A stretch of 64,000 nucleotides of DNA, from positions 1,612 through 65,611 of the forward strand of contig JAIXUV010000208.1 of NCBI GenBank assembly GCA_027483345.1, in the 5' to 3' direction. A program made the translations under genes and the position numbers. Below are positions 1 through 64,000 of this stretch, in pieces; within the stretch, counting starts at the first letter, position 1; each line of letters begins with the position of its first letter. Origin of the DNA: Verrucomicrobiales bacterium. GTDB taxonomy: Bacteria; Verrucomicrobiota; Verrucomicrobiia; Limisphaerales; UBA9464. The notes beneath the pieces are model-generated. The model was not told where the DNA came from. It saw only the letters and a program-made list of their open reading frames with translations, and made no database searches.

Positions 1-140
1 TGTCGAGCGAGTTGAAGGATTGTAAATTGCGATGAGATTTGCTGCAAGGTGATTGTTGTGAAAAGCGCAGAGCCTATATTTTAAAGAGTTTAGGACTGCG
101 CTTTAAAGCGTGAATAGCTTCTATATTGGGCGAAATCTTA

Positions 141-179
141 AAAAGTTAAACCTCTCTCCCGCGATTGGTGAAAGAGAGG
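141..179 (-). terminator. putative rho-independent terminator after the 207..1319 ORF
   Basis: Inverted repeat cctctct (151-157) / agagagg (173-179) with a 15-nt loop. On the minus strand it is followed by a T-rich run (complement of aaaaagttaaa, 141-150), about 28 nt past the ORF stop. Confidence 0.4.
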
Positions 180-206
180 ATGGGTTGCGGAAAGGCCTGG
201 CTCGGC

Positions 207-1319
207 TTATCTTTGGTATGCCTTATAAAGGACCCTCAAAGTATGGGCGAATATCGATTGACCATCAACATCTCCGGCTCGGCCGGAAATTTTGATCGTG
301 TCTCCTCTATTTACTTTGTAGCGAAACGACACCGAGGTGGCTGTGGCGCGTTCGTATCTCAATCCGTCAACGTAAGTGTCTCCGTCGTTTGGATCTCGAA
401 TGGTAATCGAACCACTGCTCCAAACAACTACTCCGTTTACTAGTAGATTTCCTGTAATGAATCGCGGTTCCCGAACCGCTTTGCGCGCCACAACTCCATA
501 AGTTATTGCGATTTCTTGATCTAATTCGACAATTAGAGGTTCCATATCGTTGTAATAGTAGGTGGCTGGACCGTCTTGTGGTCTTCTTGCGCCTGAATCG
601 TAAGGAGCGTCAGCTGGAAACTGTTTTGTGACAATTCTCATCTCTGGCCCCAATGCCTCGCCGCGAACTAGATATGAAAAATCGGGAGCGTTGTCCGAGG
701 TGATTAGAATGTAAACGTCCCTGTGAATTGAGCCTCTTCGATAAGTTCTCCTAATTACGTGTCCAGTATTTGATATTAAGGTTGGTGTGGAGCCATCAAG
801 TGGCTGCAATACTATGGGGGGGGCATCTTGAGACTCGGCGAGTTGAATGACCTTCCATGAATGAAAACTATTCGTTCTTGCCTGCGGGCCTGGAGATTTG
901 AATGTTGCTTCTACTTTGATAAATGCGCCGTCAGGCTCAACTTTGATGCTTAATCCGTTTAAATCGCTACTTCCTTCAAATTTCAACTTAATGCATCCCA
1001 GCCATCCGTCGATAACATCTTTATTTGCAATTCGCTGAAATGTAGTTATGAAATGTTCCGAGGTGAATTGTCTTGAATCAAGTGTTTCGACTGCTCTTTT
1101 CCATTGATTGAATCTTTCGGTGTTGTCACTTGCTCCAAAAGATACAGGGAATCCGTCTATTGGGAGGCTTAAATTAACTCCGCTTTTTGCAAGGTTTCGC
1201 GCTTGATTCTCATCTAGGCTTTTAAATTTCTTTAACAGTTGCTCGGATACAGACGTGTTGCTATCAAAGTGAAATTCGTCAAAAATCCCGCCTTTTAGTA
1301 GATCTGAACAGTTTTCCAT
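207..1319 (-). CDS. hypothetical protein (370 aa), AT-rich, no recognisable domain
   Basis: Long uninterrupted ORF in an AT-rich segment with ordinary, non-low-complexity amino-acid composition. No motif I can assign. Contains a C8 tract on the coding strand (G8 at 816-823). Confidence 0.6.
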   Translation of the reverse strand: MENCSDLLKGGIFDEFHFDSNTSVSEQLLKKFKSLDENQARNLAKSGVNLSLPIDGFPVSFGASDNTERFNQWKRAVETLDSRQFTSEHFITTFQRIANKDVIDGWLGCIKLKFEGSSDLNGLSIKVEPDGAFIKVEATFKSPGPQARTNSFHSWKVIQLAESQDAPPIVLQPLDGSTPTLISNTGHVIRRTYRRGSIHRDVYILITSDNAPDFSYLVRGEALGPEMRIVTKQFPADAPYDSGARRPQDGPATYYYNDMEPLIVELDQEIAITYGVVARKAVREPRFITGNLLVNGVVVWSSGSITIRDPNDGDTYVDGLRYERATATSVSFRYKVNRGDTIKISGRAGDVDGQSIFAHTLRVLYKAYQR

Positions 1320-1435
1320 ATTGAGTAATTATGATCGTTTCGGCTGCAACGTCTCCTCGCATTAGAATCAAATATCGTCCGTGCGATTCCGGACGAGCGT
1401 AGGAGTCGTGTTTTTTCTGTCAACGATGCAGTTGC

Positions 1436-1558
1436 TTACGCCCGATTATGCAGTCGACCAAACCTTCCGATCAACCGCGCCGCCGCCGGCTTACCAGCCA
1501 AAGCGCCCAACAGCTCCTCATTCGTCGACACTTCCAACGACCGCACAAACAGACTCAT
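1436..1558 (-). pseudogene. possible RadC-like N-terminal fragment (40 aa)
   Basis: Minus-strand translation is MSLFVRSLEVSTNEELLGALAGKPAAARLIGRFGRLHNRA*. It resembles the helix-hairpin-helix N-terminus of RadC/JAB proteins (..ELLAILLg....A..LL.rFGsL..). It stops where the GC-rich block meets the AT-rich block, and no JAB domain follows. Confidence 0.3.
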
Positions 1559-1979
1559 CGGCACTACCTCCCGAATCACGGGAGATTACCACATTCCGAG
1601 GCGTTCTGGAAGGCTTGGCGGGAGCGGACCTGAAGCTGTCCGCTTTCCGCCCTGCCCAGTCCGAATCGCCCCAGGTCCGGCAACATTTCACGGACTCCCA
1701 CTGGACGGGTTTCCCGTGCCCGGAATAGGTTCACTCATTGCCGTGAAGTTCTTGTTCCGGAATCTGTTGGCCTCGCCGGTAGGTGAGCGTTCCCACCAAG
1801 GCCAAGCCCTCCTCTTCAATGCCCCAAGACTCGTCCGCCACGATCGGCTTCGAGGCCAAGGACTGGCTCATCGCTGACATTGCAACGCGCGTGAGCGCGG
1901 GCCCTGGCTGCGCAGCCACTCGACTGGACATGTGCGGAGCGCCAGTCCTACGGAGCCACTTCACGACCCCTCTTTGACT

Positions 1980-2840
1980 ATGGCCCGAATACCCCAAGGA
2001 AATGCCGGCACGGCGAACATCGGCTTTGAACAGAAGCTGTGGTTGGCGGCGGATAAACTGAGTTCGAACATGGACGCGGCGGAGTACAAGCACGTCGTCC
2101 TTGGCCTGATATTCCTCAAGTACATCTCCGACACCTTCCAGGAACACCGCGCCAAGCTCCTCGCCGGACAAGGAGAGTACGCCGGCGCCAAAGCCGAGGA
2201 CCCGGACGAGTACAAGGCAGAGAACATCTTCTGGGTGCCTTCCGAGGCCCGGTGGGCTCACCTCCAGGCGACCGCCCATCTCCCGGCCATCGGTCGGATC
2301 GTGGACGACGCCATGATCGCCATCGAGCGCGACAACCCAAGGCTCAAGGGAGTGCTTCCAAGAGACTACGCTCGCCCGGCACTCGACAAGCACCGCCTCG
2401 GCGAGCTGATCGACCTCATTGCCACCATCAGCCTCACCGTCGCCAGCGAGGGTGAGAAGACCCATCGTTCCGTCGATCTACTGGGCCGTGTGTACGAGTA
2501 CTTCCTCACCCGCTTCGCCAGCGCCGAGGGCAAGAACGGTGGCCAGTTCTACACGCCGTCTTGCGTCGTGCGCTGCCTCGTCGAGATGCTCGCACCTTAC
2601 AAGGGCCGCATCTACGACTCCGCTTGCGGCTCCGGCGGCATGTTCGTTCAGTCGGAGAAGTTCGTGGAATCCCACGGCGGCAAGATCGGCGACATAAGCA
2701 TCTACGGTCAGGAGAGCAACCCCACCACCCGACGGCTGGCGATCTTGAACCTCGCCATCCGGGGCATCGAGGCGGACTTCGGACCGGAACAGGCGGACAC
2801 CTTCCGCTACGACCTCCCTCAGTTGCGGGCAATCTATTGA
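1980..2840 (+). pseudogene. hsdM: truncated type I R-M methyltransferase subunit (HsdM N-terminal two-thirds, lacks NPPF)
   Basis: Has the HsdM N-domain ([36 protein letters not shown]), [11 protein letters not shown] and AdoMet motif [11 protein letters not shown]. The frame ends ...[15 protein letters not shown] before the NPPF catalytic motif. Composition turns AT-rich at about 2822-2845. Confidence 0.85.
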
Positions 2841-2929
2841 ATGGCTTGCCGTTGATTTAAGCCTGATATCCAATCTGGCTTGGCTATTCGTAGCAAAGTC
2901 TAGCTATTTAAAACAAAGTGATAAAAAAT

Positions 2930-5900
2930 ATGCCTAGCAATGATCAGAACAAATTCTTTCAGCAGGCCGAAGGATGGATTAATGAATCTCTGCCCGATGG
3001 ATTGGCGTTATCTAAGACGCTCCTAGACCAAGCGACTATAATCGGACAACTAACATGGTCCCCAGACGGGCGAGTTCTTGCCGCTTCGGGAAACGAAGGT
3101 TTGATTTGCTGGGAGGTTCGTTCTTGGAGGTGCCTCCCTCCGTTTGAAGGTCAAATGCGCCAATTCAATTCTATCGCTTTTGATCCGACAGGAGAAGTAA
3201 TCGCCTGTGGCAATGGTAATTATTCAGTAAACCTGTGGGAAGTGGCGAGTCAGAGGTTGCTAGTTTCTCTGAGTGGCCACAACAATAAAGTTGGTAGCGT
3301 ATCTTGGTCCCCGAATGGTGATCATTTTGCCTCGGCAATGATCGATGGGACCATTAGTATCTGGGACACAAAAACTTGGAATTCCCGAAGAATCGGTCCT
3401 TGGAAAGGTTTGAAACCTCAAAAAAAGCGAAAGGGTGTGATTTGCAGTGTTGCTTGGTCTTGGAACTCAAAACAAATTTCAGGAGCTTCGTACGACCTAG
3501 CAATTTGGGATCCAAACACAGGGAGTCGAATTTTTTTGGTACAAACTGATCATATTCTCTTGGACGTTGCATGGTCGCCAAGAATTCAAACGCATTTGCT
3601 GGCGGCAGGCTACTCGAACAATAGTGTTCAAATCTGGAACGCGAACACCAGAACCAAGTTTAGAGATCTTGAAGGTCATACATCTTCAGTGCAGTATGTA
3701 GCCTTTTCCTCCGACGGAACACTGCTTGCCTCCAGTTGTAGTAATAGTATAAGATTGTGGCGCTGTTCCGATTGGCAAGAAGTTGCTGTGATTAGAAATC
3801 GCCCCTTGGGACTATTTGGTCCTATTGAGTTTCATCCTACTTTGCCTCTCCTTGCTGCAGCTCAATCCAACATCGCGAAGGGCAACTCCCAAAGTGCTAT
3901 CCATATTCTGAAACTGGACCTGGCTCAGCTGCTTGGGCAGCCGCACAAAAGTGCGCACACTTACACTAGTGCAAAGATTGTATTGGTTGGTGAAACTAAT
4001 GTAGGAAAGTCGTATCTGGCACATCGTATGGCGACCGGAGAGCCACCGAAAGAGGGGGCTATCAATAGTACGCATGGCATGAAGTTTTGGCCGTTGGAAC
4101 CCGAACGGCTCAGCCCTAGGGCGAAGGCTCCCGTAGGAGAACGTCGCGATGTGGTGCTGTGGGACATGGGCGGGCAAGATGAATATCGGCTGATCCACCA
4201 ATTGTTCCTGCACGACACGACACTTGCGCTCGTGCTTTTTGATCCTACCCGAGGAGCTCCGGCTTTCAAAGAAGTAGAGACATGGAATAAGGCTCTAGAA
4301 AACCAACTCAGAGGCCGAACTGCGGTAAAGCTGCTTGTTGGTTCCAAACTTGATAAGCTATCAACGACCATTGACCGGCAAGCAGTGCAGCATCTGGTCA
4401 AAGTTTGCGGCTTTAGAGATTACTACGAAACGAGTTCACTCACTGGCCGCGGAGTCGTAGAACTGAGTGAAGCAGCTGCCGAAGCAATTGATTGGGATGG
4501 TCTGGGCAAGACTACTCGTCCGGAGCTGTTTCAAGCTATTCGGGATGAGATTGCGCGCCAGAGAAGTAATGGTGTAGTCGTGGTGCTCTTCGATGATCTT
4601 GATCGAGAACTACAGACCAACGAGGAATCTAGAACCTTCTCCTTGATGAAGCACGTCGTGGCTATGTCGTCCAATCCTGAAGCAGGAACCGAGGCCTTGA
4701 ATGCAGTCTGCAGCCAGCTTGCAAGCCAAGGGATCATCGCCCGTGCCAAAACCAGCAGTGGCAAGAGTGCGCTGATCCTCCGGGTCGAAGAAGTAGAACG
4801 CTACGCCGGCTCGCTCATCATTGCAGCCAAGAACAATCCACGTGGCGTTCCTGGATTGGAGCTTCGAAGTATCGCCCATGAGAACTTTTCTCTTCCAGGA
4901 ATATCGGACCAAGATCGTTTGCCACGCGCGCAAGAAAAACCGGTGCTCGAATGCACCGTGCAACTTCTGCTGGAACACGGCATCTGTTTCAAGCACGAAG
5001 GTTTGCTCATCTTCCCGTCACTCTTCGCGCACGCGTCTGAAGAAGCTGATGGCAAACTGCAGCATTCTGTTTCACTCTACTACGATTTCGCGGGTGCTAT
5101 TGATAACATCTATGCCTCTATGGTTGCATGGCTCGTGTTGTCCAAGGAGTTCGGCAAGGTGCGGCTCTGGTTGGACCGGGCGGAGTTTGAAGTTAAGGGC
5201 GGCGGCCTGTGCGGTCTGCGCAAAGTGGGTCGACTCGGTGGTTTTGCTCATGTGGATGTCTATTTCGAGAAAGCGACAGGCGATCGGCAGCGCATGGAGT
5301 TCATCAGTTTTGTAGAAGACCATCTGGCGCGGAATGGAGTGGAGATTCGCGAACATGTGGCAATTAAGTGCTCCTGTAATAACGAGTTCTCGGAGGACAC
5401 CCTGCGCCAACGTATCGCTCGTGGTGAAAAGAACGTGGTGTGCCCCGTGTGCGAAACCCGGCACAACTTGAGCGAAGGTGCGACTGCGTCTCGCGAACGT
5501 GATATGTCGATCAACCAACATACTTGGGCGCTGCGAACGCGAATCGAAGAGCTCCGACAAATTCTCACGGAGAGTGTGGTTCAAGTGCTAGGTAAAGCTA
5601 AAGCAGCGAATCCAGCCACCGATCCGATTCGAATTCTGCATCTCAGCGATCTCCATTTCACCGCGGCGACGCCAGTAAAGGCGAGGCTGCGTTGGCTGAT
5701 TGATGACATCAAACAGCATGGCGGTTTGGGATTCAATGAGTTGGACTATTTGGTGATCTCTGGCGACTTCACTGACAAGGGAAGTCTTGATGGATTTGAG
5801 AAGGCGTATGAGTTCGTGTCCAGATTGACAGAGGAGTTCGGTTTATCTGCCGAGCGTTGCATTTTTGTACCGGGAAATCACGACGTGAGCGACTTAGAAG

Positions 5901-6652
5901 AGGCATACGATTGGAAGAGAAAGCCGGATGGCCTTGAGGACGGCGAGTGGGTAAAGCAGGGCGAGATTTATCTTGTCAGGAATGCGGCGAAGTATCCGTT
6001 GCGCCTGAAGGCATTTTCGGACGACTTCTTTCACAAGTTTGTCCAGCGGCCCTACCCGTTAGATTTTGCGGCTCAGGGATTTACCGTGCCATTTTGGGAG
6101 ACTGGCCTGCAGTTCCTGATGCTCAACTCTTGCTGGCAGATAGACGGCTTTCACCGGAAGCGGTCAGGCGTGCATGTTGAAGCTGTCGCCAACGCAATCA
6201 AAGAGGCTCAGATACAGGAGAAAGCAGCGCGCGCTGCGGGCCAATTGTCAAGTGGCAAGCCGCTATTACGGATCGCGGTATGGCATCACGCCATCGCTGG
6301 ACCTGAGCAAATGACCAACACTAATTTTCTCGCCAATTTACAAAAGGCAGGCGTGCGATTAGGAATGCATGGCGATATTCATGAGTTACGTCGGGATGTA
6401 GTTGGACACTGGCATGAGCATGGAAAACAGCTCCATATCCTAGGTGCTGGGAGTTTCGGCTCGCCGCCAGAAAATCGGCCCGAGTCGGTGCCACGACTCT
6501 ACAACGTCATTGAGATCGATCGCGATTTGACTTCAATGAAGGTGCACACAAGGCAGCAGCCCAAGGTCGATGGCGCTTGGACTGGGTGGCACGAGTGGCC
6601 AAATCCCAAAGATCCTAGTAGCAAACTCTCGTACTACCGCGTTGACTTCTAA
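2930..6652 (+). CDS. WD40 - Roc-type small GTPase - COR-like - zinc ribbon - calcineurin-like metallophosphoesterase multidomain protein (ROCO-like)
   Basis: WD repeats (GHNNKVGSVSWSPNGDHFASAMIDGTISIWD; EGHTSSVQYVAFSSDGTLLASSCSNSIRLWR). GTPase motifs: G1 GETNVGKS (3989-4012), G3 DMGGQD (4163-4180), G4 SKLD (4343-4354), G5 ETSS. COR-like stretch (HGICFKHEGLLIFPSLF). CxC-x21-CxxC zinc ribbon (5369-5452). MPE motifs LSDLHF, SGDFTDKG, PGNHD, WHH, HGDIHE. The ORF opens at GTG 2918; ATG 2930 is the preferred start. Confidence 0.85.
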   Translation: MPSNDQNKFFQQAEGWINESLPDGLALSKTLLDQATIIGQLTWSPDGRVLAASGNEGLICWEVRSWRCLPPFEGQMRQFNSIAFDPTGEVIACGNGNYSVNLWEVASQRLLVSLSGHNNKVGSVSWSPNGDHFASAMIDGTISIWDTKTWNSRRIGPWKGLKPQKKRKGVICSVAWSWNSKQISGASYDLAIWDPNTGSRIFLVQTDHILLDVAWSPRIQTHLLAAGYSNNSVQIWNANTRTKFRDLEGHTSSVQYVAFSSDGTLLASSCSNSIRLWRCSDWQEVAVIRNRPLGLFGPIEFHPTLPLLAAAQSNIAKGNSQSAIHILKLDLAQLLGQPHKSAHTYTSAKIVLVGETNVGKSYLAHRMATGEPPKEGAINSTHGMKFWPLEPERLSPRAKAPVGERRDVVLWDMGGQDEYRLIHQLFLHDTTLALVLFDPTRGAPAFKEVETWNKALENQLRGRTAVKLLVGSKLDKLSTTIDRQAVQHLVKVCGFRDYYETSSLTGRGVVELSEAAAEAIDWDGLGKTTRPELFQAIRDEIARQRSNGVVVVLFDDLDRELQTNEESRTFSLMKHVVAMSSNPEAGTEALNAVCSQLASQGIIARAKTSSGKSALILRVEEVERYAGSLIIAAKNNPRGVPGLELRSIAHENFSLPGISDQDRLPRAQEKPVLECTVQLLLEHGICFKHEGLLIFPSLFAHASEEADGKLQHSVSLYYDFAGAIDNIYASMVAWLVLSKEFGKVRLWLDRAEFEVKGGGLCGLRKVGRLGGFAHVDVYFEKATGDRQRMEFISFVEDHLARNGVEIREHVAIKCSCNNEFSEDTLRQRIARGEKNVVCPVCETRHNLSEGATASRERDMSINQHTWALRTRIEELRQILTESVVQVLGKAKAANPATDPIRILHLSDLHFTAATPVKARLRWLIDDIKQHGGLGFNELDYLVISGDFTDKGSLDGFEKAYEFVSRLTEEFGLSAERCIFVPGNHDVSDLEEAYDWKRKPDGLEDGEWVKQGEIYLVRNAAKYPLRLKAFSDDFFHKFVQRPYPLDFAAQGFTVPFWETGLQFLMLNSCWQIDGFHRKRSGVHVEAVANAIKEAQIQEKAARAAGQLSSGKPLLRIAVWHHAIAGPEQMTNTNFLANLQKAGVRLGMHGDIHELRRDVVGHWHEHGKQLHILGAGSFGSPPENRPESVPRLYNVIEIDRDLTSMKVHTRQQPKVDGAWTGWHEWPNPKDPSSKLSYYRVDF

Positions 6653-6808
6653 TTGTGCCAGCGGAGTAGCCGTGAACATTGTAGATTCTGTGCAGACGGA
6701 AGCATGAATGATTGGCTGCTCGCGGCAGAGGAGATGCTCCGAGTAACCGGGAATCCAACCGTTCACCTGGCATCGAATTTCCGATAGTCTCTTCCAGTCC
6801 TCTCACCC

Positions 6809-8350
6809 ATGCTCAACGGCGAAATTCGCAGTAAAGTTGATGCCCTTTGGAATGCCTTCTGGTCCGGGGGCATAGCCAATCCGCTCGAGGTCATCGAGCA
6901 GATCACGTATCTGCTCTTCTTGAAGCGCTTGGATGATCTCCACACCCTAGAGGAGAACAAGGCGGCGCGCCTGAAACTTCCCCAGCTCGAACGCCGCGTT
7001 TTTCCCGAGGGCAGGGATCCCCGGGGTAGGGACTATTACGATTTCCGGTGGTCCCGCTTCAAACACCTTGAAGCCAAGGAGATGTTCGATGTGGTGAACG
7101 ACCATGTGTTCCCCTTCCTTCGCACGCTCGGTGGTGACAGCTCCACCTACGCGCACCACATGAAGGACGCACGCTTCACCATCCCGACGCCGGCACTGCT
7201 GGCCAAAGTGGTGGATATGATCGACGGCGTGCCCATGGAGGACCGCGATACCAAGGGCGACCTCTACGAGTACATGCTGGGGAAGATCGCCAGCGCCGGG
7301 CAAAACGGGCAGTTCCGCACTCCCCGGCACATCATCCAGCTCATGGTCGAGCTGACCGCGCCGTCCCCGCGGGACGTTATCTGTGATCCCGCCTGTGGCA
7401 CTGCCGGCTTCCTTGTGGCGGCTGGGGAGTACCTGCGCCAGCACCACCCTGGGATTCTCCGCGGCCCCGAACTCAAGGAACACTTCCACCACCACCTGTT
7501 CCATGGATTCGACTTCGACAACACCATGCTCCGCATCGGCAGCATGAATCTGCTGCTGCACGGCGTGGATAATCCCAATATCCGCTACCGCGATTCGCTG
7601 GGACAGGATCACTCGGGAGAGGAGGAGAAGTACACGCTGATCCTAGCCAATCCGCCTTTCGCCGGATCGCTCGACTACGAGAACTGCGCCAAGGACCTCC
7701 AGCAGATCGTGAAGTCGAAGAAGACCGAACTGCTCTTCCTCGCTCTCTTCCTGCGCCTGCTCAAGTCCGGCGGACGCGCCGCTGTCATCGTGCCCGACGG
7801 CGTGCTCTTCGGCTCGTCCAACGCGCACAAGACCCTGCGCCAGATCCTTGTCGAGGAACAGAAGCTGGACGCCGTCATCTCCCTGCCCGGCGGCGTTTTT
7901 AAGCCCTACGCCGGCGTCTCCACCGCCATTCTCCTCTTCACCAAGACCAACTCCGGTGGCACGGACCACGTCTGGTTCTACGATGTGGACGCCGACGGCA
8001 TGTCGCTCGACGACAAACGCACCGAACTACTCCCGCCGGAGAAGCTCGGCCCAGTGCCCAGGACTGCGCTCTCGGCCGACGACCACGCGAAGAACAATCT
8101 GCCCGACATCCTCGCCCGCTGGACGCAGCGCGACCGGGCCGAGCGCCAAAATCCGCGCACCGCACAGAGCTTCTGTGTGCCCAAGGCCGACTTGGCCGCG
8201 CAGGGCTACGACCTCTCGCTCAACCGCTACAAGGAAGTCTTCCACGCCGAAGTCGCGCACCGCCCGCCCGCTGAAATCCTGAAAGCCCTCGGCCAACTGG
8301 AGGCGGTGATTCAGCAGGGCATGAAGGAACTGGAGGAGATGCTGAAGTGA
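6809..8350 (+). CDS. hsdM: type I restriction-modification system methyltransferase subunit M
   Basis: HsdM_N-like start (KVDALWNAFWSGGIANPLEVIEQITYLLFLKRLDD), GQFRTPRHI, motif I DPACGTAGFL and motif IV LANPPFAGS. Its stop overlaps the hsdS start (GTGA at 8347-8350). Confidence 0.95.
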   Translation: MLNGEIRSKVDALWNAFWSGGIANPLEVIEQITYLLFLKRLDDLHTLEENKAARLKLPQLERRVFPEGRDPRGRDYYDFRWSRFKHLEAKEMFDVVNDHVFPFLRTLGGDSSTYAHHMKDARFTIPTPALLAKVVDMIDGVPMEDRDTKGDLYEYMLGKIASAGQNGQFRTPRHIIQLMVELTAPSPRDVICDPACGTAGFLVAAGEYLRQHHPGILRGPELKEHFHHHLFHGFDFDNTMLRIGSMNLLLHGVDNPNIRYRDSLGQDHSGEEEKYTLILANPPFAGSLDYENCAKDLQQIVKSKKTELLFLALFLRLLKSGGRAAVIVPDGVLFGSSNAHKTLRQILVEEQKLDAVISLPGGVFKPYAGVSTAILLFTKTNSGGTDHVWFYDVDADGMSLDDKRTELLPPEKLGPVPRTALSADDHAKNNLPDILARWTQRDRAERQNPRTAQSFCVPKADLAAQGYDLSLNRYKEVFHAEVAHRPPAEILKALGQLEAVIQQGMKELEEMLK

Positions 8351-9444
8351 AATGGAACACTGTAAGATTCGAAGACGGTGTCTATTCTCGCAGCTCCGGC
8401 GCAACTGGTCTGGCTCAAAGCCTTTGGGAAGAAGGCGGGCGCTATCCTGTGATTGGCCAAGGAGCCAAATTCATCGAAGGTAGAACCAACCGCGCAGATC
8501 TTTTGGTCACACCCAATCCAGCCGTCGTTCTTTTCGGTGGGCATACCCGTCGCACAAAATTCGTAGATATCCCGTTTGTACCAGGTCCAAACGTCAAGAT
8601 CCTCGAACCTAAGGGAATTCTAGACGCGAAGTTCCTGTTCTATTTTCTCGAGCAGCTTCCAATCGAGAGCCGCGGCTACGCCGATCACTTTCCTGAAGTT
8701 CGACGGAGTTCAATCCCTGTGCCGACGCTGCTCCAGCAGCGGCGGATTGCGGAGGTGTTGGACCAAGCGGAGGCGTTGCGGGCCAAGCGTCGCGCTGCCC
8801 TCGCCCAACTCGACTCCCTACCCCAATCCCTCTTCCTCGACCTCTTCGGCGACCCAATAGTTAATCCGAAGATGTGGCCACGGAAACAACTCTCCGAAAT
8901 CGGCACACTTGACCGGGGAGTATCCAAGCATCGCCCACGCAACGATCCGGAGCTCTTAAATGGGCCGTATCCCTTGGTGCAGACTGGCGAAGTCGCAAAC
9001 TGCAACGGATACATCCGCGAATACCACAGCACCTATTCCGAAATTGGCCTGCGGCAGAGCAAACTGTGGCCTTCAGGAACTCTTTGTATTACGATTGCTG
9101 CGAACATCGCAAAGACCGGAATTCTAACATTCGACGCATGCTTTCCAGACAGCATCGTGGGATTCCGTGCTGAAGATCCCGCGATGGTAGAGTTCGTGCG
9201 AGGCTGGCTTTCGTTTCTCCAAAAGTCGCTCGAAGACGCCGCTCCCGAATCGGCTCAAAAGAATATCAACTTGGCTCTGTTACGAAACCTCGCGATTCCA
9301 CTTCCCCCAATCGGATTGCAGCGCGAATTCGCCCGGCGAGTGACAGCGGTGGAGGCGCTGAAGTCGGCGCAGCGCGCGTCGCTGGCGGAGCTGGACGCGC
9401 TCTTCGCCACCCTCCAGCACCGCGCCTTCAAAGGAGAACTCTAA
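8347..9444 (+). CDS. hsdS: type I R-M specificity subunit S (two TRDs, two conserved regions)
   Basis: TRD1, then central conserved helix (QQRRIAEVLDQAEALRAKRRAALAQLDSLPQSLFLDLFGDP), then TRD2, then C-terminal conserved helix (LQREFARRVTAVEALKSAQRASLAELDALFATLQHRAF). Translationally coupled to hsdM. Confidence 0.9.
   Translation: MKWNTVRFEDGVYSRSSGATGLAQSLWEEGGRYPVIGQGAKFIEGRTNRADLLVTPNPAVVLFGGHTRRTKFVDIPFVPGPNVKILEPKGILDAKFLFYFLEQLPIESRGYADHFPEVRRSSIPVPTLLQQRRIAEVLDQAEALRAKRRAALAQLDSLPQSLFLDLFGDPIVNPKMWPRKQLSEIGTLDRGVSKHRPRNDPELLNGPYPLVQTGEVANCNGYIREYHSTYSEIGLRQSKLWPSGTLCITIAANIAKTGILTFDACFPDSIVGFRAEDPAMVEFVRGWLSFLQKSLEDAAPESAQKNINLALLRNLAIPLPPIGLQREFARRVTAVEALKSAQRASLAELDALFATLQHRAFKGEL
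9322..9427 (+). repeat. direct repeat copy A (hsdS 3' conserved region)
   Basis: About 105 nt, cgcgaattcgcccggcgagtgacagcggtggaggcgctgaag...ccagcaccgcgcc. Matches 10566-10670 with about 8 mismatches by hand alignment. Confidence 0.85.
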
Positions 9445-9452
9445 ACCAACAA

Positions 9453-10529
9453 ATGAAGCTGCGTTGTTCAAATAAGGAACATGGTTTTGAACCTCTGCTG
9501 GAGAAAATACCGGCTGCTAAGCGAGTCACCATCTTGAGCTATTCGCTCGACGAGAATCCCAAAAGCTATTTGTGGGAAACGTTACACAAACTACCAGCAG
9601 CAAGTGATTTGACGGTCATCACGAATATTCCGGGCAGGTGGGATTCCTACGGTCGAAATCAGACGTCGAAGATGAAGGATCGATTTGATGCATATTTGGA
9701 TAACCTCGCCGCGGAGAAATTTGAATGTGCGTTTGAAGTTTACTTCTCCTTCAATAACCATGCGAAAGTGCTTGTCGTCGATGACATGGCCTACGTCGGC
9801 TCAGCGAATTTCACAGAAGCGTCAGCGCAGAAATGGGAGGCAGGGGTAATCCTCTCCGATAAAAGTGAAGTTGATGAGCTTCAGGCATTCATAAATAGCA
9901 TTCGCGCTTCGTCAATTCCTATGCTCAAGGCTGCCACTTCCAAGGAGGCGCGCCCTCTTCTAAAGCTGCTGCGGTGGAGTTTTGAAATCATCCGCTCTGT
10001 TCGCGAGGAAAATGGTTTCATCCTGTCGGACGATCAACACTGGATCGACGATCCGGAACGGAGTCAAAGAGAAAGCGTCCAGATCTCAGATGGACTAAGA
10101 GCATTCTTGAGCGAGTGCCGAACCGCAGCTGAGGCGTTACTGAAAAGATGTGATGGAGACCAAGAAGTCCTTAACGTAGATATTTTGCTCGATGTAATTG
10201 GTTTCGTCCGCTACTTCGATGAGCAGGATTACAACGATTCTCTCGCGAAACCATTCGATGAATCAGCTCAATCAAGCCACCTAGTCGAAAAGCTGCTTAT
10301 CGAATGTTCCAATGACGCCAACGTGGACGATGTGATGCGCCACCCGGAATACCATGAGCAACTTGAAGCAGCCAGAAGCGCCAGCGAAAAGGAACTGGAT
10401 GGAGCTGTTGTCAAGGCCGTAGACGATCTCGTAAAATACATAGAAAAGACTATCAGTAAATTGCGGAGTTCATTTGGGCCAGAGGATGTCTCACCTGAAA
10501 TCGACAACACCGGAAGCAAGAATAGATGA
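9453..10529 (+). CDS. PLD-family (single HKD) nuclease-like protein with an uncharacterised C-terminal helical region
   Basis: HKD motif NNHAKVLVVDDMAYVGSANFTEAS (HxK-x4-D-x5-GSxN). AT-rich gene: hand counts of single 60-nt lines give about 37-50% GC. Confidence 0.8.
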   Translation: MKLRCSNKEHGFEPLLEKIPAAKRVTILSYSLDENPKSYLWETLHKLPAASDLTVITNIPGRWDSYGRNQTSKMKDRFDAYLDNLAAEKFECAFEVYFSFNNHAKVLVVDDMAYVGSANFTEASAQKWEAGVILSDKSEVDELQAFINSIRASSIPMLKAATSKEARPLLKLLRWSFEIIRSVREENGFILSDDQHWIDDPERSQRESVQISDGLRAFLSECRTAAEALLKRCDGDQEVLNVDILLDVIGFVRYFDEQDYNDSLAKPFDESAQSSHLVEKLLIECSNDANVDDVMRHPEYHEQLEAARSASEKELDGAVVKAVDDLVKYIEKTISKLRSSFGPEDVSPEIDNTGSKNR

Positions 10530-10679
10530 GCAATCTCCCCTCTTCCTCAATCCCAAGCACTTAGGCGCGAACTTGCCCGGCGAGCGACTGCGGTGGAGGT
10601 GTTGAAGTCGGCGCAGCGCGCGTCGCTGGCCGAGCTGGACGCGCTCTTCGCCAACCTCCAGCACCGCGCCCTTAATTGA
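10530..10679 (+). pseudogene. hsdS: orphan remnant of an hsdS 3' end (about 49 codons)
   Basis: Translates to ISPLPQSQALRRELARRATAVEVLKSAQRASLAELDALFANLQHRALN*, paralleling the hsdS tail IPLPPIGLQREFARRVTAVEALKSAQRASLAELDALFATLQHRAF. No TRD or start codon lies upstream. Confidence 0.75.
10566..10670 (+). repeat. direct repeat copy B (hsdS 3' conserved region)
   Basis: Partner of 9322-9427. GC-rich island between two AT-rich genes. Confidence 0.85.
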
Positions 10680-10684
10680 GAATT

Positions 10685-11836
10685 ATGAACCTGTCATCCT
10701 CATGCTTTAAGGACCAAAAACTCCAAAGGCACATTGAGAAAAATGGTAAGGTGGGGAGTTGCGATGGGACGGGAGATAATTATGTGAAGGTGGTTGCGGC
10801 AAATGCTCTCAGTTCGCTATTCAAACCGCTGCTTGATCTGTACGAGCCATTTCGCGGTTCGACTTGGGATTACTTGCATACTCTTTCGGGTAACACATTG
10901 TTTGATTGCATTCAGGACGACGATGGATGGGAGGTTTTTGCTAAAGCCATTTCTCCCGAAGTCGGGTGTCAAATCTTGGATGCAATTCGCGATGTCACCA
11001 GTCCCGACGGAAGTATTCGAAGTGATGAGGAATGGGTTAACAAAAACCAGTTTTATCAGGCGATGCAGCTCGGTTGGTGGGACGCGTTTTCCAAGCAGTT
11101 GAAGCACGCCCGCCGATTCATTCCTGATGTCGGCAATAAAAGCGTGGGTGACCCGCGCAAAGTTCTTTGTGAACACTTGAGCGAGTTCGAGTACCCGCTT
11201 TTAGTGGGCAAGACGCTTTATCGAGCGCGAATCGGGTGGGATGACAAATCGGCGGTTGGACATTCGCTTCCAATCGCCCCCGGCAAAGAAATGGGTGCCC
11301 CTCCACCGGAGAAGGCTACAGCCGGCCGGGCCAATCCTGCAGGCGTGAGCTACTTGTATGTTGCGGAGCAAGAGGCGACGGCGGTGCAAGAAGTGCGAGC
11401 GTACGTCGGCGCAAAAGTTACTGTGGCTAAACTAGAGGTCACCAAACCGTTGAGGTTGGTAAATGTTGCAAAAACAAGGCGCGTTTTCAGTCCATTCCTG
11501 CATCCCAATTTAAAAAATGTTCTGTTTGCTTACGACATCCTTGCTGTGCTCAACGAAAAGCTGTCACGACCAGTTGATCCGAACACAAGCCACCTCGATT
11601 ACCTGCCGACTCAATATCTCGCCGAGGTTGTGTTAGATTACGGCTACGACGGGATTCGATACAAAAGCGCAGTGTCCGAGGATGGAGTCAATGTCGTGGT
11701 TTTTGACCACGGAAAGACTGCTGTTTTTGAAACGAAGCTGATCGAAGTTACGGCTATGAAGCTGAAGTATCGCGACCTCTCTGGCTACTCACGAGGATCG
11801 CCGAAGTCTCGGATGAAATCGAGAAAATCACTATGA
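10685..11836 (+). CDS. RES-domain protein with a 190-aa N-terminal extension
   Basis: RES signature: R in TAGRANPAGVSYLYV, E in AEQEATAVQEVRAY, S in DGIRYKSAVSEDGVNVVVFD. The N-terminal Cys-containing domain is unassigned. AT-rich. The ORF opens at TTG 10676; ATG 10685 is preferred. Confidence 0.8.
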   Translation: MNLSSSCFKDQKLQRHIEKNGKVGSCDGTGDNYVKVVAANALSSLFKPLLDLYEPFRGSTWDYLHTLSGNTLFDCIQDDDGWEVFAKAISPEVGCQILDAIRDVTSPDGSIRSDEEWVNKNQFYQAMQLGWWDAFSKQLKHARRFIPDVGNKSVGDPRKVLCEHLSEFEYPLLVGKTLYRARIGWDDKSAVGHSLPIAPGKEMGAPPPEKATAGRANPAGVSYLYVAEQEATAVQEVRAYVGAKVTVAKLEVTKPLRLVNVAKTRRVFSPFLHPNLKNVLFAYDILAVLNEKLSRPVDPNTSHLDYLPTQYLAEVVLDYGYDGIRYKSAVSEDGVNVVVFDHGKTAVFETKLIEVTAMKLKYRDLSGYSRGSPKSRMKSRKSL

Positions 11837-12348
11837 GAAGCTATGCGCTCAAGCCAGCACTCCAAGCGCTTGAGTTCGATGGCGCGCTGCTCGCGCGGGG
11901 CTTCTGGCTCTACGTTTGGGAAATCACAGCCGGGGACGGTGGCACGGTTCACTACGTGGGCCGAACGGGAGACAGTTCCTCGTCCAACGCGCAGTCGCCT
12001 TTTGCCCGGCTCAGCCAGCACCTCGGGAAAAACCAGAACTCCAACGCGCTCAGGAGGAATCTGGAAAAAGCAAAGGTGGTTCCCGAGGAATGCCAGAAGT
12101 TCCGGCTCTTCGCCTGTGGTCCGATCTTTCCGGAGTCCAAGAGTCGAGACGAACACATGCGGTCGCGTGACAGCGTTGCAGCTCTAGAGAAGGCGCTGGC
12201 GGACGCAATGCGCGCGGCGGGCTACGACATGATGAATGAGGTGCGGTCCCGCAAGACTCCTGACCGTCAGTTGTGGCAAGTGGTCGTTGGCACCTTTGGG
12301 GCGCGGTTTCCAAAGCTCCAAAATCTGCCCTCGCCCTGCGATTCGTGA
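11833..12348 (+). CDS. GIY-YIG nuclease-like protein
   Basis: FWLYVWEITAGDGGTVHYVGRTGD resembles the UvrC-type GIY...YVG motif. It is followed by a conserved Arg (FARLSQHL) and a Glu helix (VAALEKALADAMRAAGYDMMNE). ATGA overlap with the upstream RES gene; GTGA overlap with the downstream RES gene. Confidence 0.6.
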   Translation: MRSYALKPALQALEFDGALLARGFWLYVWEITAGDGGTVHYVGRTGDSSSSNAQSPFARLSQHLGKNQNSNALRRNLEKAKVVPEECQKFRLFACGPIFPESKSRDEHMRSRDSVAALEKALADAMRAAGYDMMNEVRSRKTPDRQLWQVVVGTFGARFPKLQNLPSPCDS

Positions 12349-12941
12349 CCAAGTTCCACCCCAACCCACGGTTCCGAGAGTTCCGCGACCTCCTTGCGGC
12401 AAACACGGACCTGTTCCAGCCGTGGTCCGGCACTCTGTTCCGGTTCCAAGCGGTGGATTTTCCCGCCCCGGAGGACGTGCTGAGCGGTGCGGGCGCGAAA
12501 TGGCGTGGCGGACACTGGAACCCGCCCGGAGTGCCGACACTCTACGGCAGCACCACGGACACGGCGGCCCTAGAGGAGGGCAAGGCGAACGACCGCTATG
12601 CCGGGATCGTTACCCGTTGTCCCCGCCTGTTGGTGGCGGTGGAAGCCCGTTTGGAACGAGTTCTGGACCTCGGCGCCGCTCTGGTGCGACGTCGGCTCGG
12701 CCTGAAACTGGTGGAGTTGCTGGCAGGGGACTGGCGGAAGCTGACGGATGCGGGCCAGGAGAGCCTGACCCAAGGCATGGGCCGGGCAGTCTACGTGGCG
12801 GGCGGAAGCGGCCTCCTCGCGCGATCCGCGGCCTGCAATGGCGGGGTCAATGTCGTGGTGTTCCCCGGCAATCTCCGACCGGGAGAAAGCCTGGCGGTGG
12901 TGGAGGAGGGGAAGCTGCGCAGGCTGACCCGTGGAAAATGA
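12345..12941 (+). CDS. RES-family toxin (RES-Xre type)
   Basis: SGAGAKWRGGHWNPPGVPTLYGSTTDTAALEE and GLLARSAACNGGVNVVVF match the RES-domain layout. GTG 12345 overlaps the preceding stop. The track ORF opens at ATG 12273, which would overlap the previous gene by 76 nt. Confidence 0.75.
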   Translation: MTKFHPNPRFREFRDLLAANTDLFQPWSGTLFRFQAVDFPAPEDVLSGAGAKWRGGHWNPPGVPTLYGSTTDTAALEEGKANDRYAGIVTRCPRLLVAVEARLERVLDLGAALVRRRLGLKLVELLAGDWRKLTDAGQESLTQGMGRAVYVAGGSGLLARSAACNGGVNVVVFPGNLRPGESLAVVEEGKLRRLTRGK

Positions 12942-13386
12942 AATTGTTACCTGCAAAAGTGCAGGTTATGTTGCGAGCAGTGTTATGCGTACCGTTGCCA
13001 AGCCAAAGAACGTCGCCGGAAGCCTGACCCAATTCCGGTTCAGCCATCGTGGAGCCGGGGACTTCTCCCAGCTCATGCGGGTCTATCGGGAGAAGTTCCA
13101 TCTCGCCCAGCCGGTGGTGGTGCGGTTGACCGGTTTTTCGCCGCGTTCGGTGGCCAAATGGGCGCAGGGCGAGACGCCGTCGCAGAAGCAGGAGAAGGCC
13201 CTGGTGGAGATGGACCGGTTGCTGGACGGCTTGGCGCGGGTGATGGAAGCCCAGGAGATCGGTCGCTGGATGACCACGGCCAACCCCGCGTTCGATGGTT
13301 CGACCCCGGCGCAGGTGGTCGAGCGGGGTGAAGCCGACCGCATCTGGCGCATGCTTTATGACGTGGAGTCAGGTCAGCCGGGCTGA
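12931..13386 (+). CDS. Xre/MbcA/ParS-like antitoxin (DUF2384 C-terminal domain)
   Basis: The C-terminus IGRWMTTANPAFDGSTPAQVVERGEADRIWRMLYDVESG is typical of the DUF2384 toxin-binding domain. The N-terminal part (LTGFSPRSVAKWAQGE) is HTH-like. The start is GTG 12931 (overlapping the RES stop) or ATG 12985. Confidence 0.8.
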   Translation: MENEIVTCKSAGYVASSVMRTVAKPKNVAGSLTQFRFSHRGAGDFSQLMRVYREKFHLAQPVVVRLTGFSPRSVAKWAQGETPSQKQEKALVEMDRLLDGLARVMEAQEIGRWMTTANPAFDGSTPAQVVERGEADRIWRMLYDVESGQPG

Positions 13387-13491
13387 ACGCCTGCCGATGG
13401 CCACAGCCTCCATTTCGGTTTGCCGACGAAGCTGTTCACCCTCTTCGCAGCCCGCGAGCACGGAGCCGTCCTATAAGAACGTTGAGCCCTC

Positions 13492-14445
13492 GTGCAACGG
13501 ATTCTAAGTCATCACCTCTGGCGGGAAATCTCTGCCAGGTCGACAAAAGCCAAGCGACGCCAGGCTGCCATCGCATACGTCACCGAGGACCTTCTTCGCT
13601 TCAAGCGGGGTGACCTGTTGGTGACCGATGCCTCCAGGGCGGCAATCCGTTCGGGCGAGACCAGCGCTAAGCTCCTGGCGACTTTGTTGCGGCGGGGTGT
13701 GCGGGTGCATTCCTGCGCAGGCCTGCATGCCAAGGCCATCCTGCTCGACGAGGTGGCTGTGATCGGTTCGGGCAACATGTCGCGGGCTTCACGTTCCACC
13801 CTGATTGAAGCGGCTGTGATGACCGACGCCCCTTCGACCGTCAGCGGGGTTGCTTCGCTGATTGCCCAGCTCGCTCAACAGTCACCCGAACTGGACCGTG
13901 ACGCCGTGGCTGGTCTTTGCGCGATCAAGGTGGTTCGCCGTGGCGGGCCGAACGTCGTGGCAAAACGCAACCTTCAGCCAAAGATAAAGCCTCTTGGACA
14001 CAATGCGTGGCTGGTGGCGGTGCATGAATTCGACGAGGATTTGGTTCGAAAGGAACAGAGGTTGGTGGAAGCGACGATGGCGGAGTTGGTTCAACGGCAT
14101 GGCTGTCGGGCGGATTCCATCGGATGGATCCGATGGGACGGCGCTGGCCCCTTTCTGAAGGCGGGTAAACCCGGTGATCGCATCATTCAGGTCTACAGCC
14201 GGAAGGACGGCTCAAGGCCGGTGTCAGTCCTTAAGTCAGTTGCCGTCCTGGATCGCAAGCGCCGGGCTGGAACAACGTTTGTCTTCGTGGCGCAACCGTC
14301 TGGACGAAGGCCAGAGATGTCCTTCGCGAACTTCAATCGGTTCTTGAAAAAACTCGGTGTGGGGCGACCGCCAGGGGCAACCACGGAACGCCTGCTTGAT
14401 CCCAGCCTTGCCGATTCCATTTCAAGTGGATGGAACTCGGCCTAA
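13492..14445 (+). CDS. PLD-family (single HKD) nuclease-like protein
   Basis: HKD motif GLHAKAILLDEVAVIGSGNMS in the N-terminal 130 aa. The C-terminal 180 aa are unassigned. GTG start. Confidence 0.8.
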   Translation: MQRILSHHLWREISARSTKAKRRQAAIAYVTEDLLRFKRGDLLVTDASRAAIRSGETSAKLLATLLRRGVRVHSCAGLHAKAILLDEVAVIGSGNMSRASRSTLIEAAVMTDAPSTVSGVASLIAQLAQQSPELDRDAVAGLCAIKVVRRGGPNVVAKRNLQPKIKPLGHNAWLVAVHEFDEDLVRKEQRLVEATMAELVQRHGCRADSIGWIRWDGAGPFLKAGKPGDRIIQVYSRKDGSRPVSVLKSVAVLDRKRRAGTTFVFVAQPSGRRPEMSFANFNRFLKKLGVGRPPGATTERLLDPSLADSISSGWNSA

Positions 14446-14475
14446 TCCGCAACCTCCGGCTTCTGCCGAGTCGCA

Positions 14476-16206
14476 ATGCAACAACAGAACATCCCGATCA
14501 GCTCGCTGGTGGACATGTATAAATCCGGTGGACTGCGGCTGCCCGAGATTCAGCGGCATTACGTGTGGCGTTCGACCCGCGTGCGCGACTTGCTGGATTC
14601 TCTGTATCGGGGTTATCCCAGTGGCTCGATCCTGATGTGGGAGACGGACGAGCCGGTGCCCACACGTGACGGGGCCATCGCCCAGGACACTACGGCGTTC
14701 GCCGGCCGGAAGCTGCTGCTCGACGGCCAGCAGCGTATCACCTCGCTCACTGCCGTGCTGAACGGGGAACCGGTAAGAGTTCGAGGCAGGCAGCGCCCCA
14801 TAGACATTCTCTTCAACCTGGAGCATCGCGAAGGACCTCCCACCGAGGTGACGGACGTGGAAGGTGACCAAGACTTTCCCATGACGCCCGGCGATGAGGA
14901 GAGCGATGAGTCCGAGGAGGTCGGGGTCGGCGAGGCGGCTGTCGCAGAGCGCTTCAAGGACTCCACGTTTGTCGTGGCGAGTCGCGCCTTGCAGTCCCAA
15001 CCCCAATGGGTTTCGGTTAGTGAGGTCTTCCGGACCGCGAGTGACTCAACAATTCTCAAGAAGTCCGGCGTGGTCTCCTTCGACGATCCGCGATTCCAGA
15101 AGTATTCCGAGCGCCTGAATCGCCTCCGACAGATCGCCCGTTATCAGTACGTGGTCCACGTGCTGGAGCGTTCGATGAATTACCAGGAAGTGACCGAGAT
15201 TTTCGTCCGGGTGAACTCCCTTGGAGCCAAGCTTCGGTCGTCAGATCTGGCTCTTGCCCAGATGACCTCCCGCTGGCCAAACCTGCTCAAGGAATTGGAA
15301 GCCTTCCAAGAGGAATGCGAGCAGAGCTGGTTCACCATCGACCAGGGGCAACTGGTGCGGGCCGTTGTGGTCTTCGCCACCCACCAGTGCCTTTTCCACA
15401 CGGTGGGGAAGACCCCGATTTCAGACCTGAAGCAGGGATGGGCGGAAGCCAAGGAGGGCCTCCGATTCGCCATCAACTTCCTGCGTAGCAACGCCGGGAT
15501 CGAGGACGAAACGCTGCTATCATCGCCCATGTTCATCCATGTGTTGGCTGCGATCAGCCGCAAGAAGGACAACCGGTTGAGCCAGGCCGAGCAGAATTCG
15601 CTGCTTCACTGGCTGCTGGTGGCCAATGCGCGGGGACACTTCTCCCGCGGCTCGTCAGAGACCGTGCTGAACGAGGATCTGGCCATCGTTTTCCGCAGCG
15701 GCCAAGTGAGCGCCTTGTTGGACCCATTGAAGCGCCAGTTCGGGCGACTGCATATCGAGCCAGATGACCTCGCGAACCGGGGAGCCAACAGCCCGTTGTT
15801 CTCCCTAGCCTATCTGGCTCTGAAGGCGGGTGGGGCGAAGGACTGGTTCAGCGGGCTGGGGCTGTCGCTCACCCACCAGGGAAAGCTCCACTTCATCCAG
15901 TGGCACCACATCTTTCCCAAGTCCTTGCTCAAAGAGCGTCGATACGAAACAGGCGAGATCAACGAGATCGCCAACATGGCCTTCATCTCCGGCCAGACCA
16001 ATCGTCGAATCAGCAACAAGGAACCATCGGAATATCTCGCGGGCATCGTCGCCGATCAAGGGCAGCAGGCCCTCGACAGCCAGTTGGTTCCAACAGATCC
16101 AGCTTTGCTCCAAATGGACAAGTACCGCGAGTTCCTTCGGGTTCGCCGAGTATTGCTCGCCCAGAGGATGAACGAGTTCATCCAGGAGAATTCCGGAATG
16201 GCATGA
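14476..16206 (+). CDS. GmrSD/BrxU-like type IV restriction enzyme (DUF262 + DUF1524)
   Basis: N-terminal DUF262 motifs (LPEIQRHYVW, DGQQRITSL). C-terminal His-Me finger (IQWHHIFPKSLL ... NMAFISGQTNRRISNK). Confidence 0.9.
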   Translation: MQQQNIPISSLVDMYKSGGLRLPEIQRHYVWRSTRVRDLLDSLYRGYPSGSILMWETDEPVPTRDGAIAQDTTAFAGRKLLLDGQQRITSLTAVLNGEPVRVRGRQRPIDILFNLEHREGPPTEVTDVEGDQDFPMTPGDEESDESEEVGVGEAAVAERFKDSTFVVASRALQSQPQWVSVSEVFRTASDSTILKKSGVVSFDDPRFQKYSERLNRLRQIARYQYVVHVLERSMNYQEVTEIFVRVNSLGAKLRSSDLALAQMTSRWPNLLKELEAFQEECEQSWFTIDQGQLVRAVVVFATHQCLFHTVGKTPISDLKQGWAEAKEGLRFAINFLRSNAGIEDETLLSSPMFIHVLAAISRKKDNRLSQAEQNSLLHWLLVANARGHFSRGSSETVLNEDLAIVFRSGQVSALLDPLKRQFGRLHIEPDDLANRGANSPLFSLAYLALKAGGAKDWFSGLGLSLTHQGKLHFIQWHHIFPKSLLKERRYETGEINEIANMAFISGQTNRRISNKEPSEYLAGIVADQGQQALDSQLVPTDPALLQMDKYREFLRVRRVLLAQRMNEFIQENSGMA

Positions 16207-16415
16207 AGCGGATGAGTCCACCGACTCTCAACTCTTGACCGGGAATCCGCGAGGGGACACTGCGTGATCTTCCCGCCATCCTTGCCGGCTGAGGAAAGAA
16301 GACGTCGCTGGATCAGGCTTCAAAACGATTACTCGACCGGCAAAATCATTATTTTGAGGGGGCATTCGATCAATTCTGTTACAAGCCCGTCCGGCCGTTT
16401 CGCCGGCCCAGACTC

Positions 16416-19400
16416 ATGAGCCAGTTCGCCTTCCTGAAATCTGAATGGCCCGAGCTGTACGAGGCTGCGTCGAAGGCCGAGTCCTTGGCCTTTCCCGATG
16501 CGCGGACGGCCTGCTTCCACGCGCGGAGGGCGTTGGAGCTGTTGGTGCATTGGCTCTATCGACACGATGCCGGGTTGAAGCTCCCGTATCAGGACAACCT
16601 CAGCGCGTTGCTCCACGAGCCGACCTTCAAGGCCACTGCGGGAGAGGCGGTTTTTGCCAAGACAGTGCTGATCAATCGGCTAGGCAATGGCGCGGTGCAT
16701 GGGCATCGCCCGGTGCCCGAGATCGATTCGCTGACGGCGGTCCGCGAGCTGTTCCATGTCGCCTATTGGCTGGCACACACGTACGGGCGCGGAACGAAGC
16801 CACCGCCGGGACTGTTCTTCGATCCGAAGGGGCTCCCGAAGTCCACGACCCTTCCAAATCAGAGTCTCGAGCAGCTTCAACGGCTGGAGACGGAACTGCG
16901 CGACCGGGACCAGAAGCTGTCGGAGTTGTTTGCGGACAAGACCGAGCTGGATGCCGAACTGACGCGCCTTCGGGGTGAAATTGCCGCGGCAAAAAAGGCC
17001 AACACGGCGCAGGCCGACACCCACAACTATTCCGAGGCCGAGACGCGGGACTGCTTCATCGACCTGCTGCTCCGGGAGGCTGGGTGGCCGCTCAACCAGG
17101 AACGCGACCGGGAGTTTCCGGTCGACGGGATGCCGAACAACGAGGGCAGGGGATTCGTGGACTACGTGCTCTGGGGAGACGACGGGCTCCCTTTGGCGCT
17201 GGTGGAAGCCAAGCGCACCCAGCGCGACCCGCGCATAGGCCAGCAGCAGGCCAAGCTCTATGCGGACTGCCTGGAGAAGCAGTTCCGTCGTCGTCCGGTC
17301 CTCTTCTATACGAACGGCTACGAGCATTGGATGTGGGACAGCGCCAACCATCCGCCCCGGGCCGTGCAGGGATTCTTCAAGAAGTCGGAGCTGGAGCTGA
17401 TGATCCAGAGGCGAACGACCCGCAAGAGCTTGGCGACTGCGAAGATCAACGAAACGATTGTCGGTCGCTATTACCAGACCCGGGCCATCCGGCGAATCGG
17501 GGAGGCCTTCGAGAAGGACCACGACCGAAAAGCATTGGTCGTGATGGCGACCGGCGCGGGCAAAACGCGGACGGTCATCGCCTTGGCCGATCTGCTTATG
17601 CGCTGCAATTGGGCCAAGCGCGTGCTGTTCCTCGCCGACCGGGTGGCGCTGGTGAACCAGGCGGTTAACGCCTTCAAAAAGCACCTAACCGAATCGTCGC
17701 CGGTGAACCTGGTCACCGAGAAAGACATCGAGGGCCGGGTGTATGTCTCGACCTATCCGACGATGATGGGCCTGATCGATGAGACCCGGGACGGCCAGCG
17801 GCGTTTTGGAGTCGGTCACTTCGACCTGATCATCATCGACGAGGCGCACCGCTCGGTCTTCCAGAAGTACCGGGCCATCTTCGCCTACTTCGATTCGCTG
17901 CTCGTGGGATTGACTGCGACACCCAAGGACGAGGTCGACCGCAACACGTACGGCCTGTTCGATCTGGAAGACGGTGTGCCGACGGATGCCTATCCGTTGG
18001 AGGACGCGGTGGCCGACCATTTCCTCGTGCCGCCCAAGGCGGTTTCCGTGTCCCTGAAGTTCCCCCGCGACGGCATCCGATACGACGAGCTGTCTGAAGA
18101 GGAGAAGGAGGAATGGGACGCCAAGGAGTGGGATGATGACGGGGCGGTTCCCAGCCAGGTCGAAGCCGAGGCGGTCAACAAGTGGCTCTTCAACCAGGAT
18201 ACGGTGGACAAGGTGCTGGAGCACCTGATGACCCATGGCTTGAAGGTTGCGGGCGGGGATCGGCTCGGGAAAACCATCGTCTTCGCCAAGAACAACGCCC
18301 ATGCGGAGTTCATCGCCCAGCGGTTCAACGCCAACTATCCGCACTACAAGGGGGAGTTCGCGCGGGTCATCACTTTCAAAACGGAGTACGCACAGACCCT
18401 GATCGATCAGTTTTCGATCCGGGACAGGTCACCTCACATCGCCATTTCCGTGGACATGCTCGACACGGGCATCGACGTGCCGGAAGTGGTGAACCTGGTG
18501 TTCTTCAAGCTCGTGCGGTCGAAAACCAAGTTTTGGCAGATGCTGGGGCGGGGGACGCGGCTTTGTCCGGACCTCTTCGGACCGGACCAGCACAAGGAGT
18601 TCTTCTTCGTCTTCGACTACTGCCAGAACCTGGAGTTCTTTAGCCAGAACCCGGATTCGACCGAGGGAGCCTTGGGAGAGTCGTTGGGCAAGCGGCTGTT
18701 CAAGGCGCGGCTGGAGGTCATTGGCGAACTGGACCGCAAGCTGGCCGGGGTTGCTGGAGAAAGGAAGGAACCTGAACAGTACCTGCGTAGTGATGTCGCG
18801 GCGTTGCTGCAGGTTGAAGTCGCCGCGATGAATCTAGACAACTTCGTCGTGCGTCCCAAGCGGCGGCTGGTCGAACGCTACTCCAAGCCGGAATCCTGGC
18901 GGGACCTGAGCGTGGAATCCTTTCACGAGTTGGCCCAGGAAGTCGCCGGTCTGCCGACGGAGCTGGAGCCGGAAGACGAGGAAGCGAAACGGTTCGACCT
19001 GCTTCTGCTACACCTTCAACTCGCTGTACTACGGGCCGAGCCCGCCTTCGCGAGATTGCGGGATCAGGTCCGGGCCGTCGCCGGTTTGCTGGAAGAGAAG
19101 TCCGGTATTCCGATGGTTCACGAGCAGTTGCCGCTGATCCAGGACATCCAAACCGACGAGTGGTGGGAAGACGTCACCACACCGATGTTGGAAAACGTCC
19201 GGAGGCGGCTGCGTTCCCTGGTGAAGTTCATCGATAAGCGGCACCGCAAGCCCATTTACACGAACTTCGAGGATGTGATGGGCCCGGCGACCACGGTGGG
19301 ATTGCCGGGATTCGCGCCCCACGACACGTTTGAGAAGTTCCGGGACAAGGCGCGTGTTTTCTTGAGGGAGCATCAGGAACACCTGGCCATCCATCGGCTG

Positions 19401-19796
19401 CGGACGAATCAGCCATTGACCGCGTTGGACCTGTCGGAACTGGAGCGGATGTTCCGGGAGAGCGGGGTGGCGAGTCCGAAGCAGTTGCAGCGGGCGAAGG
19501 ACGAATCCGAAGGGCTGGGTTTGTTCGTCCGGTCTTTGATTGGGATGGACCGTGAAGCGGCGAAGCTGGCTTTCAGCGAGTTCACCGCCGGGAGGACCTT
19601 GAGCGCGAACCAGATCGAGTTCGTGAACCTGATGGTGGACCACCTGACCGAGCACGGCGCCATGAAGCCCGAGTTGCTCTACGAGTCCCCGTTCACCGAT
19701 CTCAATCCGCAGGGACCCGAAGGCGTCTTCAGTTCCTCGCAGGTGGACCAGTTGTTGGAGCTGCTCTCCCGGGTCCGGACGCGGGCGGTGGCCTGA
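16416..19796 (+). CDS. hsdR: type I restriction endonuclease subunit R
   Basis: N-terminal DUF4145-like region. PD-(D/E)xK (GFVDYVLWGDDGLPLALVEAKR). Helicase motifs VMATGAGKTRT, IIIDEAHRS, GLTATP, QMLGRGTR. C-terminal EcoEI_R_C-like tail (LSANQIEFVNLMVDHLTEHG). Confidence 0.95.
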   Translation: MSQFAFLKSEWPELYEAASKAESLAFPDARTACFHARRALELLVHWLYRHDAGLKLPYQDNLSALLHEPTFKATAGEAVFAKTVLINRLGNGAVHGHRPVPEIDSLTAVRELFHVAYWLAHTYGRGTKPPPGLFFDPKGLPKSTTLPNQSLEQLQRLETELRDRDQKLSELFADKTELDAELTRLRGEIAAAKKANTAQADTHNYSEAETRDCFIDLLLREAGWPLNQERDREFPVDGMPNNEGRGFVDYVLWGDDGLPLALVEAKRTQRDPRIGQQQAKLYADCLEKQFRRRPVLFYTNGYEHWMWDSANHPPRAVQGFFKKSELELMIQRRTTRKSLATAKINETIVGRYYQTRAIRRIGEAFEKDHDRKALVVMATGAGKTRTVIALADLLMRCNWAKRVLFLADRVALVNQAVNAFKKHLTESSPVNLVTEKDIEGRVYVSTYPTMMGLIDETRDGQRRFGVGHFDLIIIDEAHRSVFQKYRAIFAYFDSLLVGLTATPKDEVDRNTYGLFDLEDGVPTDAYPLEDAVADHFLVPPKAVSVSLKFPRDGIRYDELSEEEKEEWDAKEWDDDGAVPSQVEAEAVNKWLFNQDTVDKVLEHLMTHGLKVAGGDRLGKTIVFAKNNAHAEFIAQRFNANYPHYKGEFARVITFKTEYAQTLIDQFSIRDRSPHIAISVDMLDTGIDVPEVVNLVFFKLVRSKTKFWQMLGRGTRLCPDLFGPDQHKEFFFVFDYCQNLEFFSQNPDSTEGALGESLGKRLFKARLEVIGELDRKLAGVAGERKEPEQYLRSDVAALLQVEVAAMNLDNFVVRPKRRLVERYSKPESWRDLSVESFHELAQEVAGLPTELEPEDEEAKRFDLLLLHLQLAVLRAEPAFARLRDQVRAVAGLLEEKSGIPMVHEQLPLIQDIQTDEWWEDVTTPMLENVRRRLRSLVKFIDKRHRKPIYTNFEDVMGPATTVGLPGFAPHDTFEKFRDKARVFLREHQEHLAIHRLRTNQPLTALDLSELERMFRESGVASPKQLQRAKDESEGLGLFVRSLIGMDREAAKLAFSEFTAGRTLSANQIEFVNLMVDHLTEHGAMKPELLYESPFTDLNPQGPEGVFSSSQVDQLLELLSRVRTRAVA

Positions 19797-20033
19797 GATC
19801 CGGTCTGGCTGGAGTCCAACATAGCTCGAACTCTTTGGGAACGCCTGTCCGGATGGCCTACTTTTGGAGCGGAGGGCTTAAGAGTTCCGACACATTCCGA
19901 CAGTCGGCAGGGGCCTCTGTGCGCGATCTGAGCGACTGGGGAGTTTTCGTGTGTAGACTGATAAAATGCTTTTGTTCAGCTGGATACGTGCTGATTTGGG
20001 TTGTTTTCGCGCACGGTTGTCGCACTGAAAGTC

Positions 20034-20083
20034 TCGGTTTTGTAAACCGTTGGTCGTCGGTTCAATCCCGACAGCTGGCTCCA
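20034..20083 (+). pseudogene. tRNA-Thr(UGU)-like 3' fragment (anticodon arm to CCA), putative att remnant
   Basis: Folds as anticodon stem tcggt/accgt, loop tttgtaa (anticodon TGT), variable tggtc, T-arm gtcgg-ttcaatc-ccgac, then acceptor 3' strand agctggc, discriminator t and CCA. No complementary 5' acceptor strand or D-arm is found upstream. Confidence 0.5.
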
Positions 20084-20131
20084 ACTCCGACCCATTCCCT
20101 CCGGGAACGCCACGGCCGGGGCCGGGGCGTC

Positions 20132-20854
20132 CTATTCGGACTCCGACATCGTCTTGCCCCAGTGCTGCATGAAGAAGCGCTTCTCCGTCGGCAGGAGTGT
20201 CTCGGCGGTACCCACGAGCGGACGCAGCGTGGTCATCATCTGGAGGGAGACGAGCAGGAACAGGGCGCACCAGACATGCAGTGCGGGATTGTTGCGTCCG
20301 GGCGCGCCGGGAAGTGCCCGTGTCAACAGGCGGAATCCGAAGCCGCTCGCCACGAACCACAGCACCAGATGGATGAAGCCCATCGCCGCGACCGATGAGG
20401 TCGACTGGGAGAAGATCCAGGCGATCGGCGCGAGGCTGGCGAGGAGGACGACGTCGAGTGCCAGCATTCCGGCCACCACGCTGGAGAGGTCGCGTATGCG
20501 TATCTCCTGTCCTGTGAGGCAGGAGAACACGTAGAGGCTCGGCAGGCACAGGATCGCGGAGAGGGACAGGCCGGCGGCGATCTTCAACGGGGCCGCCCAC
20601 CACTGGACGCCGCCCGAGAAGCTTCCGACCACCAGTCCATAGAGGACCGCTCCGAGGAGGGCTGTCGCCAGAAGCGCAGTCATCAGCGATGAGCTTCCTG
20701 AGTTCTCCAGGCTGCGTCCGAACCGCTCGGGCTGGCCGAGAAGCAGACGGAACCGTTCACCGATTCCCTCGGGACCGTTGTGGGTACCGGCGCCGGTAGG
20801 CGGCGGGTTGGGAGTGGCGTTCTGACCGCTCGGAGGCACGGGTGGCGGGGTCAT
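20132..20854 (-). CDS. polytopic membrane protein with Pro-rich N-terminus
   Basis: Multiple hydrophobic helices (LMTALLATALLGAVLYGLVVG etc.). ATGA overlap with the upstream paralogue. Start chosen at MTPPPVPPSG. Confidence 0.6.
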   Translation of the reverse strand: MTPPPVPPSGQNATPNPPPTGAGTHNGPEGIGERFRLLLGQPERFGRSLENSGSSSLMTALLATALLGAVLYGLVVGSFSGGVQWWAAPLKIAAGLSLSAILCLPSLYVFSCLTGQEIRIRDLSSVVAGMLALDVVLLASLAPIAWIFSQSTSSVAAMGFIHLVLWFVASGFGFRLLTRALPGAPGRNNPALHVWCALFLLVSLQMMTTLRPLVGTAETLLPTEKRFFMQHWGKTMSESE

Positions 20855-21600
20855 GGCGAATGGGGCGTTGTTTTGTCGTCGGATCGGAAGAGTCGCGAGG
20901 TGCTCAGGAAGAACGCCTCGAAGAAGTTCCCGCGGAGGGCGTCGTCGCGCAGGAATTGGACGGCCTGGTTGGGGCGGCCGAAGAACGGGCGCGCGATCCA
21001 GCTCAGTTGGGTGCCCATCACGAGGTTGGCGGCGAGCCACGCGATGAGCAGGCGCCTCGCAGGGGCCGTGGACCCGGCAAGGGAGGCCAGAACCCGCAGC
21101 AGGTGCAGGTTGGCGACGATCCCGGCGAAGGCGATCAGCACCGACTGCGAGACCAGGATGGTGGCGTAGGCGTCCTGCGTCGCGTTCCAGCCCGAGTCCG
21201 GTCCCGGCAGGTTCCAGACGAGGAACAGCGTCAGCGGACTGAACGCGGCCAGGATGGCGGAGAGCAGGTTGAAGCTCAGGAGCACCGAGGCGAGGGATTC
21301 ACGCCAACCGATCTGGATCCCCAGCAACGGCGCGAGCAGGGCGTTGAAAAACGAATTGCCGACCGCTGTGAGCAGGAGGATCAGGGGGAATTTGATCCCG
21401 TTGAAGACGGCCTGCATCGGCGCCCGCCACGTTCCCAATGCGGCTCCGTAGAGCCCGGCTCCAAAGCCGATCCAAAGCAGACTGGTCAGGAGCCAGACGC
21501 GTGGTCCCGCAGCCATCCATAGCCTTGCCGCGGCCGGATCCCCGCCCAAGAGCCGGGGAAGCCGCCCGAGATGCTCGGCAAGGCTGGTTGGCGGGTTCAT
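20851..21600 (-). CDS. polytopic membrane protein (paralogue-like of 20132..20854)
   Basis: MNPPTSLAEHLGRLP... followed by 5-6 predicted TM helices. The longer track ORF (to 22104) runs antisense into ispH and is rejected. Confidence 0.6.
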   Translation of the reverse strand: MNPPTSLAEHLGRLPRLLGGDPAAARLWMAAGPRVWLLTSLLWIGFGAGLYGAALGTWRAPMQAVFNGIKFPLILLLTAVGNSFFNALLAPLLGIQIGWRESLASVLLSFNLLSAILAAFSPLTLFLVWNLPGPDSGWNATQDAYATILVSQSVLIAFAGIVANLHLLRVLASLAGSTAPARRLLIAWLAANLVMGTQLSWIARPFFGRPNQAVQFLRDDALRGNFFEAFFLSTSRLFRSDDKTTPHSP

Positions 21601-21628
21601 GGAGCCGACGTCCGGTGTGTGGCTGGCT

Positions 21629-22507
21629 TCAGGCCGCCTTCCGATGCATTCCCGCCGGAGCGGAAATCGCGCGTTCGGGCAGTTCTCGGACCGCGTCCTC
21701 GACCGCCAGGATGGCGGAGTCCGGAGTCGATGTGCCGGCGGTGATGCCGACCGTGTCGGTTTCGAAGAACCAAGCTGGGTCGATTTCGGAGGCGTCCAAC
21801 ACGACGTGAACCCGGGAACACGTCTTTCGGCAGGTGTCGGCGAGACGACGGGTGTTGTTGCTGTGCGGACCGCCGACCACGACCACCACATCGCATCGTT
21901 GAGCGAGGTCTTCCGCGGCCTTCTGGCGGTCCTTGGTCGGTTGGCAGACCGTGTCGGTGAAGCGGACCTCGCTGTCCGGGAAGCGTCGGCGGATCCGTTC
22001 CACCAGGAGACTGACCCAGGCGATGGGCTGGGTGGTCTGCGCCACCACCCCGAAACGATCCCGGAGGGGCAGGGCGTCGACGTCTTCCTCTGAGAGCACG
22101 ACATCGCAGCCCGGGTGGTCCTCGGTCAGGCCTCGGACCTCGACGTGGTTGGCCTGGCCGACGACGACCGGGTGGAATCCGGCCGCGACCAGGCGGTCCA
22201 GGGCCTGGTGGGCACGATGGACCAGCGGGCAGGTGGCCTCGGTGACTTGGAAGCCCTGATCCCGGAGCGATTGGATCCGGCGTCCGGAGGCGCCATGGGC
22301 GGTGATGATGACCTCGGGGGTGGTGACGTCGCCCGGGTCGTGTCGGGTGAGGACTCCCTGTTCCTTCAGCCGTTCCAACACGGTTTCGTTGTGCACCAGT
22401 TCGCCCAGGACCGTCACCGGTCCGTCACCGGCCCTCCGGGCAGCCAGGTTGATGGCATCCCTCACGCCGAAACACATCCCCATCGATTCCGCCTTCAGGA
22501 TTCTCAT
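21629..22507 (-). CDS. ispH: 4-hydroxy-3-methylbut-2-enyl diphosphate reductase
   Basis: MGMCFGVRDAI, VHNETV, ITAHGAS, ATCPLVHRAH, TVCQPTKDRQ, VVGGPHSNNTRRL, ITAGTSTP. The start could also be at 22558. Confidence 0.9.
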   Translation of the reverse strand: MRILKAESMGMCFGVRDAINLAARRAGDGPVTVLGELVHNETVLERLKEQGVLTRHDPGDVTTPEVIITAHGASGRRIQSLRDQGFQVTEATCPLVHRAHQALDRLVAAGFHPVVVGQANHVEVRGLTEDHPGCDVVLSEEDVDALPLRDRFGVVAQTTQPIAWVSLLVERIRRRFPDSEVRFTDTVCQPTKDRQKAAEDLAQRCDVVVVVGGPHSNNTRRLADTCRKTCSRVHVVLDASEIDPAWFFETDTVGITAGTSTPDSAILAVEDAVRELPERAISAPAGMHRKAA

Positions 22508-22566
22508 AAGCACTTTGTGATACAAAGCACAGATGTCGGCAAGCCGGATCCTGTTCAAAGAACGGA

Positions 22567-22875
22567 TCAGGATTTTCGGGCTTCGCGGACGATGCGTTCG
22601 AGGAGGTCGATGTATTCGACGAAGGCCTTCCTGCCGGCCGGGGTGAGGGAGCAGGTGGTGAGGGGGCGGTTGTCCTTCTGGGACTTCGCCACGGCGAGGA
22701 ACCCGGCCTCCTGGAGGGTGCGGAGGTGGGTGGTGAGGTTGCCGTCGGTCATGCCGAGCAGGCCCCGCAGCTCGGTGAAGGAAAGCTCCGGGGAGGCGGA
22801 GAGGGCGGAGACGATGGCCAGGCGTCCGCGTTCGTGGATGACCCGGTCGAGTTGGAGGAACGGCTCCGGGTTCAC
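22567..22875 (-). CDS. winged-helix (ArsR/MarR-like) transcriptional regulator
   Basis: 102 aa. HERGRLAIVSALSASPELSFTELRGLLGMTDGNLTTHLRTLQEAGFLAV is a typical wHTH. Confidence 0.7.
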   Translation of the reverse strand: MNPEPFLQLDRVIHERGRLAIVSALSASPELSFTELRGLLGMTDGNLTTHLRTLQEAGFLAVAKSQKDNRPLTTCSLTPAGRKAFVEYIDLLERIVREARKS

Positions 22876-23534
22876 GGACTCGGCTTCTTTTCGGTGATGT
22901 GGAGGTAGGCCCCGTAGGCGAGGTGGCCCAGGCCGAAGGTGAACGTCATCAGCAGGTGGGCCGCCCGGATCGACGGTTCAAGGAACTGGGGATTGGTGGC
23001 GGTGAGGGCGCTGAGAAGTCCGGCGACCACGAAGGCCCAGCCGAAGAGACGGATGCCCCGGACCATGAAGAAGCCCGCCGAATGGAGGGCGCAGCCATAG
23101 AGCACGAGCCACAGCGGGGGAAGGGACACGGCGATCATGGAGCCTTCCGAGTGGATGTTGACCAAGGGGCCGACGACGGCGGCACCGGCGAACACCGGGG
23201 GAAGCAGCGCCGAGGTGATCCTCCGGGTGGGAGGCGACCAGAACGGCTCCTGGGAGGCGAACGCCTGTCGCCGGACCAAGGCGAACGCGGTCGCCACGCA
23301 CAGGATGGCGACGGAGAGCCAATAGAAGGCGAAGGCACGGGCGTTCTCGGGCACCCAGAAGAGGGCCGCGACGCCGCCGGCGGTCCCGAGGACGCCCACG
23401 GAAGTCATCACCGGCGCCAAGGCCCGGCGGTAGACCGCCGCCCGTTCCATGAGGGTCCGGATCGTGTTCAACTGCGCTTGTGCCGCGTTCTCGTCCACGG
23501 GGGATGACAGTCCGTCTCCCGGACACGCCGTCAA
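22872..23534 (-). CDS. membrane protein co-transcribed with the wHTH regulator
   Basis: 220 aa with several TM helices. 4-nt overlap with the downstream regulator gene. Confidence 0.55.
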   Translation of the reverse strand: MTACPGDGLSSPVDENAAQAQLNTIRTLMERAAVYRRALAPVMTSVGVLGTAGGVAALFWVPENARAFAFYWLSVAILCVATAFALVRRQAFASQEPFWSPPTRRITSALLPPVFAGAAVVGPLVNIHSEGSMIAVSLPPLWLVLYGCALHSAGFFMVRGIRLFGWAFVVAGLLSALTATNPQFLEPSIRAAHLLMTFTFGLGHLAYGAYLHITEKKPSP

Positions 23535-23718
23535 TCACCGACTGGAAAACCCCTAGTGGCACCGGGTTTCCGCGGGATTCGGACCTTGACGGGTTGGGCA
23601 GGCGATCCCTACCGTCCGCGACCGTAAGGATTTTTCCCGCCGGCAACTGGCCGGTACGCGAGAGTCGGTGAACAACCGGCTTTTTTGTTACCCCGGTTTT
23701 CGGAGGCGAGTGACGACT

Positions 23719-25002
23719 ATGAATGCGGAAATCTTGGCTGTCGTGGAGTATTGGGAGCGGGAGAAGGGCATCGCAAAGGATGTCCTGCTCGGTGCCATCC
23801 AGGAGGCGTTGATGCAGGCCGCGAAGAAGGCGGTTGGCCCGGCGCGCGAACTCCGCGTGTCGATCGACGCCAAATCCGGCGACATCAAGGCCTGGGCCAA
23901 GCTCATGGTCGCCGACCGCGTCATCTCGAAGCACGACCAGATCAGCGTCTTCGACGCCCGCCGCGCCGGCTTCCCGGAGGCCAAGATGGGCGACGAGATC
24001 GAGGTCGAGGTCACGCCGACCGGTTTCGGGCGCATCGCCGCCCAGTACGCCAAGCAGGCGTTGGCCGCCCAGCTTCGCAAGGCGGAGAAGGCCATGGTCT
24101 ACGAGGAGTTCAAGGACCGCGTCGGCGACATCGTCAACGGCACCGTCCGGCGGTTCGAACGCTCCGACGTGATCATGGACCTCGGCAAGTTCGAGGCGAT
24201 CATGCCCAACCGGGAGCGTGTCCCGACCGAGGAGTACCAGATCGGCGAGCGGATCCGCTGCTTCGTCAAGGCGGTCGAACAGACTCCGCGCGGTCCTGAG
24301 ATCATCCTTTCCCGCGCCGATCCCAATTTCGTCATCAAGCTGTTCAAGGTCGAGGTCTCCGAAATCGGGGACGGGACGATCGAGATCAAGGGCATCGCCC
24401 GCGAGCCCGGTTTCCGGACCAAGCTGGCGGTCTATTCCCGCGATTCGAAGGTGGACCCCGTCGGCGCGTGCGTCGGTCTTCGCGGCCAACGCGTGAAGAA
24501 CATCGTCCGCGAGCTGAACAACGAGAAGGTGGACATCATCCCGTGGTCGCCGGACATCCGGCGCTACGTGGAGAACGCCCTCGCCCCGGCCAAGCTGAAG
24601 ACCTTCGAGGTCGACGAGGCCCGGAAACGCGTCTTGGTCCACACCTCCACGGACCAGTTGTCCTTGGCCATCGGAAAGCGGGGGCAGAACGCGAGGCTGA
24701 CCTCGCGCCTGACCGGCTGGAGCATCGACATCGAGGCCGAGCAGTCCGTGCTGCCGGGTTTCGACCAGAAGGTGGCCGTGGCGGTGCGCGATTTCGCGTC
24801 GGTCCCGGGAATCACCGAGGCGCAGGCCTTGATCCTGGTCACGACGGGATTCCACAGCCTCGAGGACGTGATCCAGCAGGCTTCGGCCGAGGATCTGCAG
24901 GGAATGGACGGGATCGGCGAAGCCGCCGGGACCATTCTGGAGGCGATCCGCGGCGAGCTGGCGCGGAGGGCGGCCACCGGCGAGGTGCCGGCGGGGGCCT
25001 GA
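23719..25002 (+). CDS. nusA: transcription termination/antitermination factor NusA
   Basis: MNAEILAVVEYWEREKGI..., S1 domain (GDIVNGTVRRFERSDVIMDLG), KH domains (DPVGACVGLRGQRVKNIVREL; LSLAIGKRGQNARLTSRLTGW). Confidence 0.95.
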   Translation: MNAEILAVVEYWEREKGIAKDVLLGAIQEALMQAAKKAVGPARELRVSIDAKSGDIKAWAKLMVADRVISKHDQISVFDARRAGFPEAKMGDEIEVEVTPTGFGRIAAQYAKQALAAQLRKAEKAMVYEEFKDRVGDIVNGTVRRFERSDVIMDLGKFEAIMPNRERVPTEEYQIGERIRCFVKAVEQTPRGPEIILSRADPNFVIKLFKVEVSEIGDGTIEIKGIAREPGFRTKLAVYSRDSKVDPVGACVGLRGQRVKNIVRELNNEKVDIIPWSPDIRRYVENALAPAKLKTFEVDEARKRVLVHTSTDQLSLAIGKRGQNARLTSRLTGWSIDIEAEQSVLPGFDQKVAVAVRDFASVPGITEAQALILVTTGFHSLEDVIQQASAEDLQGMDGIGEAAGTILEAIRGELARRAATGEVPAGA

Positions 25003-25090
25003 TCGGGAACGGACCGCGGATGTTCCGCGGTCCAATGCGGTGCCGGCGACGCCCTGCGCGCCGGAAGTCGGGTTTGAATCATCCATCAGT

Positions 25091-27937
25091 ATGCCGGTTC
25101 GCATTTACGAGATCGCCAAGAAGCTGAACCTCGAGAGCAAGTTCGTGCTCACGAAGGCCAAGGAGCTCGGCATCGCCGCCGCGAAGGTCCCGTCGAGCAC
25201 GCTCGACAAGATCACCGCCGAATTCCTTGAGGAGCAGCTGGCGCCGCTGGCAAAGCCCGCCGAAGCGCCAAAGCCGGCCGTGGAGCCGACGCCGGTCCTG
25301 ATCATCAGCACCCCGGAGCCGCCCCCTCCAGCGCCCGCACCGGCTCCGGCTCCGGTGGCCGTGGCCCCGGTGCCCGTGGAGCCGACCAAGCCCGCGCCGG
25401 TTCAGCCCCCGGCTCCGAAGCCGGCCGCTCCGGCGCCCTTGGAATCGCCTGCGACCGCCTCCGCTCCGCCCGCACCAGAGCGCGAATCTTCTTCCGAGCC
25501 TTCCCACGCTGAAGTCATCGAGTCTCCGGTCCGGGCCGAGGTGTCCGCGCCGGTTCCGCCCGAGCCGGTGGCCGTGGCCACTGTCCGCCCGCCGGCGCCG
25601 GAGCCCGCGGCGAAGCCTCCTGCCGAGGAACCCGCTCCGCCGGCCGCGACCGTTGTCCCGCCCGCTCCGCCGGCACCCGTGGCCGTGGCACCTAGTGCGC
25701 CCACTGCGCCCACTGCGCCCACTGCGTCGGTGCCCCCTGTCGCTGCGGCCCAGGCCGCGCCGGCAGCCCCTGCGGCCCCGCCGCCTTCGCCGCCTCCGCC
25801 TCCGACACAGACCGGCCAGCTGGTCGGTCGCATCGATCTCACCCAGTTCGGCTATGGTGGCCGGACCACCCGTGGCGTCTCGGGGAATCTTCCCAGCTCG
25901 CGGACTCCGCCTCCGGCCAGTCCGCCTCCGCCGCGCAACTCCCCGCCTTCGCCGGTCCGTCCCCTGGACGCGCGGGACCCCCGCAACCGCCCGGGTCAGA
26001 TCCCCGGCTACCAGCGTCCTCCGTACCGTCCCGGTGGCCAGCGCCCCGGACAGTTCCAGGGCATCCGTCAGGCCGCCGGCCAGCCGCCTTCCACGCGGCC
26101 GTCGCAACCCGCGCGTCCCCAGGTCGCCGCGGATGCGCCGACGATCATCATGCGCCCGCCGATCCTCGTCCGCGAACTCGCGGAGAAGATGGGCAAGAAG
26201 CCCTTCCAAATCATCGGCGACCTGATGCAGATGGGGGTTTTCGCCACGGTCACCCAGACCATCGAGACCGAGGCGGCGATCAAGATCTGCGCGAAGCACG
26301 GCATCCGGTTCGAGACCGAGAAGCGCGACAAGGCGGCCCACGTCGTCAACGTCCCCAAGGAGGACAAGATCGAGCTGGACACGGAGGACACCGAGGAAAG
26401 CCTCAAGTCCCGTCCGCCCGTGGTCACCATCATGGGCCACGTCGACCACGGAAAGACCTCGCTCCTCGACGTCATCCGCAAGGCCAATGTCGTCAGCGGC
26501 GAGGCGGGTGGCATCACCCAGCACATCGGCGCCTACACCATCACCTACCCGCACCCGAACACCGGGAAGCTGGAGAGCCTCACGTTCCTCGACACCCCCG
26601 GCCACGCGGCCTTCGCCGCCATGCGCGCCCGCGGTGCCAACGTGACCGACATCGTGGTCCTCGTGGTCGCGGCCAACGACGGTGTGATGCCGCAGACGCT
26701 GGAGGCGCTTTCCCACGCCCGCGCCGCCAAGGTCCCCATCATCGTCGCAGTCAACAAGTGCGACCACCCGGCCTCCAATCCGATGAAGGTCCGTCAGCAG
26801 CTCCAGGACAAGGGATTGGTTCCCGACGACTGGGGTGGTGACACGCTCTTCGTGGAGTGTTCCGCCCACACCAAGCAGGGGATCGACACGCTCATCGATT
26901 CCATCCTGCTCCAGGCGGAGCTGCTCGAGCTCAAGGCCAACCCGGACCGCAACGCCAAGGGCAACGTCATCGAGTCCGGCGTCGAGGCCGGCGGTTCCGT
27001 CGCCACCGTGCTGGTCCGCAAGGGCACGTTGCGCATCGGCGACGTCATCATCTGCGGAGAGTATTACGGCAAGGTCCGCGCCATGATGAACGAGGAGGGG
27101 CAGCGCCTGAAGGAGGCCTCCCCGTCCGTCGCCGTCCGTGTGCTCGGTCTCAACGGCGTTCCCGAGGCCGGCTCGGAGTTCAGCGCCGTCGAGAACGAAC
27201 GCGCCGCCCGCGATCTCGCCGAGGAACGGGCCGACAGCCGGAAGAAGTCGGAGCTCGACGGCGACCGCGCCAAGGGCCGGACGTCCCTCTCCGACCTGTT
27301 TGGCCGCATCGGCGACCTCACCGCCAAGGTGCTCAAGGTCATCGTCAAGGCCGACACCCAGGGTTCCGTCGAGGCCATCGTCGGCGCCCTGCGCGAGATC
27401 AAGTCCGCCAAGGTCTCCCTCGAGGTCGTCCACAGCGCGGTCGGCGCGGTGAACGTCTCGGACATCAACCTCGCCCGCGGCTCCAAGGCCGTGGTGCTCG
27501 CCTTCCACACCCGCGTCGACAACAACGCCGCCGAGGAGGCCAAGCGCCATGCCGTCGAGATCCGCCTCTACGCGATCATCTACGAACTGGTCGACCAGGT
27601 CCGTGACGCGATGGCGGGTCTGCTCGACCCGCTGCTCAAGGACACCGTCATCGGCCAGGCCGAGATCCGGAAGGTGTTCGACCTCTCCAAGGGTGGCCGT
27701 GTCGCCGGATGTTCCGTCACCACCGGCCGTCTGGTCCGTGGCAAGATGCGCCTGCGGCGCCGTGGCAACCTCGTCTACGAGGGAGTCTCGCTCACGCTCA
27801 AGCGCTTCCAGGACGAGGTCAACGAGGTCCGCTCGGGCATGGAGTGCGGTGTCCGCCTGGACGGCTTCGACGAGTACGAGGAAGGCGACATCATCGAGTG
27901 CTACGTGGTCGAGAAGGTCGCCGCGAAGCTCGAATGA
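25091..27937 (+). CDS. infB: translation initiation factor IF-2 with a long Pro/Ala-rich N-terminal region
   Basis: [13 protein letters not shown] start. G-domain ([26 protein letters not shown]). Conserved C-terminus. Gene order nusA-infB-rbfA. Confidence 0.95.
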
Positions 27938-27950
27938 TCCGCGGCCAGCC

Positions 27951-28331
27951 GTGAACAACCAGGAACCACGTCCGCCCAGCCGGAGACTCCAGCGGGTCTC
28001 CGAGCTGCTCCGCCGGGAGCTCAGCGAGCTACTCCGCCGCGAGTTCTCCGTGGAGCAGGTGGGCCTGCTCACCGTCAACGAGGTCAAGGTCGCGCCGGAC
28101 ATCAAGACCGCCACGGTCTACGTCAGCTTCGTCGGCACCCGGGGCCAACGCTCGGCCGCCGAGGAAAAGCTCTCCGCCAACGGCAAGCGGATCCAGGCCC
28201 TGCTCGGACCGCACCTGAGCATGAAGTGGACGCCCGTGCTGACCTTCCTCCTCGACGACTCGATCGAGAAGGGCAATCGCGTGCTCGCCATCCTCGACGA
28301 ACTGGAGCAGGGGCAGACACCCCGCACCTGA
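27951..28331 (+). CDS. rbfA: ribosome-binding factor A
   Basis: RLQRVSELLRRELSELLRREF...LTVNEVKVAPDIKTATVYVS... Located directly after infB. GTG start. Confidence 0.85.
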   Translation: MNNQEPRPPSRRLQRVSELLRRELSELLRREFSVEQVGLLTVNEVKVAPDIKTATVYVSFVGTRGQRSAAEEKLSANGKRIQALLGPHLSMKWTPVLTFLLDDSIEKGNRVLAILDELEQGQTPRT

Positions 28332-28335
28332 CGCC

Positions 28336-29331
28336 ATGGCGCAGAAGGAAGCTCCCAAGGCGGTCGAGAACATCCTGGAGGCCATCCGCCAGGCCAATTC
28401 CATCCTCGTCGTCGGCCATATCCGGCCGGATGGCGACTGCATCGGCAGCCAGGTCGGCTTGGCCTTGGCCCTGGAGTCCGCGGGCAAGGAGGTCACGGTC
28501 TGGAACCAGGATCCCGTTCCCGACAAGCTGCGCTTCATGGACCCCGAGAAGCGGGTCCGCAAGCCCTCCTCCGGGCACAGCTTCGACCTGGTCATTGCCA
28601 CCGACTGCGCCGCCTTGGACCGCCTCGGCAAGGTCGCCAGCTACCTCCCGGAGGGCGTGCCCCTGGTCAACATCGACCACCACGCCTCGAACACGCGCTA
28701 CGGCAAGTTGAACTGGGTTTCCCCCAGGGAGCCGAGCACCGGCGAGCTGATCTTCGACCTCTGCAAGTGGGCCGGCTGGAAGATCACCCAGCCGATCGCC
28801 GACTGCCTCTTCACCGCAGTCAGCACGGACACGGGAAGTTTCCAGTATCCGAGCACGACGCCGGACACCCTCCAGACCGCGGCGGAACTCGTCGAACGCG
28901 GAGCCAACCTCGGGCAGATCTGCCAGGAGGTCTACCAGAGCTACCCGCTCACCCGCATCCGGCTGCTGCGCCACGTCTACTCGAACTTCCGTCTCTCGGA
29001 CGACGGCCGTACCGCCTACTTCTGGCTGCGCAAGCGCGACTATGCCCGCGCCGGGGCCAGCACCGAGGAGGCCGAGGGCCTCATCGACCACATCCGCGCC
29101 ATCGAGGGCGTCGTCGTGGCGATGGTCTTCGAGGAGGCCGAGCCCGACGTCACCCGGGTCAGTTGGAGATCCAAGACCCCGAACGTGGACGTCGCAGCCA
29201 TCGCCCAGCAGTTCGGGGGCGGCGGACACAAGGCGGCCGCCGGCGCCCGCATCCCGGGCAGTCCCCTCGGGGTCCAGAGAAGGGTCCTCACGGCCGTGCG
29301 GAAGGCCTTCAAGGCCGCCAAAGCCGCCTGA
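28336..29331 (+). CDS. nrnA: DHH/DHHA1 phosphoesterase (NrnA-like oligoribonuclease / pAp phosphatase)
   Basis: VVGHIRPDGDCIGS, NIDHHASN, DTGSFQY, GGGGHKAAAGA. Confidence 0.85.
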   Translation: MAQKEAPKAVENILEAIRQANSILVVGHIRPDGDCIGSQVGLALALESAGKEVTVWNQDPVPDKLRFMDPEKRVRKPSSGHSFDLVIATDCAALDRLGKVASYLPEGVPLVNIDHHASNTRYGKLNWVSPREPSTGELIFDLCKWAGWKITQPIADCLFTAVSTDTGSFQYPSTTPDTLQTAAELVERGANLGQICQEVYQSYPLTRIRLLRHVYSNFRLSDDGRTAYFWLRKRDYARAGASTEEAEGLIDHIRAIEGVVVAMVFEEAEPDVTRVSWRSKTPNVDVAAIAQQFGGGGHKAAAGARIPGSPLGVQRRVLTAVRKAFKAAKAA

Positions 29332-29383
29332 TCCGGATCCCGGATCCCGGTTTTCCCCTCATCCGTCAGCGACAGACGACACG

Positions 29384-30106
29384 ATGGCCATCCCCTCCAT
29401 AACGCCCCTCGACGGCGCCCTGCTGGTCGACAAGCCCTCCACCTGGACCTCGCACGACGTCGTGGCGAAGCTCCGCAACCATTTCCGCCTCGAGAAGGTG
29501 GGCCATTGCGGGACGCTCGACCCCATGGCCACAGGACTGCTGATCCTCGTCCTCGGCAAGGCCACCCGCTACTCCGAGCGGTTCATGTCCTCGGACAAGG
29601 TCTATGAGGGAGTGATGCGCCTGGGTGAGACCACCGATTCCTACGACGCCGACGGCGAATTGACCGGTTCCCTTCCGGTGCCGCCGTTGTCCCTCGCCGA
29701 CCTCAACGAGGCGGCGGTCCAGTTCACCGGGGACCAGTTGCAGACCCCGCCGATGGTGAGCGCGATCAAGATCGGCGGCACCCCGCTGTACAAGCTGGCG
29801 CGCAAGGGACAGGAGGTGCATCGCGAGCCGCGGCTGGTCCACGTCTACACGTACCAGTTCGACGAATACGAGGAGCCGTTCGCCTACTTCCGCGTCAGCT
29901 GCACGAAGGGCACCTACGTCCGCAGCCTGGCCCACGACCTGGGACAGAAGCTCGGCTGCGGCGCGCACCTGACGCGCCTCCGCCGGGTGACCAGCGGGAG
30001 GTTCGACATCGCGGATGCGGCTCCCCTGGCCGAGATCCTCAAGTGGGACGCCGCGGAGCTGGAGAAGCACGTCATCCCATTCCTCAAGCTGAAGTCCTTC
30101 GAGTAA
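29384..30106 (+). CDS. truB: tRNA pseudouridine(55) synthase
   Basis: GALLVDKPSTWTSHDVV, KVGHCGTLDPMATGLLIL, QTPPMVSAIK. Confidence 0.9.
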   Translation: MAIPSITPLDGALLVDKPSTWTSHDVVAKLRNHFRLEKVGHCGTLDPMATGLLILVLGKATRYSERFMSSDKVYEGVMRLGETTDSYDADGELTGSLPVPPLSLADLNEAAVQFTGDQLQTPPMVSAIKIGGTPLYKLARKGQEVHREPRLVHVYTYQFDEYEEPFAYFRVSCTKGTYVRSLAHDLGQKLGCGAHLTRLRRVTSGRFDIADAAPLAEILKWDAAELEKHVIPFLKLKSFE

Positions 30107-30197
30107 CCCCGAAGGTTCGTCGCCTCGGCTTCCAGCAAGGCTTCGTCTGCGCCGATTCCCATGGCGAGGGCGCCGTCATGGCGACGGTGGCCCCGCG

Positions 30198-31346
30198 CTA
30201 TTCGTCCTCGTCGCTGACGCCCTGGATCCGCTTCATCGGGCAGCCGGCGCGGAGCCAGCCGTTCACGAACGGGTCGAGCGAGCCGTCCATGACGCCCTGC
30301 ACGTCGCTGGTCTGCACGCCGGTCCGCAGGTCCTTCACCATGCGGTAGGGCTGGAAGACGTAGCTCCGGATCTGGTTGCCCCAGCTGACGCTGCCCTTGT
30401 CGCCGTAGAACTTGTCCATGTCGGACTTCGCCTGGTCCAGCTTCAGCGCGAAGATCTTCGAGATCAGCATGGTCATGGCGGTCGCCTCGTTCTGGGCCTG
30501 GCTGCGCTGGGCCTGCGAGGCGGCGACGATGCCGGTCGGGATGTGTGTCAGGCGTACCGCCGTCTCGACCTTGTTCACGTTCTGGCCGCCCTTGCCGCCG
30601 GAGCGGAAGGTGTCGCGTTGGATCTCGCTCTTCGGGATGACGATGTCGCTTTCGGAGATGTCGTCGATCTCCGCGATCACGTCGATGCTGGCGAAGCTGG
30701 TGTGCCGCCGCTTGTTGGAGTCGAAGGGGGAGATGCGGACGAGTCGGTGGACGCCGCGCTCGGCCTTGCAGAAGCCGTAGGCGTTCTCGCCCTCGACCCG
30801 GAAGGTGACGCTCTTGATGCCGGCCTGTTCGCCGGGCAGCGCATCGGTGGCCTCGTACTTCCATCCGCGCGACTCGAACCAGCGTTCGTACATCCGGGAC
30901 AGCATCTGGGCCCAGTCCTGGGCCTCGGTGCCGCCGGCGCCGGCCTGGATCGAGAAGATCGCCGTCCGGTGGTCGTGGGGACCGGTCAGAAGGATCTCGA
31001 GTTCGTACCGCTCCAGTTCCCGGCCCAGGCGCGTGATCTCCGCATCCGCCTCGGCCTGCACGGCGTCCTGGCCGGCCTGGGGCTCGGCCTCGCCCAGCTC
31101 CAGGAGCACGCCGATGTCGTCGCAACGGCGGCCGAATCCGATCAAGGGCTCGGCCTTCTTCTTCAGCGTGTTGGTCTCCTCGATGACCTTCTTCGCCAGA
31201 TCCTGGTTGTTCCAGAAGCTGTCGGAAGCCATCTGCGCCTCCAACTCCGCCAGGCGCTTCTGGGCGGCGGGCAGGTCGATGAACCGGCGCATCTGCCCGA
31301 TCTTGGACGAGATGCCGTCCAGATTGGACCGTGTGACTTCGAACAT
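30198..31346 (-). CDS. prfB: peptide chain release factor 2 (single continuous frame)
   Basis: SPF motif (RISPFDS) and GGQ motif (SGGKGGQNVNK). The N-terminus is contiguous, with no in-frame stop at the usual frameshift site. Confidence 0.9.
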   Translation of the reverse strand: MFEVTRSNLDGISSKIGQMRRFIDLPAAQKRLAELEAQMASDSFWNNQDLAKKVIEETNTLKKKAEPLIGFGRRCDDIGVLLELGEAEPQAGQDAVQAEADAEITRLGRELERYELEILLTGPHDHRTAIFSIQAGAGGTEAQDWAQMLSRMYERWFESRGWKYEATDALPGEQAGIKSVTFRVEGENAYGFCKAERGVHRLVRISPFDSNKRRHTSFASIDVIAEIDDISESDIVIPKSEIQRDTFRSGGKGGQNVNKVETAVRLTHIPTGIVAASQAQRSQAQNEATAMTMLISKIFALKLDQAKSDMDKFYGDKGSVSWGNQIRSYVFQPYRMVKDLRTGVQTSDVQGVMDGSLDPFVNGWLRAGCPMKRIQGVSDEDE

Positions 31347-31502
31347 AGAGCGGTCATCGTAGCGGGAATCCGCGCAGGGTGTCGAATCGCGAATCCCGTT
31401 CCGTGTCGGGCGCCGAGCGGGGACGTTGGTCGCCTCCGCCCTCCGGACATACGGGCTCCGGTCCGATGGTGATCAGACCGGATGGGCAAACGGTTCCCGG
31501 GT

Positions 31503-32345
31503 TCAGCGGGAAGCCGATCGGCGTCGGGCCACTAGGCGCCACACCGCGAGCATTCCGCCTCCGATCAGTGCGTAGTCGGAGGGTTCTGGAACCACCGTCA
31601 GGGTGCCGATCGGCAGGCGCTGGGTGCCCCCGGTCTGGGTCCTCCAGTTCGAGGTGTCCGTGATCGCGGTCAGCCATTGATCCCGGGTGGCCCCGTCCGG
31701 ATGAAGCGCCTGGAGCGCCGCCAGGTCGACACCCAGCGTGGTGGCCGAGGTCGGGAACAAACCAAGGCTGATGGCGGTGCTTCCCACGGTCAGCCCGGGT
31801 GGCAGGCGCGAATGCGACTGAAGCGAAGTGCTACCGGTCTCGAACGCCCCGGAGTCGTCGAGGGTGAAGAGGGGGGTGAGATTCGAGGAATTGAAGAGCG
31901 TGGTCAGGCTGCTGTCGTCGGACGAGGTGAACACGGTGATCTGGTCGCCATCCGTGGTCTGGAAGGCGATGTCGGTCAGCCCGGCGGCGGAACCCGCGGA
32001 CCAGGTCCAGGGCAGCGATTCTCCGGTCGGCAACGTCCCACCGGCCTCGAAGTTGTTGATGATCGTTCCCGCCGTGATGGTGCCGGTGGCGGTGAACCGG
32101 GCGTAGGAGGTGCCGGGCTCCGTGGCTGGAATCGCCTGCCATGCGGAGCCGGTCCACCCGCGGTCGGTGAAGTAGATCGTCGTTCCTGCGGCGAGGTCGA
32201 CGAGCGGGACGAAGGACCACCCGTCGGTGCCGGCGCCGTTGTAGCGGCCAACGACGGCGACGTCGCCCGCGAAGAGGGCCGCCGAGACCTCGGGCGCGGC
32301 CAACAGTGCCACGACGACGGCTGCACGGAGTTGATGCTGGAACAT
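31503..32345 (-). CDS. secreted PEP-CTERM-anchored protein
   Basis: Signal-like N-terminus (MFQHQLRAAVVVALLAAPEVSAA). C-terminal VPEPS + TM + RRRSASR is a PEP-CTERM sorting signal. Confidence 0.7.
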   Translation of the reverse strand: MFQHQLRAAVVVALLAAPEVSAALFAGDVAVVGRYNGAGTDGWSFVPLVDLAAGTTIYFTDRGWTGSAWQAIPATEPGTSYARFTATGTITAGTIINNFEAGGTLPTGESLPWTWSAGSAAGLTDIAFQTTDGDQITVFTSSDDSSLTTLFNSSNLTPLFTLDDSGAFETGSTSLQSHSRLPPGLTVGSTAISLGLFPTSATTLGVDLAALQALHPDGATRDQWLTAITDTSNWRTQTGGTQRLPIGTLTVVPEPSDYALIGGGMLAVWRLVARRRSASR

Positions 32346-32602
32346 GGGAATGGATGCGGGACCGAATCTGCGCGCTCGAACCATGTCCACCTTGTAGGGG
32401 GCCGCCCGGCTTCGACGCCACTCCGTCCCGGTCCGTAGATTTGCGGGTTCCCGGTCGGAATCCTTCGGAGTCCCGTCGGACTCCGAAGGTAGAGGGTGCG
32501 GAGGCGGTTCAGCGCCCCGATTTCCCATGAATCGGCATCCGCCACTCCTCCGAAGTGGCGCCGCGGCCCTCCCGCCGCTGCGGTGGACGGGGTGGGGTCC
32601 GC

Positions 32603-33532
32603 TCAGGCGGCTTCGCGGTCGCCGGAGGCGAAGAGGGCCTCGGCGAACTGCTTGGCGTTGAACGGCTGCAGGTCCTCCGGCTGTTCACCCACGCCGATGA
32701 ACTTCACCGGGATGCCGAGTTCGCGCTGGATGGCGACGACGGCGCCGCCCTTGCTGGTGCCGTCGAGCTTGGTGATGACGAGGCCGGTGAGGCGGACGGC
32801 CTTGTGGAATTCACGCGCCTGGACCATGGCGTTCATGCCGGTGGAGCCGTCCAGCACGAGCAGGACCTCATGGGGTGCGCCGGGAAGCTTCTTGTCCACC
32901 ACGCGGTGCAACTTCTGCAGCTCCTGCATGAGGTTGTGCTTGGTGTGGAGTCGGCCGGCGGTGTCGATGAAGAGCCAGCGCGCGCCGCGGGCCTGGGCGG
33001 CGCCGACGGCGTCATGGGCGACCGAGGCGGGATCGGCTTGGTAGGCTCCGGCGACGACCGGGACGTTGAGCCGCGTGCCCCAAAGCTGGAGCTGCTCGAT
33101 CGCGGCGGCGCGGAAGGTGTCGCAGGCGGCGAGGATCGCAGGTTGACCCCGTTGGGCCATGAGGTGCGCGAGCTTGGCGGTCGTGGTCGTCTTGCCGGTG
33201 CCGTTGACCCCGACAATGGAGACCACGGTCACGCCCTCGGGACGGGGATCGAGGGCGGGGTTGAAGCCCGAGAGGCTCCGTTCCACCTCGCGGGCGGCGA
33301 TGTCGACCAGGTCGAGTCCGGAGCGGCCTTGCGTCTCGAACGCATGCCGGACCGCGGCGAGGATCTGCTGCGTCATCGGCATGCCCAGGTCCGCGCCGAG
33401 CAGGGCGGCTTCCAGTTCCTCGGTGCTGGAGGCGGTCAGGCGCGGGGACCGGGTGACGATGCGCTTGAACTCGTGAGCGAGGGAAGTGGTGGCCTTGGTG
33501 AAGGCGGACTTGAGCTTGTCGAAGAACCCCAT
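32603..33532 (-). CDS. ftsY: signal recognition particle receptor FtsY
   Basis: NG domain: GVNGTGKTTTTAKLA, DTAGRLH, TKLDGTSKGG. Confidence 0.9.
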   Translation of the reverse strand: MGFFDKLKSAFTKATTSLAHEFKRIVTRSPRLTASSTEELEAALLGADLGMPMTQQILAAVRHAFETQGRSGLDLVDIAAREVERSLSGFNPALDPRPEGVTVVSIVGVNGTGKTTTTAKLAHLMAQRGQPAILAACDTFRAAAIEQLQLWGTRLNVPVVAGAYQADPASVAHDAVGAAQARGARWLFIDTAGRLHTKHNLMQELQKLHRVVDKKLPGAPHEVLLVLDGSTGMNAMVQAREFHKAVRLTGLVITKLDGTSKGGAVVAIQRELGIPVKFIGVGEQPEDLQPFNAKQFAEALFASGDREAA

Positions 33533-33574
33533 GGGTGGACGTGCGGTGTGCGAGGTGGAAGCGGGGATCCGAGG

Positions 33575-34396
33575 TCAGGCGGCGGGACGACGTGCGCGGA
33601 GGGCCTCGACCTGGGCGTACGGAAGGCGGACCTTGCCGATCAGGGGACGGCCCTTCGCCATGCCATGGCAGTCGGATCCACCGGTGGCGACGAGGTCCAG
33701 TTCCGCGGCGCGTCGGGCATAGCCGGCGCCATCCTCCTCGGAATGCTTGGTGTGCCAGCATTCCAGTCCGTCGATGCCGGCCTCCTTGAGCCGCGGGATC
33801 AGTCCGTCGTTCCGGTAGAGACCCGGGTGGGCGAGGACGGCGACGCCGCCTGCGGCATGGATCAGGGCGACGGAATCGTTGGCGGACATCCGGGCCTTGG
33901 GGACGAACCCGGGGCGGCCGCGGCGGAGGAAGCGTTCGAAGGCGTGGTCGTAGTCCTTCGCATAACCCTGCTGGACCAAGGCCCGCGCGACGTGCAGTCG
34001 GCCGGGCGCCTCGCAGTTGGCAATGGAGCGGACAAGCTCCGCGCTGAGGCCCACGCCGTTCTCGTTCAGGCGGGTCACCATCTCGTGGATCCGACGCTGG
34101 CGCACCGCCTGGAAACGGTGCAGTTCCCCAATCAGCGGCTCCGAGCCGAGGTCCAGCCAGTAGCCGAGGATGTGGACCTCCTGACCATCCACCTCCGCCG
34201 TAAGCTCGGCGCCGGGGATGAACTCGATGCCCCGCGCCCCACAGGCGGCGGCCATGCGGGGACAGCCCTCGACGCTGTCGTGGTCGGTCAACGCCACGGC
34301 GTCGAGGCCCTGCTCGGCGGCGTGGCCGGCCAATTCCTCGGGGGACCAGGTCCCGTCCGAGAAGTGGGTGTGGAGGTGGAGATCGGCGTTCTTCAC
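33575..34396 (-). CDS. PHP-domain metal-dependent phosphoesterase
   Basis: MKNADLHLHTHFSDG, ALTDHDS, HPG, GGSDCHG. Confidence 0.8.
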   Translation of the reverse strand: MKNADLHLHTHFSDGTWSPEELAGHAAEQGLDAVALTDHDSVEGCPRMAAACGARGIEFIPGAELTAEVDGQEVHILGYWLDLGSEPLIGELHRFQAVRQRRIHEMVTRLNENGVGLSAELVRSIANCEAPGRLHVARALVQQGYAKDYDHAFERFLRRGRPGFVPKARMSANDSVALIHAAGGVAVLAHPGLYRNDGLIPRLKEAGIDGLECWHTKHSEEDGAGYARRAAELDLVATGGSDCHGMAKGRPLIGKVRLPYAQVEALRARRPAA

Positions 34397-34403
34397 TCCG
34401 GGA

Positions 34404-34916
34404 TCAGGCGGCCGGGGTGTCCTTGGCGGTGCGCGCCGGACGCAGGATCTCGTCCTTCACCTTGTCGAGGATCCCGTTCACGAACTTGCCGCTGTCCGCG
34501 GTGGAGAACTTCTTCGCCACGTCGACCGCCTCGTTGATGCTGACCACCGGGGGGATGTCGTCGCGGTGGAGGATCTCGTAGACGCCCAGGCGCATGACGT
34601 TGCGGTCGACGATCGCCATGCGGTGCAGGTCCCAGTTCTTGGCATGGCGCCGGATCACGTCGTCGATGGAGGTCAGGTTCTCCAGGACGCCGCGGATCAG
34701 GGCGTCCGCGAAGATCCGCGTGGCCGCCTCCTCGGCGCTGGGAGGCGGGACGGTGACCCGTTCGCCCCAGGTCGGCCCCTGGCCTTCCGAGAACGCACTG
34801 GCCCGCTGGGTTTCCCAGAACTGGTTCAGGGCCGTCTCGATGTTCTCGGGCGGATTGAGGTCGTGCTGGAACAGGAACTGGATGGCCCGTTCGCGGGCCT
34901 CGCGACGCTTGCGCAT
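34404..34916 (-). CDS. nusB: transcription antitermination factor NusB
   Basis: RREARERAIQFLFQ, RMAIVDRNVMRLGVYEIL, VVSINEAVDVAKKF. Confidence 0.85.
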   Translation of the reverse strand: MRKRREARERAIQFLFQHDLNPPENIETALNQFWETQRASAFSEGQGPTWGERVTVPPPSAEEAATRIFADALIRGVLENLTSIDDVIRRHAKNWDLHRMAIVDRNVMRLGVYEILHRDDIPPVVSINEAVDVAKKFSTADSGKFVNGILDKVKDEILRPARTAKDTPAA

Positions 34917-35006
34917 GAGGTCACCCTAGCGGGAATCGGGCGTGTGAAGAACCATTTCTTGGCGCGGTCCGCCACGGGAGCCGTTCCGTGCACGGTTTCC
35001 AATCCC

Positions 35007-36227
35007 TCACACCTTCAGGAACATCCGGCGTCGGTAGAGCCAAAGGCACATCCACCAGAAGATCCCGAGGACCACCGCTCCTTCCAACGTGGGGGCGTAC
35101 ACCCCGCCCAGGCGGGTCCAGATGTCCTGGCCCAGGTGGATCCGGAGGTTTTGCCGCACGAAACCTTCCCAGAGGTGGACGGTGACGTAGGTGAAGATGG
35201 AGTTCATGCCCACCACCTGCAGCGGGAAGGACCAAGCCCGGAGGTTCCAGGTGTCGATCAGCAGGTGGAATCCGGCGAGGAACAGGCACGCCCAACCGCC
35301 GCTGAACAGCACCCAGGAAGGCGTCCAGATGCGTTTGACCACCGGGGCGATGCCGGAGACGTCCAGCAGCCATCCGGCGCCGAGTCCGGCCAGCCCGGCG
35401 ACGGCGAGGATCCCGAGCCGACGCCCGATCGGGGTCTCCTCGCGCCGCAGCCAACCGCCGGCGATGAGCCCGCAGATCATCGTTCCCAATGTGGGAATGA
35501 AGCTCAGGGTCAGATATCCGCCGCCGTTGTAGAGGAACGTCTTCGACCGCGGGAAGAGGTTGAGGAACCACACGTCGAAGTGGTGTGCCGGATTGGTGTT
35601 CTTGTTCCAGTGGGCGGCGAATCCGTCGAGCCCGTGTTGCTTCATCCAATCCGCGGAGACCCCCACTGTGGCCGGGTCGAATCCGGCGGCTGGAAGCGGT
35701 GCCGCCGCGAACCAGGCCCAGTAGCCGATCAGGATCGCCGCCAGCGCCAGCGCCTGGGTGCGGAAGCCGCGCCAGGCCAGCAGCCACAGGAAGGTGTAGC
35801 CCAATCCGATCTGGGTGAGGGTGTCCTCGAAGGTGAAGTTGGTCTGCGAGGCATGCGTGGAGCGCAGGAAAATGCCGAGGGCGGCAAGGGCGAAGCCGCG
35901 CCAGACGGTGTGGAGGAACATCCGCAGGAACGATTCACCGCGGCCTTGGCGGCTGGCGATCGACCATGGCAGGGCGACGCCGACGAGGAACGAGAACGAC
36001 GGCTGGATGAGGTCGTGCAGCGTGCAGCCCCGCCATTCGACATGGTCCTGGTTCCGCGCCAGGAGGCTCCAGAATCCGTTGCCCGGCAGCTTCTCCGCTA
36101 CGGCTCCGAAACGGAGCACCTCGCCGGCCATCAGGAGCATCACCAGTCCGCGGTAGGCGTCCATCGAGGCCAATCGCTGCGGCTTCGTCTCGGTCTTCTC
36201 GTGGGAGGCCGGGGCAGGGGAGGACAT
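35007..36227 (-). CDS. polytopic membrane acyltransferase-like protein (DUF5009/HGSNAT-like)
   Basis: RLASMDAYRGLVMLLMAGE near the N-terminus and about 10 TM helices. Confidence 0.55.
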   Translation of the reverse strand: MSSPAPASHEKTETKPQRLASMDAYRGLVMLLMAGEVLRFGAVAEKLPGNGFWSLLARNQDHVEWRGCTLHDLIQPSFSFLVGVALPWSIASRQGRGESFLRMFLHTVWRGFALAALGIFLRSTHASQTNFTFEDTLTQIGLGYTFLWLLAWRGFRTQALALAAILIGYWAWFAAAPLPAAGFDPATVGVSADWMKQHGLDGFAAHWNKNTNPAHHFDVWFLNLFPRSKTFLYNGGGYLTLSFIPTLGTMICGLIAGGWLRREETPIGRRLGILAVAGLAGLGAGWLLDVSGIAPVVKRIWTPSWVLFSGGWACLFLAGFHLLIDTWNLRAWSFPLQVVGMNSIFTYVTVHLWEGFVRQNLRIHLGQDIWTRLGGVYAPTLEGAVVLGIFWWMCLWLYRRRMFLKV

Positions 36228-36343
36228 GCCGCCGTTGTCGCAGCCGACGGCGGCGGGTGCAATGGCGTTGGTGGGGAAACAGGGCCGGAAGCCCGCGCCA
36301 TTCCCGGATTGGCCCGCGGTGCCCCTGCGGACAGGATGCCCGG

Positions 36344-37174
36344 GTGAAACCGGTCGAGCTTCCCCCGTTGCTGGAGCGTCTCTTCGGCGCCGACCGCTAC
36401 GCCTTCCAGTTCGGCATGCACCGCGCGGGCGGGGACTGGTTCGATCCGGCCGGAAGCGATCCCGCGGCGCTGGAGGAGCGGGCGCGTCTGCTGCGCGAGT
36501 CCCCGGAGACCTGCCGGGTCTGGGCTCCCGGCACGGAGGAGGTCTTCGCCGAGGCGGCCTCGCTGTTCACCGGCTTCGAAGCCGGGGCGTCCGATCCCGA
36601 GTCCCTTTCCCGGTTGTCGTCCATCTGGGAACCGGACTTCGTGCTCCTGCGCCGTGCCGACGACGGAGATTTCCGCCTCGTGGGCGGGGCGGTGTGCTTC
36701 CCGTCCTCGTGGGACGTCCGGGAGAAGGTCGGCCTGGACGTCACCGCGATCCACGGGGTGGTGCCCGGGCTCAACGCGGCGTTGGGTGCCCGGATCCGGA
36801 CTTTCCTGGGGCGGTTGCCGTCGGAAGGGGTGTTCGAACGGGAGAACTGGGGCCTTGCCGCGCACGGCGAGAGGAACGCCCATCCGGAACTGGGCCGACC
36901 CCGTCTCGGCCCGCACAGCCGCGTCGACAACACCTGGCTGCGCCTCGAGCACCAGGCCTTCCGCGCATTGCCCGCCAGCGAGGGCATCCTCTTCGTCATC
37001 CGCCTGACGGTGCATCCGTTGTCCGAGGTGCTGGCGATCCCGGGCGTGCGCGGAAACCTCCGGCGGCACTTGGAGACGATGCCCGATGAGGTGGCCGTGT
37101 ACAAAGGCATCGAACCCGGACGGGCGTCCTTGGTTGAGGCCCTCCGCCATTGGAACGACGGGTCCGGGTCCTGA
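36344..37174 (+). CDS. DUF3445-family protein (heme-dependent oxidative N-demethylase-like)
   Basis: GGAVCFPSSWDVREKVG and WLRLEHQAFRALPASEGILFVIR resemble DUF3445. The start is uncertain: GTG 36344 in the frame of the 36257 ORF. Confidence 0.5.
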   Translation: MKPVELPPLLERLFGADRYAFQFGMHRAGGDWFDPAGSDPAALEERARLLRESPETCRVWAPGTEEVFAEAASLFTGFEAGASDPESLSRLSSIWEPDFVLLRRADDGDFRLVGGAVCFPSSWDVREKVGLDVTAIHGVVPGLNAALGARIRTFLGRLPSEGVFERENWGLAAHGERNAHPELGRPRLGPHSRVDNTWLRLEHQAFRALPASEGILFVIRLTVHPLSEVLAIPGVRGNLRRHLETMPDEVAVYKGIEPGRASLVEALRHWNDGSGS

Positions 37175-37273
37175 GCCGCGCGTGCATTCCGTTTCGATTG
37201 GCCTTGGAATGGAGATGCCGTCTCCCGTCCGGCGTGCTTGATCGCCGGGGTGTCGAGGCTAGCTTCGCCGCCC

Positions 37274-38476
37274 ATGAGTTTCGTCGAGGCGTTCAACAAC
37301 CTGCCGTTCGAGGCGCTGCTTTCGCGGGCGGCCACCACCGACGGCGCCGCGCCGCGGGCGGTGCTGGACCGTGGCGTCTCGTCCTTGGCCGACTTCGCGA
37401 CGCTCCTATCGCCCGCCGCCTCGGGTCATCTGGAGGAACTGTGTCGCCGCTCCCAGACGCTGACGCGTCAGCGCTTCGGCCGCACCATCCGCCTCTTCGC
37501 GCCGCTCTACCTCAGCAACGAGTGCATCAACAACTGCGCCTACTGCGGCTTCTCCAGGGACAACCCGATCCTGCGGGTGACGCTCTCCGTGGAGGAGGTC
37601 GAACGGGAGGCCCGCGCACTCGCGGAGCAGGGGTTCCGCAACATCCTGCTCGTGGCCGGAGAACATCCGAAGTTCGTCTCGTCGGGCTACATGGCGGACT
37701 GCATCCGTCGCCTGCATCCGTTCGTGCCCTCGATCTCGCTCGAGGTCGGGCCGATGGAAACCCCGGAGTATGTGCCCTTGGTGGCGGCCGGCGCGGAGGG
37801 CCTGGTGGTGTACCAGGAGACCTACGACCGCACGGTGTACTCGAAGATGCACACCCTTGGGCCCAAGCGGGACTTCGACTGGCGCCTGGCCACGCCCGAG
37901 CGGGCCTACGAGGCGGGCTTCCGCCGATTGGGCATCGCGGCCCTCTATGGTCTGTCGGACTGGCGTCGCGAGGCGCTGTCGGTGGCCGCGCATGCGTCGT
38001 GGCTGCTGAAGCATTGCTGGAAGGCCCAGGTGACGGTCTCGCTCCCGCGGTTGCGTCCCTGCGCGGGGGAGTTCCAGCCGCTCACGTCGTTCGCGGACCG
38101 GGACCTCGTGCAGGTTATCGCGGCGATGCGCCTGTTCCTTCCCGACGTCGGCATCGTCCTTTCCACTCGGGAGAACGCGGCTCTCCGGGACCGCTTGCTG
38201 CCCCTGGGGATCACTCACGCGAGCGCGGGCAGCCACACCGAGCCCGGAGGCTACACGGGCGCCGGCAAGGACTCGCTCCACCACACGGTGCGGGGACGCA
38301 TCGTGGAATTGGCATCCGGGGCCGCTGGGATGACGCCGGCCGCGGGCCGGGCGACCGGGGCGACCGGGCAGTTCGACATCGCCGACGACCGTCCTCCCGA
38401 GGTCGTCGCGGAACAGATCCGTCGGCTCGGCTACGAACCGGTCTGGAAGGACTGGGACGCGGCGTTGAGCGCCTGA
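37274..38476 (+). CDS. thiH: 2-iminoacetate synthase ThiH (radical SAM)
   Basis: DFATLLSPAA, FGRTIRLFAPLYLSNECINNCAYCGFS (CxxxCxxC), ILLVAGEHP. Confidence 0.85.
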   Translation: MSFVEAFNNLPFEALLSRAATTDGAAPRAVLDRGVSSLADFATLLSPAASGHLEELCRRSQTLTRQRFGRTIRLFAPLYLSNECINNCAYCGFSRDNPILRVTLSVEEVEREARALAEQGFRNILLVAGEHPKFVSSGYMADCIRRLHPFVPSISLEVGPMETPEYVPLVAAGAEGLVVYQETYDRTVYSKMHTLGPKRDFDWRLATPERAYEAGFRRLGIAALYGLSDWRREALSVAAHASWLLKHCWKAQVTVSLPRLRPCAGEFQPLTSFADRDLVQVIAAMRLFLPDVGIVLSTRENAALRDRLLPLGITHASAGSHTEPGGYTGAGKDSLHHTVRGRIVELASGAAGMTPAAGRATGATGQFDIADDRPPEVVAEQIRRLGYEPVWKDWDAALSA

Positions 38477-38656
38477 GCGGAGGGACCGTCACGCTGCGGA
38501 ACGGTGCAGAAGGGATCGGCACGCGAAGCCGCAAAGCCGATGGATTCCCGTCGATGAACCGTACGCCGGGTGGTGACTGCGGTTTCGAACCGGAATCCCT
38601 GACCCATTGGCGGCTTGGCGATTTTGCGTGAGTCCCTTCCTCGGTTCCCGCGCCTT

Positions 38657-40624
38657 TCAGCGGCGCGGGAGCGAGCCCACCCAGCGGTCCAGCTTCTCGG
38701 GCGAGGCCGCCGCCTCGCGCAGGACCGGCTTGGGACCCGCCGCGACGAGCGCGCCCTCGGCATCTCCGAGCAGGTGGATGCCGGGCACGAAGTCCTCGGG
38801 CCGGATCCACTCGGCGTCGGTCCGGCCGAGCCCCGCGGGATCCACGACCAGCGCGTCGGCCATCGGGGCTGCGAGGGCGGCCCAGAGCGCGGCGCGGCCG
38901 GCACCGAGCAGGACCACCGGGGCGTCCGGCTTCGCCAACCGCGCGAAGGTGGCGGCGCTCGCCACGTCCCGAACCCGCTGCTGCATCACCGTCCGGTTGT
39001 AGCCGGCGAAGAAGTCCTGGAACGGCGACCGGCCCACGACCGAGCCGTCCGTCCCGGGACCGCATTGGAAGGGCGTGATGGCGAGCACCGCGTGGCCGAG
39101 GGCGACCAGGCCTTCCATCCGGGCCCGTTCCGCGCCGCCCTTCTCGGCGGCCTGCGCGCCGTCCGGGTGCACCAACACCACCACGCTCCGGGTGTCGCCG
39201 GCCTTCGCGGGGATCCAGAGCACACCCGAGACACGGTCCCCTTTGCCAGGTCGTCCGAAGGCCACCTCGGAGCGGACGATTCCGTCGTCGCGGGTCGATT
39301 CCGCGGATTCGCCGACCACCGGTTCCGAAGGATCGATGAGCAGGGTGTGGCGCCACACCCGCAGCGATTCCGCGGAGGCGTCCTTCGAACGCAGGCGCTT
39401 CTCGACGACACCCCGGCGTTCGGCGATCCAGGCGCTGGTGAACTCGGCCTCACCGATCGCGTCGGCCGGCATGCGCCCGTCGGGAAACGCCTTCAGGTCC
39501 TCCGGCTTCTCCGCGGTGTAGGGAATCTCCGGGATCCGATCGGCGGCCGGCTTGCCGAGGAGGTACTGTGCGAAGAACGCGTAGACCGCCTCGCGTGTGG
39601 TCTGGTTGTAGTTGTGCGGGAAGTCGAACCGCGTGTAGCGGAGCCGGTCCTTGGCCCCGAACAGCGTGTACACGCCCTCGATGGCCGGGCCTTCGACGGT
39701 CATCGTCTCCTTGGTCCAATCGCCGCTGGCCGCGACGAGGATCTGGGGCTTCGGCGCGAAGGCCGCGGCGTATTCCATGTTCGAGTGGTCCACGCGGAGC
39801 GCCGGGGCGTTCTCACACCAGCAGCCTCCCTGCATCGAGCAGGACACCATCACGATCGGCGCGCTCACGGCGATGCGGTCGTCCACCGCGGCGAGCAGGA
39901 ACGTCTGCGAACCTCCCCCGGACGCCCCGGTGCAGCCGATGCGCTTCGGGTCCACGTCGGGCAGCGAGGCCACGAAGTCGAGGGCGCGCACCGAGTTCCA
40001 CGTCTGGACGCCCAGCAGCGTGAAGTTCCACAGCTGGTTCGTCTCCGCGCGGAAGAGCTTCTGCTGGAGCGTGTGGTAGTTCGCCACCCGGATGGCGCCG
40101 TCGGCGTCCTTCGGTCCGAACTGGATCGTGTCCACGTAGCCGGTCATGTCGTAGGCGAAGGCCACGATGCCCATGCGCGCGAACTGGATGCATCGGGCGA
40201 CGACCGATCCCGTGGGAGTGTCGGCGAGACGGCCGGCGTCCCAGTGTCCGTGGGGATTCAGGATCGCGGGGAAGGGGCCGGCGCCCTGGCCGAGTGGGCG
40301 GTAGAGGTTGCCCCCGAGATAGAATCCGGGGCGTGGCTGGATGAGGACCTTCTCCACCGAGTAGCCGTCGCGTTCGATGCGCCCGAAGACGCGCGGGCGG
40401 AGGTCGTTCTTCTCCGGCAACGGAAGGATCCCGGACGAAGCGAGCGTCTGGTGGCGGAGATCCTCGGCGCGGTCGCGCCAGGCACCCGCGTTCGGTATTC
40501 CGGGGAAGGTCCGCCGCGTGTTCAGGGTCACGGCGGGTCCGGACCGCTGGTCGGATCCGGGCAGGTTCGCCGCGTGGAGGACCGGTGCCAGGAGGCCCAC
40601 GAGAAGCCAGCGGGGGAGGAACAT
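38657..40624 (-). CDS. secreted alpha/beta hydrolase (acetyl-xylan-esterase/dienelactone-hydrolase-like)
   Basis: Signal peptide MFLPRWLLVGLLAPVLHA. Nucleophile elbow GCTGASGGGSQTF. Confidence 0.65.
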   Translation of the reverse strand: MFLPRWLLVGLLAPVLHAANLPGSDQRSGPAVTLNTRRTFPGIPNAGAWRDRAEDLRHQTLASSGILPLPEKNDLRPRVFGRIERDGYSVEKVLIQPRPGFYLGGNLYRPLGQGAGPFPAILNPHGHWDAGRLADTPTGSVVARCIQFARMGIVAFAYDMTGYVDTIQFGPKDADGAIRVANYHTLQQKLFRAETNQLWNFTLLGVQTWNSVRALDFVASLPDVDPKRIGCTGASGGGSQTFLLAAVDDRIAVSAPIVMVSCSMQGGCWCENAPALRVDHSNMEYAAAFAPKPQILVAASGDWTKETMTVEGPAIEGVYTLFGAKDRLRYTRFDFPHNYNQTTREAVYAFFAQYLLGKPAADRIPEIPYTAEKPEDLKAFPDGRMPADAIGEAEFTSAWIAERRGVVEKRLRSKDASAESLRVWRHTLLIDPSEPVVGESAESTRDDGIVRSEVAFGRPGKGDRVSGVLWIPAKAGDTRSVVVLVHPDGAQAAEKGGAERARMEGLVALGHAVLAITPFQCGPGTDGSVVGRSPFQDFFAGYNRTVMQQRVRDVASAATFARLAKPDAPVVLLGAGRAALWAALAAPMADALVVDPAGLGRTDAEWIRPEDFVPGIHLLGDAEGALVAAGPKPVLREAAASPEKLDRWVGSLPRR

Positions 40625-40704
40625 GGCCTCAGCCTACCGGCGATGGCGCGACGACGGAAGCGTGTTGGAGAATGCCGAAGACGCGGTCGCGGTCGGCCGG
40701 AGGT

Positions 40705-41502
40705 TCAGAGGATCTCCCCGGTCCAGACGGTCACCGCGGAACCCGACAGGACGACCCGGTCGCCGAGCAGTTCCACGCCGACCGTGCCGCCGCGTCGACT
40801 TTCCTGGCGGCCGGTCATGCGGGTCCGGCCGAGTCGGGATGCCCAGTATGGGGCGAGCGTGCAATGGGCGGAGCCGGTGACCGGATCCTCGGGAACGCCC
40901 GCGGCCGGCGCGAAGAAGCGGCTGACGAAGTCGTGGTCCGCGATGTCCGAGGCCGCGGTCACGATGACGCCACGGACCGGCAGTTGTGCCAGTGCGGCGA
41001 GGTCGGGCCGGAGTGTGCGCACCCTGGTGGCGTCGGCGACCTCCACAAGCAGGTCGTCTTCGCCGCGTCCGCACCAGGCCAACGCGGTTCCCAATGCTTC
41101 CGCAAGGCCTGCGGGAGCGGTCACCTCGGGTGCGGGGCGCGCGGGGAAATCCATCTCGACGCGCTGCGTCCCAGGGTTGCGTCGGCAGACGAGCCGGCCG
41201 CTGCGGGTGTGGAAGCGGAGGGCTTCCCCGGATGGCGCCAAGCCGCATTCCCAGAGGCGATGGGCGGTGGCCAGGGTGGCATGACCGCACAGCCGGACCT
41301 CCGTCGTGGGAGTGAACCATCGGAGGTCCCAGTCGCCGTCGGAGCGGCGGACGGGGAAGGCCGTCTCCGAAAGGTTCATCTCGGCGGCCACGGAAGCCAT
41401 CCAGGATTCCGTGGAACCGGACGGGGCGAGACAGACCGCCGCCGGATTGCCCTCGAACGGGCGGGAGGCGAAGGCGTCGACGACGCTGATCGGTATCGGC
41501 AT
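40705..41502 (-). CDS. PhzF-family isomerase
   Basis: VVDAFASRPFEGNPAAVCL, LCGHATLA, EDPVTGSAHCTLAPYW. Confidence 0.85.
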   Translation of the reverse strand: MPIPISVVDAFASRPFEGNPAAVCLAPSGSTESWMASVAAEMNLSETAFPVRRSDGDWDLRWFTPTTEVRLCGHATLATAHRLWECGLAPSGEALRFHTRSGRLVCRRNPGTQRVEMDFPARPAPEVTAPAGLAEALGTALAWCGRGEDDLLVEVADATRVRTLRPDLAALAQLPVRGVIVTAASDIADHDFVSRFFAPAAGVPEDPVTGSAHCTLAPYWASRLGRTRMTGRQESRRGGTVGVELLGDRVVLSGSAVTVWTGEIL

Positions 41503-41513
41503 GGCCGGCGGGA

Positions 41514-42500
41514 TCAGGGTACGGGCAATTCGTCGAAGATCCGCTTCACGACGTCCTCGGAGGTCTTCTCCTCGGCCTCGGCCTCGTAGGTGACGGTGAC
41601 GCGGTGGCGGAGGACGTCCATGCCGACGCTCTTCACGTCCTGGGGCGTCACGTAGCCGCGGCCGCGGAGGAAGGCGTGGGCCTTGGAGGCGAGGGCGAGG
41701 GCGATGGTGGCGCGCGGGCTGGCGCCCATCTGGATGAGGTCCTTGACCTGGATCTTGTAGGTCGCGGGCTCCCGGGTGGCGCAGATCACGTCGACGATGT
41801 AGTCCTTCACCTTATCGTCGACGTAGATGTCGTTGATGACCTCGCGGGCGCGGAGGATCGCGGCGGCCTCGACGACGGGGTTGGCGACCGGGTGGCCGTT
41901 GGTGCGGGCCATGAGGTCGAGGATCATGCGTTCCTCGTCGCGGGTGGGGTAGCCCACCTTGAGCTTGAGCATGAAGCGGTCGACCTGGGCCTCGGGCAGG
42001 GCGTAGGTGCCTTCCTGCTCGATCGGGTTCTGGGTGGCCAAGACGAGGAACGGCTCGGGCAGCTTGTAGGTCTGGTCGCCGATGGTGACCTGCCGTTCCT
42101 GCATCGCCTCGAGCAGCGCCGACTGGACCTTGGCCGGGGCGCGGTTGATCTCGTCGGCGAGCACGAGGTTGGCGAACACGGGACCCTTCCGGGTCGTGAA
42201 GCCGCCGGCGGGGTTGTAGATCTGGGTGCCGACGACGTCGGCCGGGAGCATGTCCGGCGTGAACTGGAGACGTGAGAACTTCACGTGGAGCGCGGTCGCC
42301 AGGGTCTTGACGGAAAGCGTCTTGGCGAGGCCGGGGACGCCTTCGAGCAGGACGTGGCCGTTGGCGAGCAGGCCGATGATCAGGCGTTCGACGAGGTATT
42401 TCTGTCCCACGACGCAGCGGTTGATCTCCCCCATCAGGGGATTGAGGAAGGCGCTCGACTCCTGGACCGCGGCGTTCAGGGCGCTGACTCCGGAATTCAT
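41514..42500 (-). CDS. MoxR-family AAA+ ATPase
   Basis: VVGQKYLVERLIIGLLANGHVLLEGVPGLAKT, VLADEINRAPAKVQSALLEAMQE, ATQNPIEQEGTYALPEAQVDRF. Confidence 0.9.
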   Translation of the reverse strand: MNSGVSALNAAVQESSAFLNPLMGEINRCVVGQKYLVERLIIGLLANGHVLLEGVPGLAKTLSVKTLATALHVKFSRLQFTPDMLPADVVGTQIYNPAGGFTTRKGPVFANLVLADEINRAPAKVQSALLEAMQERQVTIGDQTYKLPEPFLVLATQNPIEQEGTYALPEAQVDRFMLKLKVGYPTRDEERMILDLMARTNGHPVANPVVEAAAILRAREVINDIYVDDKVKDYIVDVICATREPATYKIQVKDLIQMGASPRATIALALASKAHAFLRGRGYVTPQDVKSVGMDVLRHRVTVTYEAEAEEKTSEDVVKRIFDELPVP

Positions 42501-42618
42501 GTCCGGGATGGATGGCACAACCGCCCCCGGGGTAGCAAGGGGCGCCCTGTGGAATGAGTCGAAAGGGGACGGCCCCACCCCGAGGCGGGAGTGGGGCCGT
42601 GGAATTCGGGATACGGCG

Positions 42619-44196
42619 TCAGGCCCTGTGGCCGGCAAGGAGGACCAGGTCGCCGACCGCGGAGCGCAGGCCGGCGGACCGTTCCTTGAGAAGGCCCGAG
42701 TCGCGGGCGCTGAGGTCCGCCTCGCCGGCGGTGGTCTGGGTGGCGCGGTCGATCTCGCCCATCGAGCCGTTGATCACCTCGATGCCCCGGGCCTGTTCGC
42801 CCGAGGCCACGGCGATCTGGGCGACGAGGTTGTCCACCTCGCGGGCCTTGCCGACGATGTTGCCGAGGCTTTCCACGACTCGTCCGGAGATGGCCACGCC
42901 GGCCATCGCGCGCTGGAGGGATTTGGAGATGCTGGCCTCCGATTCGCGGGAGGCGACGGCGCAGCGTTGGGCGAGGTTGCGTACCTCGTCCGCGACCACG
43001 GCGAATCCGAGCCCGGCCTCGCCGGCGCGGGCGGCCTCGACCGCGGCGTTCAAGGCGAGGATGTTCGTCTGGAAGGCGATCTCGTTGATGCTCTGGAGCA
43101 CCTTCGAGATCTCGTCCGACGACTGCTTGATCTCCTGGATCGCGGTGGAGAGCTCGGACATGTCCTTTGAGCCGTTCTCGGCCGCGGCGCGCGCCTCGTT
43201 GGCGAGGCCCTTCGCCGAGGAGGCGTGTTCGGAGTTTCGGAGGATCATGCTGCGGATCTCCTCCATCGAGGCGCTGGTCTCCTCGACCGATGCGGCCTGC
43301 TTGGAGCTGGACCGGGCCAGGCTCTCGCTGACGGAGGAGAGGCGTCCGGCGGCCGCGGTGACGTCGTTGGCGTCGGTCTCGAGGCGGGAAACGATCCCGG
43401 ACATGGCGCGACCGGTCCGGAGCGCGACGAGCGTCACGAGCAGCATCGCCGCCAGGGAGACGGCGACCGATGCGACGCCGAAGCCGACGGCGCTTTGCCG
43501 GATCTGGCCGAAGCCGGTGACGGTGCGGTCGACGCGCTCGTTGGCGGAAGCGAGGCACTGTTCCTTGAGTCGGGCGGTCGCCTCGGAGAGCGTGGCGACC
43601 CGCGCCGGAACCTCGCCGTCGAGCAGCTTCATGGCCCCGGCGAAGTCGGCCTCGACCATGCCCTTCACCTGGGCGAAGGAGGCCACCAGCTGGTTGAAGG
43701 CCGTCTCGACCTCCTGCACCTGGGCGGGAATCGGACCGTCCTTGAAGACCTCCCGGAGCCGGGCGATCCGCTGCTGGCCCTGCAGGCGGTACTCCTCCGA
43801 CCGCTTCGCCTTGACCGGCTTGTCCGCGTCCTGGGCGAAGAGCCATTCGTAGGAATGCAGTCGGAACAGCGCCAGGTCCTCCTGCAGTGCGGTGACCTCC
43901 TTCAGGCCGGGCAGCCCCTCCTGCTGCAGGGTGTTCAGGGCCGCCGTCCCGCGTTCGCAGACCTGTCGCAGGACGAGACCCTGGACCAGGGCCATCACGA
44001 GCAGGAAGGCGACGGCGAACCGGATGTTGCGGAAGCTGGCGCGGATCGATGCCGGGCGGGAGATCCTGGCGGGTTCCGGCCCGGAGCCGGAGGTGGACGA
44101 GGGGGGGCGGACGTCGGTCGGAACTTCGGCCGTCGGGATCATCTGGCCCGCTTCCCGGCCCACGCGGTTCGAGCCCGCCTGAAGGGTCAAGGTCAT
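42619..44196 (-). CDS. methyl-accepting chemotaxis protein
   Basis: Two TM segments flank a helical periplasmic domain. Signalling hairpin [42 protein letters not shown] overlap with the upstream gene. Confidence 0.85.
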
Positions 44197-44606
44197 TGGA
44201 TTGTGAGGGACTTGGCCCCCTTGGTGTCGGATCCCGCCGGAAGGATGGCGATGGCGCCCTTGGTGGAGGCCACGAGGGCCAGCGCCTTGGCGGCGTCGTC
44301 CGCCTTCTTCGGCGGCTGGCCGCGTCCGGAGAACGCCAGCCGCTGCCAGTGGGTCTTGAAGGCGCTGGGGGTCATGCCCGAGGCCTGTTCCAGCGCGGCG
44401 TCGGCCTTCTCGCCGGCGGTGACGATGTTGATGGCGGCGCCGCCGTCCCAATACATGGTCTTTCCGGTGAGGATGTCCTTGAGGGCCCCGGCGGTGAGCT
44501 GGGTCGCGGGAACCCCCTCGTTCACCACCACGACGCCGTCGAGCGCGACGCAGGTGAGGACCGAAAGCAGGGAGAAGAGCCCGGGGAAGAGGATGTGCCG
44601 TTTCAT
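44193..44606 (-). CDS. small periplasmic PBP-like (phosphate/anion-binding-like) protein
   Basis: Signal peptide [33 protein letters not shown]...IAILP resembles the PstS-like half-domain family. Confidence 0.5.
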
Positions 44607-44628
44607 GGTCTCGCGGGTTGGGGGCCGT

Positions 44629-45843
44629 TCAGAACGAAAGGGTCGTCTTGGCCGCGAACAGCCACCAGCCGTCGTCGTTGCGCACCGGGTTGAGGGTGCT
44701 GCTGTGCAGGAGGCCAGTGCCCCGGATGTAGTGGCCTTCGAGCTTGAAGATCCACCAGTCGGTGATGTCGAAGCGGGCCGAAAGCGCGGCGTCCTTCTGG
44801 AAGGCGTCCGATGGGACCGCGGTTCCGACGCCGCCACGGTTGTCCACGTCGGTGAAGTACTCGGTGTAGTAGCTGCCGAGCTCGAGCCAGGGCGTCAGGC
44901 GCTTCGAGAGACCCACATACCAGACGTCGGGCTGGCTGCTGGTGGGGGCGATGATCATGCCGTTCTCGAGCATGTCGAACCCGGTGGTCTTGTAGGAGTA
45001 GTACTCGGTCTGGAAGGTCCAGCCGTCCTTCTGGTACTCGAGCGAGACCTGTCCGAACGGGATGTCGACCTCGGTCTTCATTCCGCCGGGGCCGAAAGGC
45101 GGGGCGACGGAGATGTGCCAGGTGAAGTCGAAGACCTGTCCGCCGGAAACCCCGAATCGAAGTCCGTCGACGGGGGTGTTCCACCAGAGTTGGGCGCCGG
45201 CGATGAGGCTCTTGTCGATGCCGCTGAATCCGCCGATCGGCGCCGGAGGCAGCCCGTTCTCGAGGATCCTGGCCACGCCGCCTTCCTTGGAGAGGTTCAT
45301 GTAGCCGGCGTAGGCCTCGTAGGAGAGCGCCCCGCCGCTTCCGAGGGAGAAGCTCCCGAAGACCAGTCCGCCGTCGATCGAGGTGGAGAAGTCCCGCCAA
45401 CGGGCGTCGTACATCCCCTGGGGAAGCAGGATCGCGGTGCGCGCGAGGTCGACGTCCTGGATGTGGTTGTAGATGCCGCCGGGGCGGCGGACTCGGCCGC
45501 CGCGGAAACCGACGTGGTCGTTGACCGTGTACTCGATCGAGGCGTAGTCGAGGATCAGCTCGTAGTTGCCGACGTTGCCGACGTCGAAGGTGAACGCCTG
45601 TGCGGTGATCCGGGTGCGGTTGAAGGGGGAGATCGAGGTGTTCAGGCCGAATTCGTTGAACTCGAACGAACCGTCACGGCTGCGACCGAGGTAGTCGTAG
45701 TCGGTGGAGGCGAGGAAACCCTGGCTGGCGAAGCCGTGGAACGAGGCGGTCTTCTCGCCCAGCTTCAGGTCCCACGCGGTCGCGGTGGAACCGGTCAGGA
45801 GGGCGAGGCAAACGGCGGAGATCCGAGGAGTTTGGGGCGTCAT
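44629..45843 (-). CDS. outer-membrane beta-barrel (porin-like) protein
   Basis: Signal peptide, alternating beta-strand pattern, aromatic-rich, C-terminal ...KTTLSF. Confidence 0.6.
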   Translation of the reverse strand: MTPQTPRISAVCLALLTGSTATAWDLKLGEKTASFHGFASQGFLASTDYDYLGRSRDGSFEFNEFGLNTSISPFNRTRITAQAFTFDVGNVGNYELILDYASIEYTVNDHVGFRGGRVRRPGGIYNHIQDVDLARTAILLPQGMYDARWRDFSTSIDGGLVFGSFSLGSGGALSYEAYAGYMNLSKEGGVARILENGLPPAPIGGFSGIDKSLIAGAQLWWNTPVDGLRFGVSGGQVFDFTWHISVAPPFGPGGMKTEVDIPFGQVSLEYQKDGWTFQTEYYSYKTTGFDMLENGMIIAPTSSQPDVWYVGLSKRLTPWLELGSYYTEYFTDVDNRGGVGTAVPSDAFQKDAALSARFDITDWWIFKLEGHYIRGTGLLHSSTLNPVRNDDGWWLFAAKTTLSF

Positions 45844-46030
45844 CTGGAAATGGATGGTTGTCGAAGGTTCCGGTTTCGCCGGTCGGTCACCGGCTGGGAC
45901 TGTAAAAAGTGCAGTGTCCGCTCCCGAGATGATCGGCTCCCGTTGGAGACGCCTTGAGTCGGTTTTCCCGAACCGAAACCGCGGGAATCCATTTGCTCTG
46001 GAGTCGCCGTCCCAAGGACTCTTTGGGCGG

Positions 46031-47029
46031 ATGCATCAGGAACGCGCATTGGTCACCGGCGCAGCCGGTTTCATCGGTTCGCATGTCGCGCGCCATTGCC
46101 GAGACCTCGGGATGCAGGTGGTCGGTGCCGACAACCTCAGCGGAGGCGACGCCGCGAACGTCCCGGAGGGCGTTCCCCTCGAGGTCGGGGACCTGACCGA
46201 CCCCGCTTTCGTCGACGGACTCTGGCAGCGCCACGGAAGCTTTGACTACGTGTATCACCTCGCCGCCTATGCTGCGGAGGGCCTCTCCCACTTCGTGCGG
46301 CGGTTCAACTACCAGACGAACCTCGTCGCCTCGGTGAACCTCATCAACGCCTCGGTGCGTGGCCGGGTCCGCCGGTTCGTCTTCACCAGTTCCATCGCCG
46401 TGTACGGGACCGGCCAGCTCCCGTTGAGCGAATCCACGATCCCGCATCCGGAGGATCCGTACGGCATCTCCAAGTACGCCGTGGAACTCGATCTCAGGGC
46501 CGCCGAGGCGATGTTCGGACTGCCCTTCACCGTCTTCCGGCCCCACAACGTCTACGGCGAGGCGCAGAACATCGCCGACCGCTACCGGAACGTGGTGGGC
46601 ATCTTCATGAACCGGCTGCTCCAGGGACAATCCATGCCGGTGTTCGGCGACGGTCTCCAGAGCCGCGCCTTCAGCCATGTCGACGACGTCGCCCCGTACA
46701 TCGCCGCCGCGCCCCGGGTCCCGGCGAGCGTGAACGCGACCTACAACATCGGTTCGGACACCGTGACCACCGTGCGGGACCTCGCGCACCTCATCGCCGC
46801 GGCGTTCGGGCGTCCTCCGGTGCTGGAGCATCTCGAGGCCCGCAACGAGGTGGTCCATGCCCACGCGGACCACTCCCGGTTCCGCGCCGACTTCCATCCC
46901 CGGGCGGAGGTGCCCTTGGAGGTGGGACTCCGCCGCATGGCGGACTGGGTCCGTTCGCGCGGTCCCGCGGTCCCGACCGTCTTCAAGGGGATCGAGATCC
47001 ACGACAAGCTGCCCGCCTCCTGGCGTTGA
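46031..47029 (+). CDS. NAD-dependent sugar epimerase/dehydratase
   Basis: VTGAAGFIGSH Rossmann motif; YGISKYAVE (YxxxK). Confidence 0.85.
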   Translation: MHQERALVTGAAGFIGSHVARHCRDLGMQVVGADNLSGGDAANVPEGVPLEVGDLTDPAFVDGLWQRHGSFDYVYHLAAYAAEGLSHFVRRFNYQTNLVASVNLINASVRGRVRRFVFTSSIAVYGTGQLPLSESTIPHPEDPYGISKYAVELDLRAAEAMFGLPFTVFRPHNVYGEAQNIADRYRNVVGIFMNRLLQGQSMPVFGDGLQSRAFSHVDDVAPYIAAAPRVPASVNATYNIGSDTVTTVRDLAHLIAAAFGRPPVLEHLEARNEVVHAHADHSRFRADFHPRAEVPLEVGLRRMADWVRSRGPAVPTVFKGIEIHDKLPASWR

Positions 47030-47032
47030 ACG

Positions 47033-48043
47033 ATGCGGGTCACGGCGATCATCTCGAACTTCAACGGCGCCCGCTTCCTGCCCAGGCTGATCGCCTCGCT
47101 CCAGGCGCAGGAGGGGGTCGAACTGGAGATCGTGGTCGTGGACCGCCAGAGCACCGACGGTTCGGCGGAGATCCTGGCGCGGCATCCGGGGATCCGGGTT
47201 CTTTCCGAGCCGCCGGAGACGGGACTCGTGGCCGGCTACCACCGTGGTGTCGCGTCGGCCGGTTCGGATCTCCTCTTCTTCAGCAACGAGGACATGTGGT
47301 TCGAACCGGGGTGCCTGGTGCGTTTGGCCGAAGCCATCGACCTGCCCGGCCGCGTCGCCGCCTCGGATGGCTGGCATTTCGGTTACGACCACGACGCCTT
47401 CCTCCATGGCGCCACGCGTTTCCAGAGGGTGCCGTGGGCGATCAATTCGCCCTATCCGCGCCGTTCCGCGGACTTCGAGGTTCCGCTGCCGGCCGGCTCC
47501 GAGGTTCCGTTTCCCTGCGCGGGCGCCTTCATGATCCACCGCAGCGTCTACGAGGAGCTCGGGGGTTGGGACACCGGCTTCTTCCTCGACCACGAGGACA
47601 TCGACCTCTTCATCCGGGCCTGGCAACGCGGCTGGATGACGGTCTCCGTCCCGGAGGCCCGGATCCACCACGCGATCAACGCGTCGAACAACCATTCGCT
47701 TTCGAAGCTCAACGTGTCGGTCAGCGAGCGCCGGTACATCTCGCAGCGGTCCAACCTGTCCGTCATCGCGTTGAAGTACTTCTCAATCCGGGCGCTGCCC
47801 CTCGCGGCCTTCGTCTGGCCCGTGGTGTTCCTCAACAACCTCAAGTCGGGTCGGTGGTCGGTGTTGCGCCGCGACTTCCAGGCCCTTGCCGAGATCTTCC
47901 GAAGGGCACCGGCGGCGATGCGCTTCCGCCGTTCCAACATGGCTTGGAACCGCAGCCATCCCGGCGAGGACTTCTTCCGGGAGGCGCGCTTCCAGCGGAT
48001 CGTGCCGGTGGATCCCTCCGCGACCGCCCGTCCCGCCGCTTGA
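47033..48043 (+). CDS. family 2 glycosyltransferase
   Basis: VTAIISNFNG, VVDRQSTDGS, NEDMWFE (DxD-like), GAFMIHRSVYEELGGWD. Confidence 0.8.
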   Translation: MRVTAIISNFNGARFLPRLIASLQAQEGVELEIVVVDRQSTDGSAEILARHPGIRVLSEPPETGLVAGYHRGVASAGSDLLFFSNEDMWFEPGCLVRLAEAIDLPGRVAASDGWHFGYDHDAFLHGATRFQRVPWAINSPYPRRSADFEVPLPAGSEVPFPCAGAFMIHRSVYEELGGWDTGFFLDHEDIDLFIRAWQRGWMTVSVPEARIHHAINASNNHSLSKLNVSVSERRYISQRSNLSVIALKYFSIRALPLAAFVWPVVFLNNLKSGRWSVLRRDFQALAEIFRRAPAAMRFRRSNMAWNRSHPGEDFFREARFQRIVPVDPSATARPAA

Positions 48044-48076
48044 CCGCCCGGGGCTTCCCGCCGATAGATCTTCGCG

Positions 48077-48535
48077 TTGTCGCTCCCGGTTCCATCTGGT
48101 TCCCTCAGGTTCGGTCTCCGTTTCTTCGCGGGGATGCTCGCCTTGCTGTGGGTGCTTTCAGGATCCCTGTGCGCCTACCATTGCAGTCACTCCGAACGCG
48201 GCTCCCAGATCGACAACGGGTCGGTCCAGACGGCCCACGGATGCTGTCACAAGGGCGGGGATCCAAGGGATCCGTCTCCCGGCAAAGGCGGTGATTCCGA
48301 TGTCTCCTGCGTGATCCTGGCGCTGGCCGCGGGTTCACCGAACGGTCCAGCCGAAGGAGTCGCCTGGATTCCGTCCTCCGCGGTTCCCTTCGAGCTGATC
48401 TCCTCCATCAGCCTGGCCTCTCCGAGTTCGGTCGACGCGGCCATCTCCCCGGCACGCGCATCGGACAGGCCTTCTCTCCCGGCGGAGTTCCTGGGCCCGG
48501 CATTCCGTTCGCTGGCTCCCCCTTCGGTTTCCTGA
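48077..48535 (+). CDS. possible small membrane-anchored Cys/His-rich protein upstream of the efflux operon
   Basis: TM segment FFAGMLALLWVLSG followed by CAYHCSHS...HGCCHKGGD. Non-ATG start (TTG 48077, or ATG about 48134). Weak coding evidence. Confidence 0.3.
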   Translation: MSLPVPSGSLRFGLRFFAGMLALLWVLSGSLCAYHCSHSERGSQIDNGSVQTAHGCCHKGGDPRDPSPGKGGDSDVSCVILALAAGSPNGPAEGVAWIPSSAVPFELISSISLASPSSVDAAISPARASDRPSLPAEFLGPAFRSLAPPSVS

Positions 48536-48694
48536 CCGTCCCGGGTGCCTCTTGCCCCGGATCGGTTCGCGTCGACTTCGCCCTCCCGTGGCGCGCGTCC
48601 ACGGATTCCACGGCTACCGCTCCCGGCGGGCCGCCTTCCTCCCCATCCCGTTCCGTTTTCATCGGGTCCCCCGAAGGACCCATCCGTTCGTGTC

Positions 48695-50008
48695 ATGAAG
48701 AATTCCTTACCGAGAGTTGCGGTAGTGGTTGCCGTCGTCGTGGTCCTGTCGGCGGGTTCCATCCCTGCGGACGCCGAGCCGTTGTCCCCGGCCTTGGTGA
48801 CCCGCCTGGCCGAGCCGCTGCGGACCGGGCATCCCGGCCTCCGCGCCCTGGCCCGGCACAGCGATGCCGCACAGTCCGCCGCCGCGTCCGTCCGCATCTG
48901 GGCGGATCCCACCCTCAAGGCCGGGGGCGCCGCGATGGGATCGCGCGGGCCCATGGCCACCCAGGACGGCGACATCGTGTTGGGCCTGAGCCAGGACCTC
49001 CCTTGGATGGGGAAAGAGACCGCGCGGAGATCCGTCGCCCGGGAGGAAGCCCGTTCCGCCCAGGTCATGGAGGAGGCCCGGTGGATCGAATTGCGACGGG
49101 ACCTCTCAGCGGCGCTGGCGAATGCCGCCCTCTCGGATCGCCTGTTGGGGTTGGCGAAGGACGAGGCCGCGTGGCTGCGCCGCATGGAGGAGGAGGCCGC
49201 GTCCCAGCACGCCTCCGGGACCGGGGAGGCGGTGGCGCTGCTCCGGATCGCCAACGAACGTTCCCGGGCTGCGCTCTCGGTCACCAACGGAGAGGGGTTC
49301 CGGCTCGATGCGCGCGCGACGTTGGAGCGATTGCTCGGACGTCCCGCGGTCGATGGCCTTCTGACCCTGGAGCTGCCCCCGCCGCTGTCCGAGATCCGGT
49401 TCGCGCCGGAACTGGTCGCGGTCGCGATGAACGCCGAGCCGCGTCTCCGGAGGGCACGACGCCGGACCAAGGAGGCCGCGGTCCGGATCGAGTCGGCACG
49501 CCGCGCTGGGCGCCCGGACCTCGCGCTGGGTGTCGACTCCCGCCAGTACTCCGGGGACGCCGGGCTGCGCGAGGCGATGGTCACCCTCAGCATGAGCCTT
49601 CCCTGGTTCAACCGTTCCCGGTACCGCGGCGAACTCGATCGGGAACGCTTCTCCGCCGAGGCGGCGCGGCTCGAACAGGTGGACCTGGAAACCGAGGTCG
49701 CCGCCGAGGTCCACCACCTGGTCACCGCCATCAACTCCGCCGGACGCGAACAGCGTCTCCATCGCGAAACGCTCCTGCCTCGGATCCGCGCCGCGCTCGA
49801 GATCGAGCTGGGTCGCTGGTCCACGGGCCGGGGTGAATTCCGCGACCTCCTCGACCTCCACCGCATGCAGGTCGACGCCGAGGTCCGGCTCGCCCGCGCC
49901 GCCGCCGAACAGTGGAACGCGATCGGTGAACTGCTGCTCTGCTGTGGCCTCGACGATCTCGAAGCCTTTGTCGTCCCCGCTCCCCTGGCCGCTTCCGCCA
50001 AGCCATGA
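48695..50008 (+). CDS. cusC: TolC/CusC-like outer-membrane efflux protein
   Basis: Signal peptide MKNSLPRVAVVVAVVVVLSAGS. Helical repeat pattern. Position upstream of the adaptor and RND pump, with an ATGA overlap. Confidence 0.7.
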   Translation: MKNSLPRVAVVVAVVVVLSAGSIPADAEPLSPALVTRLAEPLRTGHPGLRALARHSDAAQSAAASVRIWADPTLKAGGAAMGSRGPMATQDGDIVLGLSQDLPWMGKETARRSVAREEARSAQVMEEARWIELRRDLSAALANAALSDRLLGLAKDEAAWLRRMEEEAASQHASGTGEAVALLRIANERSRAALSVTNGEGFRLDARATLERLLGRPAVDGLLTLELPPPLSEIRFAPELVAVAMNAEPRLRRARRRTKEAAVRIESARRAGRPDLALGVDSRQYSGDAGLREAMVTLSMSLPWFNRSRYRGELDRERFSAEAARLEQVDLETEVAAEVHHLVTAINSAGREQRLHRETLLPRIRAALEIELGRWSTGRGEFRDLLDLHRMQVDAEVRLARAAAEQWNAIGELLLCCGLDDLEAFVVPAPLAASAKP

Positions 50009-51765
50009 AACCGCTCCCCCTTTCCATCCTCTGCCTCCTCCTCGGCGCCGCCGCCGGCGCGTTCCTTCACGACCGGCTCGGGCACTCCGCGTCCAAGGCC
50101 GCCGCACCCGACCCAGGCGCGCCGGGAGGACGCCGGATTCGGTTCTACCAGTCCCCGATGCACCCGTGGATCAAGTCCGACAAACCCGGACGCTGCACGA
50201 TCTGCGGAATGGACCTCGCCCCCGTCTACGAGGGGGATGCGGGCATCGCCGACCTCCCGGGACGGGTGACGCTCGGCACCAATGCGATCCAGGTCCTGCA
50301 CGTCGCCTCGGTTCCGGCGGCCACCAACCCGGTGGCCCTACGTCTCGCGCTTTCCGGCACGGTGGACGACGACGAGTCCGCCCATCGGGTCGTCTCCGCC
50401 CCCTTCGATGCGCGGATCGAGCGCCTGGACGTCCAGGCCGTGGGCGAGGAGTTGGAGGCGGGCCGGAGGATCGCCGTGGTCTATTCGCCGACGCTGCTCG
50501 CCGCCGAACGCGAGTACCTGTCGCTGTTGCGGGCCGGTTCCACCGGTGCTTCCGGCAGCCCCGGAACCGGCGTGGACCGGCTTCTTCCCGCGGCACGCCG
50601 CAGGTTGCTCCAGATGGGACTGCTTCCGGCCCAGATCGACGCCCTTCCTTCCAAGGATCCCGGCTTGGACACCTCCGAGCTTCTGGCTGCCGTCGGCGGG
50701 ACGGTCGTGATGAAGACGGCCTTCGCGGGTCAGTACGTGAAGGAAGGGGATCCGCTTTTCGAGACGGCCGACCTCGGCACGATGTGGGTCCAGCTCGTGG
50801 CCTATGAATCCGACCTCCCGTGGATCCGGCCCGGACAGTCCGTCTCGCTGCGCGTGGATTCGGTCCCGGCCCGCGTCTTCGAAGGCCGCGTCGACTTCAT
50901 CGATCCCAACCTGGATCCCGCCAACCGCAGCACCCGTGTCCGGGTCGTGGTGGCGAATCCCGTGGTTCCCACCGGAGAAGGGCCGCGCCGGCTCCTGCGT
51001 CACCGCGTCACCGCGACCGCGCAGATCGAGGCGGGTTTCGAAGCCCTGTCCGTGCCCCGTTCCGCGGTGTTGCGCGGTGGCGGCCCTGCGGTGGTGTACG
51101 TCGACCATGGAGGCGGATCGTTCGAGCGCCGTGAGGTCCGGGTGGGACGGATCGGCGACCAACGCCTTGAGGTCCTCGCAGGGCTCGAGGAAGGGGAACG
51201 GGTGGTCGTCGAGGGCGCCTTGATGATCGACGCCCAGACGCAGCTGAACCGGCCCGCGGATTCCGCTGCCGATTCGCCGGCCACGTCGAAAGCGGGTTCC
51301 GGATCCTCCGAGGCGATGCCGCCCGGACTGCTCGCCTGGCTCGGATTCTCGGACCGGATCGCGGCCACGCTCGCCGGCTCGGACATGTCCGCCTTCCGGA
51401 AGGAGGTCGCACATTATGACCCTATCCGGGCTGATGCCGTGGCTTCGCTGGCAGGGCGGTCGGACGCCCTGAAGGAAGCGGTGGATTCGCTTCCCGCCCC
51501 GCCCGATGCGCAGGCGCTGTCGGGGATCGAGGAGGCGCGGCGATGGTTCGTCGGATTCGGCCGCGCTTCCGCGGTGGTGGTCGGCGCGGCCCGTTCCCTC
51601 GGGATCGAGGTGCCGTTCCGCATCTACCAGTGCCCGATGGTTTCGACGGCCTTCCCGGGGGCTCCCAAGCGGGCCGTGTGGATCCAGTCGGGTGCCGAGG
51701 TCCGCAATCCCTACTTCGGTGCGGCGATGCCCGACTGCGGCACCGAACTCCGGGAGGTCCGGTGA
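50005..51765 (+). CDS. cusB: RND periplasmic adaptor (CusB-like) with N-terminal heavy-metal-binding domain and C-terminal DUF3347-like domain
   Basis: YQSPMHPWIKSDKPGRCTICGMDL (HMBD). Barrel-sandwich/beta-barrel core. C-terminal YQCPM...GAAMPDCG. Confidence 0.8.
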   Translation: MKPLPLSILCLLLGAAAGAFLHDRLGHSASKAAAPDPGAPGGRRIRFYQSPMHPWIKSDKPGRCTICGMDLAPVYEGDAGIADLPGRVTLGTNAIQVLHVASVPAATNPVALRLALSGTVDDDESAHRVVSAPFDARIERLDVQAVGEELEAGRRIAVVYSPTLLAAEREYLSLLRAGSTGASGSPGTGVDRLLPAARRRLLQMGLLPAQIDALPSKDPGLDTSELLAAVGGTVVMKTAFAGQYVKEGDPLFETADLGTMWVQLVAYESDLPWIRPGQSVSLRVDSVPARVFEGRVDFIDPNLDPANRSTRVRVVVANPVVPTGEGPRRLLRHRVTATAQIEAGFEALSVPRSAVLRGGGPAVVYVDHGGGSFERREVRVGRIGDQRLEVLAGLEEGERVVVEGALMIDAQTQLNRPADSAADSPATSKAGSGSSEAMPPGLLAWLGFSDRIAATLAGSDMSAFRKEVAHYDPIRADAVASLAGRSDALKEAVDSLPAPPDAQALSGIEEARRWFVGFGRASAVVVGAARSLGIEVPFRIYQCPMVSTAFPGAPKRAVWIQSGAEVRNPYFGAAMPDCGTELREVR

Positions 51766-54700
51766 TCTCCGCCCTCATCCGTTGGTCGCTCGCGAACCGC
51801 TTCCTGGTGCTGTGCGCCGCGTTGGCCGTCGCCGGCTTTGGCATACGCGCAGTCCGGGACACGCCGGTCGACGCCATTCCCGACCTGAGCGAAAACCAGG
51901 TGATCGTGTACGCCGACTGGGCCGGTCGCAGCCCGAGGGAGGTGGAGGACCAGATCACGTTCCCGCTGTCTTCGGGGCTCCGCGGCCTCGCCGGCGTCCG
52001 CGGCGTCCGGGCCACCAGCATGTTCGGGTTCTCGGTGATCACGGCGATCTTCGAGGACTCCATGGACAACTACTTCGCCCGGACCCGTGTGCTCGAGCGC
52101 CTCAGCCAGCTGACGGGGCAGCTGCCGGCGGGCGTGGTGCCCCAGATGGGGCCGGACGCCACGGGTCTTGGATGGGTGTTCCAATACCATCTCACCGTGG
52201 ACCCGACGAAGGCTCCCGATGGCGGATACGACCTGGGACGCCTCCGGGCGATCCAGGACTGGTTCGTGCGATTCGAGCTCGGTTCCGTTCCCGGAGTGGC
52301 CGAGGTCGGTTCCATCGGCGGTTTCGTCCGGCAATACCAGGTCGAGGCCTCCTCGACCCGGCTCCGCGAACGGGGACTCGCCCTCGGCGACGTGCTCGCG
52401 GCGGTCGGTCGGGCGAACCTGAACGTGGGCGGCAAGGTGATCGAGGAGAACGGCCTCGAGCTGGTCGTCCGCGGCGCGGGACTGGTGCGTTCGGTCGACG
52501 ACCTGGAGCGGATCGTGGTCGGTTCCGGGACGTCCGCGCCGGTCTACCTCCGCGACGTGGCCACGGTCCGGATCGGAGGGGAGTTCCGGCGGGGGACCCT
52601 GGACGTGGACGGACAGGAGGCGGTGGGTGGTGTCGTCGTGATGCGCAACGGCGAGAACGCGCGCGAGGTCATCCGACGTGTCCAGGAGCGGATCGCTAAG
52701 ATCCGCCCCAGCCTGCCGGAAGGTGTCGGCATCGAACCGTTCTACGACCGTTCCGACCTCATCGACCGCACGCTCGACACCCTCAGGCACGCGCTTTGGG
52801 AGGAGGTGCTCCTGGTCACCCTGGCCCACATCCTCTTCCTCTGGCATTTCCGCAGCATCCTGATCGTCACCCTGCCGCTGCCTCTCTCGATCCTCGTGGC
52901 GTTCGTGCTGATGCAGGTCTTCGGCATCTCCTCAAACATCATGTCGCTGACCGGCATCGCCATCGCGATCGGCGTGCTGGTGGACGCCGCGATCGTCATG
53001 ACCGAGAACGTGCTCCGGCACTGTGAACGCGCGGAGGCGGAATCCCTCGCCCGCGGCGGCGGGCCCCTGGACGCGGCGACGCGCCTGCGGCTCACCCTGG
53101 AGGCTTCGGTCCAGGTGGGACGGCCGGTGTTCTTCGCGATGGCGATCATCCTCCTCGCGTTCGTGCCGGTCTTCTCGCTGTCGGGTCGAGAGGGAAAGCT
53201 CTTCCACCCGCTGGCCTTCACCAAGACCTTCGCGATGCTGGGTTCGACGGTGTTCGCCGTGACGTTGGTCCCGGTGCTGTGCTCGTTCCTGGTCCGGGGC
53301 CCGTTCCACCGCGAGGAGGACAACCTGGTGATGCGGTTCCTGCTGCGGCTCTACGACCCGGTCCTGGATGCGGCACTCCGCTGGCGCAAGACCGTCCTTG
53401 GCCTTGCCGGCCTGATGCTCGCGGCGGCGTTGGTCGTGGCCTTCGGCTTGCCGAGGTCGCTGCAGCAACGCGTGGAATCCGGCATGCCCCGTGGACTGGC
53501 TTCGCTGACCCGCGGCATGGGAAGCGAGTTCATGCCGCCGTTGGACGAGGGTTCGCTGCTCTTCATGCCGGTGCTGGCGCCGGGCACTTCGCTCACCCAG
53601 GTGAAGGAGATCCTCGCCTGGCAGGACCGCGAGATCCGGCAGCTGCCCGAGGTCGCGAAGGTCGGCGGCAAGCTGGGACGCTTCGAGACCGCGACCGACC
53701 CGGCCCCGGTGGAGATGATCGAGACGACCATCCTGCTGAAGCCCGAATGGATCGCCACGAACCGTCTGTGGCTGGGCTTCATCCCGGTCCCGTCGACGGT
53801 CCGCAACCCGGAGTGGCGGCCCGGGATCACCCGCAGGGAGATCGTCGACGAGTTGAGTCGCCGGCTTTCGGCGGTGCCGGGCTACGTCCCGGGATTCCTC
53901 CAGCCGATCGAGAACCGGCTGCTCATGCTCAGCACCGGCATCCGCGCACAGCTCGGGGTCAAGGTGCTCGGCGACGACCTCGACGCCCTGCAGCGCATGG
54001 CCTTCGAGGTCGAGCGGGTGGTGCGGACGGTGCCCGGAGCCGTCGGCGTCGCGCCCAGCCGCGTCCAAGGCAAACCGTATCTCGAGATCGAGGTCGACCG
54101 AGTCCGCGCCGGCCGCTTCGGTCTCGATGTCCAGGACGTGTTGGAGGTGGTGGAGACCGGCATCGGTGGCACCACCGTGGGAAACACCATCGAAGGCCGT
54201 GAACGGTATCCCATCCAGGTCCGGCTCGAGGCGTCCGAACGCGGCGACATCGACCGTCTCGGCGAACTGCTCATCCCGACCCGTGAAGGGGCCGCGATCC
54301 CGCTGGCCCTAGTGGCGGACATCCGCCGTGTGCCGGGGCCGGGCGAGATCGCCAGCGAGAACGGCCGGCTGCGGGTCTTCGTTCAGGCCAACGTCCAGGA
54401 CCGCGACCTCGCCGGCTTCGTCGAGGAGGTCCAGGAACGGCTCGAACGGGAGATCGTTCCGCGGCTGGGGAAGGGGATGACGCTCGAATACTCCGGGGAA
54501 CACGAGAACCAGATCCGCGCCGCCCGAACGCTGCGCTGGATGGTGCCGGTCGTGATCGGGGTGATCTTCGTGCTGCTCCAGATGGTCTACCGCTCCACAC
54601 GAGAGGCCGCCCATGTGCTGCTCGCCGTCCCCTTCGCCCTCTCCGGAGGGGTCTTCCTCCAATGGTGGCTCGGCTGGAACTTCAGCGTCGCGGTCTGGGT

Positions 54701-55061
54701 CGGCTACATCGCCCTTTTCGGGACCGCGATCCAGACCGGCGTCGTGATGGTGGTCTACCTCGACGAACAGGTCGAAGCCGCCCGCGCACGGCTCGGTTCG
54801 GCGTTCACCCGCGAGGACCTGCGGCAGGCGGTCAAGGACGGAGCCCGGCTGCGTCTGCGTCCGAAGGTGATGACCGTGGCCACCATCGTGGCCTCGCTCC
54901 TGCCGATCTTCTGGAGCCACCGCACCGGGGCCGAGGTCATGCAACCGATCGCCACCCCGGTCGTCGGCGGCATGGTCAGCAGCCTCCTGCACATCCTCGT
55001 GGTCACGCCGGTGATCTTCCTCTGGCTCCGCGAGCGCGACCTCGGCAAGGCCCGTCACTGA
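51762..55061 (+). CDS. cusA: heavy-metal RND efflux pump (CusA/CzcA family)
   Basis: VISALIRWSLANRFLV start (GTG overlapping the cusB stop). 12-TM RND architecture. SGRSPREVEDQITFPL. About 1,100 aa. Confidence 0.9.
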   Translation: MISALIRWSLANRFLVLCAALAVAGFGIRAVRDTPVDAIPDLSENQVIVYADWAGRSPREVEDQITFPLSSGLRGLAGVRGVRATSMFGFSVITAIFEDSMDNYFARTRVLERLSQLTGQLPAGVVPQMGPDATGLGWVFQYHLTVDPTKAPDGGYDLGRLRAIQDWFVRFELGSVPGVAEVGSIGGFVRQYQVEASSTRLRERGLALGDVLAAVGRANLNVGGKVIEENGLELVVRGAGLVRSVDDLERIVVGSGTSAPVYLRDVATVRIGGEFRRGTLDVDGQEAVGGVVVMRNGENAREVIRRVQERIAKIRPSLPEGVGIEPFYDRSDLIDRTLDTLRHALWEEVLLVTLAHILFLWHFRSILIVTLPLPLSILVAFVLMQVFGISSNIMSLTGIAIAIGVLVDAAIVMTENVLRHCERAEAESLARGGGPLDAATRLRLTLEASVQVGRPVFFAMAIILLAFVPVFSLSGREGKLFHPLAFTKTFAMLGSTVFAVTLVPVLCSFLVRGPFHREEDNLVMRFLLRLYDPVLDAALRWRKTVLGLAGLMLAAALVVAFGLPRSLQQRVESGMPRGLASLTRGMGSEFMPPLDEGSLLFMPVLAPGTSLTQVKEILAWQDREIRQLPEVAKVGGKLGRFETATDPAPVEMIETTILLKPEWIATNRLWLGFIPVPSTVRNPEWRPGITRREIVDELSRRLSAVPGYVPGFLQPIENRLLMLSTGIRAQLGVKVLGDDLDALQRMAFEVERVVRTVPGAVGVAPSRVQGKPYLEIEVDRVRAGRFGLDVQDVLEVVETGIGGTTVGNTIEGRERYPIQVRLEASERGDIDRLGELLIPTREGAAIPLALVADIRRVPGPGEIASENGRLRVFVQANVQDRDLAGFVEEVQERLEREIVPRLGKGMTLEYSGEHENQIRAARTLRWMVPVVIGVIFVLLQMVYRSTREAAHVLLAVPFALSGGVFLQWWLGWNFSVAVWVGYIALFGTAIQTGVVMVVYLDEQVEAARARLGSAFTREDLRQAVKDGARLRLRPKVMTVATIVASLLPIFWSHRTGAEVMQPIATPVVGGMVSSLLHILVVTPVIFLWLRERDLGKARH

Positions 55062-55379
55062 GGAGACGGGTGCGTTTCGAGGGTCCGAGGCGGTATTCGC
55101 GCAGGCCGGTGGGGCGGGCCGTGAGGAGGTGTCGGAGGGAGCAGGAACCGGAATTCTCAGCGGTCCGCCCTCCGGAGCTGGCAGAAGGGTGGATGCCGGT
55201 GGCAGAACTTCCGGGTGCGCCGGAATGGTGGTGCTCCGTGGTGTTGGTCGTTGAGCCCAGCACGTCGGTGCGCAGACTCGCGGGGTTCCAGTGGCAAATC
55301 AGAGTCCGCTCCGGTTGGAGACGGCGATGGGACTCTCGGCGATGGTCGGAATCAGCCCTGGTGCAGAAGGCCGAAACAG

Positions 55380-56720
55380 ATGCAGACACGGATCCAAACC
55401 TTGAAGAACTCGCTCCTTGCCTTCGTGTCCGGCGTCCTCGTCGTCGCCTCGTCGTCGGCCGTGGTTTCTGCAATGACGACGGAGGGCCTCGCCGAAGGCG
55501 CCACCGCCGGCGACACGGCCTCCGCTTCGAATCCGCGGTCGCTCGGTGACTCGACGGTTTCGTTGGAGAACCCGGCGAGGTCGGTCACTTCGCCCCGGCA
55601 AGGCACGGCGCCGACTCGGGCGGAGCTGCGTGCCGCCATCGAGCGGGGGTTGGTGTTCCTGCAAAAGGCGCAGAACACCAACGGCTGGTGGTCCACGCCG
55701 GACCAGCCCGCGATCACGGCCCTGGTCCTGACCGCCATGAACCTGGAACCGACCCAGAGATTCCAGCGAAGCCGGACCTCCGAGATGAGCCGGGGGTTCG
55801 ACTACATCCTCTCCTGCGTGAAGGAGGATGGTTCCATCCACCGGATCGGCTTGGCGAACTACAACACCTCGCTCTCGCTGATGGCGCTGATCTCGGCTGC
55901 CGACACCAACTTCCTGCCGGTCATCCTGAAGGCCCGCGGGTTCATCGCCGCCAGCCAGATCGACATGGGGGTCAAGGGGACGAACGACACGCCGTTCGAC
56001 GGTGGTGTGGGCTACGGCAGCAAGTACCAGCACTCCGACATGAACAACACGCTCGTGGCGATCGAGGCGATGCGTGCTTCCGAGGCGCTTCTACCGAGGG
56101 AGTACCCATCGGCCGTTCAGCCATCGCCGGACTCCGATCTGAGGAACGTGCCGTTGCCCGACTTGGACTGGAAGGCGGTGGCCCGCTTCCTGGCGAACTG
56201 CCAGAACCTTTCCGGAACCAACGCTTCCGACCGGGTTTCGAACGACCCAAAGGACCGGGGCGGCTTCTTCTACTACCCTGGTCACAGCATGGCCGGCGCG
56301 GTCACCAACCCGGTCACGGGGAAGGTGGCCCTGCGCAGCTACGGCAGCATGAGCTACGGCGGTCTGTTGAGCTTCATCCACGCCCGGATGAGCCAGGACG
56401 ATCCGAGGGTGGTCGCCGTCCGGGACTGGCTTCGGTCGAACTACACGATCGAGGAGAACCCGGGCATGGGGCAGCAGGGCTACTTCTACTACCTGCACCT
56501 GATGACCAAGGCGCTGGCGATCGCGGAGGAGGGTCGCCTCCGGTTGTCCGATGGCACGGAGGTTCCCTGGCAGTCCCAGGTCGCCGGGCGACTCCTGCGG
56601 CTTCAGGGGGCGGATGGCTCGTGGGTGAATCCCGAGCCGCGCTGGTGGGAGGCCGATCGCGTCCTCGCCACTTGCTACGCCGTGATGACGTTGGAAACGC
56701 TGGACCGAAGGATGCCTTAG
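55380..56720 (+). CDS. secreted prenyltransferase/squalene-cyclase-repeat protein
   Basis: Signal peptide. Repeated (alpha/alpha) barrel motifs: QNTNGWW, EDGSIH, GGVGYG, DRGGFFYYPG, ADGSWVN. Confidence 0.65.
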   Translation: MQTRIQTLKNSLLAFVSGVLVVASSSAVVSAMTTEGLAEGATAGDTASASNPRSLGDSTVSLENPARSVTSPRQGTAPTRAELRAAIERGLVFLQKAQNTNGWWSTPDQPAITALVLTAMNLEPTQRFQRSRTSEMSRGFDYILSCVKEDGSIHRIGLANYNTSLSLMALISAADTNFLPVILKARGFIAASQIDMGVKGTNDTPFDGGVGYGSKYQHSDMNNTLVAIEAMRASEALLPREYPSAVQPSPDSDLRNVPLPDLDWKAVARFLANCQNLSGTNASDRVSNDPKDRGGFFYYPGHSMAGAVTNPVTGKVALRSYGSMSYGGLLSFIHARMSQDDPRVVAVRDWLRSNYTIEENPGMGQQGYFYYLHLMTKALAIAEEGRLRLSDGTEVPWQSQVAGRLLRLQGADGSWVNPEPRWWEADRVLATCYAVMTLETLDRRMP

Positions 56721-56722
56721 TC

Positions 56723-57640
56723 GTGCCCACTACCCCGCCAGATTCACGGTGGCTGCAACCGGCTGAGATCCGGCCTTTGCCGGCCGGATTCGTCAGGCGT
56801 GTGTTGGCGCTGCTGGTGACCTGCGTCGGGTTGAACGCGGCCGGGTTACGCGCGGACGGCCTCCCGGCCAAAACACCCCAAGCCGCCTCGGGTGCGACGA
56901 ACCCAGCCGCTCCGGCACCCCTCGAGAAGCTCCGGTTTCCCGGGGTGAACATCAACGTCGAGGAGCGGTGCGTGGATCTGGAGGGGGCGGTCTGCCTTCA
57001 TCGGGGCGCGCTGGAGTTGGTGGCGTGCAGCAAGGGAACTAAGGAGCACGAGTCCATCGTCGCGATTGCGGCCAAGCCCATGCATGTGCACGCCGCGCTC
57101 CTGCTGCTGGGGGCCAAGCCGGGTAGCCCGGCCACCCGCGAGCCGCTGGGTGATCCGCCCATACGGTGGTTGGATGTTCCACCCAAGGGGGGGGCGGTGG
57201 ATGTCTTTCTGGTGCTCCAGGGCGATGGAGGGAAGTGGATCGAGCATCCCATCAGTGCCTTCCTCGTCCCGGCCCGCAGGAGGTCCGGAGCTGCCGTCGA
57301 GGGGAATGCCCAGCAGCGGTTCCCGACGCACACGTTCGTCTTCGCCGGATCGGTGTTGCAGGACAACGGGTCGGGTCCGCGCCGATACCTCTGCGACGAA
57401 AGCGGGAACCTGATTTCCCTCTCCACCTTCGGCGACGAGGTGCTTTGCCTGCCTGCGATCCACAGCCAGGAGAACGAGGCGCTGCCGTGGCAGGTCGACC
57501 CGACTCTCCTGCCTCCCGTCGGCTCGAAGGTCACCCTGCGTCTACGCCCACAGCCGGTTCCCGCCGCGAAGCCCCCGAAAGCCAACCCTTCAACCCCGAC
57601 TCCCGGCCCGGAGGGAGTGCAGCGCAGACCGATCCCATGA
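56723..57640 (+). CDS. secreted YdjY-like domain protein
   Basis: GALELVACSKGTKEHESIVA resembles the YdjY-domain family common in PVC bacteria. Start uncertain (GTG 56723 or about 56799). Confidence 0.45.
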   Translation: MPTTPPDSRWLQPAEIRPLPAGFVRRVLALLVTCVGLNAAGLRADGLPAKTPQAASGATNPAAPAPLEKLRFPGVNINVEERCVDLEGAVCLHRGALELVACSKGTKEHESIVAIAAKPMHVHAALLLLGAKPGSPATREPLGDPPIRWLDVPPKGGAVDVFLVLQGDGGKWIEHPISAFLVPARRRSGAAVEGNAQQRFPTHTFVFAGSVLQDNGSGPRRYLCDESGNLISLSTFGDEVLCLPAIHSQENEALPWQVDPTLLPPVGSKVTLRLRPQPVPAAKPPKANPSTPTPGPEGVQRRPIP

Positions 57641-60087
57641 AGCTGACCCTCCCGTTCCATTCCCTGACCTCGTTCGTCGCCGCCGCGCTGTTGGCGGTTC
57701 CCCACGGCGTCTTCGCCGCGGCGCCGAGAGGGCGTCCGGCCATCCCCGATTTCATCCGGAACGAGCCCATTCCCGCCGGCGCAAAGCATGACTGGAACCT
57801 CGGGCCTACCGGGCTGAGGGGCTGGATGTATTGCGACCGGATGGTGACCACCGAGGCGCGGCAGATCTCCGTCACCCGGGTGGAGAAGGGGTCCCCCGCC
57901 GAGGGCTCCTTCGTTGTCGGCGACGTCCTCCTCGGGGTCGGGGGCAAATCGTTCTCCCGCGACCCGCGCACCGAGTTCGGCAAGGCGATCACCGCCGCCG
58001 AAACGGAGGCGGGTGGTGGCCATCTGACAGTGACCCGCTGGCGGGCGGGCAAGACGGAAGAGGTCGTCGTGAAGCTGCCGGTTCTCGGAAGCTACGGGGC
58101 CACGGCGCCCTTCGACTGCCCGAAGTCGAGACGCATCCTGGATCAGGGGTACAAGGCGTTGGCGGCAAAGGTGGCGAAGCCTCGATCGCAGGACGATCCC
58201 ATCGTCCGTTCCATCAATGCGCTGGCCCTTCTCGCCAGCGGCGACCCCACCTTTCTCCCGCTGGTCCGGAAGGAGGCGCAGTGGGCGGCCTCCTTTTCCG
58301 AGACCTCGATGCAGACCTGGTATTACGGCTACGTCATGCTGCTGCTCTCCGAGTATGTCCAGGTCACCGGAGACGTGTCGGTGATGCCGGGCCTGAGGCG
58401 TCTCGCGTTGGAAGCCGCCAACGGTCAGAGCGCCGTGGGTTCCTGGGGACACGGCTTCGCGAAACCCGACGGCCGCCTGGGCGGCTACGGGATGATGAAT
58501 TCCCCGGGCCTGCCGCTGACCATTTCCCTGGTCTTGGCGCGCGAGGCCGGCGTGAAGGATCCCGAGCTGCCCCGCGCCATCGAACTCAGCGCCCGCCTGC
58601 TGCGGTTCTACATCGGCAAGGGTGCGATCCCCTACGGCGATCACCACCCTTGGATCGAGAACCACGAGGACAACGGCAAGTGCGGCATGGCCGCCGTCCT
58701 CTTCAACCTGCTTGGCGAAGCCGAAGGAGCGGAGTTCTTCTCCCGTATGGGCGTCGCCTCCCACGGACCCGAGCGCGACACGGGTCACACCGGCAACTTC
58801 TTCAACATCCTCTGGGCGATGCCGGGAGTCGCCCAGTCCGGGCCGAACGCGACGGGGGCCTGGATGCAGGAGTTCGGCTCCTGGTACTTCGACCTCGCCC
58901 GCCGCTGGGATGGAACGTTCTCCCATCAGGGTCCTCCGGAACCGGACAATGACAGCTACGAAGGCTGGGACGCGACGGGCGCCTACCTGCTGGCGTACTC
59001 GATGCCCTTGAAGAAGATCAACCTGACCGGCAAACGCCCGGGAATCGTCCCGCGGCTCGACGCCGCGGGGGCCGAGGCGCTCATCCTCGACGGCCGCGGT
59101 TGGGACAACAAGGACCGCTACAGCGCCTACGACAAACTGGGCGAGGCTCAACTTGTGGAGCGACTCGGCAGCTGGTCGCCGGTGGTCCGCGAGCGGGCTG
59201 CGATGGCGTTGGGACGGCGCAAGGACGTTTCCATCGAACCCCTTGTGAAGATGCTCGGGTCTCCGTCGTTGGAGTCCCGCTATGGCGCCTGCCAGGCCCT
59301 GATCGCGCTGCAGGGACGAGGAGCACCGGCCATCGAAGCCCTGGGTGGGTGTCTGACCGAGAAGGACCTCTGGCTGCGCATCAAGGCCGCAGAGGCGCTC
59401 GCGGCGATGGGGCGTCCGGCCATGAAGACGGTTCCCAGGCTGCTGGAACTGCTGGCCGAGGTGGATCCGAAGGGGGACCCGCGCGGCATGCAGCAGCGGT
59501 ACCTTTCCTTCGCCCTCTTCGACAGTGGCGGGATGCTGGGACGATCGCTGGATGGCGTGGACCGCAAGGCGCTATACGAGGCCGTGCGGGCCGGGCTCAA
59601 GAACCAGGACGGACGCGCCCGTGGCAGCATTGGATCGGTCTATCGGATCCTTTCGGCCGAGGAGATCCAGCCGCTGCTGCCGGCCATCTACCAGGCGATC
59701 ATCGAGCCGGCCCCGAGCGGTGAGATGTTCGCCGACACCATCCGCGTGGAGGGGCTACGCCTCTTGGCCAAACATCGGATCGAGGAGGGGATCAACGCCT
59801 GCGTGCGATACACGCGCGACCAGAATCCCTGGGCGAGCGAGCATCGGACGCCGGAATTGATGGAGATCCTCCTCAGCTACGGCACCCACGCCCAAGCGGT
59901 CATCCCGGAGCTGACGCGGATCGGCAACTACTTCGAGAAGGAGGAGAAAGACTTCCCCAGGAACCTGATGCTCAAGAAGGCGAAGAGCGTCCGTGAAACG
60001 ATTCGGGCGATCGAGGCTTCCACGAACACACCGGTCCTCAGTCGTATTCAGAAGGAGGCCGACCGCGACAAGGAAGTGGTCAGGTGA
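57637..60087 (+). CDS. secreted multidomain protein: PDZ-like region, alpha/alpha-barrel-like middle, C-terminal HEAT repeats
   Basis: Signal peptide MKLTLPFHSLTSFVAAALLAVPHGVFA. HEAT/PBS-lyase repeats (SPVVRERAAMALGRR, LESRYGACQALIAL, LWLRIKAAEALAAMG). ATGA overlap with the upstream gene. Confidence 0.65.
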   Translation: MKLTLPFHSLTSFVAAALLAVPHGVFAAAPRGRPAIPDFIRNEPIPAGAKHDWNLGPTGLRGWMYCDRMVTTEARQISVTRVEKGSPAEGSFVVGDVLLGVGGKSFSRDPRTEFGKAITAAETEAGGGHLTVTRWRAGKTEEVVVKLPVLGSYGATAPFDCPKSRRILDQGYKALAAKVAKPRSQDDPIVRSINALALLASGDPTFLPLVRKEAQWAASFSETSMQTWYYGYVMLLLSEYVQVTGDVSVMPGLRRLALEAANGQSAVGSWGHGFAKPDGRLGGYGMMNSPGLPLTISLVLAREAGVKDPELPRAIELSARLLRFYIGKGAIPYGDHHPWIENHEDNGKCGMAAVLFNLLGEAEGAEFFSRMGVASHGPERDTGHTGNFFNILWAMPGVAQSGPNATGAWMQEFGSWYFDLARRWDGTFSHQGPPEPDNDSYEGWDATGAYLLAYSMPLKKINLTGKRPGIVPRLDAAGAEALILDGRGWDNKDRYSAYDKLGEAQLVERLGSWSPVVRERAAMALGRRKDVSIEPLVKMLGSPSLESRYGACQALIALQGRGAPAIEALGGCLTEKDLWLRIKAAEALAAMGRPAMKTVPRLLELLAEVDPKGDPRGMQQRYLSFALFDSGGMLGRSLDGVDRKALYEAVRAGLKNQDGRARGSIGSVYRILSAEEIQPLLPAIYQAIIEPAPSGEMFADTIRVEGLRLLAKHRIEEGINACVRYTRDQNPWASEHRTPELMEILLSYGTHAQAVIPELTRIGNYFEKEEKDFPRNLMLKKAKSVRETIRAIEASTNTPVLSRIQKEADRDKEVVR

Positions 60088-60131
60088 ACACGGTCAGTTG
60101 AACAGACAGGGGATGCTCGGGAGGGGGGAAT

Positions 60132-60223
<92 letters not shown>

Positions 60224-60306
60224 GCGGCCCGCGGAGAGTGGAGGAACCGCCGGGCAGACCGCAACGGGTTTTTGTGACGGGCCTTCCAGCGGTCTGCCCG
60301 CGGGGC

Positions 60307-60573
60307 TCAGTTCGGCGGCGTCCAGGCGCCAACAGCGCCCTTGCCCGGGGCCTTGGCGATGGGTTCGTCGGTCGGATCGCTCAAGGACCGGAGCACGGCT
60401 TCCGCACGGGTCGATTGGCCTTCGCCGAGATGCCGGAGCGCCGACCGGAAGGCGTCCAGGCGGAAATCCGCGTCGCCCTCCGCCCGGTCGACGCGGTCGA
60501 GGAACGCGGCGATCTCGATCAGCTTGCAACGGGCGTCCATGAAATAGAGGTCGAGCACCTGCTGGCGTGTCAT
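60307..60573 (-). CDS. small conserved hypothetical protein (88 aa)
   Basis: MTRQQVLDLYFMDARCKLIEIAAFLDRVDRAEGDADFRLDAFRSALRHL has a normal helical composition. Function unknown. Confidence 0.45.
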   Translation of the reverse strand: MTRQQVLDLYFMDARCKLIEIAAFLDRVDRAEGDADFRLDAFRSALRHLGEGQSTRAEAVLRSLSDPTDEPIAKAPGKGAVGAWTPPN

Positions 60574-60710
60574 GGGGACAGGATAGGCCGGGACGGACCG
60601 GTTTGGAAGGGGACGCCTTCGCCGTGGGTGTCGCGGATGGGTCGGCGTGGAATGGCGGTGGGGATTTTCCGGTGTCGCCGACGCGGTGCCGCTGCTAGAC
60701 ACCCCGTGCT

Positions 60711-61520
60711 ATGTCCGGACTCTCCATTGGATTCCTCGGTGCAGGGAAGATGGCCACCGCCTTGGGCAAGGGTTTCGTGTCCGCCGGCCTGGTCGGTCCG
60801 GACCGCCTGCTCGCCAGCGACCCGATCAAGGCCGCCCGGGATGCGTTCGCCCGAGACACCGGCGGCAAGGTCAGCAATTCCAACTTCGACATCGTCGCCG
60901 CCGCGGACGTCCTTTTCCTCGCGGTGAAGCCGGATCAGGTCGCCGGGCTTCTCAACGAACTGCGCCCGAACATCGACGTGAAGAAGCACCTGGTGGTCTC
61001 GATCGCGGCGGGTGTGACCCTCGCCCGCATGGAGGCGGCGGCGGCTCCCGGAACGCGGATCGTCCGCGTGATGCCCAACACGCCGGCGCTGGTCGGCGCG
61101 AGCGCCTCGGCCTTCGCCACCGGTTCCGCCGCCACGCGGGCCGACGCCGAGACCGCCCAGAGGCTGCTGGGATCCGTCGGTCTCGCCATGGAGGTGAAGG
61201 AGAAGCTGCTCGACGCCGTGACCGGTGTCAGCGGCAGCGGACCGGCCTACGCCTTCATGATGATCGAGGCGTTGGCGGATGGTGGCGTCGCGGCGGGGCT
61301 TCCCCGGGACATCGCGCAGCGGTTGGCCGCCCAGACCTTGCTCGGAGCGGCCAAGATGGTGCTCGAGACCGGTCAGCATCCCGGTGCGCTGAAGGACGCG
61401 GTCTGCAGCCCCGGAGGAACCACCATCGAGGCGGTGCATGAGCTGGAGAAGGGGGGGCTGCGGGCCACCTTGATCTCCGCCGTCCGGGTCGCCTCGGACA
61501 AGGCCGCCCGGCTCGCCTGA
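60711..61520 (+). CDS. proC: pyrroline-5-carboxylate reductase
   Basis: IGFLGAGKMATAL, RVMPNTPALVG, AVTGVSGSGPAYAFMMIEALADGGV, SPGGTTIEAV. Confidence 0.95.
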   Translation: MSGLSIGFLGAGKMATALGKGFVSAGLVGPDRLLASDPIKAARDAFARDTGGKVSNSNFDIVAAADVLFLAVKPDQVAGLLNELRPNIDVKKHLVVSIAAGVTLARMEAAAAPGTRIVRVMPNTPALVGASASAFATGSAATRADAETAQRLLGSVGLAMEVKEKLLDAVTGVSGSGPAYAFMMIEALADGGVAAGLPRDIAQRLAAQTLLGAAKMVLETGQHPGALKDAVCSPGGTTIEAVHELEKGGLRATLISAVRVASDKAARLA

Positions 61521-61553
61521 GTCCGGTCCACGAACTGCATTCCGATTCCTCCC

Positions 61554-62849
61554 ATGCTCCCTCCACCGACCGAGACCCAGTCCAGGATCCTCTGGTTCGC
61601 GTTCACGTCGGTCGCCGTCGCCGCGATCTTGGCGCTGCTCGGCGGGGTGGTGTGGAGCCTCGGGGTGTTGCTGCGCCTGCTCTCCCCGGTGCTCTGGCCC
61701 CTGGCGGTGGCCGGTGTGCTGGCCTACCTGCTCGATCCCCTGGTCGACCTGCTCGGCCGACGCGGCATCCCCAGGGCCCGGGCCATCCTGCTCGTCTTCG
61801 TCACCGCGCTCGCATTGATGGTGGGCGCCTTGGCCAGCGTCGTTCCCCAGATCTACCGGGAGACCCAGCAGTTCGCGGTACGGGTTCCCGGCTACAGCCA
61901 GAAGGTGCAACAGCAGGTCAACTCCTGGGCCACCAACCCGCCTGTGCTGGTTCGGAAGGCGCTCGACCTCCGCTCGCGCTTCCTTCCCGGCGCCTTGAAG
62001 GACACCAACGCCGCGGCCGCGAACGCCCTCGACGCGGCGCCAAGGGATTCCTCACCGCACAATTCCGAAGGCGGCCCGGCCATCGATCCGGGAACCCTGA
62101 AGTCCGCCACCACGTGGCTGGCGAACCTCCTGCCCGAGGCCGGCGCCTGGGCCTTCGGCCAGGTCAGCAAGGTGTCCGGCTGGTTCGGCATCCTCGCCGG
62201 CCTCGCGCTGATCCCGGTCTACGCGTTCTACTTCCTCCTGGAGAAGGACGGCATCGAACGCCGCTGGACCGACTACCTCCCGGTCCGCCACTCGGAGTTC
62301 AAGGACGAGCTGGTGTTCGTGCTCCGGTCCATCAACGACTACCTCATCGTCTACTTCCGGAGCCAGGTGCTCGTGGCCCTCTGCGACGGCGTCCTCTACA
62401 CCATCGGGTTCCTCATCATCGGGCTGCCCTACGCGTTCCTCATCGGGCTCGTGGCCACGGTGATGACCATGATCCCGTTCCTCGGCGCGATCGTCACCTG
62501 CGGCGCCGCGGTGGTCATCGGCTTCGCCACCTCCGGCAGCTGGCAGCTGCCCGCGGGGGCCGTGGTCGTGTTCGCGGTCGTCCAGGTGATCGAAGGACTC
62601 GTCATCTCCCCCAAGATCATGGGCGAACGGGTCGGCCTCCATCCGCTCACCATCATCATCGCCGTCATGGTCGGAACGAACGTCATGGGCGGCGTCCTCG
62701 GAGGCGTGCTCGCCATCCCGCTCACCGCCGCCCTGAGGGTGCTGATGTTCCGCTATGTCTGGCGCGTGCCGGCAACCGCGGAGAAGGTGGGCGCGAAGGC
62801 CGGGACCAAGCCGGCCAAGGGCTCCGCGAAGCCCGCGGCCGCGCGCTGA
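61554..62849 (+). CDS. AI-2E family transporter (PerM-like permease)
   Basis: 7-8 TM helices. IPFLGAIV and VIEGLVISPKIMGERVGLHPL motifs. Confidence 0.8.
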   Translation: MLPPPTETQSRILWFAFTSVAVAAILALLGGVVWSLGVLLRLLSPVLWPLAVAGVLAYLLDPLVDLLGRRGIPRARAILLVFVTALALMVGALASVVPQIYRETQQFAVRVPGYSQKVQQQVNSWATNPPVLVRKALDLRSRFLPGALKDTNAAAANALDAAPRDSSPHNSEGGPAIDPGTLKSATTWLANLLPEAGAWAFGQVSKVSGWFGILAGLALIPVYAFYFLLEKDGIERRWTDYLPVRHSEFKDELVFVLRSINDYLIVYFRSQVLVALCDGVLYTIGFLIIGLPYAFLIGLVATVMTMIPFLGAIVTCGAAVVIGFATSGSWQLPAGAVVVFAVVQVIEGLVISPKIMGERVGLHPLTIIIAVMVGTNVMGGVLGGVLAIPLTAALRVLMFRYVWRVPATAEKVGAKAGTKPAKGSAKPAAAR

Positions 62850-62978
62850 GGTTGAACATCCGTGGGTGTCCGCGAGTCGTTGACCCGGGGAACCCGGCCC
62901 GGAATCCGTGATCGTCCAGGAAGGACGATTCCGTTCGGAACTTCCGTTTGGCTTCCCACCCACCCCATTCCATAGTCC

Positions 62979-64000
62979 ATGTCCATGAAAGTCCGGATGT
63001 CGCGCTGGTCCGCCCTGCTGGCCTCGCTGCTGTCCCTGGCCGTCCTCGCGGACCAGCCCGGGGCCGCAACCAACCCTCCCGTCCACCTGGGGACATCGGA
63101 CAGCGGGGTCCTGCCCTCGAAGTTCACGGCGCCCAAGACGCTGGCGCCCGAGGATTCCAACGGCGAGATCGCCAAGCTGGCCGCCCGGATGATCGAGCGC
63201 TCCCACTTCCTGCGGCGCGAGTTCGACGACGGCGTCTCCGAGCAGTTCTTCGAACGCTTCTTCGAGGCGCTCGACCCGCAGAAGCTCTATTTCCTCCAGT
63301 CCGACTACGAGGAGTTCCTCCCGCTGAAGAAGCAGCTGGACGAACTGACGGTCCGCCGCGGCGACACGCGTCCGGCCTATGACGTCTTCAACCGCTACCT
63401 GCAGCGCATCGACCAGCAGTACGCCCTGGTGATGGAACAGCTTAAGGAGGAACGGTTCGAGTTTGACCGCGACGTCCGGATCCTGCTGAACCGGAAGGAC
63501 GCGCCGCGTCCGAAGTCGGTCGAGGAGGCCCGTGGTCTTTGGAAGGAGCGTCTGCGGTTCGAATACCTCTCCGAGAAGCTCAGCCGCGACTTCGACAGCC
63601 TTTCCACGAACCTGTGGACGAAGCTGACGACCGAACCCGATCCGGAGCCCGAGGTGGAAATCCCGGCGATCCCCGCGGCGGGCGACGCCCCGTCGACGGC
63701 CGCGACCAACAAGGTCGCCACCGCCAAGCCTGCGGCCGCCCCGGCGCCGAAGCCGTTGATGGTGGGTGGCAAGAAGGTGGCCGACCTGCATCTCGCCGGC
63801 CTGGAGAAGCGCCTCGGCGAACTGCTCAACACCAACCGCGCCGCCGAGTTCGCGCGCCTCGCCGAGCAGGGCCGGTTCACCTCCGTCTCCGACGTCCGGG
63901 CCTTCGTGGAGAAGAACCTCCCCGAGGACCGGCACCAGGACATCGTGAAGACCCTCACCCGCCGTTACAACCGGGTGATGCGGAACCTCAAGCAGTTCGA
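62979..64000 (+). CDS. prc: tail-specific (C-terminal processing) protease, N-terminal part; continues beyond the window
   Basis: Not in the ORF track because there is no stop in the window. The translation MSMKVRMSRWSALLASLLSLAVLA...IAKLAARMIERSHFLRREFDDGVSEQFFERFFEALDPQKLYFLQSDYEEF matches the Prc N-terminal helical domain. Confidence 0.75.
   Translation, partial: MSMKVRMSRWSALLASLLSLAVLADQPGAATNPPVHLGTSDSGVLPSKFTAPKTLAPEDSNGEIAKLAARMIERSHFLRREFDDGVSEQFFERFFEALDPQKLYFLQSDYEEFLPLKKQLDELTVRRGDTRPAYDVFNRYLQRIDQQYALVMEQLKEERFEFDRDVRILLNRKDAPRPKSVEEARGLWKERLRFEYLSEKLSRDFDSLSTNLWTKLTTEPDPEPEVEIPAIPAAGDAPSTAATNKVATAKPAAAPAPKPLMVGGKKVADLHLAGLEKRLGELLNTNRAAEFARLAEQGRFTSVSDVRAFVEKNLPEDRHQDIVKTLTRRYNRVMRNLKQF

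Follow-up and report, generated by a model that had tools for sequence, protein, structure and literature searches.

The window, the 64,000-nucleotide stretch of Verrucomicrobiales DNA that we analysed, holds a gene that encodes a sensor, a switch and an effector in one protein, in which a GTPase of the LRRK2-like ROCO class is fused to a phosphoesterase (Table 1). When translated from its ATG, this gene gave 1,240 amino acids with zero internal stops, and a product identical to it is present in the public protein collection (P0001). The original prediction had named five elements in this ORF; the ORF is intact and all five domain calls stand by Pfam and Foldseek, the Pfam matches to WD40, Roc, Ras and Metallophos each exceeding the gathering score. 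Amino acid-to-nucleotide arithmetic on the translation also placed every motif where that prediction had it. A sigma-70-like promoter was looked for upstream of the ORF and none was found.

Table 1. Features of the gene and of the adjoining island (nucleotide positions in the window)
Feature	Nucleotides	Strand	Residues	Remarks
5' hsdM fragment	1932-2840	+		HsdM_N; N6_Mtase positions 2-120 of 311; stops 89 nt before the ATG
Complete ORF	2930-6652	+	1,240 aa	Alternative GTG start at 2918; order WD40, Roc, COR-A, COR-B, Zn ribbon, helix, metallophosphoesterase
Seven-bladed WD40 beta-propeller	3002-3904	+	~25-325	Presumed ligand sensor; fastest-evolving part
Roc-type small GTPase domain	3962-4504	+	345-525	Pfam Roc 1e-16, Ras 2e-16
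G1 GETNVGKS	3989-4012		354-361	
Switch I			T381	In Roc domain
G3 DMGGQD	4163-4180		412-417	
G4 SKLD	4343-4354		472-475	
G5 ETSS			500-503	
COR-A-like helical/winged-helix domain	4523-4975	+	~532-682	AlphaFold model, Foldseek
COR-B-like alpha/beta domain	4988-5332	+	~687-801	AlphaFold model, Foldseek
Four-cysteine zinc ribbon	5345-5467	+	C814, C816, C838, C841	CxC-x21-CxxC; Cys at nt 5369-5452
Long linker helix	5504-5596	+	~859-889	Zn ribbon to effector; secondary structure of both models
Calcineurin-like metallophosphoesterase	5627-6634	+	~900-1235	Pfam, NCBIfam, PADLOC, model
Intact type I R-M system with embedded defence/toxin genes	6809-19796	+		Pfam, PADLOC
hsdM	6809-8350	+		Intact
hsdS	8347-9444	+		
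PLD nuclease	9453-10529	+		
RES-domain protein	10676-11836	+		
Xre/MbcA-type antitoxin domain	12931-13386	+		
PLD-like	13492-14445	+		
BrxU/HEC-05-type GmrSD	14476-16206	+		PADLOC HEC-05 3e-50
hsdR	16416-19796	+		

The gene had been described as lying at a truncated hsdM, upstream of a type I restriction-modification (R-M) system in a defence island, and it does, with one correction. The hsdM fragment is only 41% identical over 68 aa to the intact hsdM and is of a different lineage, and therefore it is what remains of another type I system and did not come from the one downstream. The island comprises two type I R-M lineages, a GmrSD, two PLD nucleases and a RES protein; the PLD proteins gave weak DrmC-like matches in PADLOC, and the HEC-05/BrxU family has been validated in defence (preprint 10.1101/2024.01.29.577857). 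No flanking repeats of a transposon-like insertion were found around the gene. The gene was also said to be AT-richer than its flanks, and this can be put more sharply: its GC content is 0.51 and its GC3 0.52, against a GC3 of 0.81-0.82 in the hsdM fragment (0.81), hsdM and hsdR, and the GC of the host backbone is 0.66-0.70. The composition of the gene is foreign, and the WD40 segment is its most AT-rich part (GC 0.47).

WD40 and many other beta-propeller models of Pfam matched residues ~30-285, and seven blade motifs were counted in the domain. In 99 homologues the median identity of the WD40 domain was 30% compared to 52-68% for the other domains, and in the closest homologue it was 59% compared to 85-89%. 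A WD40 domain that varies over a conserved core is a receptor-like pattern of evolution, and we count it for an immune role. In the Roc domain, the Roc model (PF08477) matched residues 349-475 with an E-value of 1e-16 and the Ras model (PF00071) matched residues 349-520, the PDB sequence matches were Rab GTPases and the Roc domain of LRRK2, and G354, G359, K360, S361, T381, D412, G415, Q416, K473, D475 and S502 were kept in at least 93% of 120 homologues. The COR-like region was the weakest call of the original prediction. When the isolated middle region was searched, no Pfam match to the COR family was obtained even at E<=10, yet the call was upheld by structure prediction. The AlphaFold model of residues 340-900 (pLDDT 84, pTM 0.83) gave long Foldseek matches (367-608 columns) to ROCO proteins only. 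The alignments spanned 520-608 columns with LRRK1, LRRK2, C. tepidum RocCOR (3dpu, TM 0.64) and M. barkeri Roco2, the sole long match below 520 being the truncated M. barkeri RocCORdC (367 columns), whereas plain small GTPases aligned over only ~180 columns. Because only ROCO proteins match this model in full length, the middle region is, on the predicted structure, a true Roc-COR tandem whose COR-A and COR-B are structurally genuine and divergent in sequence. The COR-B-like domain, inside which lies the conserved segment HEGLLIFPSLF, is highly conserved, with a median identity of 68% and invariant residues. At the zinc ribbon the AlphaFold model has short beta-hairpins; C814, C838 and C841 did not vary among 58 aligned homologues, C816 belongs to the consensus, and the second CxxC knuckle is retained in distant DUF4365 and cyclase clades.

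In the phosphoesterase the Metallophos match (PF00149, E 8e-11) begins at residue 900, and the motifs LSDLHF, SGDFTDKG, PGNHD, WHH and HGDIHE lie inside residues 900-1152. The metal-ligand set (D907/H909, D946, N983/H984, H1119/H1120 and H1147/H1151) is complete, and it is kept in at least 93% of 120 homologues. The top NCBIfam match was DS9_1_antiphage (1.2e-21, model positions 155-483 of 486, which take in the whole Cal domain), far under the equivalog cut-off of that model at 77 compared to 420 bits, followed by DS8_antiphage (7e-10), while the housekeeping families LpxG, SbcD and YaeI scored weakly, at about 1e-3 to 1e-4. PADLOC matched a CBASS effector model, PDC-S60 and PDC-S10, all of them models for effectors in defence. 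For the structure model (pLDDT 87) the Foldseek matches were, in descending order, YydB, Rv0805, Lmo2642 and SMPDL3A; the closest predicted fold is that of nucleotide phosphodiesterases and not of Mre11. The domain belongs with the calcineurin-like conflict effectors found in DS-9A/PUA-Cal-HAD and DS-8, two anti-phage systems that have been validated, and by its profile matches it is nearer to validated anti-phage phosphoesterases than the original prediction knew. A MoxR-associated VMAP protein that is encoded beside a CD-NTase on a Nostoc plasmid has a C-terminal domain of the same clade (34% identity). It has been shown that the catalytic residues of the phosphoesterase are required for defence by DS-8 (MPP-NACHT) and DS-9 (PMC13092281), that PUA-Cal-HAD leads to dNTP depletion (preprint 10.64898/2026.01.15.699771), and that the Cal domain of DS-9A/PUA-Cal is active on dADP and NAD+. 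However, DS-9/PUA-Cal-HAD has a HAD partner and the gene in this study has none, and therefore the substrate is not simply transferable.

More than 800 homologues were found, and the family has about 1,070 clusters among 1.84 billion representatives. The best 120 all carry the Roc GTPase and nearly all of them the phosphoesterase, the partial protein P0104 having none on record. The family has a patchy spread, with members in no fewer than 10 bacterial phyla and in two lineages of archaea, and with enrichment in Myxococcota, Acidobacteriota, Cyanobacteria and Planctomycetota. Some homologues are split or fragmented (L037, L052 and L070), and some members have an extra N-terminal TIR or a second phosphoesterase. 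A sister clade carries DUF4365 (the majority), TIR or a class-III cyclase on the same chassis, such adenylate/guanylate cyclases being about 12 of the 120 listed, and one MAG has two paralogues with unlike effectors (L007 and L077). Among homologues whose flanks could be used, the closest is P0003 (73% identical). It sits between the hsdR and the hsdM of another type I system, which is just 27-30% identical to that of the window, and therefore its embedding in an R-M locus is independent. P0002 (79%) adjoins a HepT-type toxin, and the neighbours of the Nostoc-plasmid homologues include NACHT and VMAP conflict genes. Most other homologues lie among ordinary genes, and P0010, P0020, P0008 and P0142 have annotated neighbours from ordinary metabolism or housekeeping. 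Among 80 genome loci, not one had a relative of the R-M, PLD, RES or GmrSD genes of the island within a distance of 10 kb, only a handful of strong PADLOC matches occurred among 148 flanking ORFs from 17 loci (E1-E2 in 2-4 ORFs; JAB, mad2 and caspase in 2 each), and no conserved partner gene was found across the family loci. The test that had been set beforehand, whether homologues are enriched in defence islands, was passed only weakly, and no family-wide enrichment emerged from these loci: P0003 in its R-M locus speaks for enrichment, and the 80 loci and the housekeeping contexts speak against it.

The gene had been called undescribed, which was overstated. Kaur et al. 2021 (PMC8195603) described prokaryotic counter-invader systems centred on an AP-GTPase (= Roc) and COR with variable effectors, and their source data list 'BetaPropeller+AP-GTPase+Calcineurin' and 'TIR+LRR+AP-GTPase+COR+Calcineurin', so that this architecture was catalogued computationally in 2021, in a class that was independently predicted to act against invaders. 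The Runella gasdermin system also includes a Roc-COR-CHAT protease. No PADLOC system matched the whole protein, in agreement with the statement that it is not any named defence system. As for the STAND/Avs-type logic that was proposed, the order of sensor, NTPase switch and hydrolytic effector is indeed shared, but the protein is not a STAND/Avs protein because its switch is a small GTPase.

The explanation that we favour, and consider probable, is that the product of the ORF is an NLR-like receptor of the ROCO class that stands alone and serves immunity or conflict. By analogy with C. tepidum Roco, it would be kept inactive in an uninfected cell, probably by COR-mediated dimerisation in one nucleotide state. 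Binding of a phage-derived ligand by the propeller would shift the nucleotide or oligomeric state of Roc-COR, and this shift would unmask or assemble the phosphoesterase, which may then hydrolyse a substrate of nucleotide type, be it dNDP/dNTP, NAD+ or a cyclic nucleotide, and thereby starve phage replication or abort the infection. Type I R-M loci are known hotspots for embedded defence genes, and the gene was probably acquired horizontally and landed beside one.

A possible but unlikely explanation is that the protein serves non-immune signalling, in which an intracellular cue sensed by WD40 acts through the ROCO GTPase on the turnover of a cyclic-nucleotide second messenger, the phosphoesterase being a class-III-type cNMP/c-di-NMP phosphodiesterase with a developmental or behavioural role and the island site incidental hitch-hiking. 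The nearest solved folds do include the cAMP/cGMP phosphodiesterases Rv0805 and Lmo2642, and the cyclases of the sister chassis make a symmetrical make/break cNMP theme with them which fits plain cyclic-nucleotide signalling equally well; cyclases, however, also serve defence, as in Pycsar, and the other effectors on that chassis, the nuclease-like DUF4365 and TIR, are hallmark immune effectors and not signalling outputs. Many homologues lie among ordinary genes, beside two-component systems or kinases, and the four enriched phyla also suit this explanation, but so rare and patchy a distribution, archaea included, is unlike that of a conserved signalling pathway. Against it are also the best profile matches of the phosphoesterase, which are validated anti-phage proteins and not housekeeping phosphodiesterases, the sensor that diversifies far quicker than the core, the foreign composition and defence-island location, and the independent insertion of a close homologue in another type I R-M locus.

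We regard it as improbable that the protein is an immune receptor whose phosphoesterase is a DNA or RNA nuclease, like Mre11/SbcD or the CBASS 'endonuclease' effector, and not an enzyme of free nucleotides. The PADLOC model PDLC00736, 'Effector / Endonuclease', matched residues 901-1152 (1.7e-13), but its label is apparently annotation and not assay. Besides the weak SbcD match (2e-3) and the DUF4365 that mostly takes the place of the phosphoesterase on the sister chassis, Schizosaccharomyces pombe Mre11 was among the Foldseek matches, but as a poor match (E 7e-7, rmsd 17.7 A) that SMPDL3A and the nucleotide phosphodiesterases far outrank. The profile that matches from end to end is that of DS-9A/PUA-Cal, in which the Cal domain acts on dADP and NAD+. 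It is very hard to believe that the gene lacks an independent function, either as a passenger that is decaying or inactive or as an accessory subunit of the type I R-M system next to it. It does share a strand with the hsdM remnant and the intact hsdM between which it lies, the gaps are short, and split homologues exist, but the 3.7 kb ORF is intact with all catalytic and metal-binding residues preserved, members of the family mostly occur without R-M genes and share no conserved partner gene, and the two R-M systems found beside close homologues are mutually unrelated.

Against the immune receptor we count that no family-wide enrichment in defence islands emerged, the concentration of the family in large-genome, developmentally complex soil bacteria, in which a ROCO/WD40 protein could also serve signalling, the equally good fit of the cyclases and of the cNMP phosphodiesterase-like fold to cyclic-nucleotide signalling, the missing HAD and conserved partner genes, the DS9_1 match below its cut-off and the negative promoter search. 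For it we count the architecture, the kinship of the effector, the variable sensor, the modular effectors, the context, the foreign composition, the patchy distribution and the prior prediction, and the 1,240-aa protein is a good candidate for an immune gene.

The gene at 2930-6652 is best read as encoding a single-protein immune or conflict receptor, in which a propeller acts as sensor, Roc-COR as GTP switch and a phosphoesterase that targets nucleotides as effector. This reading is favoured because of the domain identities, the intact catalytic residues, the asymmetric conservation, the modularity of the effector, the foreign origin of the gene and its defence-island setting, which was found here and also for the nearest relative.

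The long ORF (2918/2930-6652) is uninterrupted and, when read from the ATG at 2930, it gives 1,240 residues. All the motifs listed in the original prediction were found in the translation at the nucleotides where they had been placed, and Pfam identified the WD40 propeller, which has seven blades by count, the G domain and the calcineurin-like phosphoesterase. The gene had also been described as AT-richer than its flanks, and its GC of 0.51 and GC3 of 0.52 agree with this when compared to the GC3 of 0.81-0.82 in the flanking hsdM fragment, hsdM and hsdR. The GC of the host backbone is 0.66-0.70, and the gene is compositionally foreign. No sigma-70-like site was found upstream of it on the plus strand, the sigma-70 model being uninformative for a non-model host.

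Features of the gene at 2930-6652 and of its surroundings in the window
Feature	Position	Strand	Basis or content
AT-rich ORF, left edge of the island	207-1319	-	
AT-rich ORF, left edge of the island	1381-1728	+	
Truncated hsdM	1932-2840	+	HsdM_N and first 120 of 311 N6_Mtase positions (about first third)
WD40 propeller	aa ~30-285	+	Pfam
Roc/Ras G domain	aa 349-520	+	Pfam, E 1e-16
G1 GETNVGKS	nt 3989-4012	+	translation
G3 DMGGQD	nt 4163-4180	+	translation
G4 SKLD	nt 4343-4354	+	translation
G5 ETSS		+	translation
Cys4 motif C814-x-C816-x21-C838-xx-C841	nt 5369-5452	+	translation
Calcineurin-like phosphoesterase	from aa 900	+	Pfam
Five phosphoesterase motifs	between aa 900 and 1152	+	translation
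Intact hsdM	6809-8350		
Genes embedded between hsdS and hsdR	9453-16206	+	
tRNA-Ser GGA	60132-60220	-	sole tRNA of the window

Pfam scored Roc at 61.7 bits and Ras at 60.2 bits, both of which exceed the cut-offs. The Ras-like G-domain motifs, including T381 in addition to those in the table, are complete and are conserved in at least 93% of 120 homologues. The region that follows the G domain had been called COR-like in the original prediction. None of the Pfam COR families matched aa 526-900, even at E<=10, and COR was without a match among the best 25 of the 48 Pfam families listed for the full-length protein. A profile search of the PDB with alignment A1 was dominated by WD40, as full-length rows had added propeller columns, and a structure search was used instead. 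For this an AlphaFold2 model of aa 340-900 (pLDDT 84.3, pTM 0.83) was built with 57 homologues as the alignment, and its best 24 Foldseek matches in the PDB were ROCO proteins without exception, among them LRRK1 (8e05, E 5e-15), LRRK2, 6hlu and M. barkeri Roco2 (4wnr). Of these matches, 23 spanned 520-608 columns and the truncated M. barkeri RocCORdC (4wnr) spanned 367 with a TM of 0.63, whereas plain Ras, Rab and Rho GTPases aligned over just about 180 columns. The RocCOR tandem of C. tepidum (3dpu_A) was matched at E 8e-14 with a TM of 0.64 on the target. The COR call is thus upheld, in that a COR-A/COR-B tandem was recognised by fold and not by a Pfam profile, and the model indicates that aa 526-900 hold a real COR that is visible by structure alone. 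Conservation and the models place a small Cys4 zinc ribbon after COR-B, followed by a 30-residue helix that leads into the effector, and C814, C838 and C841 are invariant in 58 sequences. With the characterised ROCO proteins (C. tepidum Roco, M. barkeri Roco2, human LRRK1/LRRK2 and DAPK1) the protein shares the fold of the Roc-COR tandem and complete G-motifs (Foldseek E 5e-15 to 3e-10 over 367-608 columns, TM 0.63-0.64 when normalised to the bacterial and archaeal RocCOR structures). However, the sequence identity is only 12-17%, COR is unseen by Pfam, the N-terminal repeats are WD40 and not LRR, the effector is a phosphoesterase and not a kinase, and the zinc ribbon after COR-B is an extra element.

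In the C-terminal phosphoesterase (MPE) the dinuclear metal ligands, which the superfamily draws from the motifs DxH, GD, GNH(D/E), H and GHxH-like, are complete (D907/H909, D946, N983/H984, H1119/H1120 and H1147/H1151) and are likewise conserved in at least 93% of the 120 homologues, and Pfam Metallophos scored 43 bits against a cut-off of 21.5. The best NCBIfam match was DS9_1_antiphage ("anti-phage phosphoesterase", E 1.2e-21), in which aa 862-1186 aligned with model positions 155-483 of 486, that is, with the entire Cal domain, and DS8_antiphage matched aa 904-986 (E 7e-10). The housekeeping families LpxG (7e-4), SbcD (2e-3) and YaeI (4e-3) scored weakly. By its profile matches, the nearer relatives of the MPE appear to be the anti-phage Cal/MPP proteins and not the housekeeping families. 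The bit scores are far below the equivalog cut-offs (77 vs 420 for DS9_1 and 37 vs 790 for DS8), and therefore the MPE is kin to the DS-8 and DS-9 families and not a member of them. Only three PADLOC models matched the protein (CBASS "Effector", PDC-S60 at 3.5e-13 and PDC-S10), at about 1e-13 and all within aa 900-1152, and no model in PADLOC-DB v2.0.0 covers the whole protein or its non-effector part. In the accessible portion of the preprint of Payne et al., PDC-S60 and PDC-S10 are not described. A model of aa 870-1240 (pLDDT 87) confirmed the MPE fold, and its closest Foldseek matches were B. subtilis YydB, the cNMP phosphodiesterases Rv0805 and Lmo2642, and SMPDL3A. This phosphodiesterase-like fold is one of the grounds for the main rival to an immune receptor, which is that the protein serves in non-immune cyclic-nucleotide signalling; the match of the same domain to validated defence MPPs argues against that rival. 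A minor variant keeps the same immune receptor and makes the MPE a nuclease; Mre11 was a poor fold match for the MPE model (rmsd 17.7 A by Foldseek).

More than 800 relatives were detected for the full-length protein. The Roc GTPase is present in all of the best 120 and the phosphoesterase in nearly all (the partial homologue P0104 has none on record), and a minority of them, of about 840-960 aa, are without WD40, the remainder being about 1,030-1,600 aa long. The COR-Zn module alone gave 1,073 clusters at 50% identity among 1.84 billion representatives. Among species-representative genomes there were 99 relatives, the top one at only 67% identity, and their hosts are Acidobacteriota, Verrucomicrobiota, Planctomycetota, Myxococcota, Proteobacteria, Cyanobacteria, Bacteroidota, Gemmatimonadota and Armatimonadota among the bacteria, and Methanothrix and Methanosarcinales among the archaea. 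The family was found in none of 50,697 phage records and in only 5 of 72,556 plasmids. The family is sizeable but rare. Its conservation is strongly asymmetric and receptor-like: the median identity to the query is 30% in WD40, 68% in Roc, 55% in COR-A, 68% in COR-B, 52% in the zinc ribbon and helix and 61% in the MPE, and in the closest homologue the WD40 is 59% identical as against 85-89% in the other domains.

The effectors of the family vary. An N-terminal TIR is added in some members (loci L005 and L007; TIR_2, 2e-30), and in the Myxococcota members at loci L024, L044, L045, L051, L057 and L064 the C-terminal MPE is joined by a second one at the N-terminus (Pfam Metallophos 5e-07). The two MPEs bracket WD40-Roc-COR in these myxobacterial proteins, which are about 1,600-1,860 aa long by ORF calls with starts that are probably over-extended. 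In a sister clade of about 30% identity (proteins P0121-P0240) the Roc-COR-Zn chassis is the same, WD40 is present or absent, and the MPE is replaced; among the 120 listed, the C-terminus is DUF4365 in about 75 (as at loci L077 and L078), a class-III adenylate/guanylate cyclase in about 12 (as at L080-L082) and TIR in about 8. The cyclase-bearing forms suggest a ROCO-gated second-messenger output and so count in favour of cyclic-nucleotide signalling, but the DUF4365 and TIR effectors on the chassis count against it. DUF4365 and TIR are effectors that the Avs, bNACHT and STAND families also use. One Chthonomonadaceae MAG carries both a TIR-WD40-Roc-COR-MPE protein (L007) and a WD40-Roc-COR-DUF4365 protein (L077), and L046 and L062 are likewise paralogues of one MAG. 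Real effector swaps are confined to the clade of about 30% identity. A C-terminal swap in the close relatives at L036, L042, L043 and other loci was considered and rejected, as these proteins end in MPE and the first BLAST segment had misled. In a Competibacter MAG and a deltaproteobacterial MAG (L037, 8144-13737, and L052, 9365-13969) the WD40-Roc-COR part and the MPE of the homologue are encoded by separate ORFs about 1.1-1.2 kb apart, and in a Methanosarcinales MAG (L070) the homologue is in several fragments; these could be insertions, pseudogenes or assembly errors.

Profile searches also agreed with the original prediction that the gene adjoins a truncated hsdM and lies upstream of a type I R-M system. 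It begins 89 nt downstream of the truncated hsdM and ends 157 nt upstream of the intact system, the order of which is hsdM, hsdS, a PLD nuclease (weakly DrmC-like), a 386-aa RES protein, an ORF with an Xre-type domain (Xre/MbcA/ParS C-terminal antitoxin domain), a second PLD-like ORF, a BrxU/HEC-05-type GmrSD (PADLOC 3e-50) and hsdR. The block between hsdS and hsdR is a textbook case of defences embedded inside an R-M system, and no named system was matched by its large RES protein or by either of its PLD proteins. The truncated hsdM is 41% identical to the intact hsdM over 68 aa and is of a different type I lineage, and therefore another type I R-M system was once present in the island or recombined with it. 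An insertion that duplicated hsdM was rejected, since the lineage of the fragment differs from that of the intact hsdM and from that of the hsdM next to the close homologue P0003. A transposon-like insertion was rejected as well, since the gene lacks meaningful flanking repeats, whether direct or inverted. There is no tRNA near it, the sole tRNA of the window being far from the island. The composition breaks within the window, with positions 1-20000 at 51-61% GC and internally mosaic and positions 20001-64000 at 66-70% GC, and the left boundary of the island falls outside the window. Sequence searches of Pfam, PADLOC and the PDB gave no match for the two AT-rich ORFs at the island's left edge, of which the 370-aa one has a GC of 0.44; these may be further island cargo. 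Several long ORFs at 20-28 kb were without Pfam matches and are probably wrong-frame in high-GC DNA.

When the neighbourhoods of 80 homologue loci were compared, their 917 flanking ORFs fell into 843 clusters with no conserved neighbour family, and the clusters with most members consisted of spurious high-GC ORFs, Ser/Thr kinases, an epimerase and NRPS genes, whose positions varied. A conserved partner gene is thus rejected, and therefore the gene is a single-gene module. Relatives of the HsdM, HsdS, HsdR, PLD, RES and GmrSD proteins of the window were found by blastp within 10 kb of none of the 80 genome loci, and association with type I R-M as a family-wide property is rejected, although it is seen for P0003 with unrelated R-M genes. 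P0003, which is 73% identical across the core, has hsdR on one side and hsdM-hsdS on the other, in a type I system whose subunits are just 27-30% identical to those of the window, and therefore its embedding in R-M is independent. Directly upstream of that hsdR is a 1,143-aa ORF without a Pfam match (locus L094, 3796-7227, plus strand), which may be another embedded or adjacent defence candidate. Downstream of P0002 (79% identity) comes a HepT/NTase_sub_bind toxin gene. Two conjugative Nostoc plasmids carry a Roc-COR-Zn-MPE gene of 32% identity, with NACHT genes, transposases and a MoxR/'SAV_2336' VMAP system around it. In N. punctiforme (L090, plasmid pNPUN02, 96336-102406) a MoxR ATPase gene is followed by that for a 1,237-aa 'SAV_2336 N-terminal domain' (VMAP) protein and then by a cGAS/DncV-like nucleotidyltransferase (CD-NTase) gene. 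The C-terminal domain of this VMAP protein is 34% identical to the MPE of the window and belongs to the same MPE clade, an arrangement which hints that the clade may act on cyclic (oligo)nucleotides.

Other homologues are in different surroundings. The contexts of P0010, P0020, P0008 and P0142 are housekeeping, that of the homologue in Geobacter sp. DSM 9736 is a small HNH/CcdAB islet, and that of P0022 is a degraded IS21 region. In a Blastocatellia MAG (L085), a 744-aa caspase (Peptidase_C14)-TPR protein (6066-8300, plus strand) is encoded two genes upstream of P0093 and a T6SS VgrG/DUF4123/ClpV-type cluster lies downstream of it; this is a neighbourhood of conflict genes that differs in kind from the classical defence island. 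When 148 flanking ORFs from 17 loci were scanned with PADLOC, few of them had strong matches (CBASS-type E1-E2 and JAB, mad2 and caspase). On the proximity of homologues to defence genes, which the original prediction named as a check, the evidence is mixed: it is seen in this window, for P0003 and P0002, on the Nostoc plasmids and in the few CBASS-type matches, and it is opposed by the 80 loci without relatives of the island genes and by the several housekeeping contexts. The many homologues in ordinary neighbourhoods suit a signalling protein, but the repeated embedding in R-M loci does not.

The architecture had been thought undescribed, and this proved wrong, as its class is already listed in the source data of Kaur, Iyer, Burroughs & Aravind 2021 (eLife 10:e70394, PMC8195603, Fig. 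6D), who predicted AP-GTPase (Roc) and COR counter-invader systems with at least 24 alternative effector domains in a purely computational classification. Their source data include NUN13817.1, a 1,598-aa Myxococcales protein annotated as a metallophosphoesterase, under 'BetaPropeller+AP-GTPase+Calcineurin', and also 'TIR+LRR+AP-GTPase+COR+Calcineurin' and about 20 'BetaPropeller+AP-GTPase' proteins. From its architecture, length, taxon and annotation, NUN13817.1 probably belongs to the same family as the protein studied here. As in their systems, a repeat sensor, a Roc-type GTPase and a variable effector are in one polypeptide, the effector varies among relatives (DUF4365, Guanylate_cyc and TIR replace or join the MPE) and a single genome may carry more than one paralogue. 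Their text, however, covers LRR forms, and the beta-propeller forms are listed without COR or a zinc ribbon, both of which were found here by structure and conservation. The gene is a member of a computationally predicted, experimentally unvalidated class. What is new here is the structural evidence for a COR in the beta-propeller forms, where it had been unannotated, together with the conserved zinc ribbon; new too are the independent R-M embedding of close relatives and the tie between the effector and the newly validated DS-8 and DS-9/PUA-Cal family.

It remains correct that this is not a named system, as no curated PADLOC or NCBIfam model covers the protein. DS-8 (DefensePredictor; DeWeirdt, Mahoney & Laub, Science 2026, PMC13092281), whose role in defence is validated, consists of a single MPP-NACHT protein, and its defence requires both the MPP catalytic residues and the NTPase residue. 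It is similar in that one protein has a metallophosphatase of the same clade and a P-loop NTPase switch, and both MPP domains resemble SMPDL3A. In DS-8, however, the MPP is N-terminal and the switch is a NACHT (STAND ATPase), whereas here the MPE is C-terminal, the switch is a Roc-COR small GTPase without any NACHT/STAND match, and there are a WD40 propeller and a zinc ribbon besides. DS-9 consists of an MPP protein and a HAD phosphatase (PMC13092281). In PUA-Cal-HAD, dADP is converted to dAMP, Cal cleaves NAD+ in vitro, dNTPs are depleted and infection is aborted (preprint 10.64898/2026.01.15.699771), and for the Calcineurin-CE family nucleotide targeting has been proposed (Nicastro et al. 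2023, according to papers that cite it). Although the best profile match of the MPE is to this group, DS-9/PUA-Cal-HAD/Metis systems have a PUA-like m6-dAMP sensor, an obligatory HAD phosphatase partner, and hexamers and filaments. For the gene at 2930-6652 no PUA domain was found by Pfam, its neighbours are the hsdM fragment and hsdM and not a HAD gene, there is no conserved neighbour at the 80 loci, and the predicted control is by a GTPase. As there is no HAD partner, the dNTP-to-dNMP cascade and the substrate of PUA-Cal-HAD are not to be assumed for this MPE. The Roc-COR-CHAT protease associated with a gasdermin in Runella (Johnson et al., bioRxiv 10.1101/2021.06.07.447441) is a ROCO regulator or activator of a cell-death and defence module, but that is a two-gene arrangement in which the protease acts on a separate gasdermin, unlike the fused phosphoesterase here. 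The STAND/Avs-type logic that the original prediction invoked holds for the layout, which has the repeat sensor, NTPase switch and swappable effector of the Avs, bNACHT and STAND families, but not for the switch: no STAND family (NB-ARC, NACHT etc.) was found by Pfam, NCBIfam or PADLOC, and in place of the STAND AAA+-type ATPase there are a Ras-like small GTPase and COR, the central structure being Roc-COR. In the literature we found no paper in which a ROCO protein, including one with a fused effector, was tested for phage defence.

If the protein is an immune receptor, a phage ligand would bind the WD40 propeller, and the nucleotide or dimer state of Roc-COR may gate the effector, by analogy with C. 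tepidum Roco, for which PMC11052575 describes GTP-driven monomerisation. The substrate of the MPE would then probably be a free nucleotide. We give about even chances to this being a working anti-phage receptor whose gate is a GTPase in place of a STAND ATPase. Should that be so, it would be the first ROCO immune sensor that is tractable by experiment, an origin from prokaryotic immune receptors would be shown for the Roc-COR switch of LRRK2 and DAPK1, and the Calcineurin-CE effector would work without a HAD partner, which would imply a different substrate or a different mode of activation, for example control of the oligomerisation state by GTP.

Prokaryotic ROCO proteins are bacterial relatives of the Parkinson's-disease kinase LRRK2; they have been studied almost wholly as biochemical models, and in computational work many were predicted to be immune receptors. 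The gene at 2930-6652 is an unusually clean test case, as it is intact, stands alone so that there is one gene to clone, and lies in a bona fide defence island, and its effector is kin to a family that was shown in 2025-2026 to act against phages, which adds to this value. Its chief interest is therefore as a candidate for the first functional test of ROCO-based immunity. If the immune role is false, this would temper the common inference of defence from domain architecture alone. If it is true, a GTP-switch class would be added to bacterial NLR-like immunity, the presence of Roc-COR in eukaryotic proteins of cell death and immunity would have an evolutionary rationale, and a bacterial system would be at hand for the coupling of ligand sensing to the Roc-COR nucleotide cycle.

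Follow-up and report, generated by a model that had tools for sequence, protein, structure and literature searches.

In a family of type I restriction-modification (R-M) operons, the site where hsdS ends and hsdR begins is very probably a general hotspot at which defence and toxin-antitoxin genes are inserted, and in the locus described here cassettes appear to have been stacked there by recombination. Published cases of defence genes lodged between hsdS and hsdR already exist, among them PrrC, TgvAB and DarTG2 (PMC11411939; PMC12255303; 10.1101/2024.01.29.577857; PMC3874165). The locus in our window, the 64,000-nucleotide stretch of DNA that was analysed, is an unusually full case that still shows a scar.

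Organization of the locus

The initial annotation described hsdM-hsdS and hsdR as separated by toxin and nuclease genes, and this arrangement was confirmed by ORF, domain and unitig analysis. The locus consists of hsdM-hsdS, seven cargo genes, one hsdS 3' remnant and an intact hsdR. All of these, including everything between hsdS and hsdR, lie on the plus strand as claimed, and hsdS and hsdR are 6,971 bp apart. hsdM and hsdS, proposed to be coupled, overlap by 4 nt (GTGA), and a search of the window for a second hsdR found none, in agreement with the description of hsdR as the only copy. The features are as follows.

6809-8350, +, hsdM, type I methyltransferase subunit (HsdM_N and N6_Mtase)
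8347-9444, +, hsdS, specificity subunit (Methylase_S in two stretches)
9453-10529, +, PLD1, single-HKD phospholipase-D-family protein, DrmC-like nuclease candidate (PLDc_2)
about 10531-10688, +, hsdS 3' remnant, final ~50 codons from another hsdS allele (nhmmer)
10676/10685-11836, +, long RES protein (PF08808)
11833-12348, +, orf171, large uncharacterised family, possibly GIY-YIG-like (homologs)
12345-12941, +, RES2, short RES-domain toxin (PF08808)
12931/12985-13386, +, Xre/ParS-type antitoxin (Xre_MbcA_ParS_C)
13492-14445, +, PLD2, second single-HKD PLD-family protein (weak PLDc_2)
14476-16206, +, GmrSD/BrxU-like type IV restriction enzyme candidate (GmrSD_N, HEC-05)
16321-16415, +, hsdR leader, non-coding, candidate promoter/operator (conservation with L031)
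16416-19796, +, hsdR, restriction subunit (DUF4145, PD-(D/E)xK nuclease, DEAH helicase, EcoEI_R_C)
20035-20083, +, 3' 49 nt of tRNA-Thr(TGT), right end (attR) of the island (tRNA fold, L090 homology)

The source contig of the window was assembled from a metagenome, and conserved hsd segments attract contigs from other organisms, as seen at loose ends, which might suggest an assembly or binning chimera. However, all junctions in the window were covered by single unitigs with 0 differences in five independent metagenome samples from two studies, and the locus sequence was identical across the five samples, dated 2022 and 2025. We regard a chimera, or alternatively the ancient fixed operon considered below, as extremely improbable.

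The R-M genes

Judged from its sequence, the window holds an intact type I (EcoAI/type IB-like) hsdM-hsdS ... hsdR operon. HsdM carried PF12161 (HsdM_N) and PF02384 (N6_Mtase) with NPPF at residue 281, matched the PADLOC model MTase_I (E 3e-189) and was 66-90% identical to HsdM of related loci, which are designated here by L numbers. A truncated second hsdM, of another family, is located at 1932-2840. In hsdS, PF01420 (Methylase_S) was found in two stretches, and PADLOC Specificity_I matched over the full length (E 1.8e-74), in keeping with two target-recognition domains (TRDs) and conserved segments in the centre and at the C terminus. HsdR contained an N-terminal DUF4145 along with HSDR_N, ResIII, Helicase_C and EcoEI_R_C domains and the motifs GAGKT, DEAH, TAT and D249...E263-x-K265, and it aligned over its full length, at 67-79% identity, to 80 loci. 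By these features HsdR appears EcoAI-like and the operon type IB-like, in that EcoEI_R_C is present while the EcoAI-family equivalog models scored below their cutoffs (NF046051, 261 bits, cutoff 550; NF008521, 295 bits, cutoff 729).

The initial annotation had considered that hsdR might belong to a family unable to pair with this hsdMS. In essentially every related locus, the hsdR family of the window was paired with its hsdM family, and the identities of HsdR and HsdM tracked each other (Spearman rho 0.41, p 0.008, 41 loci), which argues against this concern.

The hsdS-hsdR gap in related loci

The suggestion that the R-M locus acts as a landing pad was supported by a comparison of 62 related loci from many phyla, mostly on MAG contigs; the behaviour extends to the entire R-M family rather than being peculiar to this locus, and as such is already published. 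Only 3 of the 62 loci had hsdR directly after hsdS (gap <300 bp, no cargo). The gap was occupied in 59 of 62, with differing content that included Fic, AbiE, GmrSD, HNH, PLD and RES/Xre proteins. Its size ranged from 44 bp to 7.5 kb (median 2.0 kb, 62 loci), the gap of the window being second to that of L005 alone. There were 149 gap ORFs, and 121 of 152 were on the hsd strand. Their Pfam tally was led by Fic (12), DUF6088 (10), AbiEii (9), GmrSD_N (5) and HNH (4), followed by ABC-type ATPases, DUF3800, Schlafen and PLD (3 each) and RES/Xre (2). Six of the seven cargo genes of the window were found at the same site in other loci, alone or as small blocks, and the cargo families occurred in many combinations.

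An ancient, fixed eight-gene order of uniform composition, which had been named as the finding that would count against a landing pad, is contradicted by these differences in gap size and content and by the composition of the window itself. The GC3 of PLD1 was 0.51 and that of the long RES gene 0.53, versus 0.82 for hsdM and hsdR, and the cargo as a whole spanned 0.51 to 0.81. This mosaic indicates that the cargo set was assembled piecemeal.

Scars at the ends of hsdS and hsdR

The last ~125 nt of hsdS (9319-9444) form a conserved 3' tail with up to 95-97% nucleotide identity to tails from other phyla, and homology of the locus with other loci begins exactly at the hsdR ATG. Extra copies of these ends were present in the related loci. 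Thirteen of 67 loci carried extra 5'-truncated hsdS tails, 16 in total, and there were 6 hsdR 5' stubs. Tails and stubs alike lay in the gap and on the plus strand; none were found outside gaps in the other ~1.0 Mb searched. In L005 and L039, hsdR-5'::hsdS-3' fused junctions were observed. The restriction of extra tails and stubs to the gaps suggests that recombination at these conserved ends has stacked the cassettes. On the other hand, contact with HsdM or a ribosome site for the next gene could constrain the hsdS tail, and this, instead of frequent exchange, may account for its high nucleotide conservation.

A scar was present at one of the six cargo junctions of the window. The hsdS remnant, placed by nhmmer at 10565-10686 (E 3e-27), was 88% identical to the resident tail (9321-9447) and nearer to foreign tails (91-93%), and it contained an early in-frame stop (TGA, 10677-10679). 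The remnant and the long RES gene were jointly colinear with the intact hsdS-RES junction of L081, where a long RES homolog (70% identity) lies directly 3' of an intact hsdS. We infer that the remnant (10531-10688) is a recombination scar from gene addition. The other five junctions were clean stop/start overlaps, and because they are clean, their history was deduced from other loci.

The genes on either side of the remnant also occur elsewhere. PLD1 matched PLDc_2 (E 2.4e-9), with the motifs HAKVLVVD and GSAN and weak matches to DrmC, and its homologs in L005 and L011 (62-64% identity) likewise have hsdS tails on both sides. The long RES protein matched PF08808 (E 2.4e-17), and its homologs carry PF18870 (HEPN/RES N-terminal domain 1) in addition to PF08808. 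Its start was called at TTG 10676 by the ORF tool; an ATG at 10685 overlaps the old hsdS stop. Other long RES homologs were located in the Eco57I-type loci L082-L084.

These observations suggest a mechanism in which the conserved hsd ends would serve as homology for recombination, namely the last ~125 nt of hsdS here and, elsewhere, the first ~70 nt of hsdR. An incoming piece would bring its own hsdS end, and the displaced older end would be left as a 5'-truncated scar before the older cargo. In the window, an hsdS-PLD1 segment would have been laid over an older hsdS-RES junction, giving rise to the remnant. At least four or five units have probably been acquired independently: PLD1, the long RES gene, orf171, RES2-Xre and PLD2-GmrSD.

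Cargo genes downstream of the scar

Among the labels given to the cargo in the initial annotation, that of orf171 as a GIY-YIG nuclease is not established. orf171 had no match in Pfam, NCBIfam or PADLOC and no sequence or fold match in the PDB. The best BFVD fold matches of its AF2 model (pLDDT 90) were phage GIY-YIG homing endonucleases, and these were weak (E 5e-3 to 0.1, TM 0.3-0.4). Its invariant residues (Y27, Y41-x-G43, R59, E119 and N135) and its beta-beta-alpha-alpha-beta-alpha order are compatible with a GIY-YIG fold, and on the basis of the model the protein is possibly GIY-YIG-like. The start codon of orf171 has been rebuilt. The family comprises 1,710 homologs and was embedded in the R-M family of the window in 6 of 7 contexts seen, usually directly after hsdS. 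Homologs occupied the gap site in L007, L087, L088, L095 and L096, and that of L094 follows a helicase-nuclease, outside an R-M locus.

RES2 matched PF08808 (E 2.6e-15). Its start overlaps the end of orf171 by GTGA at 12345, which was taken as the real start; candidate starts at 12236 and 12273 were rejected. The Xre protein, which has an alternative GTG start at 12931, matched PF09722 (24.9 bits, cutoff 24.5 bits) and NF049845, and NCBIfam subfamily models scored below their cutoffs. Thus, the window has a RES-domain toxin and an Xre antitoxin with a C-terminal toxin-binding domain, as in type II pairs of the ParST/MbcTA type. The same pair is found in L002 as hsdS-RES-Xre-hsdR, with the RES2 homolog (65%) directly after hsdS and the Xre homolog (71-75% identity) directly before hsdR. 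In RES-Xre pairs, the antitoxin gene is usually upstream of the toxin gene; in the window, L002 and L012, the toxin gene comes first. RES2 reads GGHWN where the L002 and L012 homologs read GGRWN, and given this His in place of the conserved Arg, it may be inactive.

PLD2 matched PLDc_2 weakly (24 bits, below the 27-bit cutoff), with the motifs HAKAILLD and GSGN, and its homolog in L086 sits among housekeeping genes. The GmrSD-like protein matched PF03235 (GmrSD_N, DUF262; E 3e-30), with DGQQR at residue 83, and PADLOC HEC-05 (E 3e-50, the model spanning residues 173-570). Its match to PF07510 (GmrSD_C, DUF1524) was weak (19.7 bits, cutoff 23 bits), and where HNH nuclease domains of this type carry (D/E)H..P, the motif reads HHIFP. 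The PLD2-GmrSD block was 78% identical in nucleotide sequence to L085, and GmrSD homologs (74-85%) occupied the same gap in L054, L059, L077, L081 and L085.

Several features of the region would also fit a locus in decay, in which insertions have left hsdR an orphan, the operon is defunct and the region is a graveyard of selfish toxin-antitoxin genes. These are the truncated upstream hsdM, the premature stop in the hsdS remnant, the RES2 substitution and the rebuilt orf171 start. However, hsdM, hsdS and hsdR all keep their full length and their catalytic motifs, and alignments with their homologs run from end to end without frameshifts. The sequence was identical in the samples from 2022 and 2025, and an occupied gap is the normal state of these loci. 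Decay is therefore improbable.

The cargo could instead be wired to the R-M complex as back-up effectors, set free upon inhibition of the restriction enzyme by a phage, rather than being independent passengers; PrrC is held latent by EcoprrI in this way. This idea draws on the PrrC precedent (PMC3874165), on the enhanced protection by TgvAB within its full cluster (PMC11411939), on the tight coupling of the genes on one strand and on the near confinement of the orf171 family to this R-M family. Nevertheless, the cargo families are combined in many ways, members of some also turn up outside R-M loci or in loci of another type (L086 and L094; Eco57I-type L082-L084), and three loci have no cargo at all, which makes wiring of the cargo unlikely, although somewhat less so than decay.

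Within the preferred reading of an insertion hotspot, we tentatively propose, as a possibility that we do not yet favour, that the hsdS 3' end, with its ribosome-binding site and stop/start overlap for the next gene, and the first ~70 nt of hsdR constitute a recombinase-free cassette junction, and that the orf171 family is an undescribed R-M-dependent effector. If the junction does operate in this way, the operon would capture, stack and swap defence genes across phyla in an integron-like manner with expression kept. A true integron was rejected: the repeats seen here consist of gene ends instead of attC sites, no integrase domain was detected in any ORF scanned within 1-25104, and the likeness is functional only.

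Expression of the array and of hsdR

Overlapping or very short stop/start junctions would allow the array to be transcribed as a single unit, and hsdR probably has, in addition, its own promoter/operator in its leader. The leader comprises 95 nt with the palindrome CAAAATCATTATTTTG at 16341-16356; this pattern is found at a single place in the window, against a chance expectation of 0. The leader was 86% identical over 70 nt to L031, the only other locus that shares it, where it lies in a divergent fic(-)/hsdR(+) intergenic region. The AT-rich stretch pointed out in the initial annotation turned out to be the best-conserved part of the leader. A consensus-based scan of 16207-16415 revealed no sigma-70-like promoter. 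The conservation of the leader and its palindrome suggests an hsdR-proximal promoter.

The genes would act in independent layers. The R-M system would restrict unmodified DNA, and the predicted cargo would contribute RES toxins that target NAD+, nucleases of PLD and GIY-YIG-like type and, through the GmrSD-like enzyme, restriction of modified DNA.

Comparison with known systems

TgvAB of Vibrio cholerae VPI-2 is likewise a GmrSD-family system in a type I R-M operon, placing restriction of modified DNA beside that of unmodified DNA (PMC11411939). However, TgvAB is a two-protein system and the sole cargo, whereas the window has a single-protein BrxU/HEC-05-like candidate among seven cargo genes. 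A published island with the RptR repressor also has a toxin-antitoxin pair between hsdS and hsdR, and its authors suggest a possible recombination hotspot. There, a single pair is embedded, RptR lies upstream and the R-M family is another one; scars or a mechanism are not described. The window, in contrast, has a RES-Xre pair plus five more genes. PrrC in EcoprrI (type IC) and the rlo genes in hsd loci of Campylobacter are classical extra genes in hsd operons (PMC3874165; PMC11411939), as in the window, but PrrC is under the physical control of its R-M complex. The concept of "guilt by embedding" (Payne et al., 10.1101/2024.01.29.577857) is shared, and the GmrSD-like protein matches the HEC-05 model of that study. 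In the text consulted, the survey centres on Hma systems, and scars of the hsdS-tail or hsdR-5' kind are not described. The reassortment of TRDs in hsdS similarly uses conserved hsdS segments as recombination homology (PMC3874165); it yields new specificity, whereas the product here is foreign genes inserted and stacked downstream of hsdS.

The locus within a genomic island

The locus is carried by a genomic island that is integrated in tRNA-Thr and measures at least 20 kb. Homology to the relative L090, which has the empty site, begins exactly at 20035-20083, within its intact tRNA-Thr. When joined to this stretch, a loose end (run X1) folds as a perfect tRNA-Thr. The island is absent from a relative with 94% nucleotide identity. 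The host of the locus is a freshwater Verrucomicrobiales bacterium.

Organization of the R-M locus

ORF and domain searches placed the type I R-M genes hsdM, hsdS and hsdR on the + strand between 6809 and 19796, with seven cargo genes and a remnant of the hsdS 3' end in the 6,971-bp interval between hsdS and hsdR.

Features of the R-M locus (window positions, strand, description)
6809-8350, +, hsdM: HsdM_N and N6_Mtase domains, NPPF motif
8347-9444, +, hsdS: two Methylase_S stretches; start in a GTGA overlap on the hsdM stop
9453-10529, +, PLD1: single intact HKD motif
10565-10691 (weaker back to ~10531), +, hsdS 3' remnant: between PLD1 and the long RES gene
from ATG 10685, +, long RES protein: RES family member
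11833-12348, +, orf171: ~160-aa family without annotation
12345-12941 (true start 12345), +, RES2: short RES toxin, RES domain
downstream of RES2, +, Xre antitoxin: Xre partner of RES2
13492-14445, +, PLD2: single intact HKD motif
14476-16206, +, GmrSD/BrxU-like protein: PADLOC HEC-05, E 3e-50
16416-19796, +, hsdR: N-terminal DUF4145, HSDR_N, ResIII/DEAD, Helicase_C, EcoEI_R_C

The GAGKT, DEAH, TAT and D...ExK motifs of HsdR are all intact, and the protein is closest to the EcoAI family in NCBIfam, with scores under the curated cutoffs. No second hsdR was found within the window. Unitigs from five metagenome samples of two studies covered all junctions with 0 differences, indicating that the gene order is not an assembly artefact. 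The searches and the unitigs bore out the gene set and order proposed in the initial annotation.

The hsdS-hsdR gap is a defence hotspot in this R-M family

We compared the locus with 80 loci encoding HsdR relatives (67-79% identity) from Verrucomicrobiota, Planctomycetota, Nitrospirota, Cyanobacteria, Acidobacteriota, Gemmatimonadota, Proteobacteria and Methanosarcina. Where the flank was long enough, nearly all loci encoded an hsdS and a same-family hsdM ahead of hsdR and in its orientation, and HsdM identity was 66-90% over all loci examined. HsdM and HsdR identities to the window proteins were correlated (Spearman rho 0.41, p 0.008, 41 loci), which argues that the window hsdR belongs with the window hsdMS and not to a different family.

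In the 62 loci where the spacing could be measured, 44 bp to 7,545 bp (median 2.0 kb) lay between the hsdS stop codon and the beginning of hsdR. The two genes were adjacent in only three of these loci and flanked an occupied gap in the other 59; ten gaps were at least 4 kb long. The window has the second longest gap. With seven cargo genes versus a family median of two predicted gap ORFs, its locus is among the fullest examples. The hsd strand carried 121 of 152 gap ORFs. A Pfam tally over 149 gap ORFs returned Fic/DOC (12), DUF6088 (10), AbiEii (9), GmrSD_N (5), HNH (4), ABC-type ATPases, DUF3800, Schlafen AlbA_2 and PLDc_2 (3 each), AIPR, RES and Xre (2 each) and a few transposases. These gap lengths and contents show that the hsdS-hsdR gap is a hotspot for defence and toxin-antitoxin genes in this family, and that the split operon is its normal state. 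The observation of an R-M locus with nested cargo was confirmed, and its reading as a landing pad was supported by the variable occupancy and differing contents of the gap in related loci.

The embedding of defence genes in type I R-M operons is established. PrrC lies in EcoprrI (PMC3874165); TgvAB lies in the type I R-M operon of V. cholerae VPI-2, in a report that remarked on the frequency of GmrSD homologs in type I loci (PMC11411939); and in EPEC, DarTG2 lies between hsdS and hsdR, at a site commented on as a possible recombination hotspot (PMC12255303). The concept has been termed "guilt by embedding" (10.1101/2024.01.29.577857). The window locus shares with the PrrC, TgvAB and DarTG2 cases the nesting of extra defence genes in a type I R-M operon; it is a rich example of an already published arrangement and ordinary in kind. 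Because an occupied gap is the rule, this R-M family is a good hunting ground for uncharacterised defence candidates, which include the orf171 family, the two single-HKD PLD proteins and the HEPN/RES-NTD1-RES protein.

The cargo is assembled from separate units

Comparison with loci in other genomes shows that the window cargo is a stack of units that occur separately elsewhere. PLD1 recurs in the related loci L005 and L011 (62-64% identity). RES2-Xre is the sole cargo of L002 (hsdS-RES-Xre-hsdR, 65-75%), with a more distant copy in L012. Homologs of orf171 occur, mostly directly after hsdS, in L007, L087, L088, L095 and L096, within the window's R-M family, and GmrSD recurs in L054, L059, L077, L081 and L085 (74-85%). 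In L085, PLD2-GmrSD forms a colinear block with 78% nucleotide identity over window 13441-16197. The closest homolog of the long RES gene (70%), in L081, has its start at the very stop of an intact hsdS and is followed by GmrSD, Fic and hsdR. A single four-gene module, long RES-orf171-RES2-Xre, was ruled out, since each of its units was found alone elsewhere.

Uniform composition, named initially as an argument against a landing pad, was not found. GC3 ranged from 0.51 to 0.82 across the locus (hsdM and hsdR, 0.82; Xre, 0.81; RES2, 0.78; GmrSD, 0.76; orf171, 0.72; PLD2, 0.66; hsdS, 0.60; long RES, 0.53; PLD1, 0.51), and this spread agrees with a piecemeal build-up of the cargo.

Properties of the cargo proteins

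The cargo identities assigned in the initial annotation held, except for the GIY-YIG label of orf171, for which we found only weak fold matches. For the orf171 family, 1,710 members were detected, which are ~160 aa long and unannotated. The AlphaFold (AF2) model of orf171 was confident (pLDDT 90, pTM 0.86); sequence search and Foldseek returned no match in the PDB, and in BFVD, GIY-YIG homing endonucleases of phages ranked best, with weak scores (E 5e-3 and worse, TM 0.3-0.4). The invariant residues are compatible with the GIY-YIG pattern, which makes the label plausible, and we regard orf171 as a candidate GIY-YIG-like protein. Of the seven contexts seen (the window, L007, L087, L088, L094, L095 and L096), six had the family member between hsdS and hsdR of the window's R-M family, usually at the hsdS stop itself, and a ~390-aa PLDc_2 protein follows orf171 in three loci.

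PLD1 and PLD2 each have weak DrmC-like similarity and one intact HKD motif, and no family could be assigned to the C-terminal half of either. In the GmrSD-like protein, DGQQR is present and the HNH motif takes the variant form HHIFP. In RES-Xre pairs the antitoxin gene usually comes first; this order is reversed in the window, as it is in L002 and L012. RES2 has the motif GGHWN versus GGRWN in the L002 and L012 homologs, a change of the conserved RES Arg to His that may have weakened or inactivated the toxin. Members of the long RES protein family carry the HEPN/RES N-terminal domain 1 (PF18870) together with RES. Remoter homologs of this protein (41-43%) were seen in another conserved block, in loci L082-L084, where they come after a 1,530-aa Eco57I-type methylase-like protein and a 669-aa unknown protein and before a DUF4365 protein; ADP-ribosyltransferase and REase-ARP genes lie further downstream in L082 and L083.

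Probable recombination scars within the gap

The remnant at 10565-10691 repeats the last ~125 nt of hsdS (the tail) with 88% identity, and weaker similarity reaches back to ~10531, right behind the PLD1 stop. It is in frame, bears a premature TGA (10677-10679) and ends in a stop/start overlap, ATGA (10685-10688), that opens the long RES gene. The remnant resembles tails from other loci (91-93%) more closely than the resident one and, with the long RES gene included, is colinear with L081, where the hsdS-RES junction is intact. The colinearity, the in-frame overlap and the similarity to foreign tails indicate that it is most probably a relic of an older hsdS that formerly preceded the long RES gene, which an incoming hsdS-PLD1 segment would have overlaid.

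A tail profile was run against 67 loci on both strands. It detected 16 extra 5'-truncated tails in 13 loci, all on the + strand and inside the hsdS-hsdR gap, and none in the remaining ~1.0 Mb of these loci. All three loci with PLD1 have a tail on either side of it, and the order in L081 is tail-RES-tail-GmrSD. L087 has a weak tail match just behind orf171 (E 6e-4, under the census threshold), and L007 has a 27-nt mini-tail ahead of orf171. With a profile built from the initial 180 nt of hsdR, six hsdR 5' stubs of 56-81 nt were detected, only inside gaps and none in the window gap; two of the six, from L005 and L039, form fusions with a tail remnant. Homology between loci restarts exactly at the hsdR ATG. 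Five of the six cargo junctions of the window carry no scar.

From these alignments, we infer that cargo is added by recombination. Cargo would travel as an hsdS end with the following gene or genes, and arrays could grow in two ways: such a piece could recombine into another operon, or two operons could be joined, the start of one hsdR to the end of another hsdS. Within the final hsdS codons (AAAGGAGAACTC TAA, or GGGGAATTATGA) lie a Shine-Dalgarno-like sequence and a stop/start overlap for the next gene, which would keep any newcomer gene expressed. This may account for the high nucleotide conservation of the tail, up to 95-97% versus only ~70-76% for hsdR. A form without PLD1, the expected product of recombination between the two tails, was not seen in metagenome contigs, which drop rare variants and so do not speak against its existence.

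In the literature searched, coverage of which was incomplete, we found no published description of hsdS-tail or hsdR-5' scars, and only hints at how embedding happens ("potential recombination hotspot"). The gene-end scars provide a specific explanation of it that can be tested, and both the recombination-scar model and the orf171 family merit further work.

In the chimeric scars of L005 (5584-5694) and L039 (8106-8243), which lie between cargo genes, the first 69-77 nt of hsdR are joined to the last 50-62 nt of hsdS, as would result from a head-to-tail joining of two operons.

Expression of hsdR

Four-nucleotide overlaps link hsdM/hsdS, long RES/orf171 and orf171/RES2, and the hsdS-PLD1 and PLD2-GmrSD spacers are short (8 and 30 nt). 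The ~155 nt from PLD1 to the long RES ATG are filled by the remnant; larger spacers separate Xre from PLD2 (105 nt) and GmrSD from hsdR (209 nt). A promoter/terminator scan found no terminator-like site in any intergenic spacer of the array, so read-through is possible.

Classical type I systems have separate promoters for hsdR and hsdMS. A non-coding, 95-nt leader precedes hsdR in the window (16321-16415) and is conserved in L031 only among 85 loci, with 86% identity over 70 nt. In L031, ~100 nt separate hsdR from a divergent Fic gene, and the leader makes up this region, a position from which an hsdR promoter is expected in the leader. Its best-conserved part is the palindrome CAAAAT-N4-ATTTTG (16341-16356), which is the AT-rich stretch that had been flagged initially in the GmrSD-hsdR gap. 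We favor a putative hsdR-proximal, possibly regulated promoter in addition to read-through. The promoter/terminator scan, with its sigma-70 consensus, gave no match in the leader and fewer matches overall than in shuffled sequence, and is uninformative for a verrucomicrobial promoter. The possibility that the leader is an IS end was ruled out, as its neighbor in L031 is the Fic gene and no transposase. This Fic gene (L031 1619-3158, - strand) is apparently frameshifted near 2750-2776, its N-terminal part and Fic domain being in different frames; it is either a pseudogene or an assembly error.

Genomic surroundings

A low-GC island, at least 20 kb long and with its left end beyond the window, carries the locus. 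The right end of the island is the 3' 49 nt of tRNA-Thr(TGT) (20035-20083), an orphan 3' half that a loose end in metagenome run X1 completes to a perfect tRNA. From 20035 on, the window is colinear with a Verrucomicrobiales MAG (L090), with 94% nucleotide identity; this MAG has an intact tRNA-Thr (11022-11096), then YidC, and no island.

Directly upstream of hsdM, window 2918-6652 encodes a protein of 1,244 aa that combines WD40, Roc GTPase and calcineurin-like phosphoesterase domains; it has PADLOC matches to an effector endonuclease and to PDC-S60, and its gene has a GC3 of 0.52. Further upstream (1932-2840) is a second hsdM of another family, 28% identical to the main hsdM, which ends after ~300 residues, before NPPF; the truncation point falls shortly before the junction with the low-GC WD40-Roc gene.

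Follow-up and report, generated by a model that had tools for sequence, protein, structure and literature searches.

The window analyzed here is a 64,000-nucleotide stretch of a Verrucomicrobiales contig. It carries a Type I restriction-modification (R-M) operon in which Pfam matches and the ORF map place hsdM, hsdS, hsdR, and the genes nested among them on one strand (Table 1). The embedded genes belong to defense-associated families (PLD/DrmC-like, RES, and GmrSD/HEC-05), and an anti-phage role is predicted for them from sequence. The protein encoded by the first of these genes, termed PLD below, combines a single-HKD PLD/Nuc-like nuclease domain with a C-terminal half that has no domain assignment. 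It has weak PADLOC DrmC matches limited to the HKD region, and no relative in the PDB was found by sequence. Both target-recognition domains (TRDs) of the window's hsdS are 72% identical in amino acid sequence to those of P0154. No intrinsic terminator was found in any gap between operon genes, and no integrase or transposase family was detected in the operon ORFs scanned with Pfam.

One further stretch, immediately upstream of the PLD-like gene, was considered as a third, heavily decayed relic of the hsdS 3' end (hereafter, the hsdS tail). By eye, LFTLFAAREHGAVL followed by a stop resembles LDALFATLQHRAF.. followed by a stop. The nhmmer E value of 0.73 lies inside the range of shuffled sequence, and the candidate, though plausible by eye, was set aside as not significant.

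Table 1. Features of the Type I operon and its cargo, in window coordinates.
Feature	Position	Strand	Annotation
hsdM, Type I methyltransferase	6809..8350	+	Pfam N6_Mtase (9.7e-60), HsdM_N; 4-nt overlap with hsdS start
hsdS, specificity subunit with two TRDs	8347..9444	+	Pfam Methylase_S
Repeat copy 1	9321..9426	+	distal conserved region (C-terminal helix) of the functional hsdS
PLD cassette gene	9453..10529	+	Pfam PLDc_2, RE_NgoFVII, PLDc
Left junction	10526..10564	+	ATG overlaps PLD stop (ATGA) and opens a 12-codon out-of-frame ORF, MSNLPSSSIPST then stop
Repeat copy 2, dead hsdS 3' remnant ("linker")	10565..10688	+	robust repeat part 10565-10670
Long RES-domain gene	10685..11836	+	Pfam RES (2.4e-17); 70% amino acid identity to L086 homologue
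Further cargo	11833..16206	+	171-aa ORF, short RES and Xre-type partner, PLD-like and GmrSD-like genes
Candidate third hsdS-tail relic	13426..13487	+	heavily decayed; just upstream of PLD-like gene; not statistically supported
PLD-like gene	13492-14445	+	within further cargo
GmrSD-like gene	14476-16206	+	within further cargo; matches HEC-05 model
hsdR	16416..19796	+	DUF4145 N-terminus, ResIII helicase, EcoEI_R_C

The direct repeat and its second copy

A preliminary description of this DNA held that roughly the last 105 nt of hsdS recur beyond the PLD gene with about 8 mismatches. The blastn alignment agrees: positions 9321-9426 match 10565-10670 as a 106-nt direct repeat with 8 mismatches and no gaps (E about 4e-38), which corresponds to 92.4-92.5% identity over 106 nt. 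The mismatches fall at positions 9328, 9330, 9341, 9345, 9356, 9358, 9387, and 9410 of copy 1, and identical runs of 28 and 22 nt lie between them. The mismatches change the amino acid in four codons, and three are synonymous. A repeat search gives a longer span of 127 nt at 88% identity. The GC content of the two copies is 0.73-0.75, compared with 0.62 for hsdM, 0.50 for RES, and 0.48 for PLD. As was also described, PLD fills the interval between the copies, starting 8 nt past the hsdS stop and ending 35 nt before the repeat, and RES begins beside the second copy's stop. However, the weaker similarity said to extend back to 10530 (ISPLPQSQAL versus IPLPPIGLQ) is no better than that of shuffled sequence (p = 0.71), and we therefore rejected a remnant that reaches an "IPLPP" motif at this position.

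The chance that the repeat is an assembly artifact, or generic coiled-coil similarity among HsdS proteins, is negligible, and we consider this explanation already refuted; beyond its a priori possibility, nothing favors it. Independent contigs from 8 public runs, which belong to two studies, carry the identical arrangement at 100% identity through both copies. Moreover, the central conserved region of the same hsdS (8700-8870) has no DNA-level alignment to the tail. The repeat is therefore not generic coiled-coil conservation, and its E value also argues against that reading.

Copy 2 is the dead leftover 3' end of an hsdS gene. Its translation is RRELARRATAVEVLKSAQRASLAELDALFANLQHRALN followed by a stop, exactly as previously given. 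That stop is a premature TGA at 10677-10679 (GGA to TGA), and the original stop at 10686-10688 overlaps the RES start codon (ATG at 10685; ATGA, 10685-10688). According to two papers (PMC7672463, PMC7394358), an extra partial hsdS beside a Type I operon is a hallmark of phase variation, and copy 2 might be read as a silent hsdS' cassette of a shufflon or inverton. Such systems have an extra, TRD-bearing, inverted hsdS with inverted repeats and a linked site-specific recombinase. In contrast, the remnant is direct, lacks a TRD, and contains a premature stop; no recombinase family occurs among the ORFs scanned with Pfam; and contigs from the 8 runs contain only one arrangement. We regard this explanation as refuted as well, its probability being very remote.

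To the left of copy 2, a 35-nt stretch resembles the first codons of hsdR (ATGAGCAA.. versus CTTCCTCAA), with p about 0.015 in a shuffle test if the ATGA is included and 0.14 if it is not. The short ORF at this junction may be a relic of the hsdR 5' end, rather than an hsdS-like sequence. The junction is unique among the loci we compared and looks illegitimate, possibly representing hsdR' fused to hsdS'. Tail homology may therefore have played no part in the founding event. The linker in the window is also broken: the ORF coupled through ATGA is read in a different frame from the tail, which itself stops prematurely, so a coupling function is not evident at this locus.

Copy 2 is 90-91% identical to the tails of other loci and barely closer to copy 1, so that neither a donor and recipient nor a crossover point can be assigned. 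In a comparison that used only the window's own pairs, copy 1 is 97-98% identical to the hsdS tails of L006, L046, L009, and L005, whereas the window's hsdM is only 82-85% identical to hsdM of L006, L046, and L009. Ungapped identities of tail versus hsdM over all pairs are unreliable, because C-terminal lengths vary between loci.

Recombination between the copies had been expected to delete PLD cleanly. No joint of 9321 to 10565, the mark of a 1,244-bp deletion, occurs in Logan contigs of the 8 runs, although contigs cannot show rare variants. The product would not be perfectly clean, because HsdS would gain the altered, shortened C-terminus of the remnant. The protein collection contains no near-identical HsdS with the hybrid C-terminus expected of such a deletion (the closest is 72% identical), and pattern scans of metagenome contigs for the RES-start junction and for the PLD-end/ATGAGC junction matched neither.

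Seams in related operons

All loci available for comparison are distant, at about 70% nucleotide identity. If PLD was added between hsdS and RES, an empty site might survive elsewhere, as the preliminary description suggested. Such a site is found in L086, a distant relative (about 70% nucleotide identity) and not a conspecific, whose gene order is hsdM, full hsdS, RES, a further tail remnant, GmrSD, Fic, and hsdR. In this locus, hsdS and RES overlap through ATGA, and positions 3352-4566 are colinear with window positions 10565-11779 at 70% identity. Copy 2 and RES are thus orthologous to an intact hsdS-RES junction.

Donor-like loci, in which an hsdS tail is followed by PLD, were also anticipated, and this adjacency is kept in L005, L089, L090, L091, and L092. 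In two further loci, L016 and L087, PLD likewise follows a tail, but one that is already a remnant. Copy 1 and PLD are colinear with the hsdS-PLD junctions of these seven loci; with the spacer included, the match covers L005 1562-2779 at 73% and the remnant and PLD of L016 at 68%. Eight PLD homologues were found in Type I operons, and an hsdS tail lies upstream of every one. Downstream of PLD, a tail remnant is recognizable in seven of the eight; L089 has only a heavily decayed stretch, seen by eye.

Direct repeats around one gene with unusual base composition could also point to a local event: either the hsdS 3' end was duplicated in tandem in this genome, or a mobile element carrying PLD duplicated its target site on insertion. 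We disfavor this explanation and give it very little chance. The 106-nt repeat far exceeds the target duplications of transposition, no inverted repeats surround PLD, and the operon ORFs scanned encode no transposase or integrase. Also, copy 2 matches the tails of other genomes about as well as it matches copy 1, its junction with RES exists intact elsewhere, and PLD homologues of other phyla, at 54-67% identity, are bracketed by tails as well.

We counted hsd-end scars in the 60 related operons for which both ends were available. Scars occur in 11 of the 21 operons whose cargo slot is at least 2.5 kb, and in none of the 39 with a shorter slot. The right ends of the remnants all fall within -19 to +8 nt of the hsdS stop, whereas the left ends vary, leaving 42 to 150 nt. 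No remnant exceeds 150 nt or retains TRD2, and 15 of 17 are open to the native stop. Of 10 start codons that overlap the stop of the upstream gene, 8-9 share the reading frame of the tail. An intact linker with ATGA at both ends is seen at L016 15950-16063. Recognizable scars are present in only about half of the long slots.

In L016, L090, and L087, a common PLD/remnant junction, "...GKYG(R/G)-stop / MAAKT(M/I)DALF..RGEL-stop", precedes unrelated genes (no blastp match), and the alignment stops exactly at the stop codon of the tail. Such junctions with unrelated neighbors, together with scars confined to long slots, make the hsdS tail a recurrent boundary of recombination in cargo stacking. 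Other seams involve hsdR: L016 and L059 carry in-frame chimeras in which about 22 codons of hsdR' are fused to an hsdS' tail, and duplicates of the hsdR head are also found in L006 and L058. The PLD tree is poorly resolved, L089/L092 being the only supported pair, so junction classes are not rigorously mapped onto it. A distant RES homologue (P0042) lies in a large Eco57I-type methylase island, and a distant PLD homologue (P0012) lies in a BREX island. Therefore, RES and PLD genes are not confined to Type I slots.

The loci can be arranged as a nested series. The order hsdM-hsdS-GmrSD-hsdR is known, by gene order, from the JGI contig of P0154. GmrSD also directly follows hsdS in L093, a minimal, shorter locus with the same HsdS as P0154, and nucleotide identities between L093 and the window are 70.5% for hsdS and 72% for GmrSD. 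L086 adds RES, and the window adds PLD. We infer from this series that GmrSD was acquired first, RES later, and PLD last.

Models for the stacking of cargo

The repeat is probably the end of an older hsdS, marking where PLD joined ahead of older cargo, and the event appears to be one instance of a general stacking process. According to this model, the older hsdS would have stood directly before RES, translationally coupled to it through the ATGA overlap of stop and start. Recombination would then have placed PLD between a complete hsdS and the older RES cargo, with the right-hand breakpoint within the distal conserved region of hsdS. PLD might have brought along an hsdS tail and 8-13-nt spacer of its own on the upstream side, or come as a cassette of PLD plus tail; either way, one copy of the tail would be left on each side of PLD.

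The same process may operate generally in this widely transferred Type I family, which is characterized by the order hsdM-hsdS-cargo-hsdR and by an HsdR with a DUF4145 N-terminus and EcoEI_R_C. Cargo would be stacked in the slot between hsdS and hsdR, and each seam would retain an hsdS tail of 40-150 nt, in some cases joined in frame to roughly the first 22 codons of hsdR. The 3' end of the remnant could bring a native ribosome-binding site and stop/start junction to the next gene. Existing tail copies could then serve as short homology arms for cassette exchange, addition, and, in principle, deletion, with no dedicated recombinase. What the comparisons show directly is what the remnant is, that orthologous junctions exist intact, that the scars recur, and that breakpoints fall at tail ends. 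For the event in the window, homologous exchange of the RecA type, as opposed to illegitimate joining, may have played a role, as may selection for translational coupling.

The principal alternative is that the seam is purely a scar of operon fusion in which tail homology played no role. Two complete Type I operons, hsdM-hsdS-PLD-hsdR and hsdM-hsdS-RES-...-hsdR, would have been joined by one illegitimate or microhomology deletion, or by an unequal crossover, spanning from the first hsdR codons to roughly the last 40 codons of hsdS. The tail would persist only because longer deletions would destroy the region where RES translation starts. The clear hsdR'::hsdS' chimeras of L016 and L059 fit this scheme, as do the resemblance of window positions 10526-10555 to the hsdR start (p about 0.015), the combination of variable left ends with fixed right ends, and the different junction classes of PLD lineages. 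However, the resemblance is marginal when the ATGA is left out (p = 0.14). Furthermore, one PLD/remnant junction stands before three genes that are unrelated to one another, and homology breaks off where the tail stops; this requires a later exchange at or in the tail. The TRDs of the window's hsdS are shared with the hsdS of the GmrSD-only operon, which is better explained by insertion behind a resident hsdS than by its wholesale replacement, and the short, TRD2-less remnants also speak against fusion. On balance, we consider pure fusion unlikely, but a serious competitor.

A more ambitious version of the stacking model is that the hsdS tail is a portable cassette adaptor that needs no recombinase, making these operons integron-like collectors of immune genes. 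As a homology arm, 40-110 nt of unusually conserved DNA would permit single defense genes to be inserted, swapped, or excised. As a linker, a small ORF coupled at both ends by ATGA overlaps would allow any captured gene to be expressed with the operon. This version is tentative and somewhat less likely than not. The preliminary description had already proposed that the hsdS segment served as a homology arm or recombination site for cassette gain. The comparative loci and scars favor that proposal and support the recurrent boundary; in the window itself, the tail may have acted as a true homology arm or been left by an illegitimate operon fusion.

Stacking at the hsdS tail, as outlined above, has consequences for annotation. 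Where a short ORF derived from an hsdS tail occurs, it marks the edge of a cassette, and the genes flanking it need not belong to one system. Because such a seam lies between PLD and the long RES gene in the window, it argues that these are separate acquisitions rather than partners. Leftover tails also record the order of acquisition, and their occurrence between cargo genes in about half of long-slot operons points to how immune operons collect genes.

Comparison with known systems

Embedding of genes in R-M operons and insertion with long target duplications are both already published. In contrast, we found no published description of the tail-linker pattern in the literature searched.

Insertion with long target duplication was reportedly first described by Nobusato et al. 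in 2000. Its target direct repeats exceed 30 bp (46-420 bp in tables) and often overlap the 3' end of a gene, and no recombinase is evident (Furuta, Abe & Kobayashi 2010, PMC2853133). The window resembles these cases in its 106-nt repeat versus the single tail of L086 (distant, about 70% nucleotide identity), and in an insert that Pfam identifies as a single PLD gene, without integrase, transposase, or other mobile element. However, the operational definition includes R and M homologues in the insert, and only a PLD-family protein is present here. In the published cases a whole R-M system enters a chromosomal target (PMC2853133), whereas in the window a lone gene outside R-M is inserted within an R-M operon, at the 3' end of hsdS; this site is serially reused, and its empty form is known only from a distant relative.

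Other reports describe recombination in hsdS conserved regions that reassorts TRDs, and phase-variable hsdS invertons (PMC3874165, PMC7672463, PMC7394358). There, as in our operons, the conserved helices are short islands of DNA homology amid otherwise variable sequence and serve as crossover points, and the window's tail alleles are mosaic relative to hsdM. Unlike those systems, the outcome here is the gain and stacking of unrelated genes downstream of hsdS, not new specificity.

By analogy only, integron arrays are also similar, in that cassettes of one gene each share an orientation, have a repeated boundary element between them, and are expressed from upstream. However, integrons use IntI and a structured attC, and no integrase family occurs in the operon ORFs scanned. 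The remnant has no Rfam match, no attC-like fold, and no informative promoter or terminator signal; fold z-scores of the tail against shuffled sequence are -0.3 to -0.5 on three of four strands and -2.3 on the fourth. The boundary element is derived from coding sequence rather than structured, and remnant left ends vary in length.

A close precedent is the set of defense genes embedded in Type I R-M operons, such as PrrC in EcoprrI, which underlies "guilt-by-embedding" (Payne et al., bioRxiv 10.1101/2024.01.29.577857). Genes nested in this way are now used for discovery of anti-phage systems. The preprint catalogues cargo, names GmrSD-like proteins as frequent members, and invokes a "genomic sink" for their arrival; the words "hsdS" and "recombination" are absent from its text, as is any description of repeats or scars at the edges of cassettes. 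The cargo in the window likewise shares one orientation between hsd genes, and its GmrSD matches the HEC-05 model of that study. Unlike in the catalogue, the seams themselves are the finding here, and they suggest a concrete route that reuses the conserved end of hsdS, and in some cases the start of hsdR or the end of hsdM, for the stacking and exchange of cargo.

A duplicated hsdS 3' end within a Type I operon

The window carries a Type I restriction-modification (R-M) operon on the + strand, in which 7 kb of same-strand genes separate hsdS from hsdR. We call this interval the slot, its genes the cargo, and the distal conserved region at the hsdS 3' end the tail.

Features of the operon, and of remnants in the cargo slots of comparison loci (L-numbers: relatives carrying Type I R-M operons or PLD/RES homologues)
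Feature	Sequence	Coordinates	Strand	Context
hsdM	window	6809-8350	+	Type I R-M operon
hsdS	window	8347-9444	+	Type I R-M operon
PLD-family gene	window	9453-10529	+	hsdS-hsdR slot
Long RES gene	window	10685-11836	+	hsdS-hsdR slot
171-aa ORF	window		+	hsdS-hsdR slot, after long RES
Short RES gene and Xre-type partner	window		+	hsdS-hsdR slot
PLD-like gene	window	13492-14445	+	hsdS-hsdR slot
GmrSD-like gene	window	14476-16206	+	hsdS-hsdR slot
hsdR	window	16416-19796	+	Type I R-M operon
hsdR'::hsdS' chimera ORF	L016	15950-16063		ATGA overlap with neighbours, both ends
hsdR'::hsdS' chimera ORF	L059	13553-13699		ATGA overlap at upstream end
hsdR-head duplicate	L006	~6032-6151		cargo slot; 18-nt tail match inside
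hsdR-head duplicate	L058	14181-14252		cargo slot

The preliminary description held that the PLD gene lies between two copies of the hsdS end, and the repetition is confirmed. Copy 1 (9321-9426) and copy 2 (10565-10670) form an ungapped 106-nt alignment with 8 mismatches (92.5% identity, E ~4e-38), and the repeat grows to 127 nt at 88% under looser criteria. The central conserved region of this hsdS shows no DNA-level alignment with the tail, so generic HsdS helix similarity does not explain the repeat. Nor is it an assembly artefact, given that both copies are 100% identical on independently assembled contigs from 8 public runs of two freshwater/aquatic studies. The AT-richness noted for the two cargo genes also holds (GC 0.48 for PLD and 0.50 for RES, versus 0.62 for hsdM and 0.73-0.75 for the repeat copies).

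In the hsdS tail frame, copy 2 translates as RRELARRATAVEVLKSAQRASLAELDALFANLQHRALN followed by a stop, with amino-acid changes in four codons and three synonymous differences relative to copy 1. Its early stop (GGA to TGA, 10677-10679) falls three codons before the original one, which (10686-10688) overlaps the RES ATG as ATGA. The codon changes, the early TGA and the ATGA overlap thus identify copy 2 as a decaying hsdS 3' end that keeps its native stop/start junction to RES. Mismatches between the copies are concentrated at the left (6 within the first 38 nt against 2 over the remaining 68; Fisher p = 0.024).

Weaker hsdS similarity had also been described back to 10530, and here the earlier reading fails: none is detectable in the 35 nt that separate the PLD stop from the repeat (shuffle p = 0.71). 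This stretch opens with an ATG overlapping the PLD stop (ATGA). Its resemblance to hsdR 5' ends (ATGAGCAA.TTC..CTTCCTCAA) is suggestive only, with a shuffle p of 0.015 with the ATGA and 0.14 without it.

Elsewhere in the slot, the spacer at 13426-13487, upstream of the PLD-like gene, includes LFTLFAAREHGAVL and a stop, reminiscent of the tail LDALFATLQHRAF and its stop; this makes it a candidate third remnant in heavy decay, but its nhmmer score (E = 0.73) is no better than that of shuffles. A 210 nt non-coding spacer (16207-16415) separates GmrSD from hsdR; the gap before hsdR is 11 nt in a minimal hsdM-hsdS-GmrSD-hsdR operon and 7 nt, after Fic, in L086. Upstream of the operon, a second, unrelated hsdM (1932-2840, +; 32% aa identity to the operon's HsdM), truncated after ~120 of 311 N6_Mtase domain positions, directly precedes a large WD40-Roc-metallophosphoesterase gene (2918-6652). 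This gene may represent a further scar of cargo insertion in a Type I operon.

Intact junctions in related operons

Both junctions of copy 2's neighbours occur intact in other operons, with comparators that are all ~70% identical to the window at the nucleotide level. The empty site that the preliminary description proposed to look for, with RES directly after hsdS and no PLD, was found in L086, though this is a distant relative. This locus holds the closest RES homologue (70% aa) and reads hsdM, full hsdS, RES (ATGA overlap with hsdS), a 132-nt hsdS-tail remnant, GmrSD, Fic and hsdR. Its stretch 3352-4566, covering the hsdS tail and RES, runs colinear with window 10565-11779. Likewise, tail, spacer and PLD (window 9296-10511) are colinear with L005 1562-2779 and L016 13223-14407. 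A tail lies 10-13 nt upstream of PLD in all eight PLD homologues found in Type I operons (54-67% aa). For the window, L005, L090, L091 and L092 this tail is the genuine end of hsdS; in L016 and L087 it is a remnant itself, and the L089 contig begins inside it. Downstream of PLD, seven of the eight carry a recognisable tail remnant, and in L089 there is just a strongly decayed stretch, noticed by eye.

A third arrangement is found on JGI contig 3300075153, whose HsdS matches that of the window at 72% identity and has the same target-recognition domains (TRDs), and whose listed gene order is hsdM-hsdS-GmrSD-hsdR. In L093, a shorter contig with the same HsdS, GmrSD starts 2 nt past the hsdS stop; nucleotide identity to the window is 70.5% for hsdS and 72% for GmrSD, which in the window lie 5 kb apart. 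The loci form a nested series (M-S-GmrSD-R; M-S-RES-tail-GmrSD-Fic-R; the window, with PLD-tail ahead of RES), which reads as serial stacking in which the newest cargo would adjoin hsdS. We are confident that copy 2 is the former pre-RES hsdS tail, and that PLD and the RES block were acquired separately and joined at the hsdS distal conserved region.

Distant homologues occur in other defence contexts: a PLD homologue (L088 1464-2525, 43% aa) adjoins a BREX PglZ/BrxC cluster, and a long-RES homologue (L094 7001-8131, 43% aa) lies in a defence island with a large Eco57I-type methylase, an ADP-ribosyl exotoxin domain gene and REase-ARP. PLD and long RES therefore look like free-standing defence cargo.

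Remnants of hsd gene ends across operons

We surveyed 80 loci, drawn from many phyla, whose products include a close relative of HsdM (74-90% aa), searching each with its own hsd gene ends. Extra hsdS tails were present in 14 of 84 loci, hsdR-head duplicates in 5 and hsdM-tail duplicates ahead of hsdS in at least 5. For the 60 operons whose available sequence covered both the hsdS end and the hsdR start, such scars occurred in 0 of 39 with a slot <2.5 kb versus 11 of 21 with a slot >=2.5 kb. All remnants end between -19 and +8 nt from the hsdS stop; their left ends vary (42-150 nt), and TRD2 is missing from every one. The window's instance is a clean, though partly decayed, example.

A second copy of the hsdM 3' end closely precedes hsdS in L009 (3241-3303), L046 (12036-12170), L015 (13212-13271), L022 (14085-14219), L005 (437-556) and L013 (3396-3443). 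Additional sequence of 0.2-2.5 kb separates these remnants from the real hsdM stop, so the same kind of seam also exists at the hsdM/hsdS junction, with cargo between the two genes. In L008 (11003-11194), a 129-nt hsdS-tail remnant follows the real hsdS stop by only 60 nt, and the two tails enclose no cargo gene; this looks like hsdS replacement that left the old tail and added no cargo.

Fifteen of 17 remnants are open through to the native hsdS stop. Several have a start codon that shares bases with the stop of the gene before (ATGA or GTGA), and a stop that overlaps or adjoins the following start (-4 nt at both ends of the L016 chimera; -4 nt upstream and +3 nt downstream in L086). Such overlapping starts, where present, keep the frame of the tail in 8-9 of 10 cases, versus 1 in 3 by chance, which suggests that selection may keep translational coupling through the seam. 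Several remnants, including those of the window, L086 and L006, show a gradient, the last 40-60 nt being near the functional tail and the 5' part decayed. The window linker is itself an exception: the ORF coupled through its ATGA does not share the frame of the tail, whose premature stop lies 6 nt ahead of the RES ATG.

Formation of the seams and related systems

The L016 and L059 remnants are in-frame chimeras that join ~22 codons from the start of hsdR to the final 17-25 codons of hsdS (in L016, MSDFTFLQSEWPVLHDAASKA joined to DALFAFLQHRAFKGEL and a stop), the hsdR part being confirmed by hsdR N-termini. New seams can therefore arise by fusion of two whole operons. Alternatively to homologous exchange, a single illegitimate hsdR'/hsdS' fusion might have joined PLD and the RES block in the window, where the left junction is unique and possibly hsdR-like.

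Two observations speak instead for homology. L016, L090 and L087 share one PLD-end/remnant junction followed by unrelated genes (respectively a 492-aa PLD protein; a HATPase_c protein, then DUF4325; and a 251-aa ORF, then Nmad3), and their three-way alignment is conserved to the tail stop codon and unalignable right after it, which requires later exchange at or within the tail. Also, the TRDs of the window's hsdS are those of the relative with GmrSD as sole cargo. We put the use of tail homology in the window lineage at even chances. A PLD-plus-tail unit could have integrated at the resident tail, or a donor's linker could have exchanged with it.

Tails are mosaic: the window tail is 97-98% identical to those of L006, L046, L009 and L005, versus hsdM identities of only 82-85% in L006, L046 and L009, the three with hsdM in hand; for L086 the values are 81% (tail) and 84% (hsdM). 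With L047 included, tail DNA identity is 94-98% and hsdM identity, where available, 76-85%. These operons come from different phyla (Verrucomicrobiota and Planctomycetota MAGs), and synonymous sites of the tail are conserved as well, implying either recent exchange of the tail segment or constraint at the DNA/RNA level.

Identical runs of 28, 22 and 16 nt between the copies make RecA-type deletion of PLD possible at low frequency; HsdS would then end in HRALN rather than HRAFKGEL. No such product was seen in contigs at ~5-10x word depth, which are blind to rare variants.

It is established that defence genes become embedded in Type I operons, as for PrrC and in a survey naming GmrSD-like cargo (Payne et al. 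2024); the text of that preprint mentions neither hsdS nor recombination. The literature searched yielded no report of the hsdS tail as a serially reused boundary of embedded cargo, of hsdR'::hsdS' chimeras, or of coupled linker ORFs. Recombination within the conserved regions of hsdS is known as a source of specificity changes (PMC3874165, PMC7672463, PMC7394358). The nearest published signature to the window's repeats is insertion with long target duplication, in which R-M units without mobility genes are flanked by 46-420-bp repeats, often over a gene 3' end (PMC2853133).
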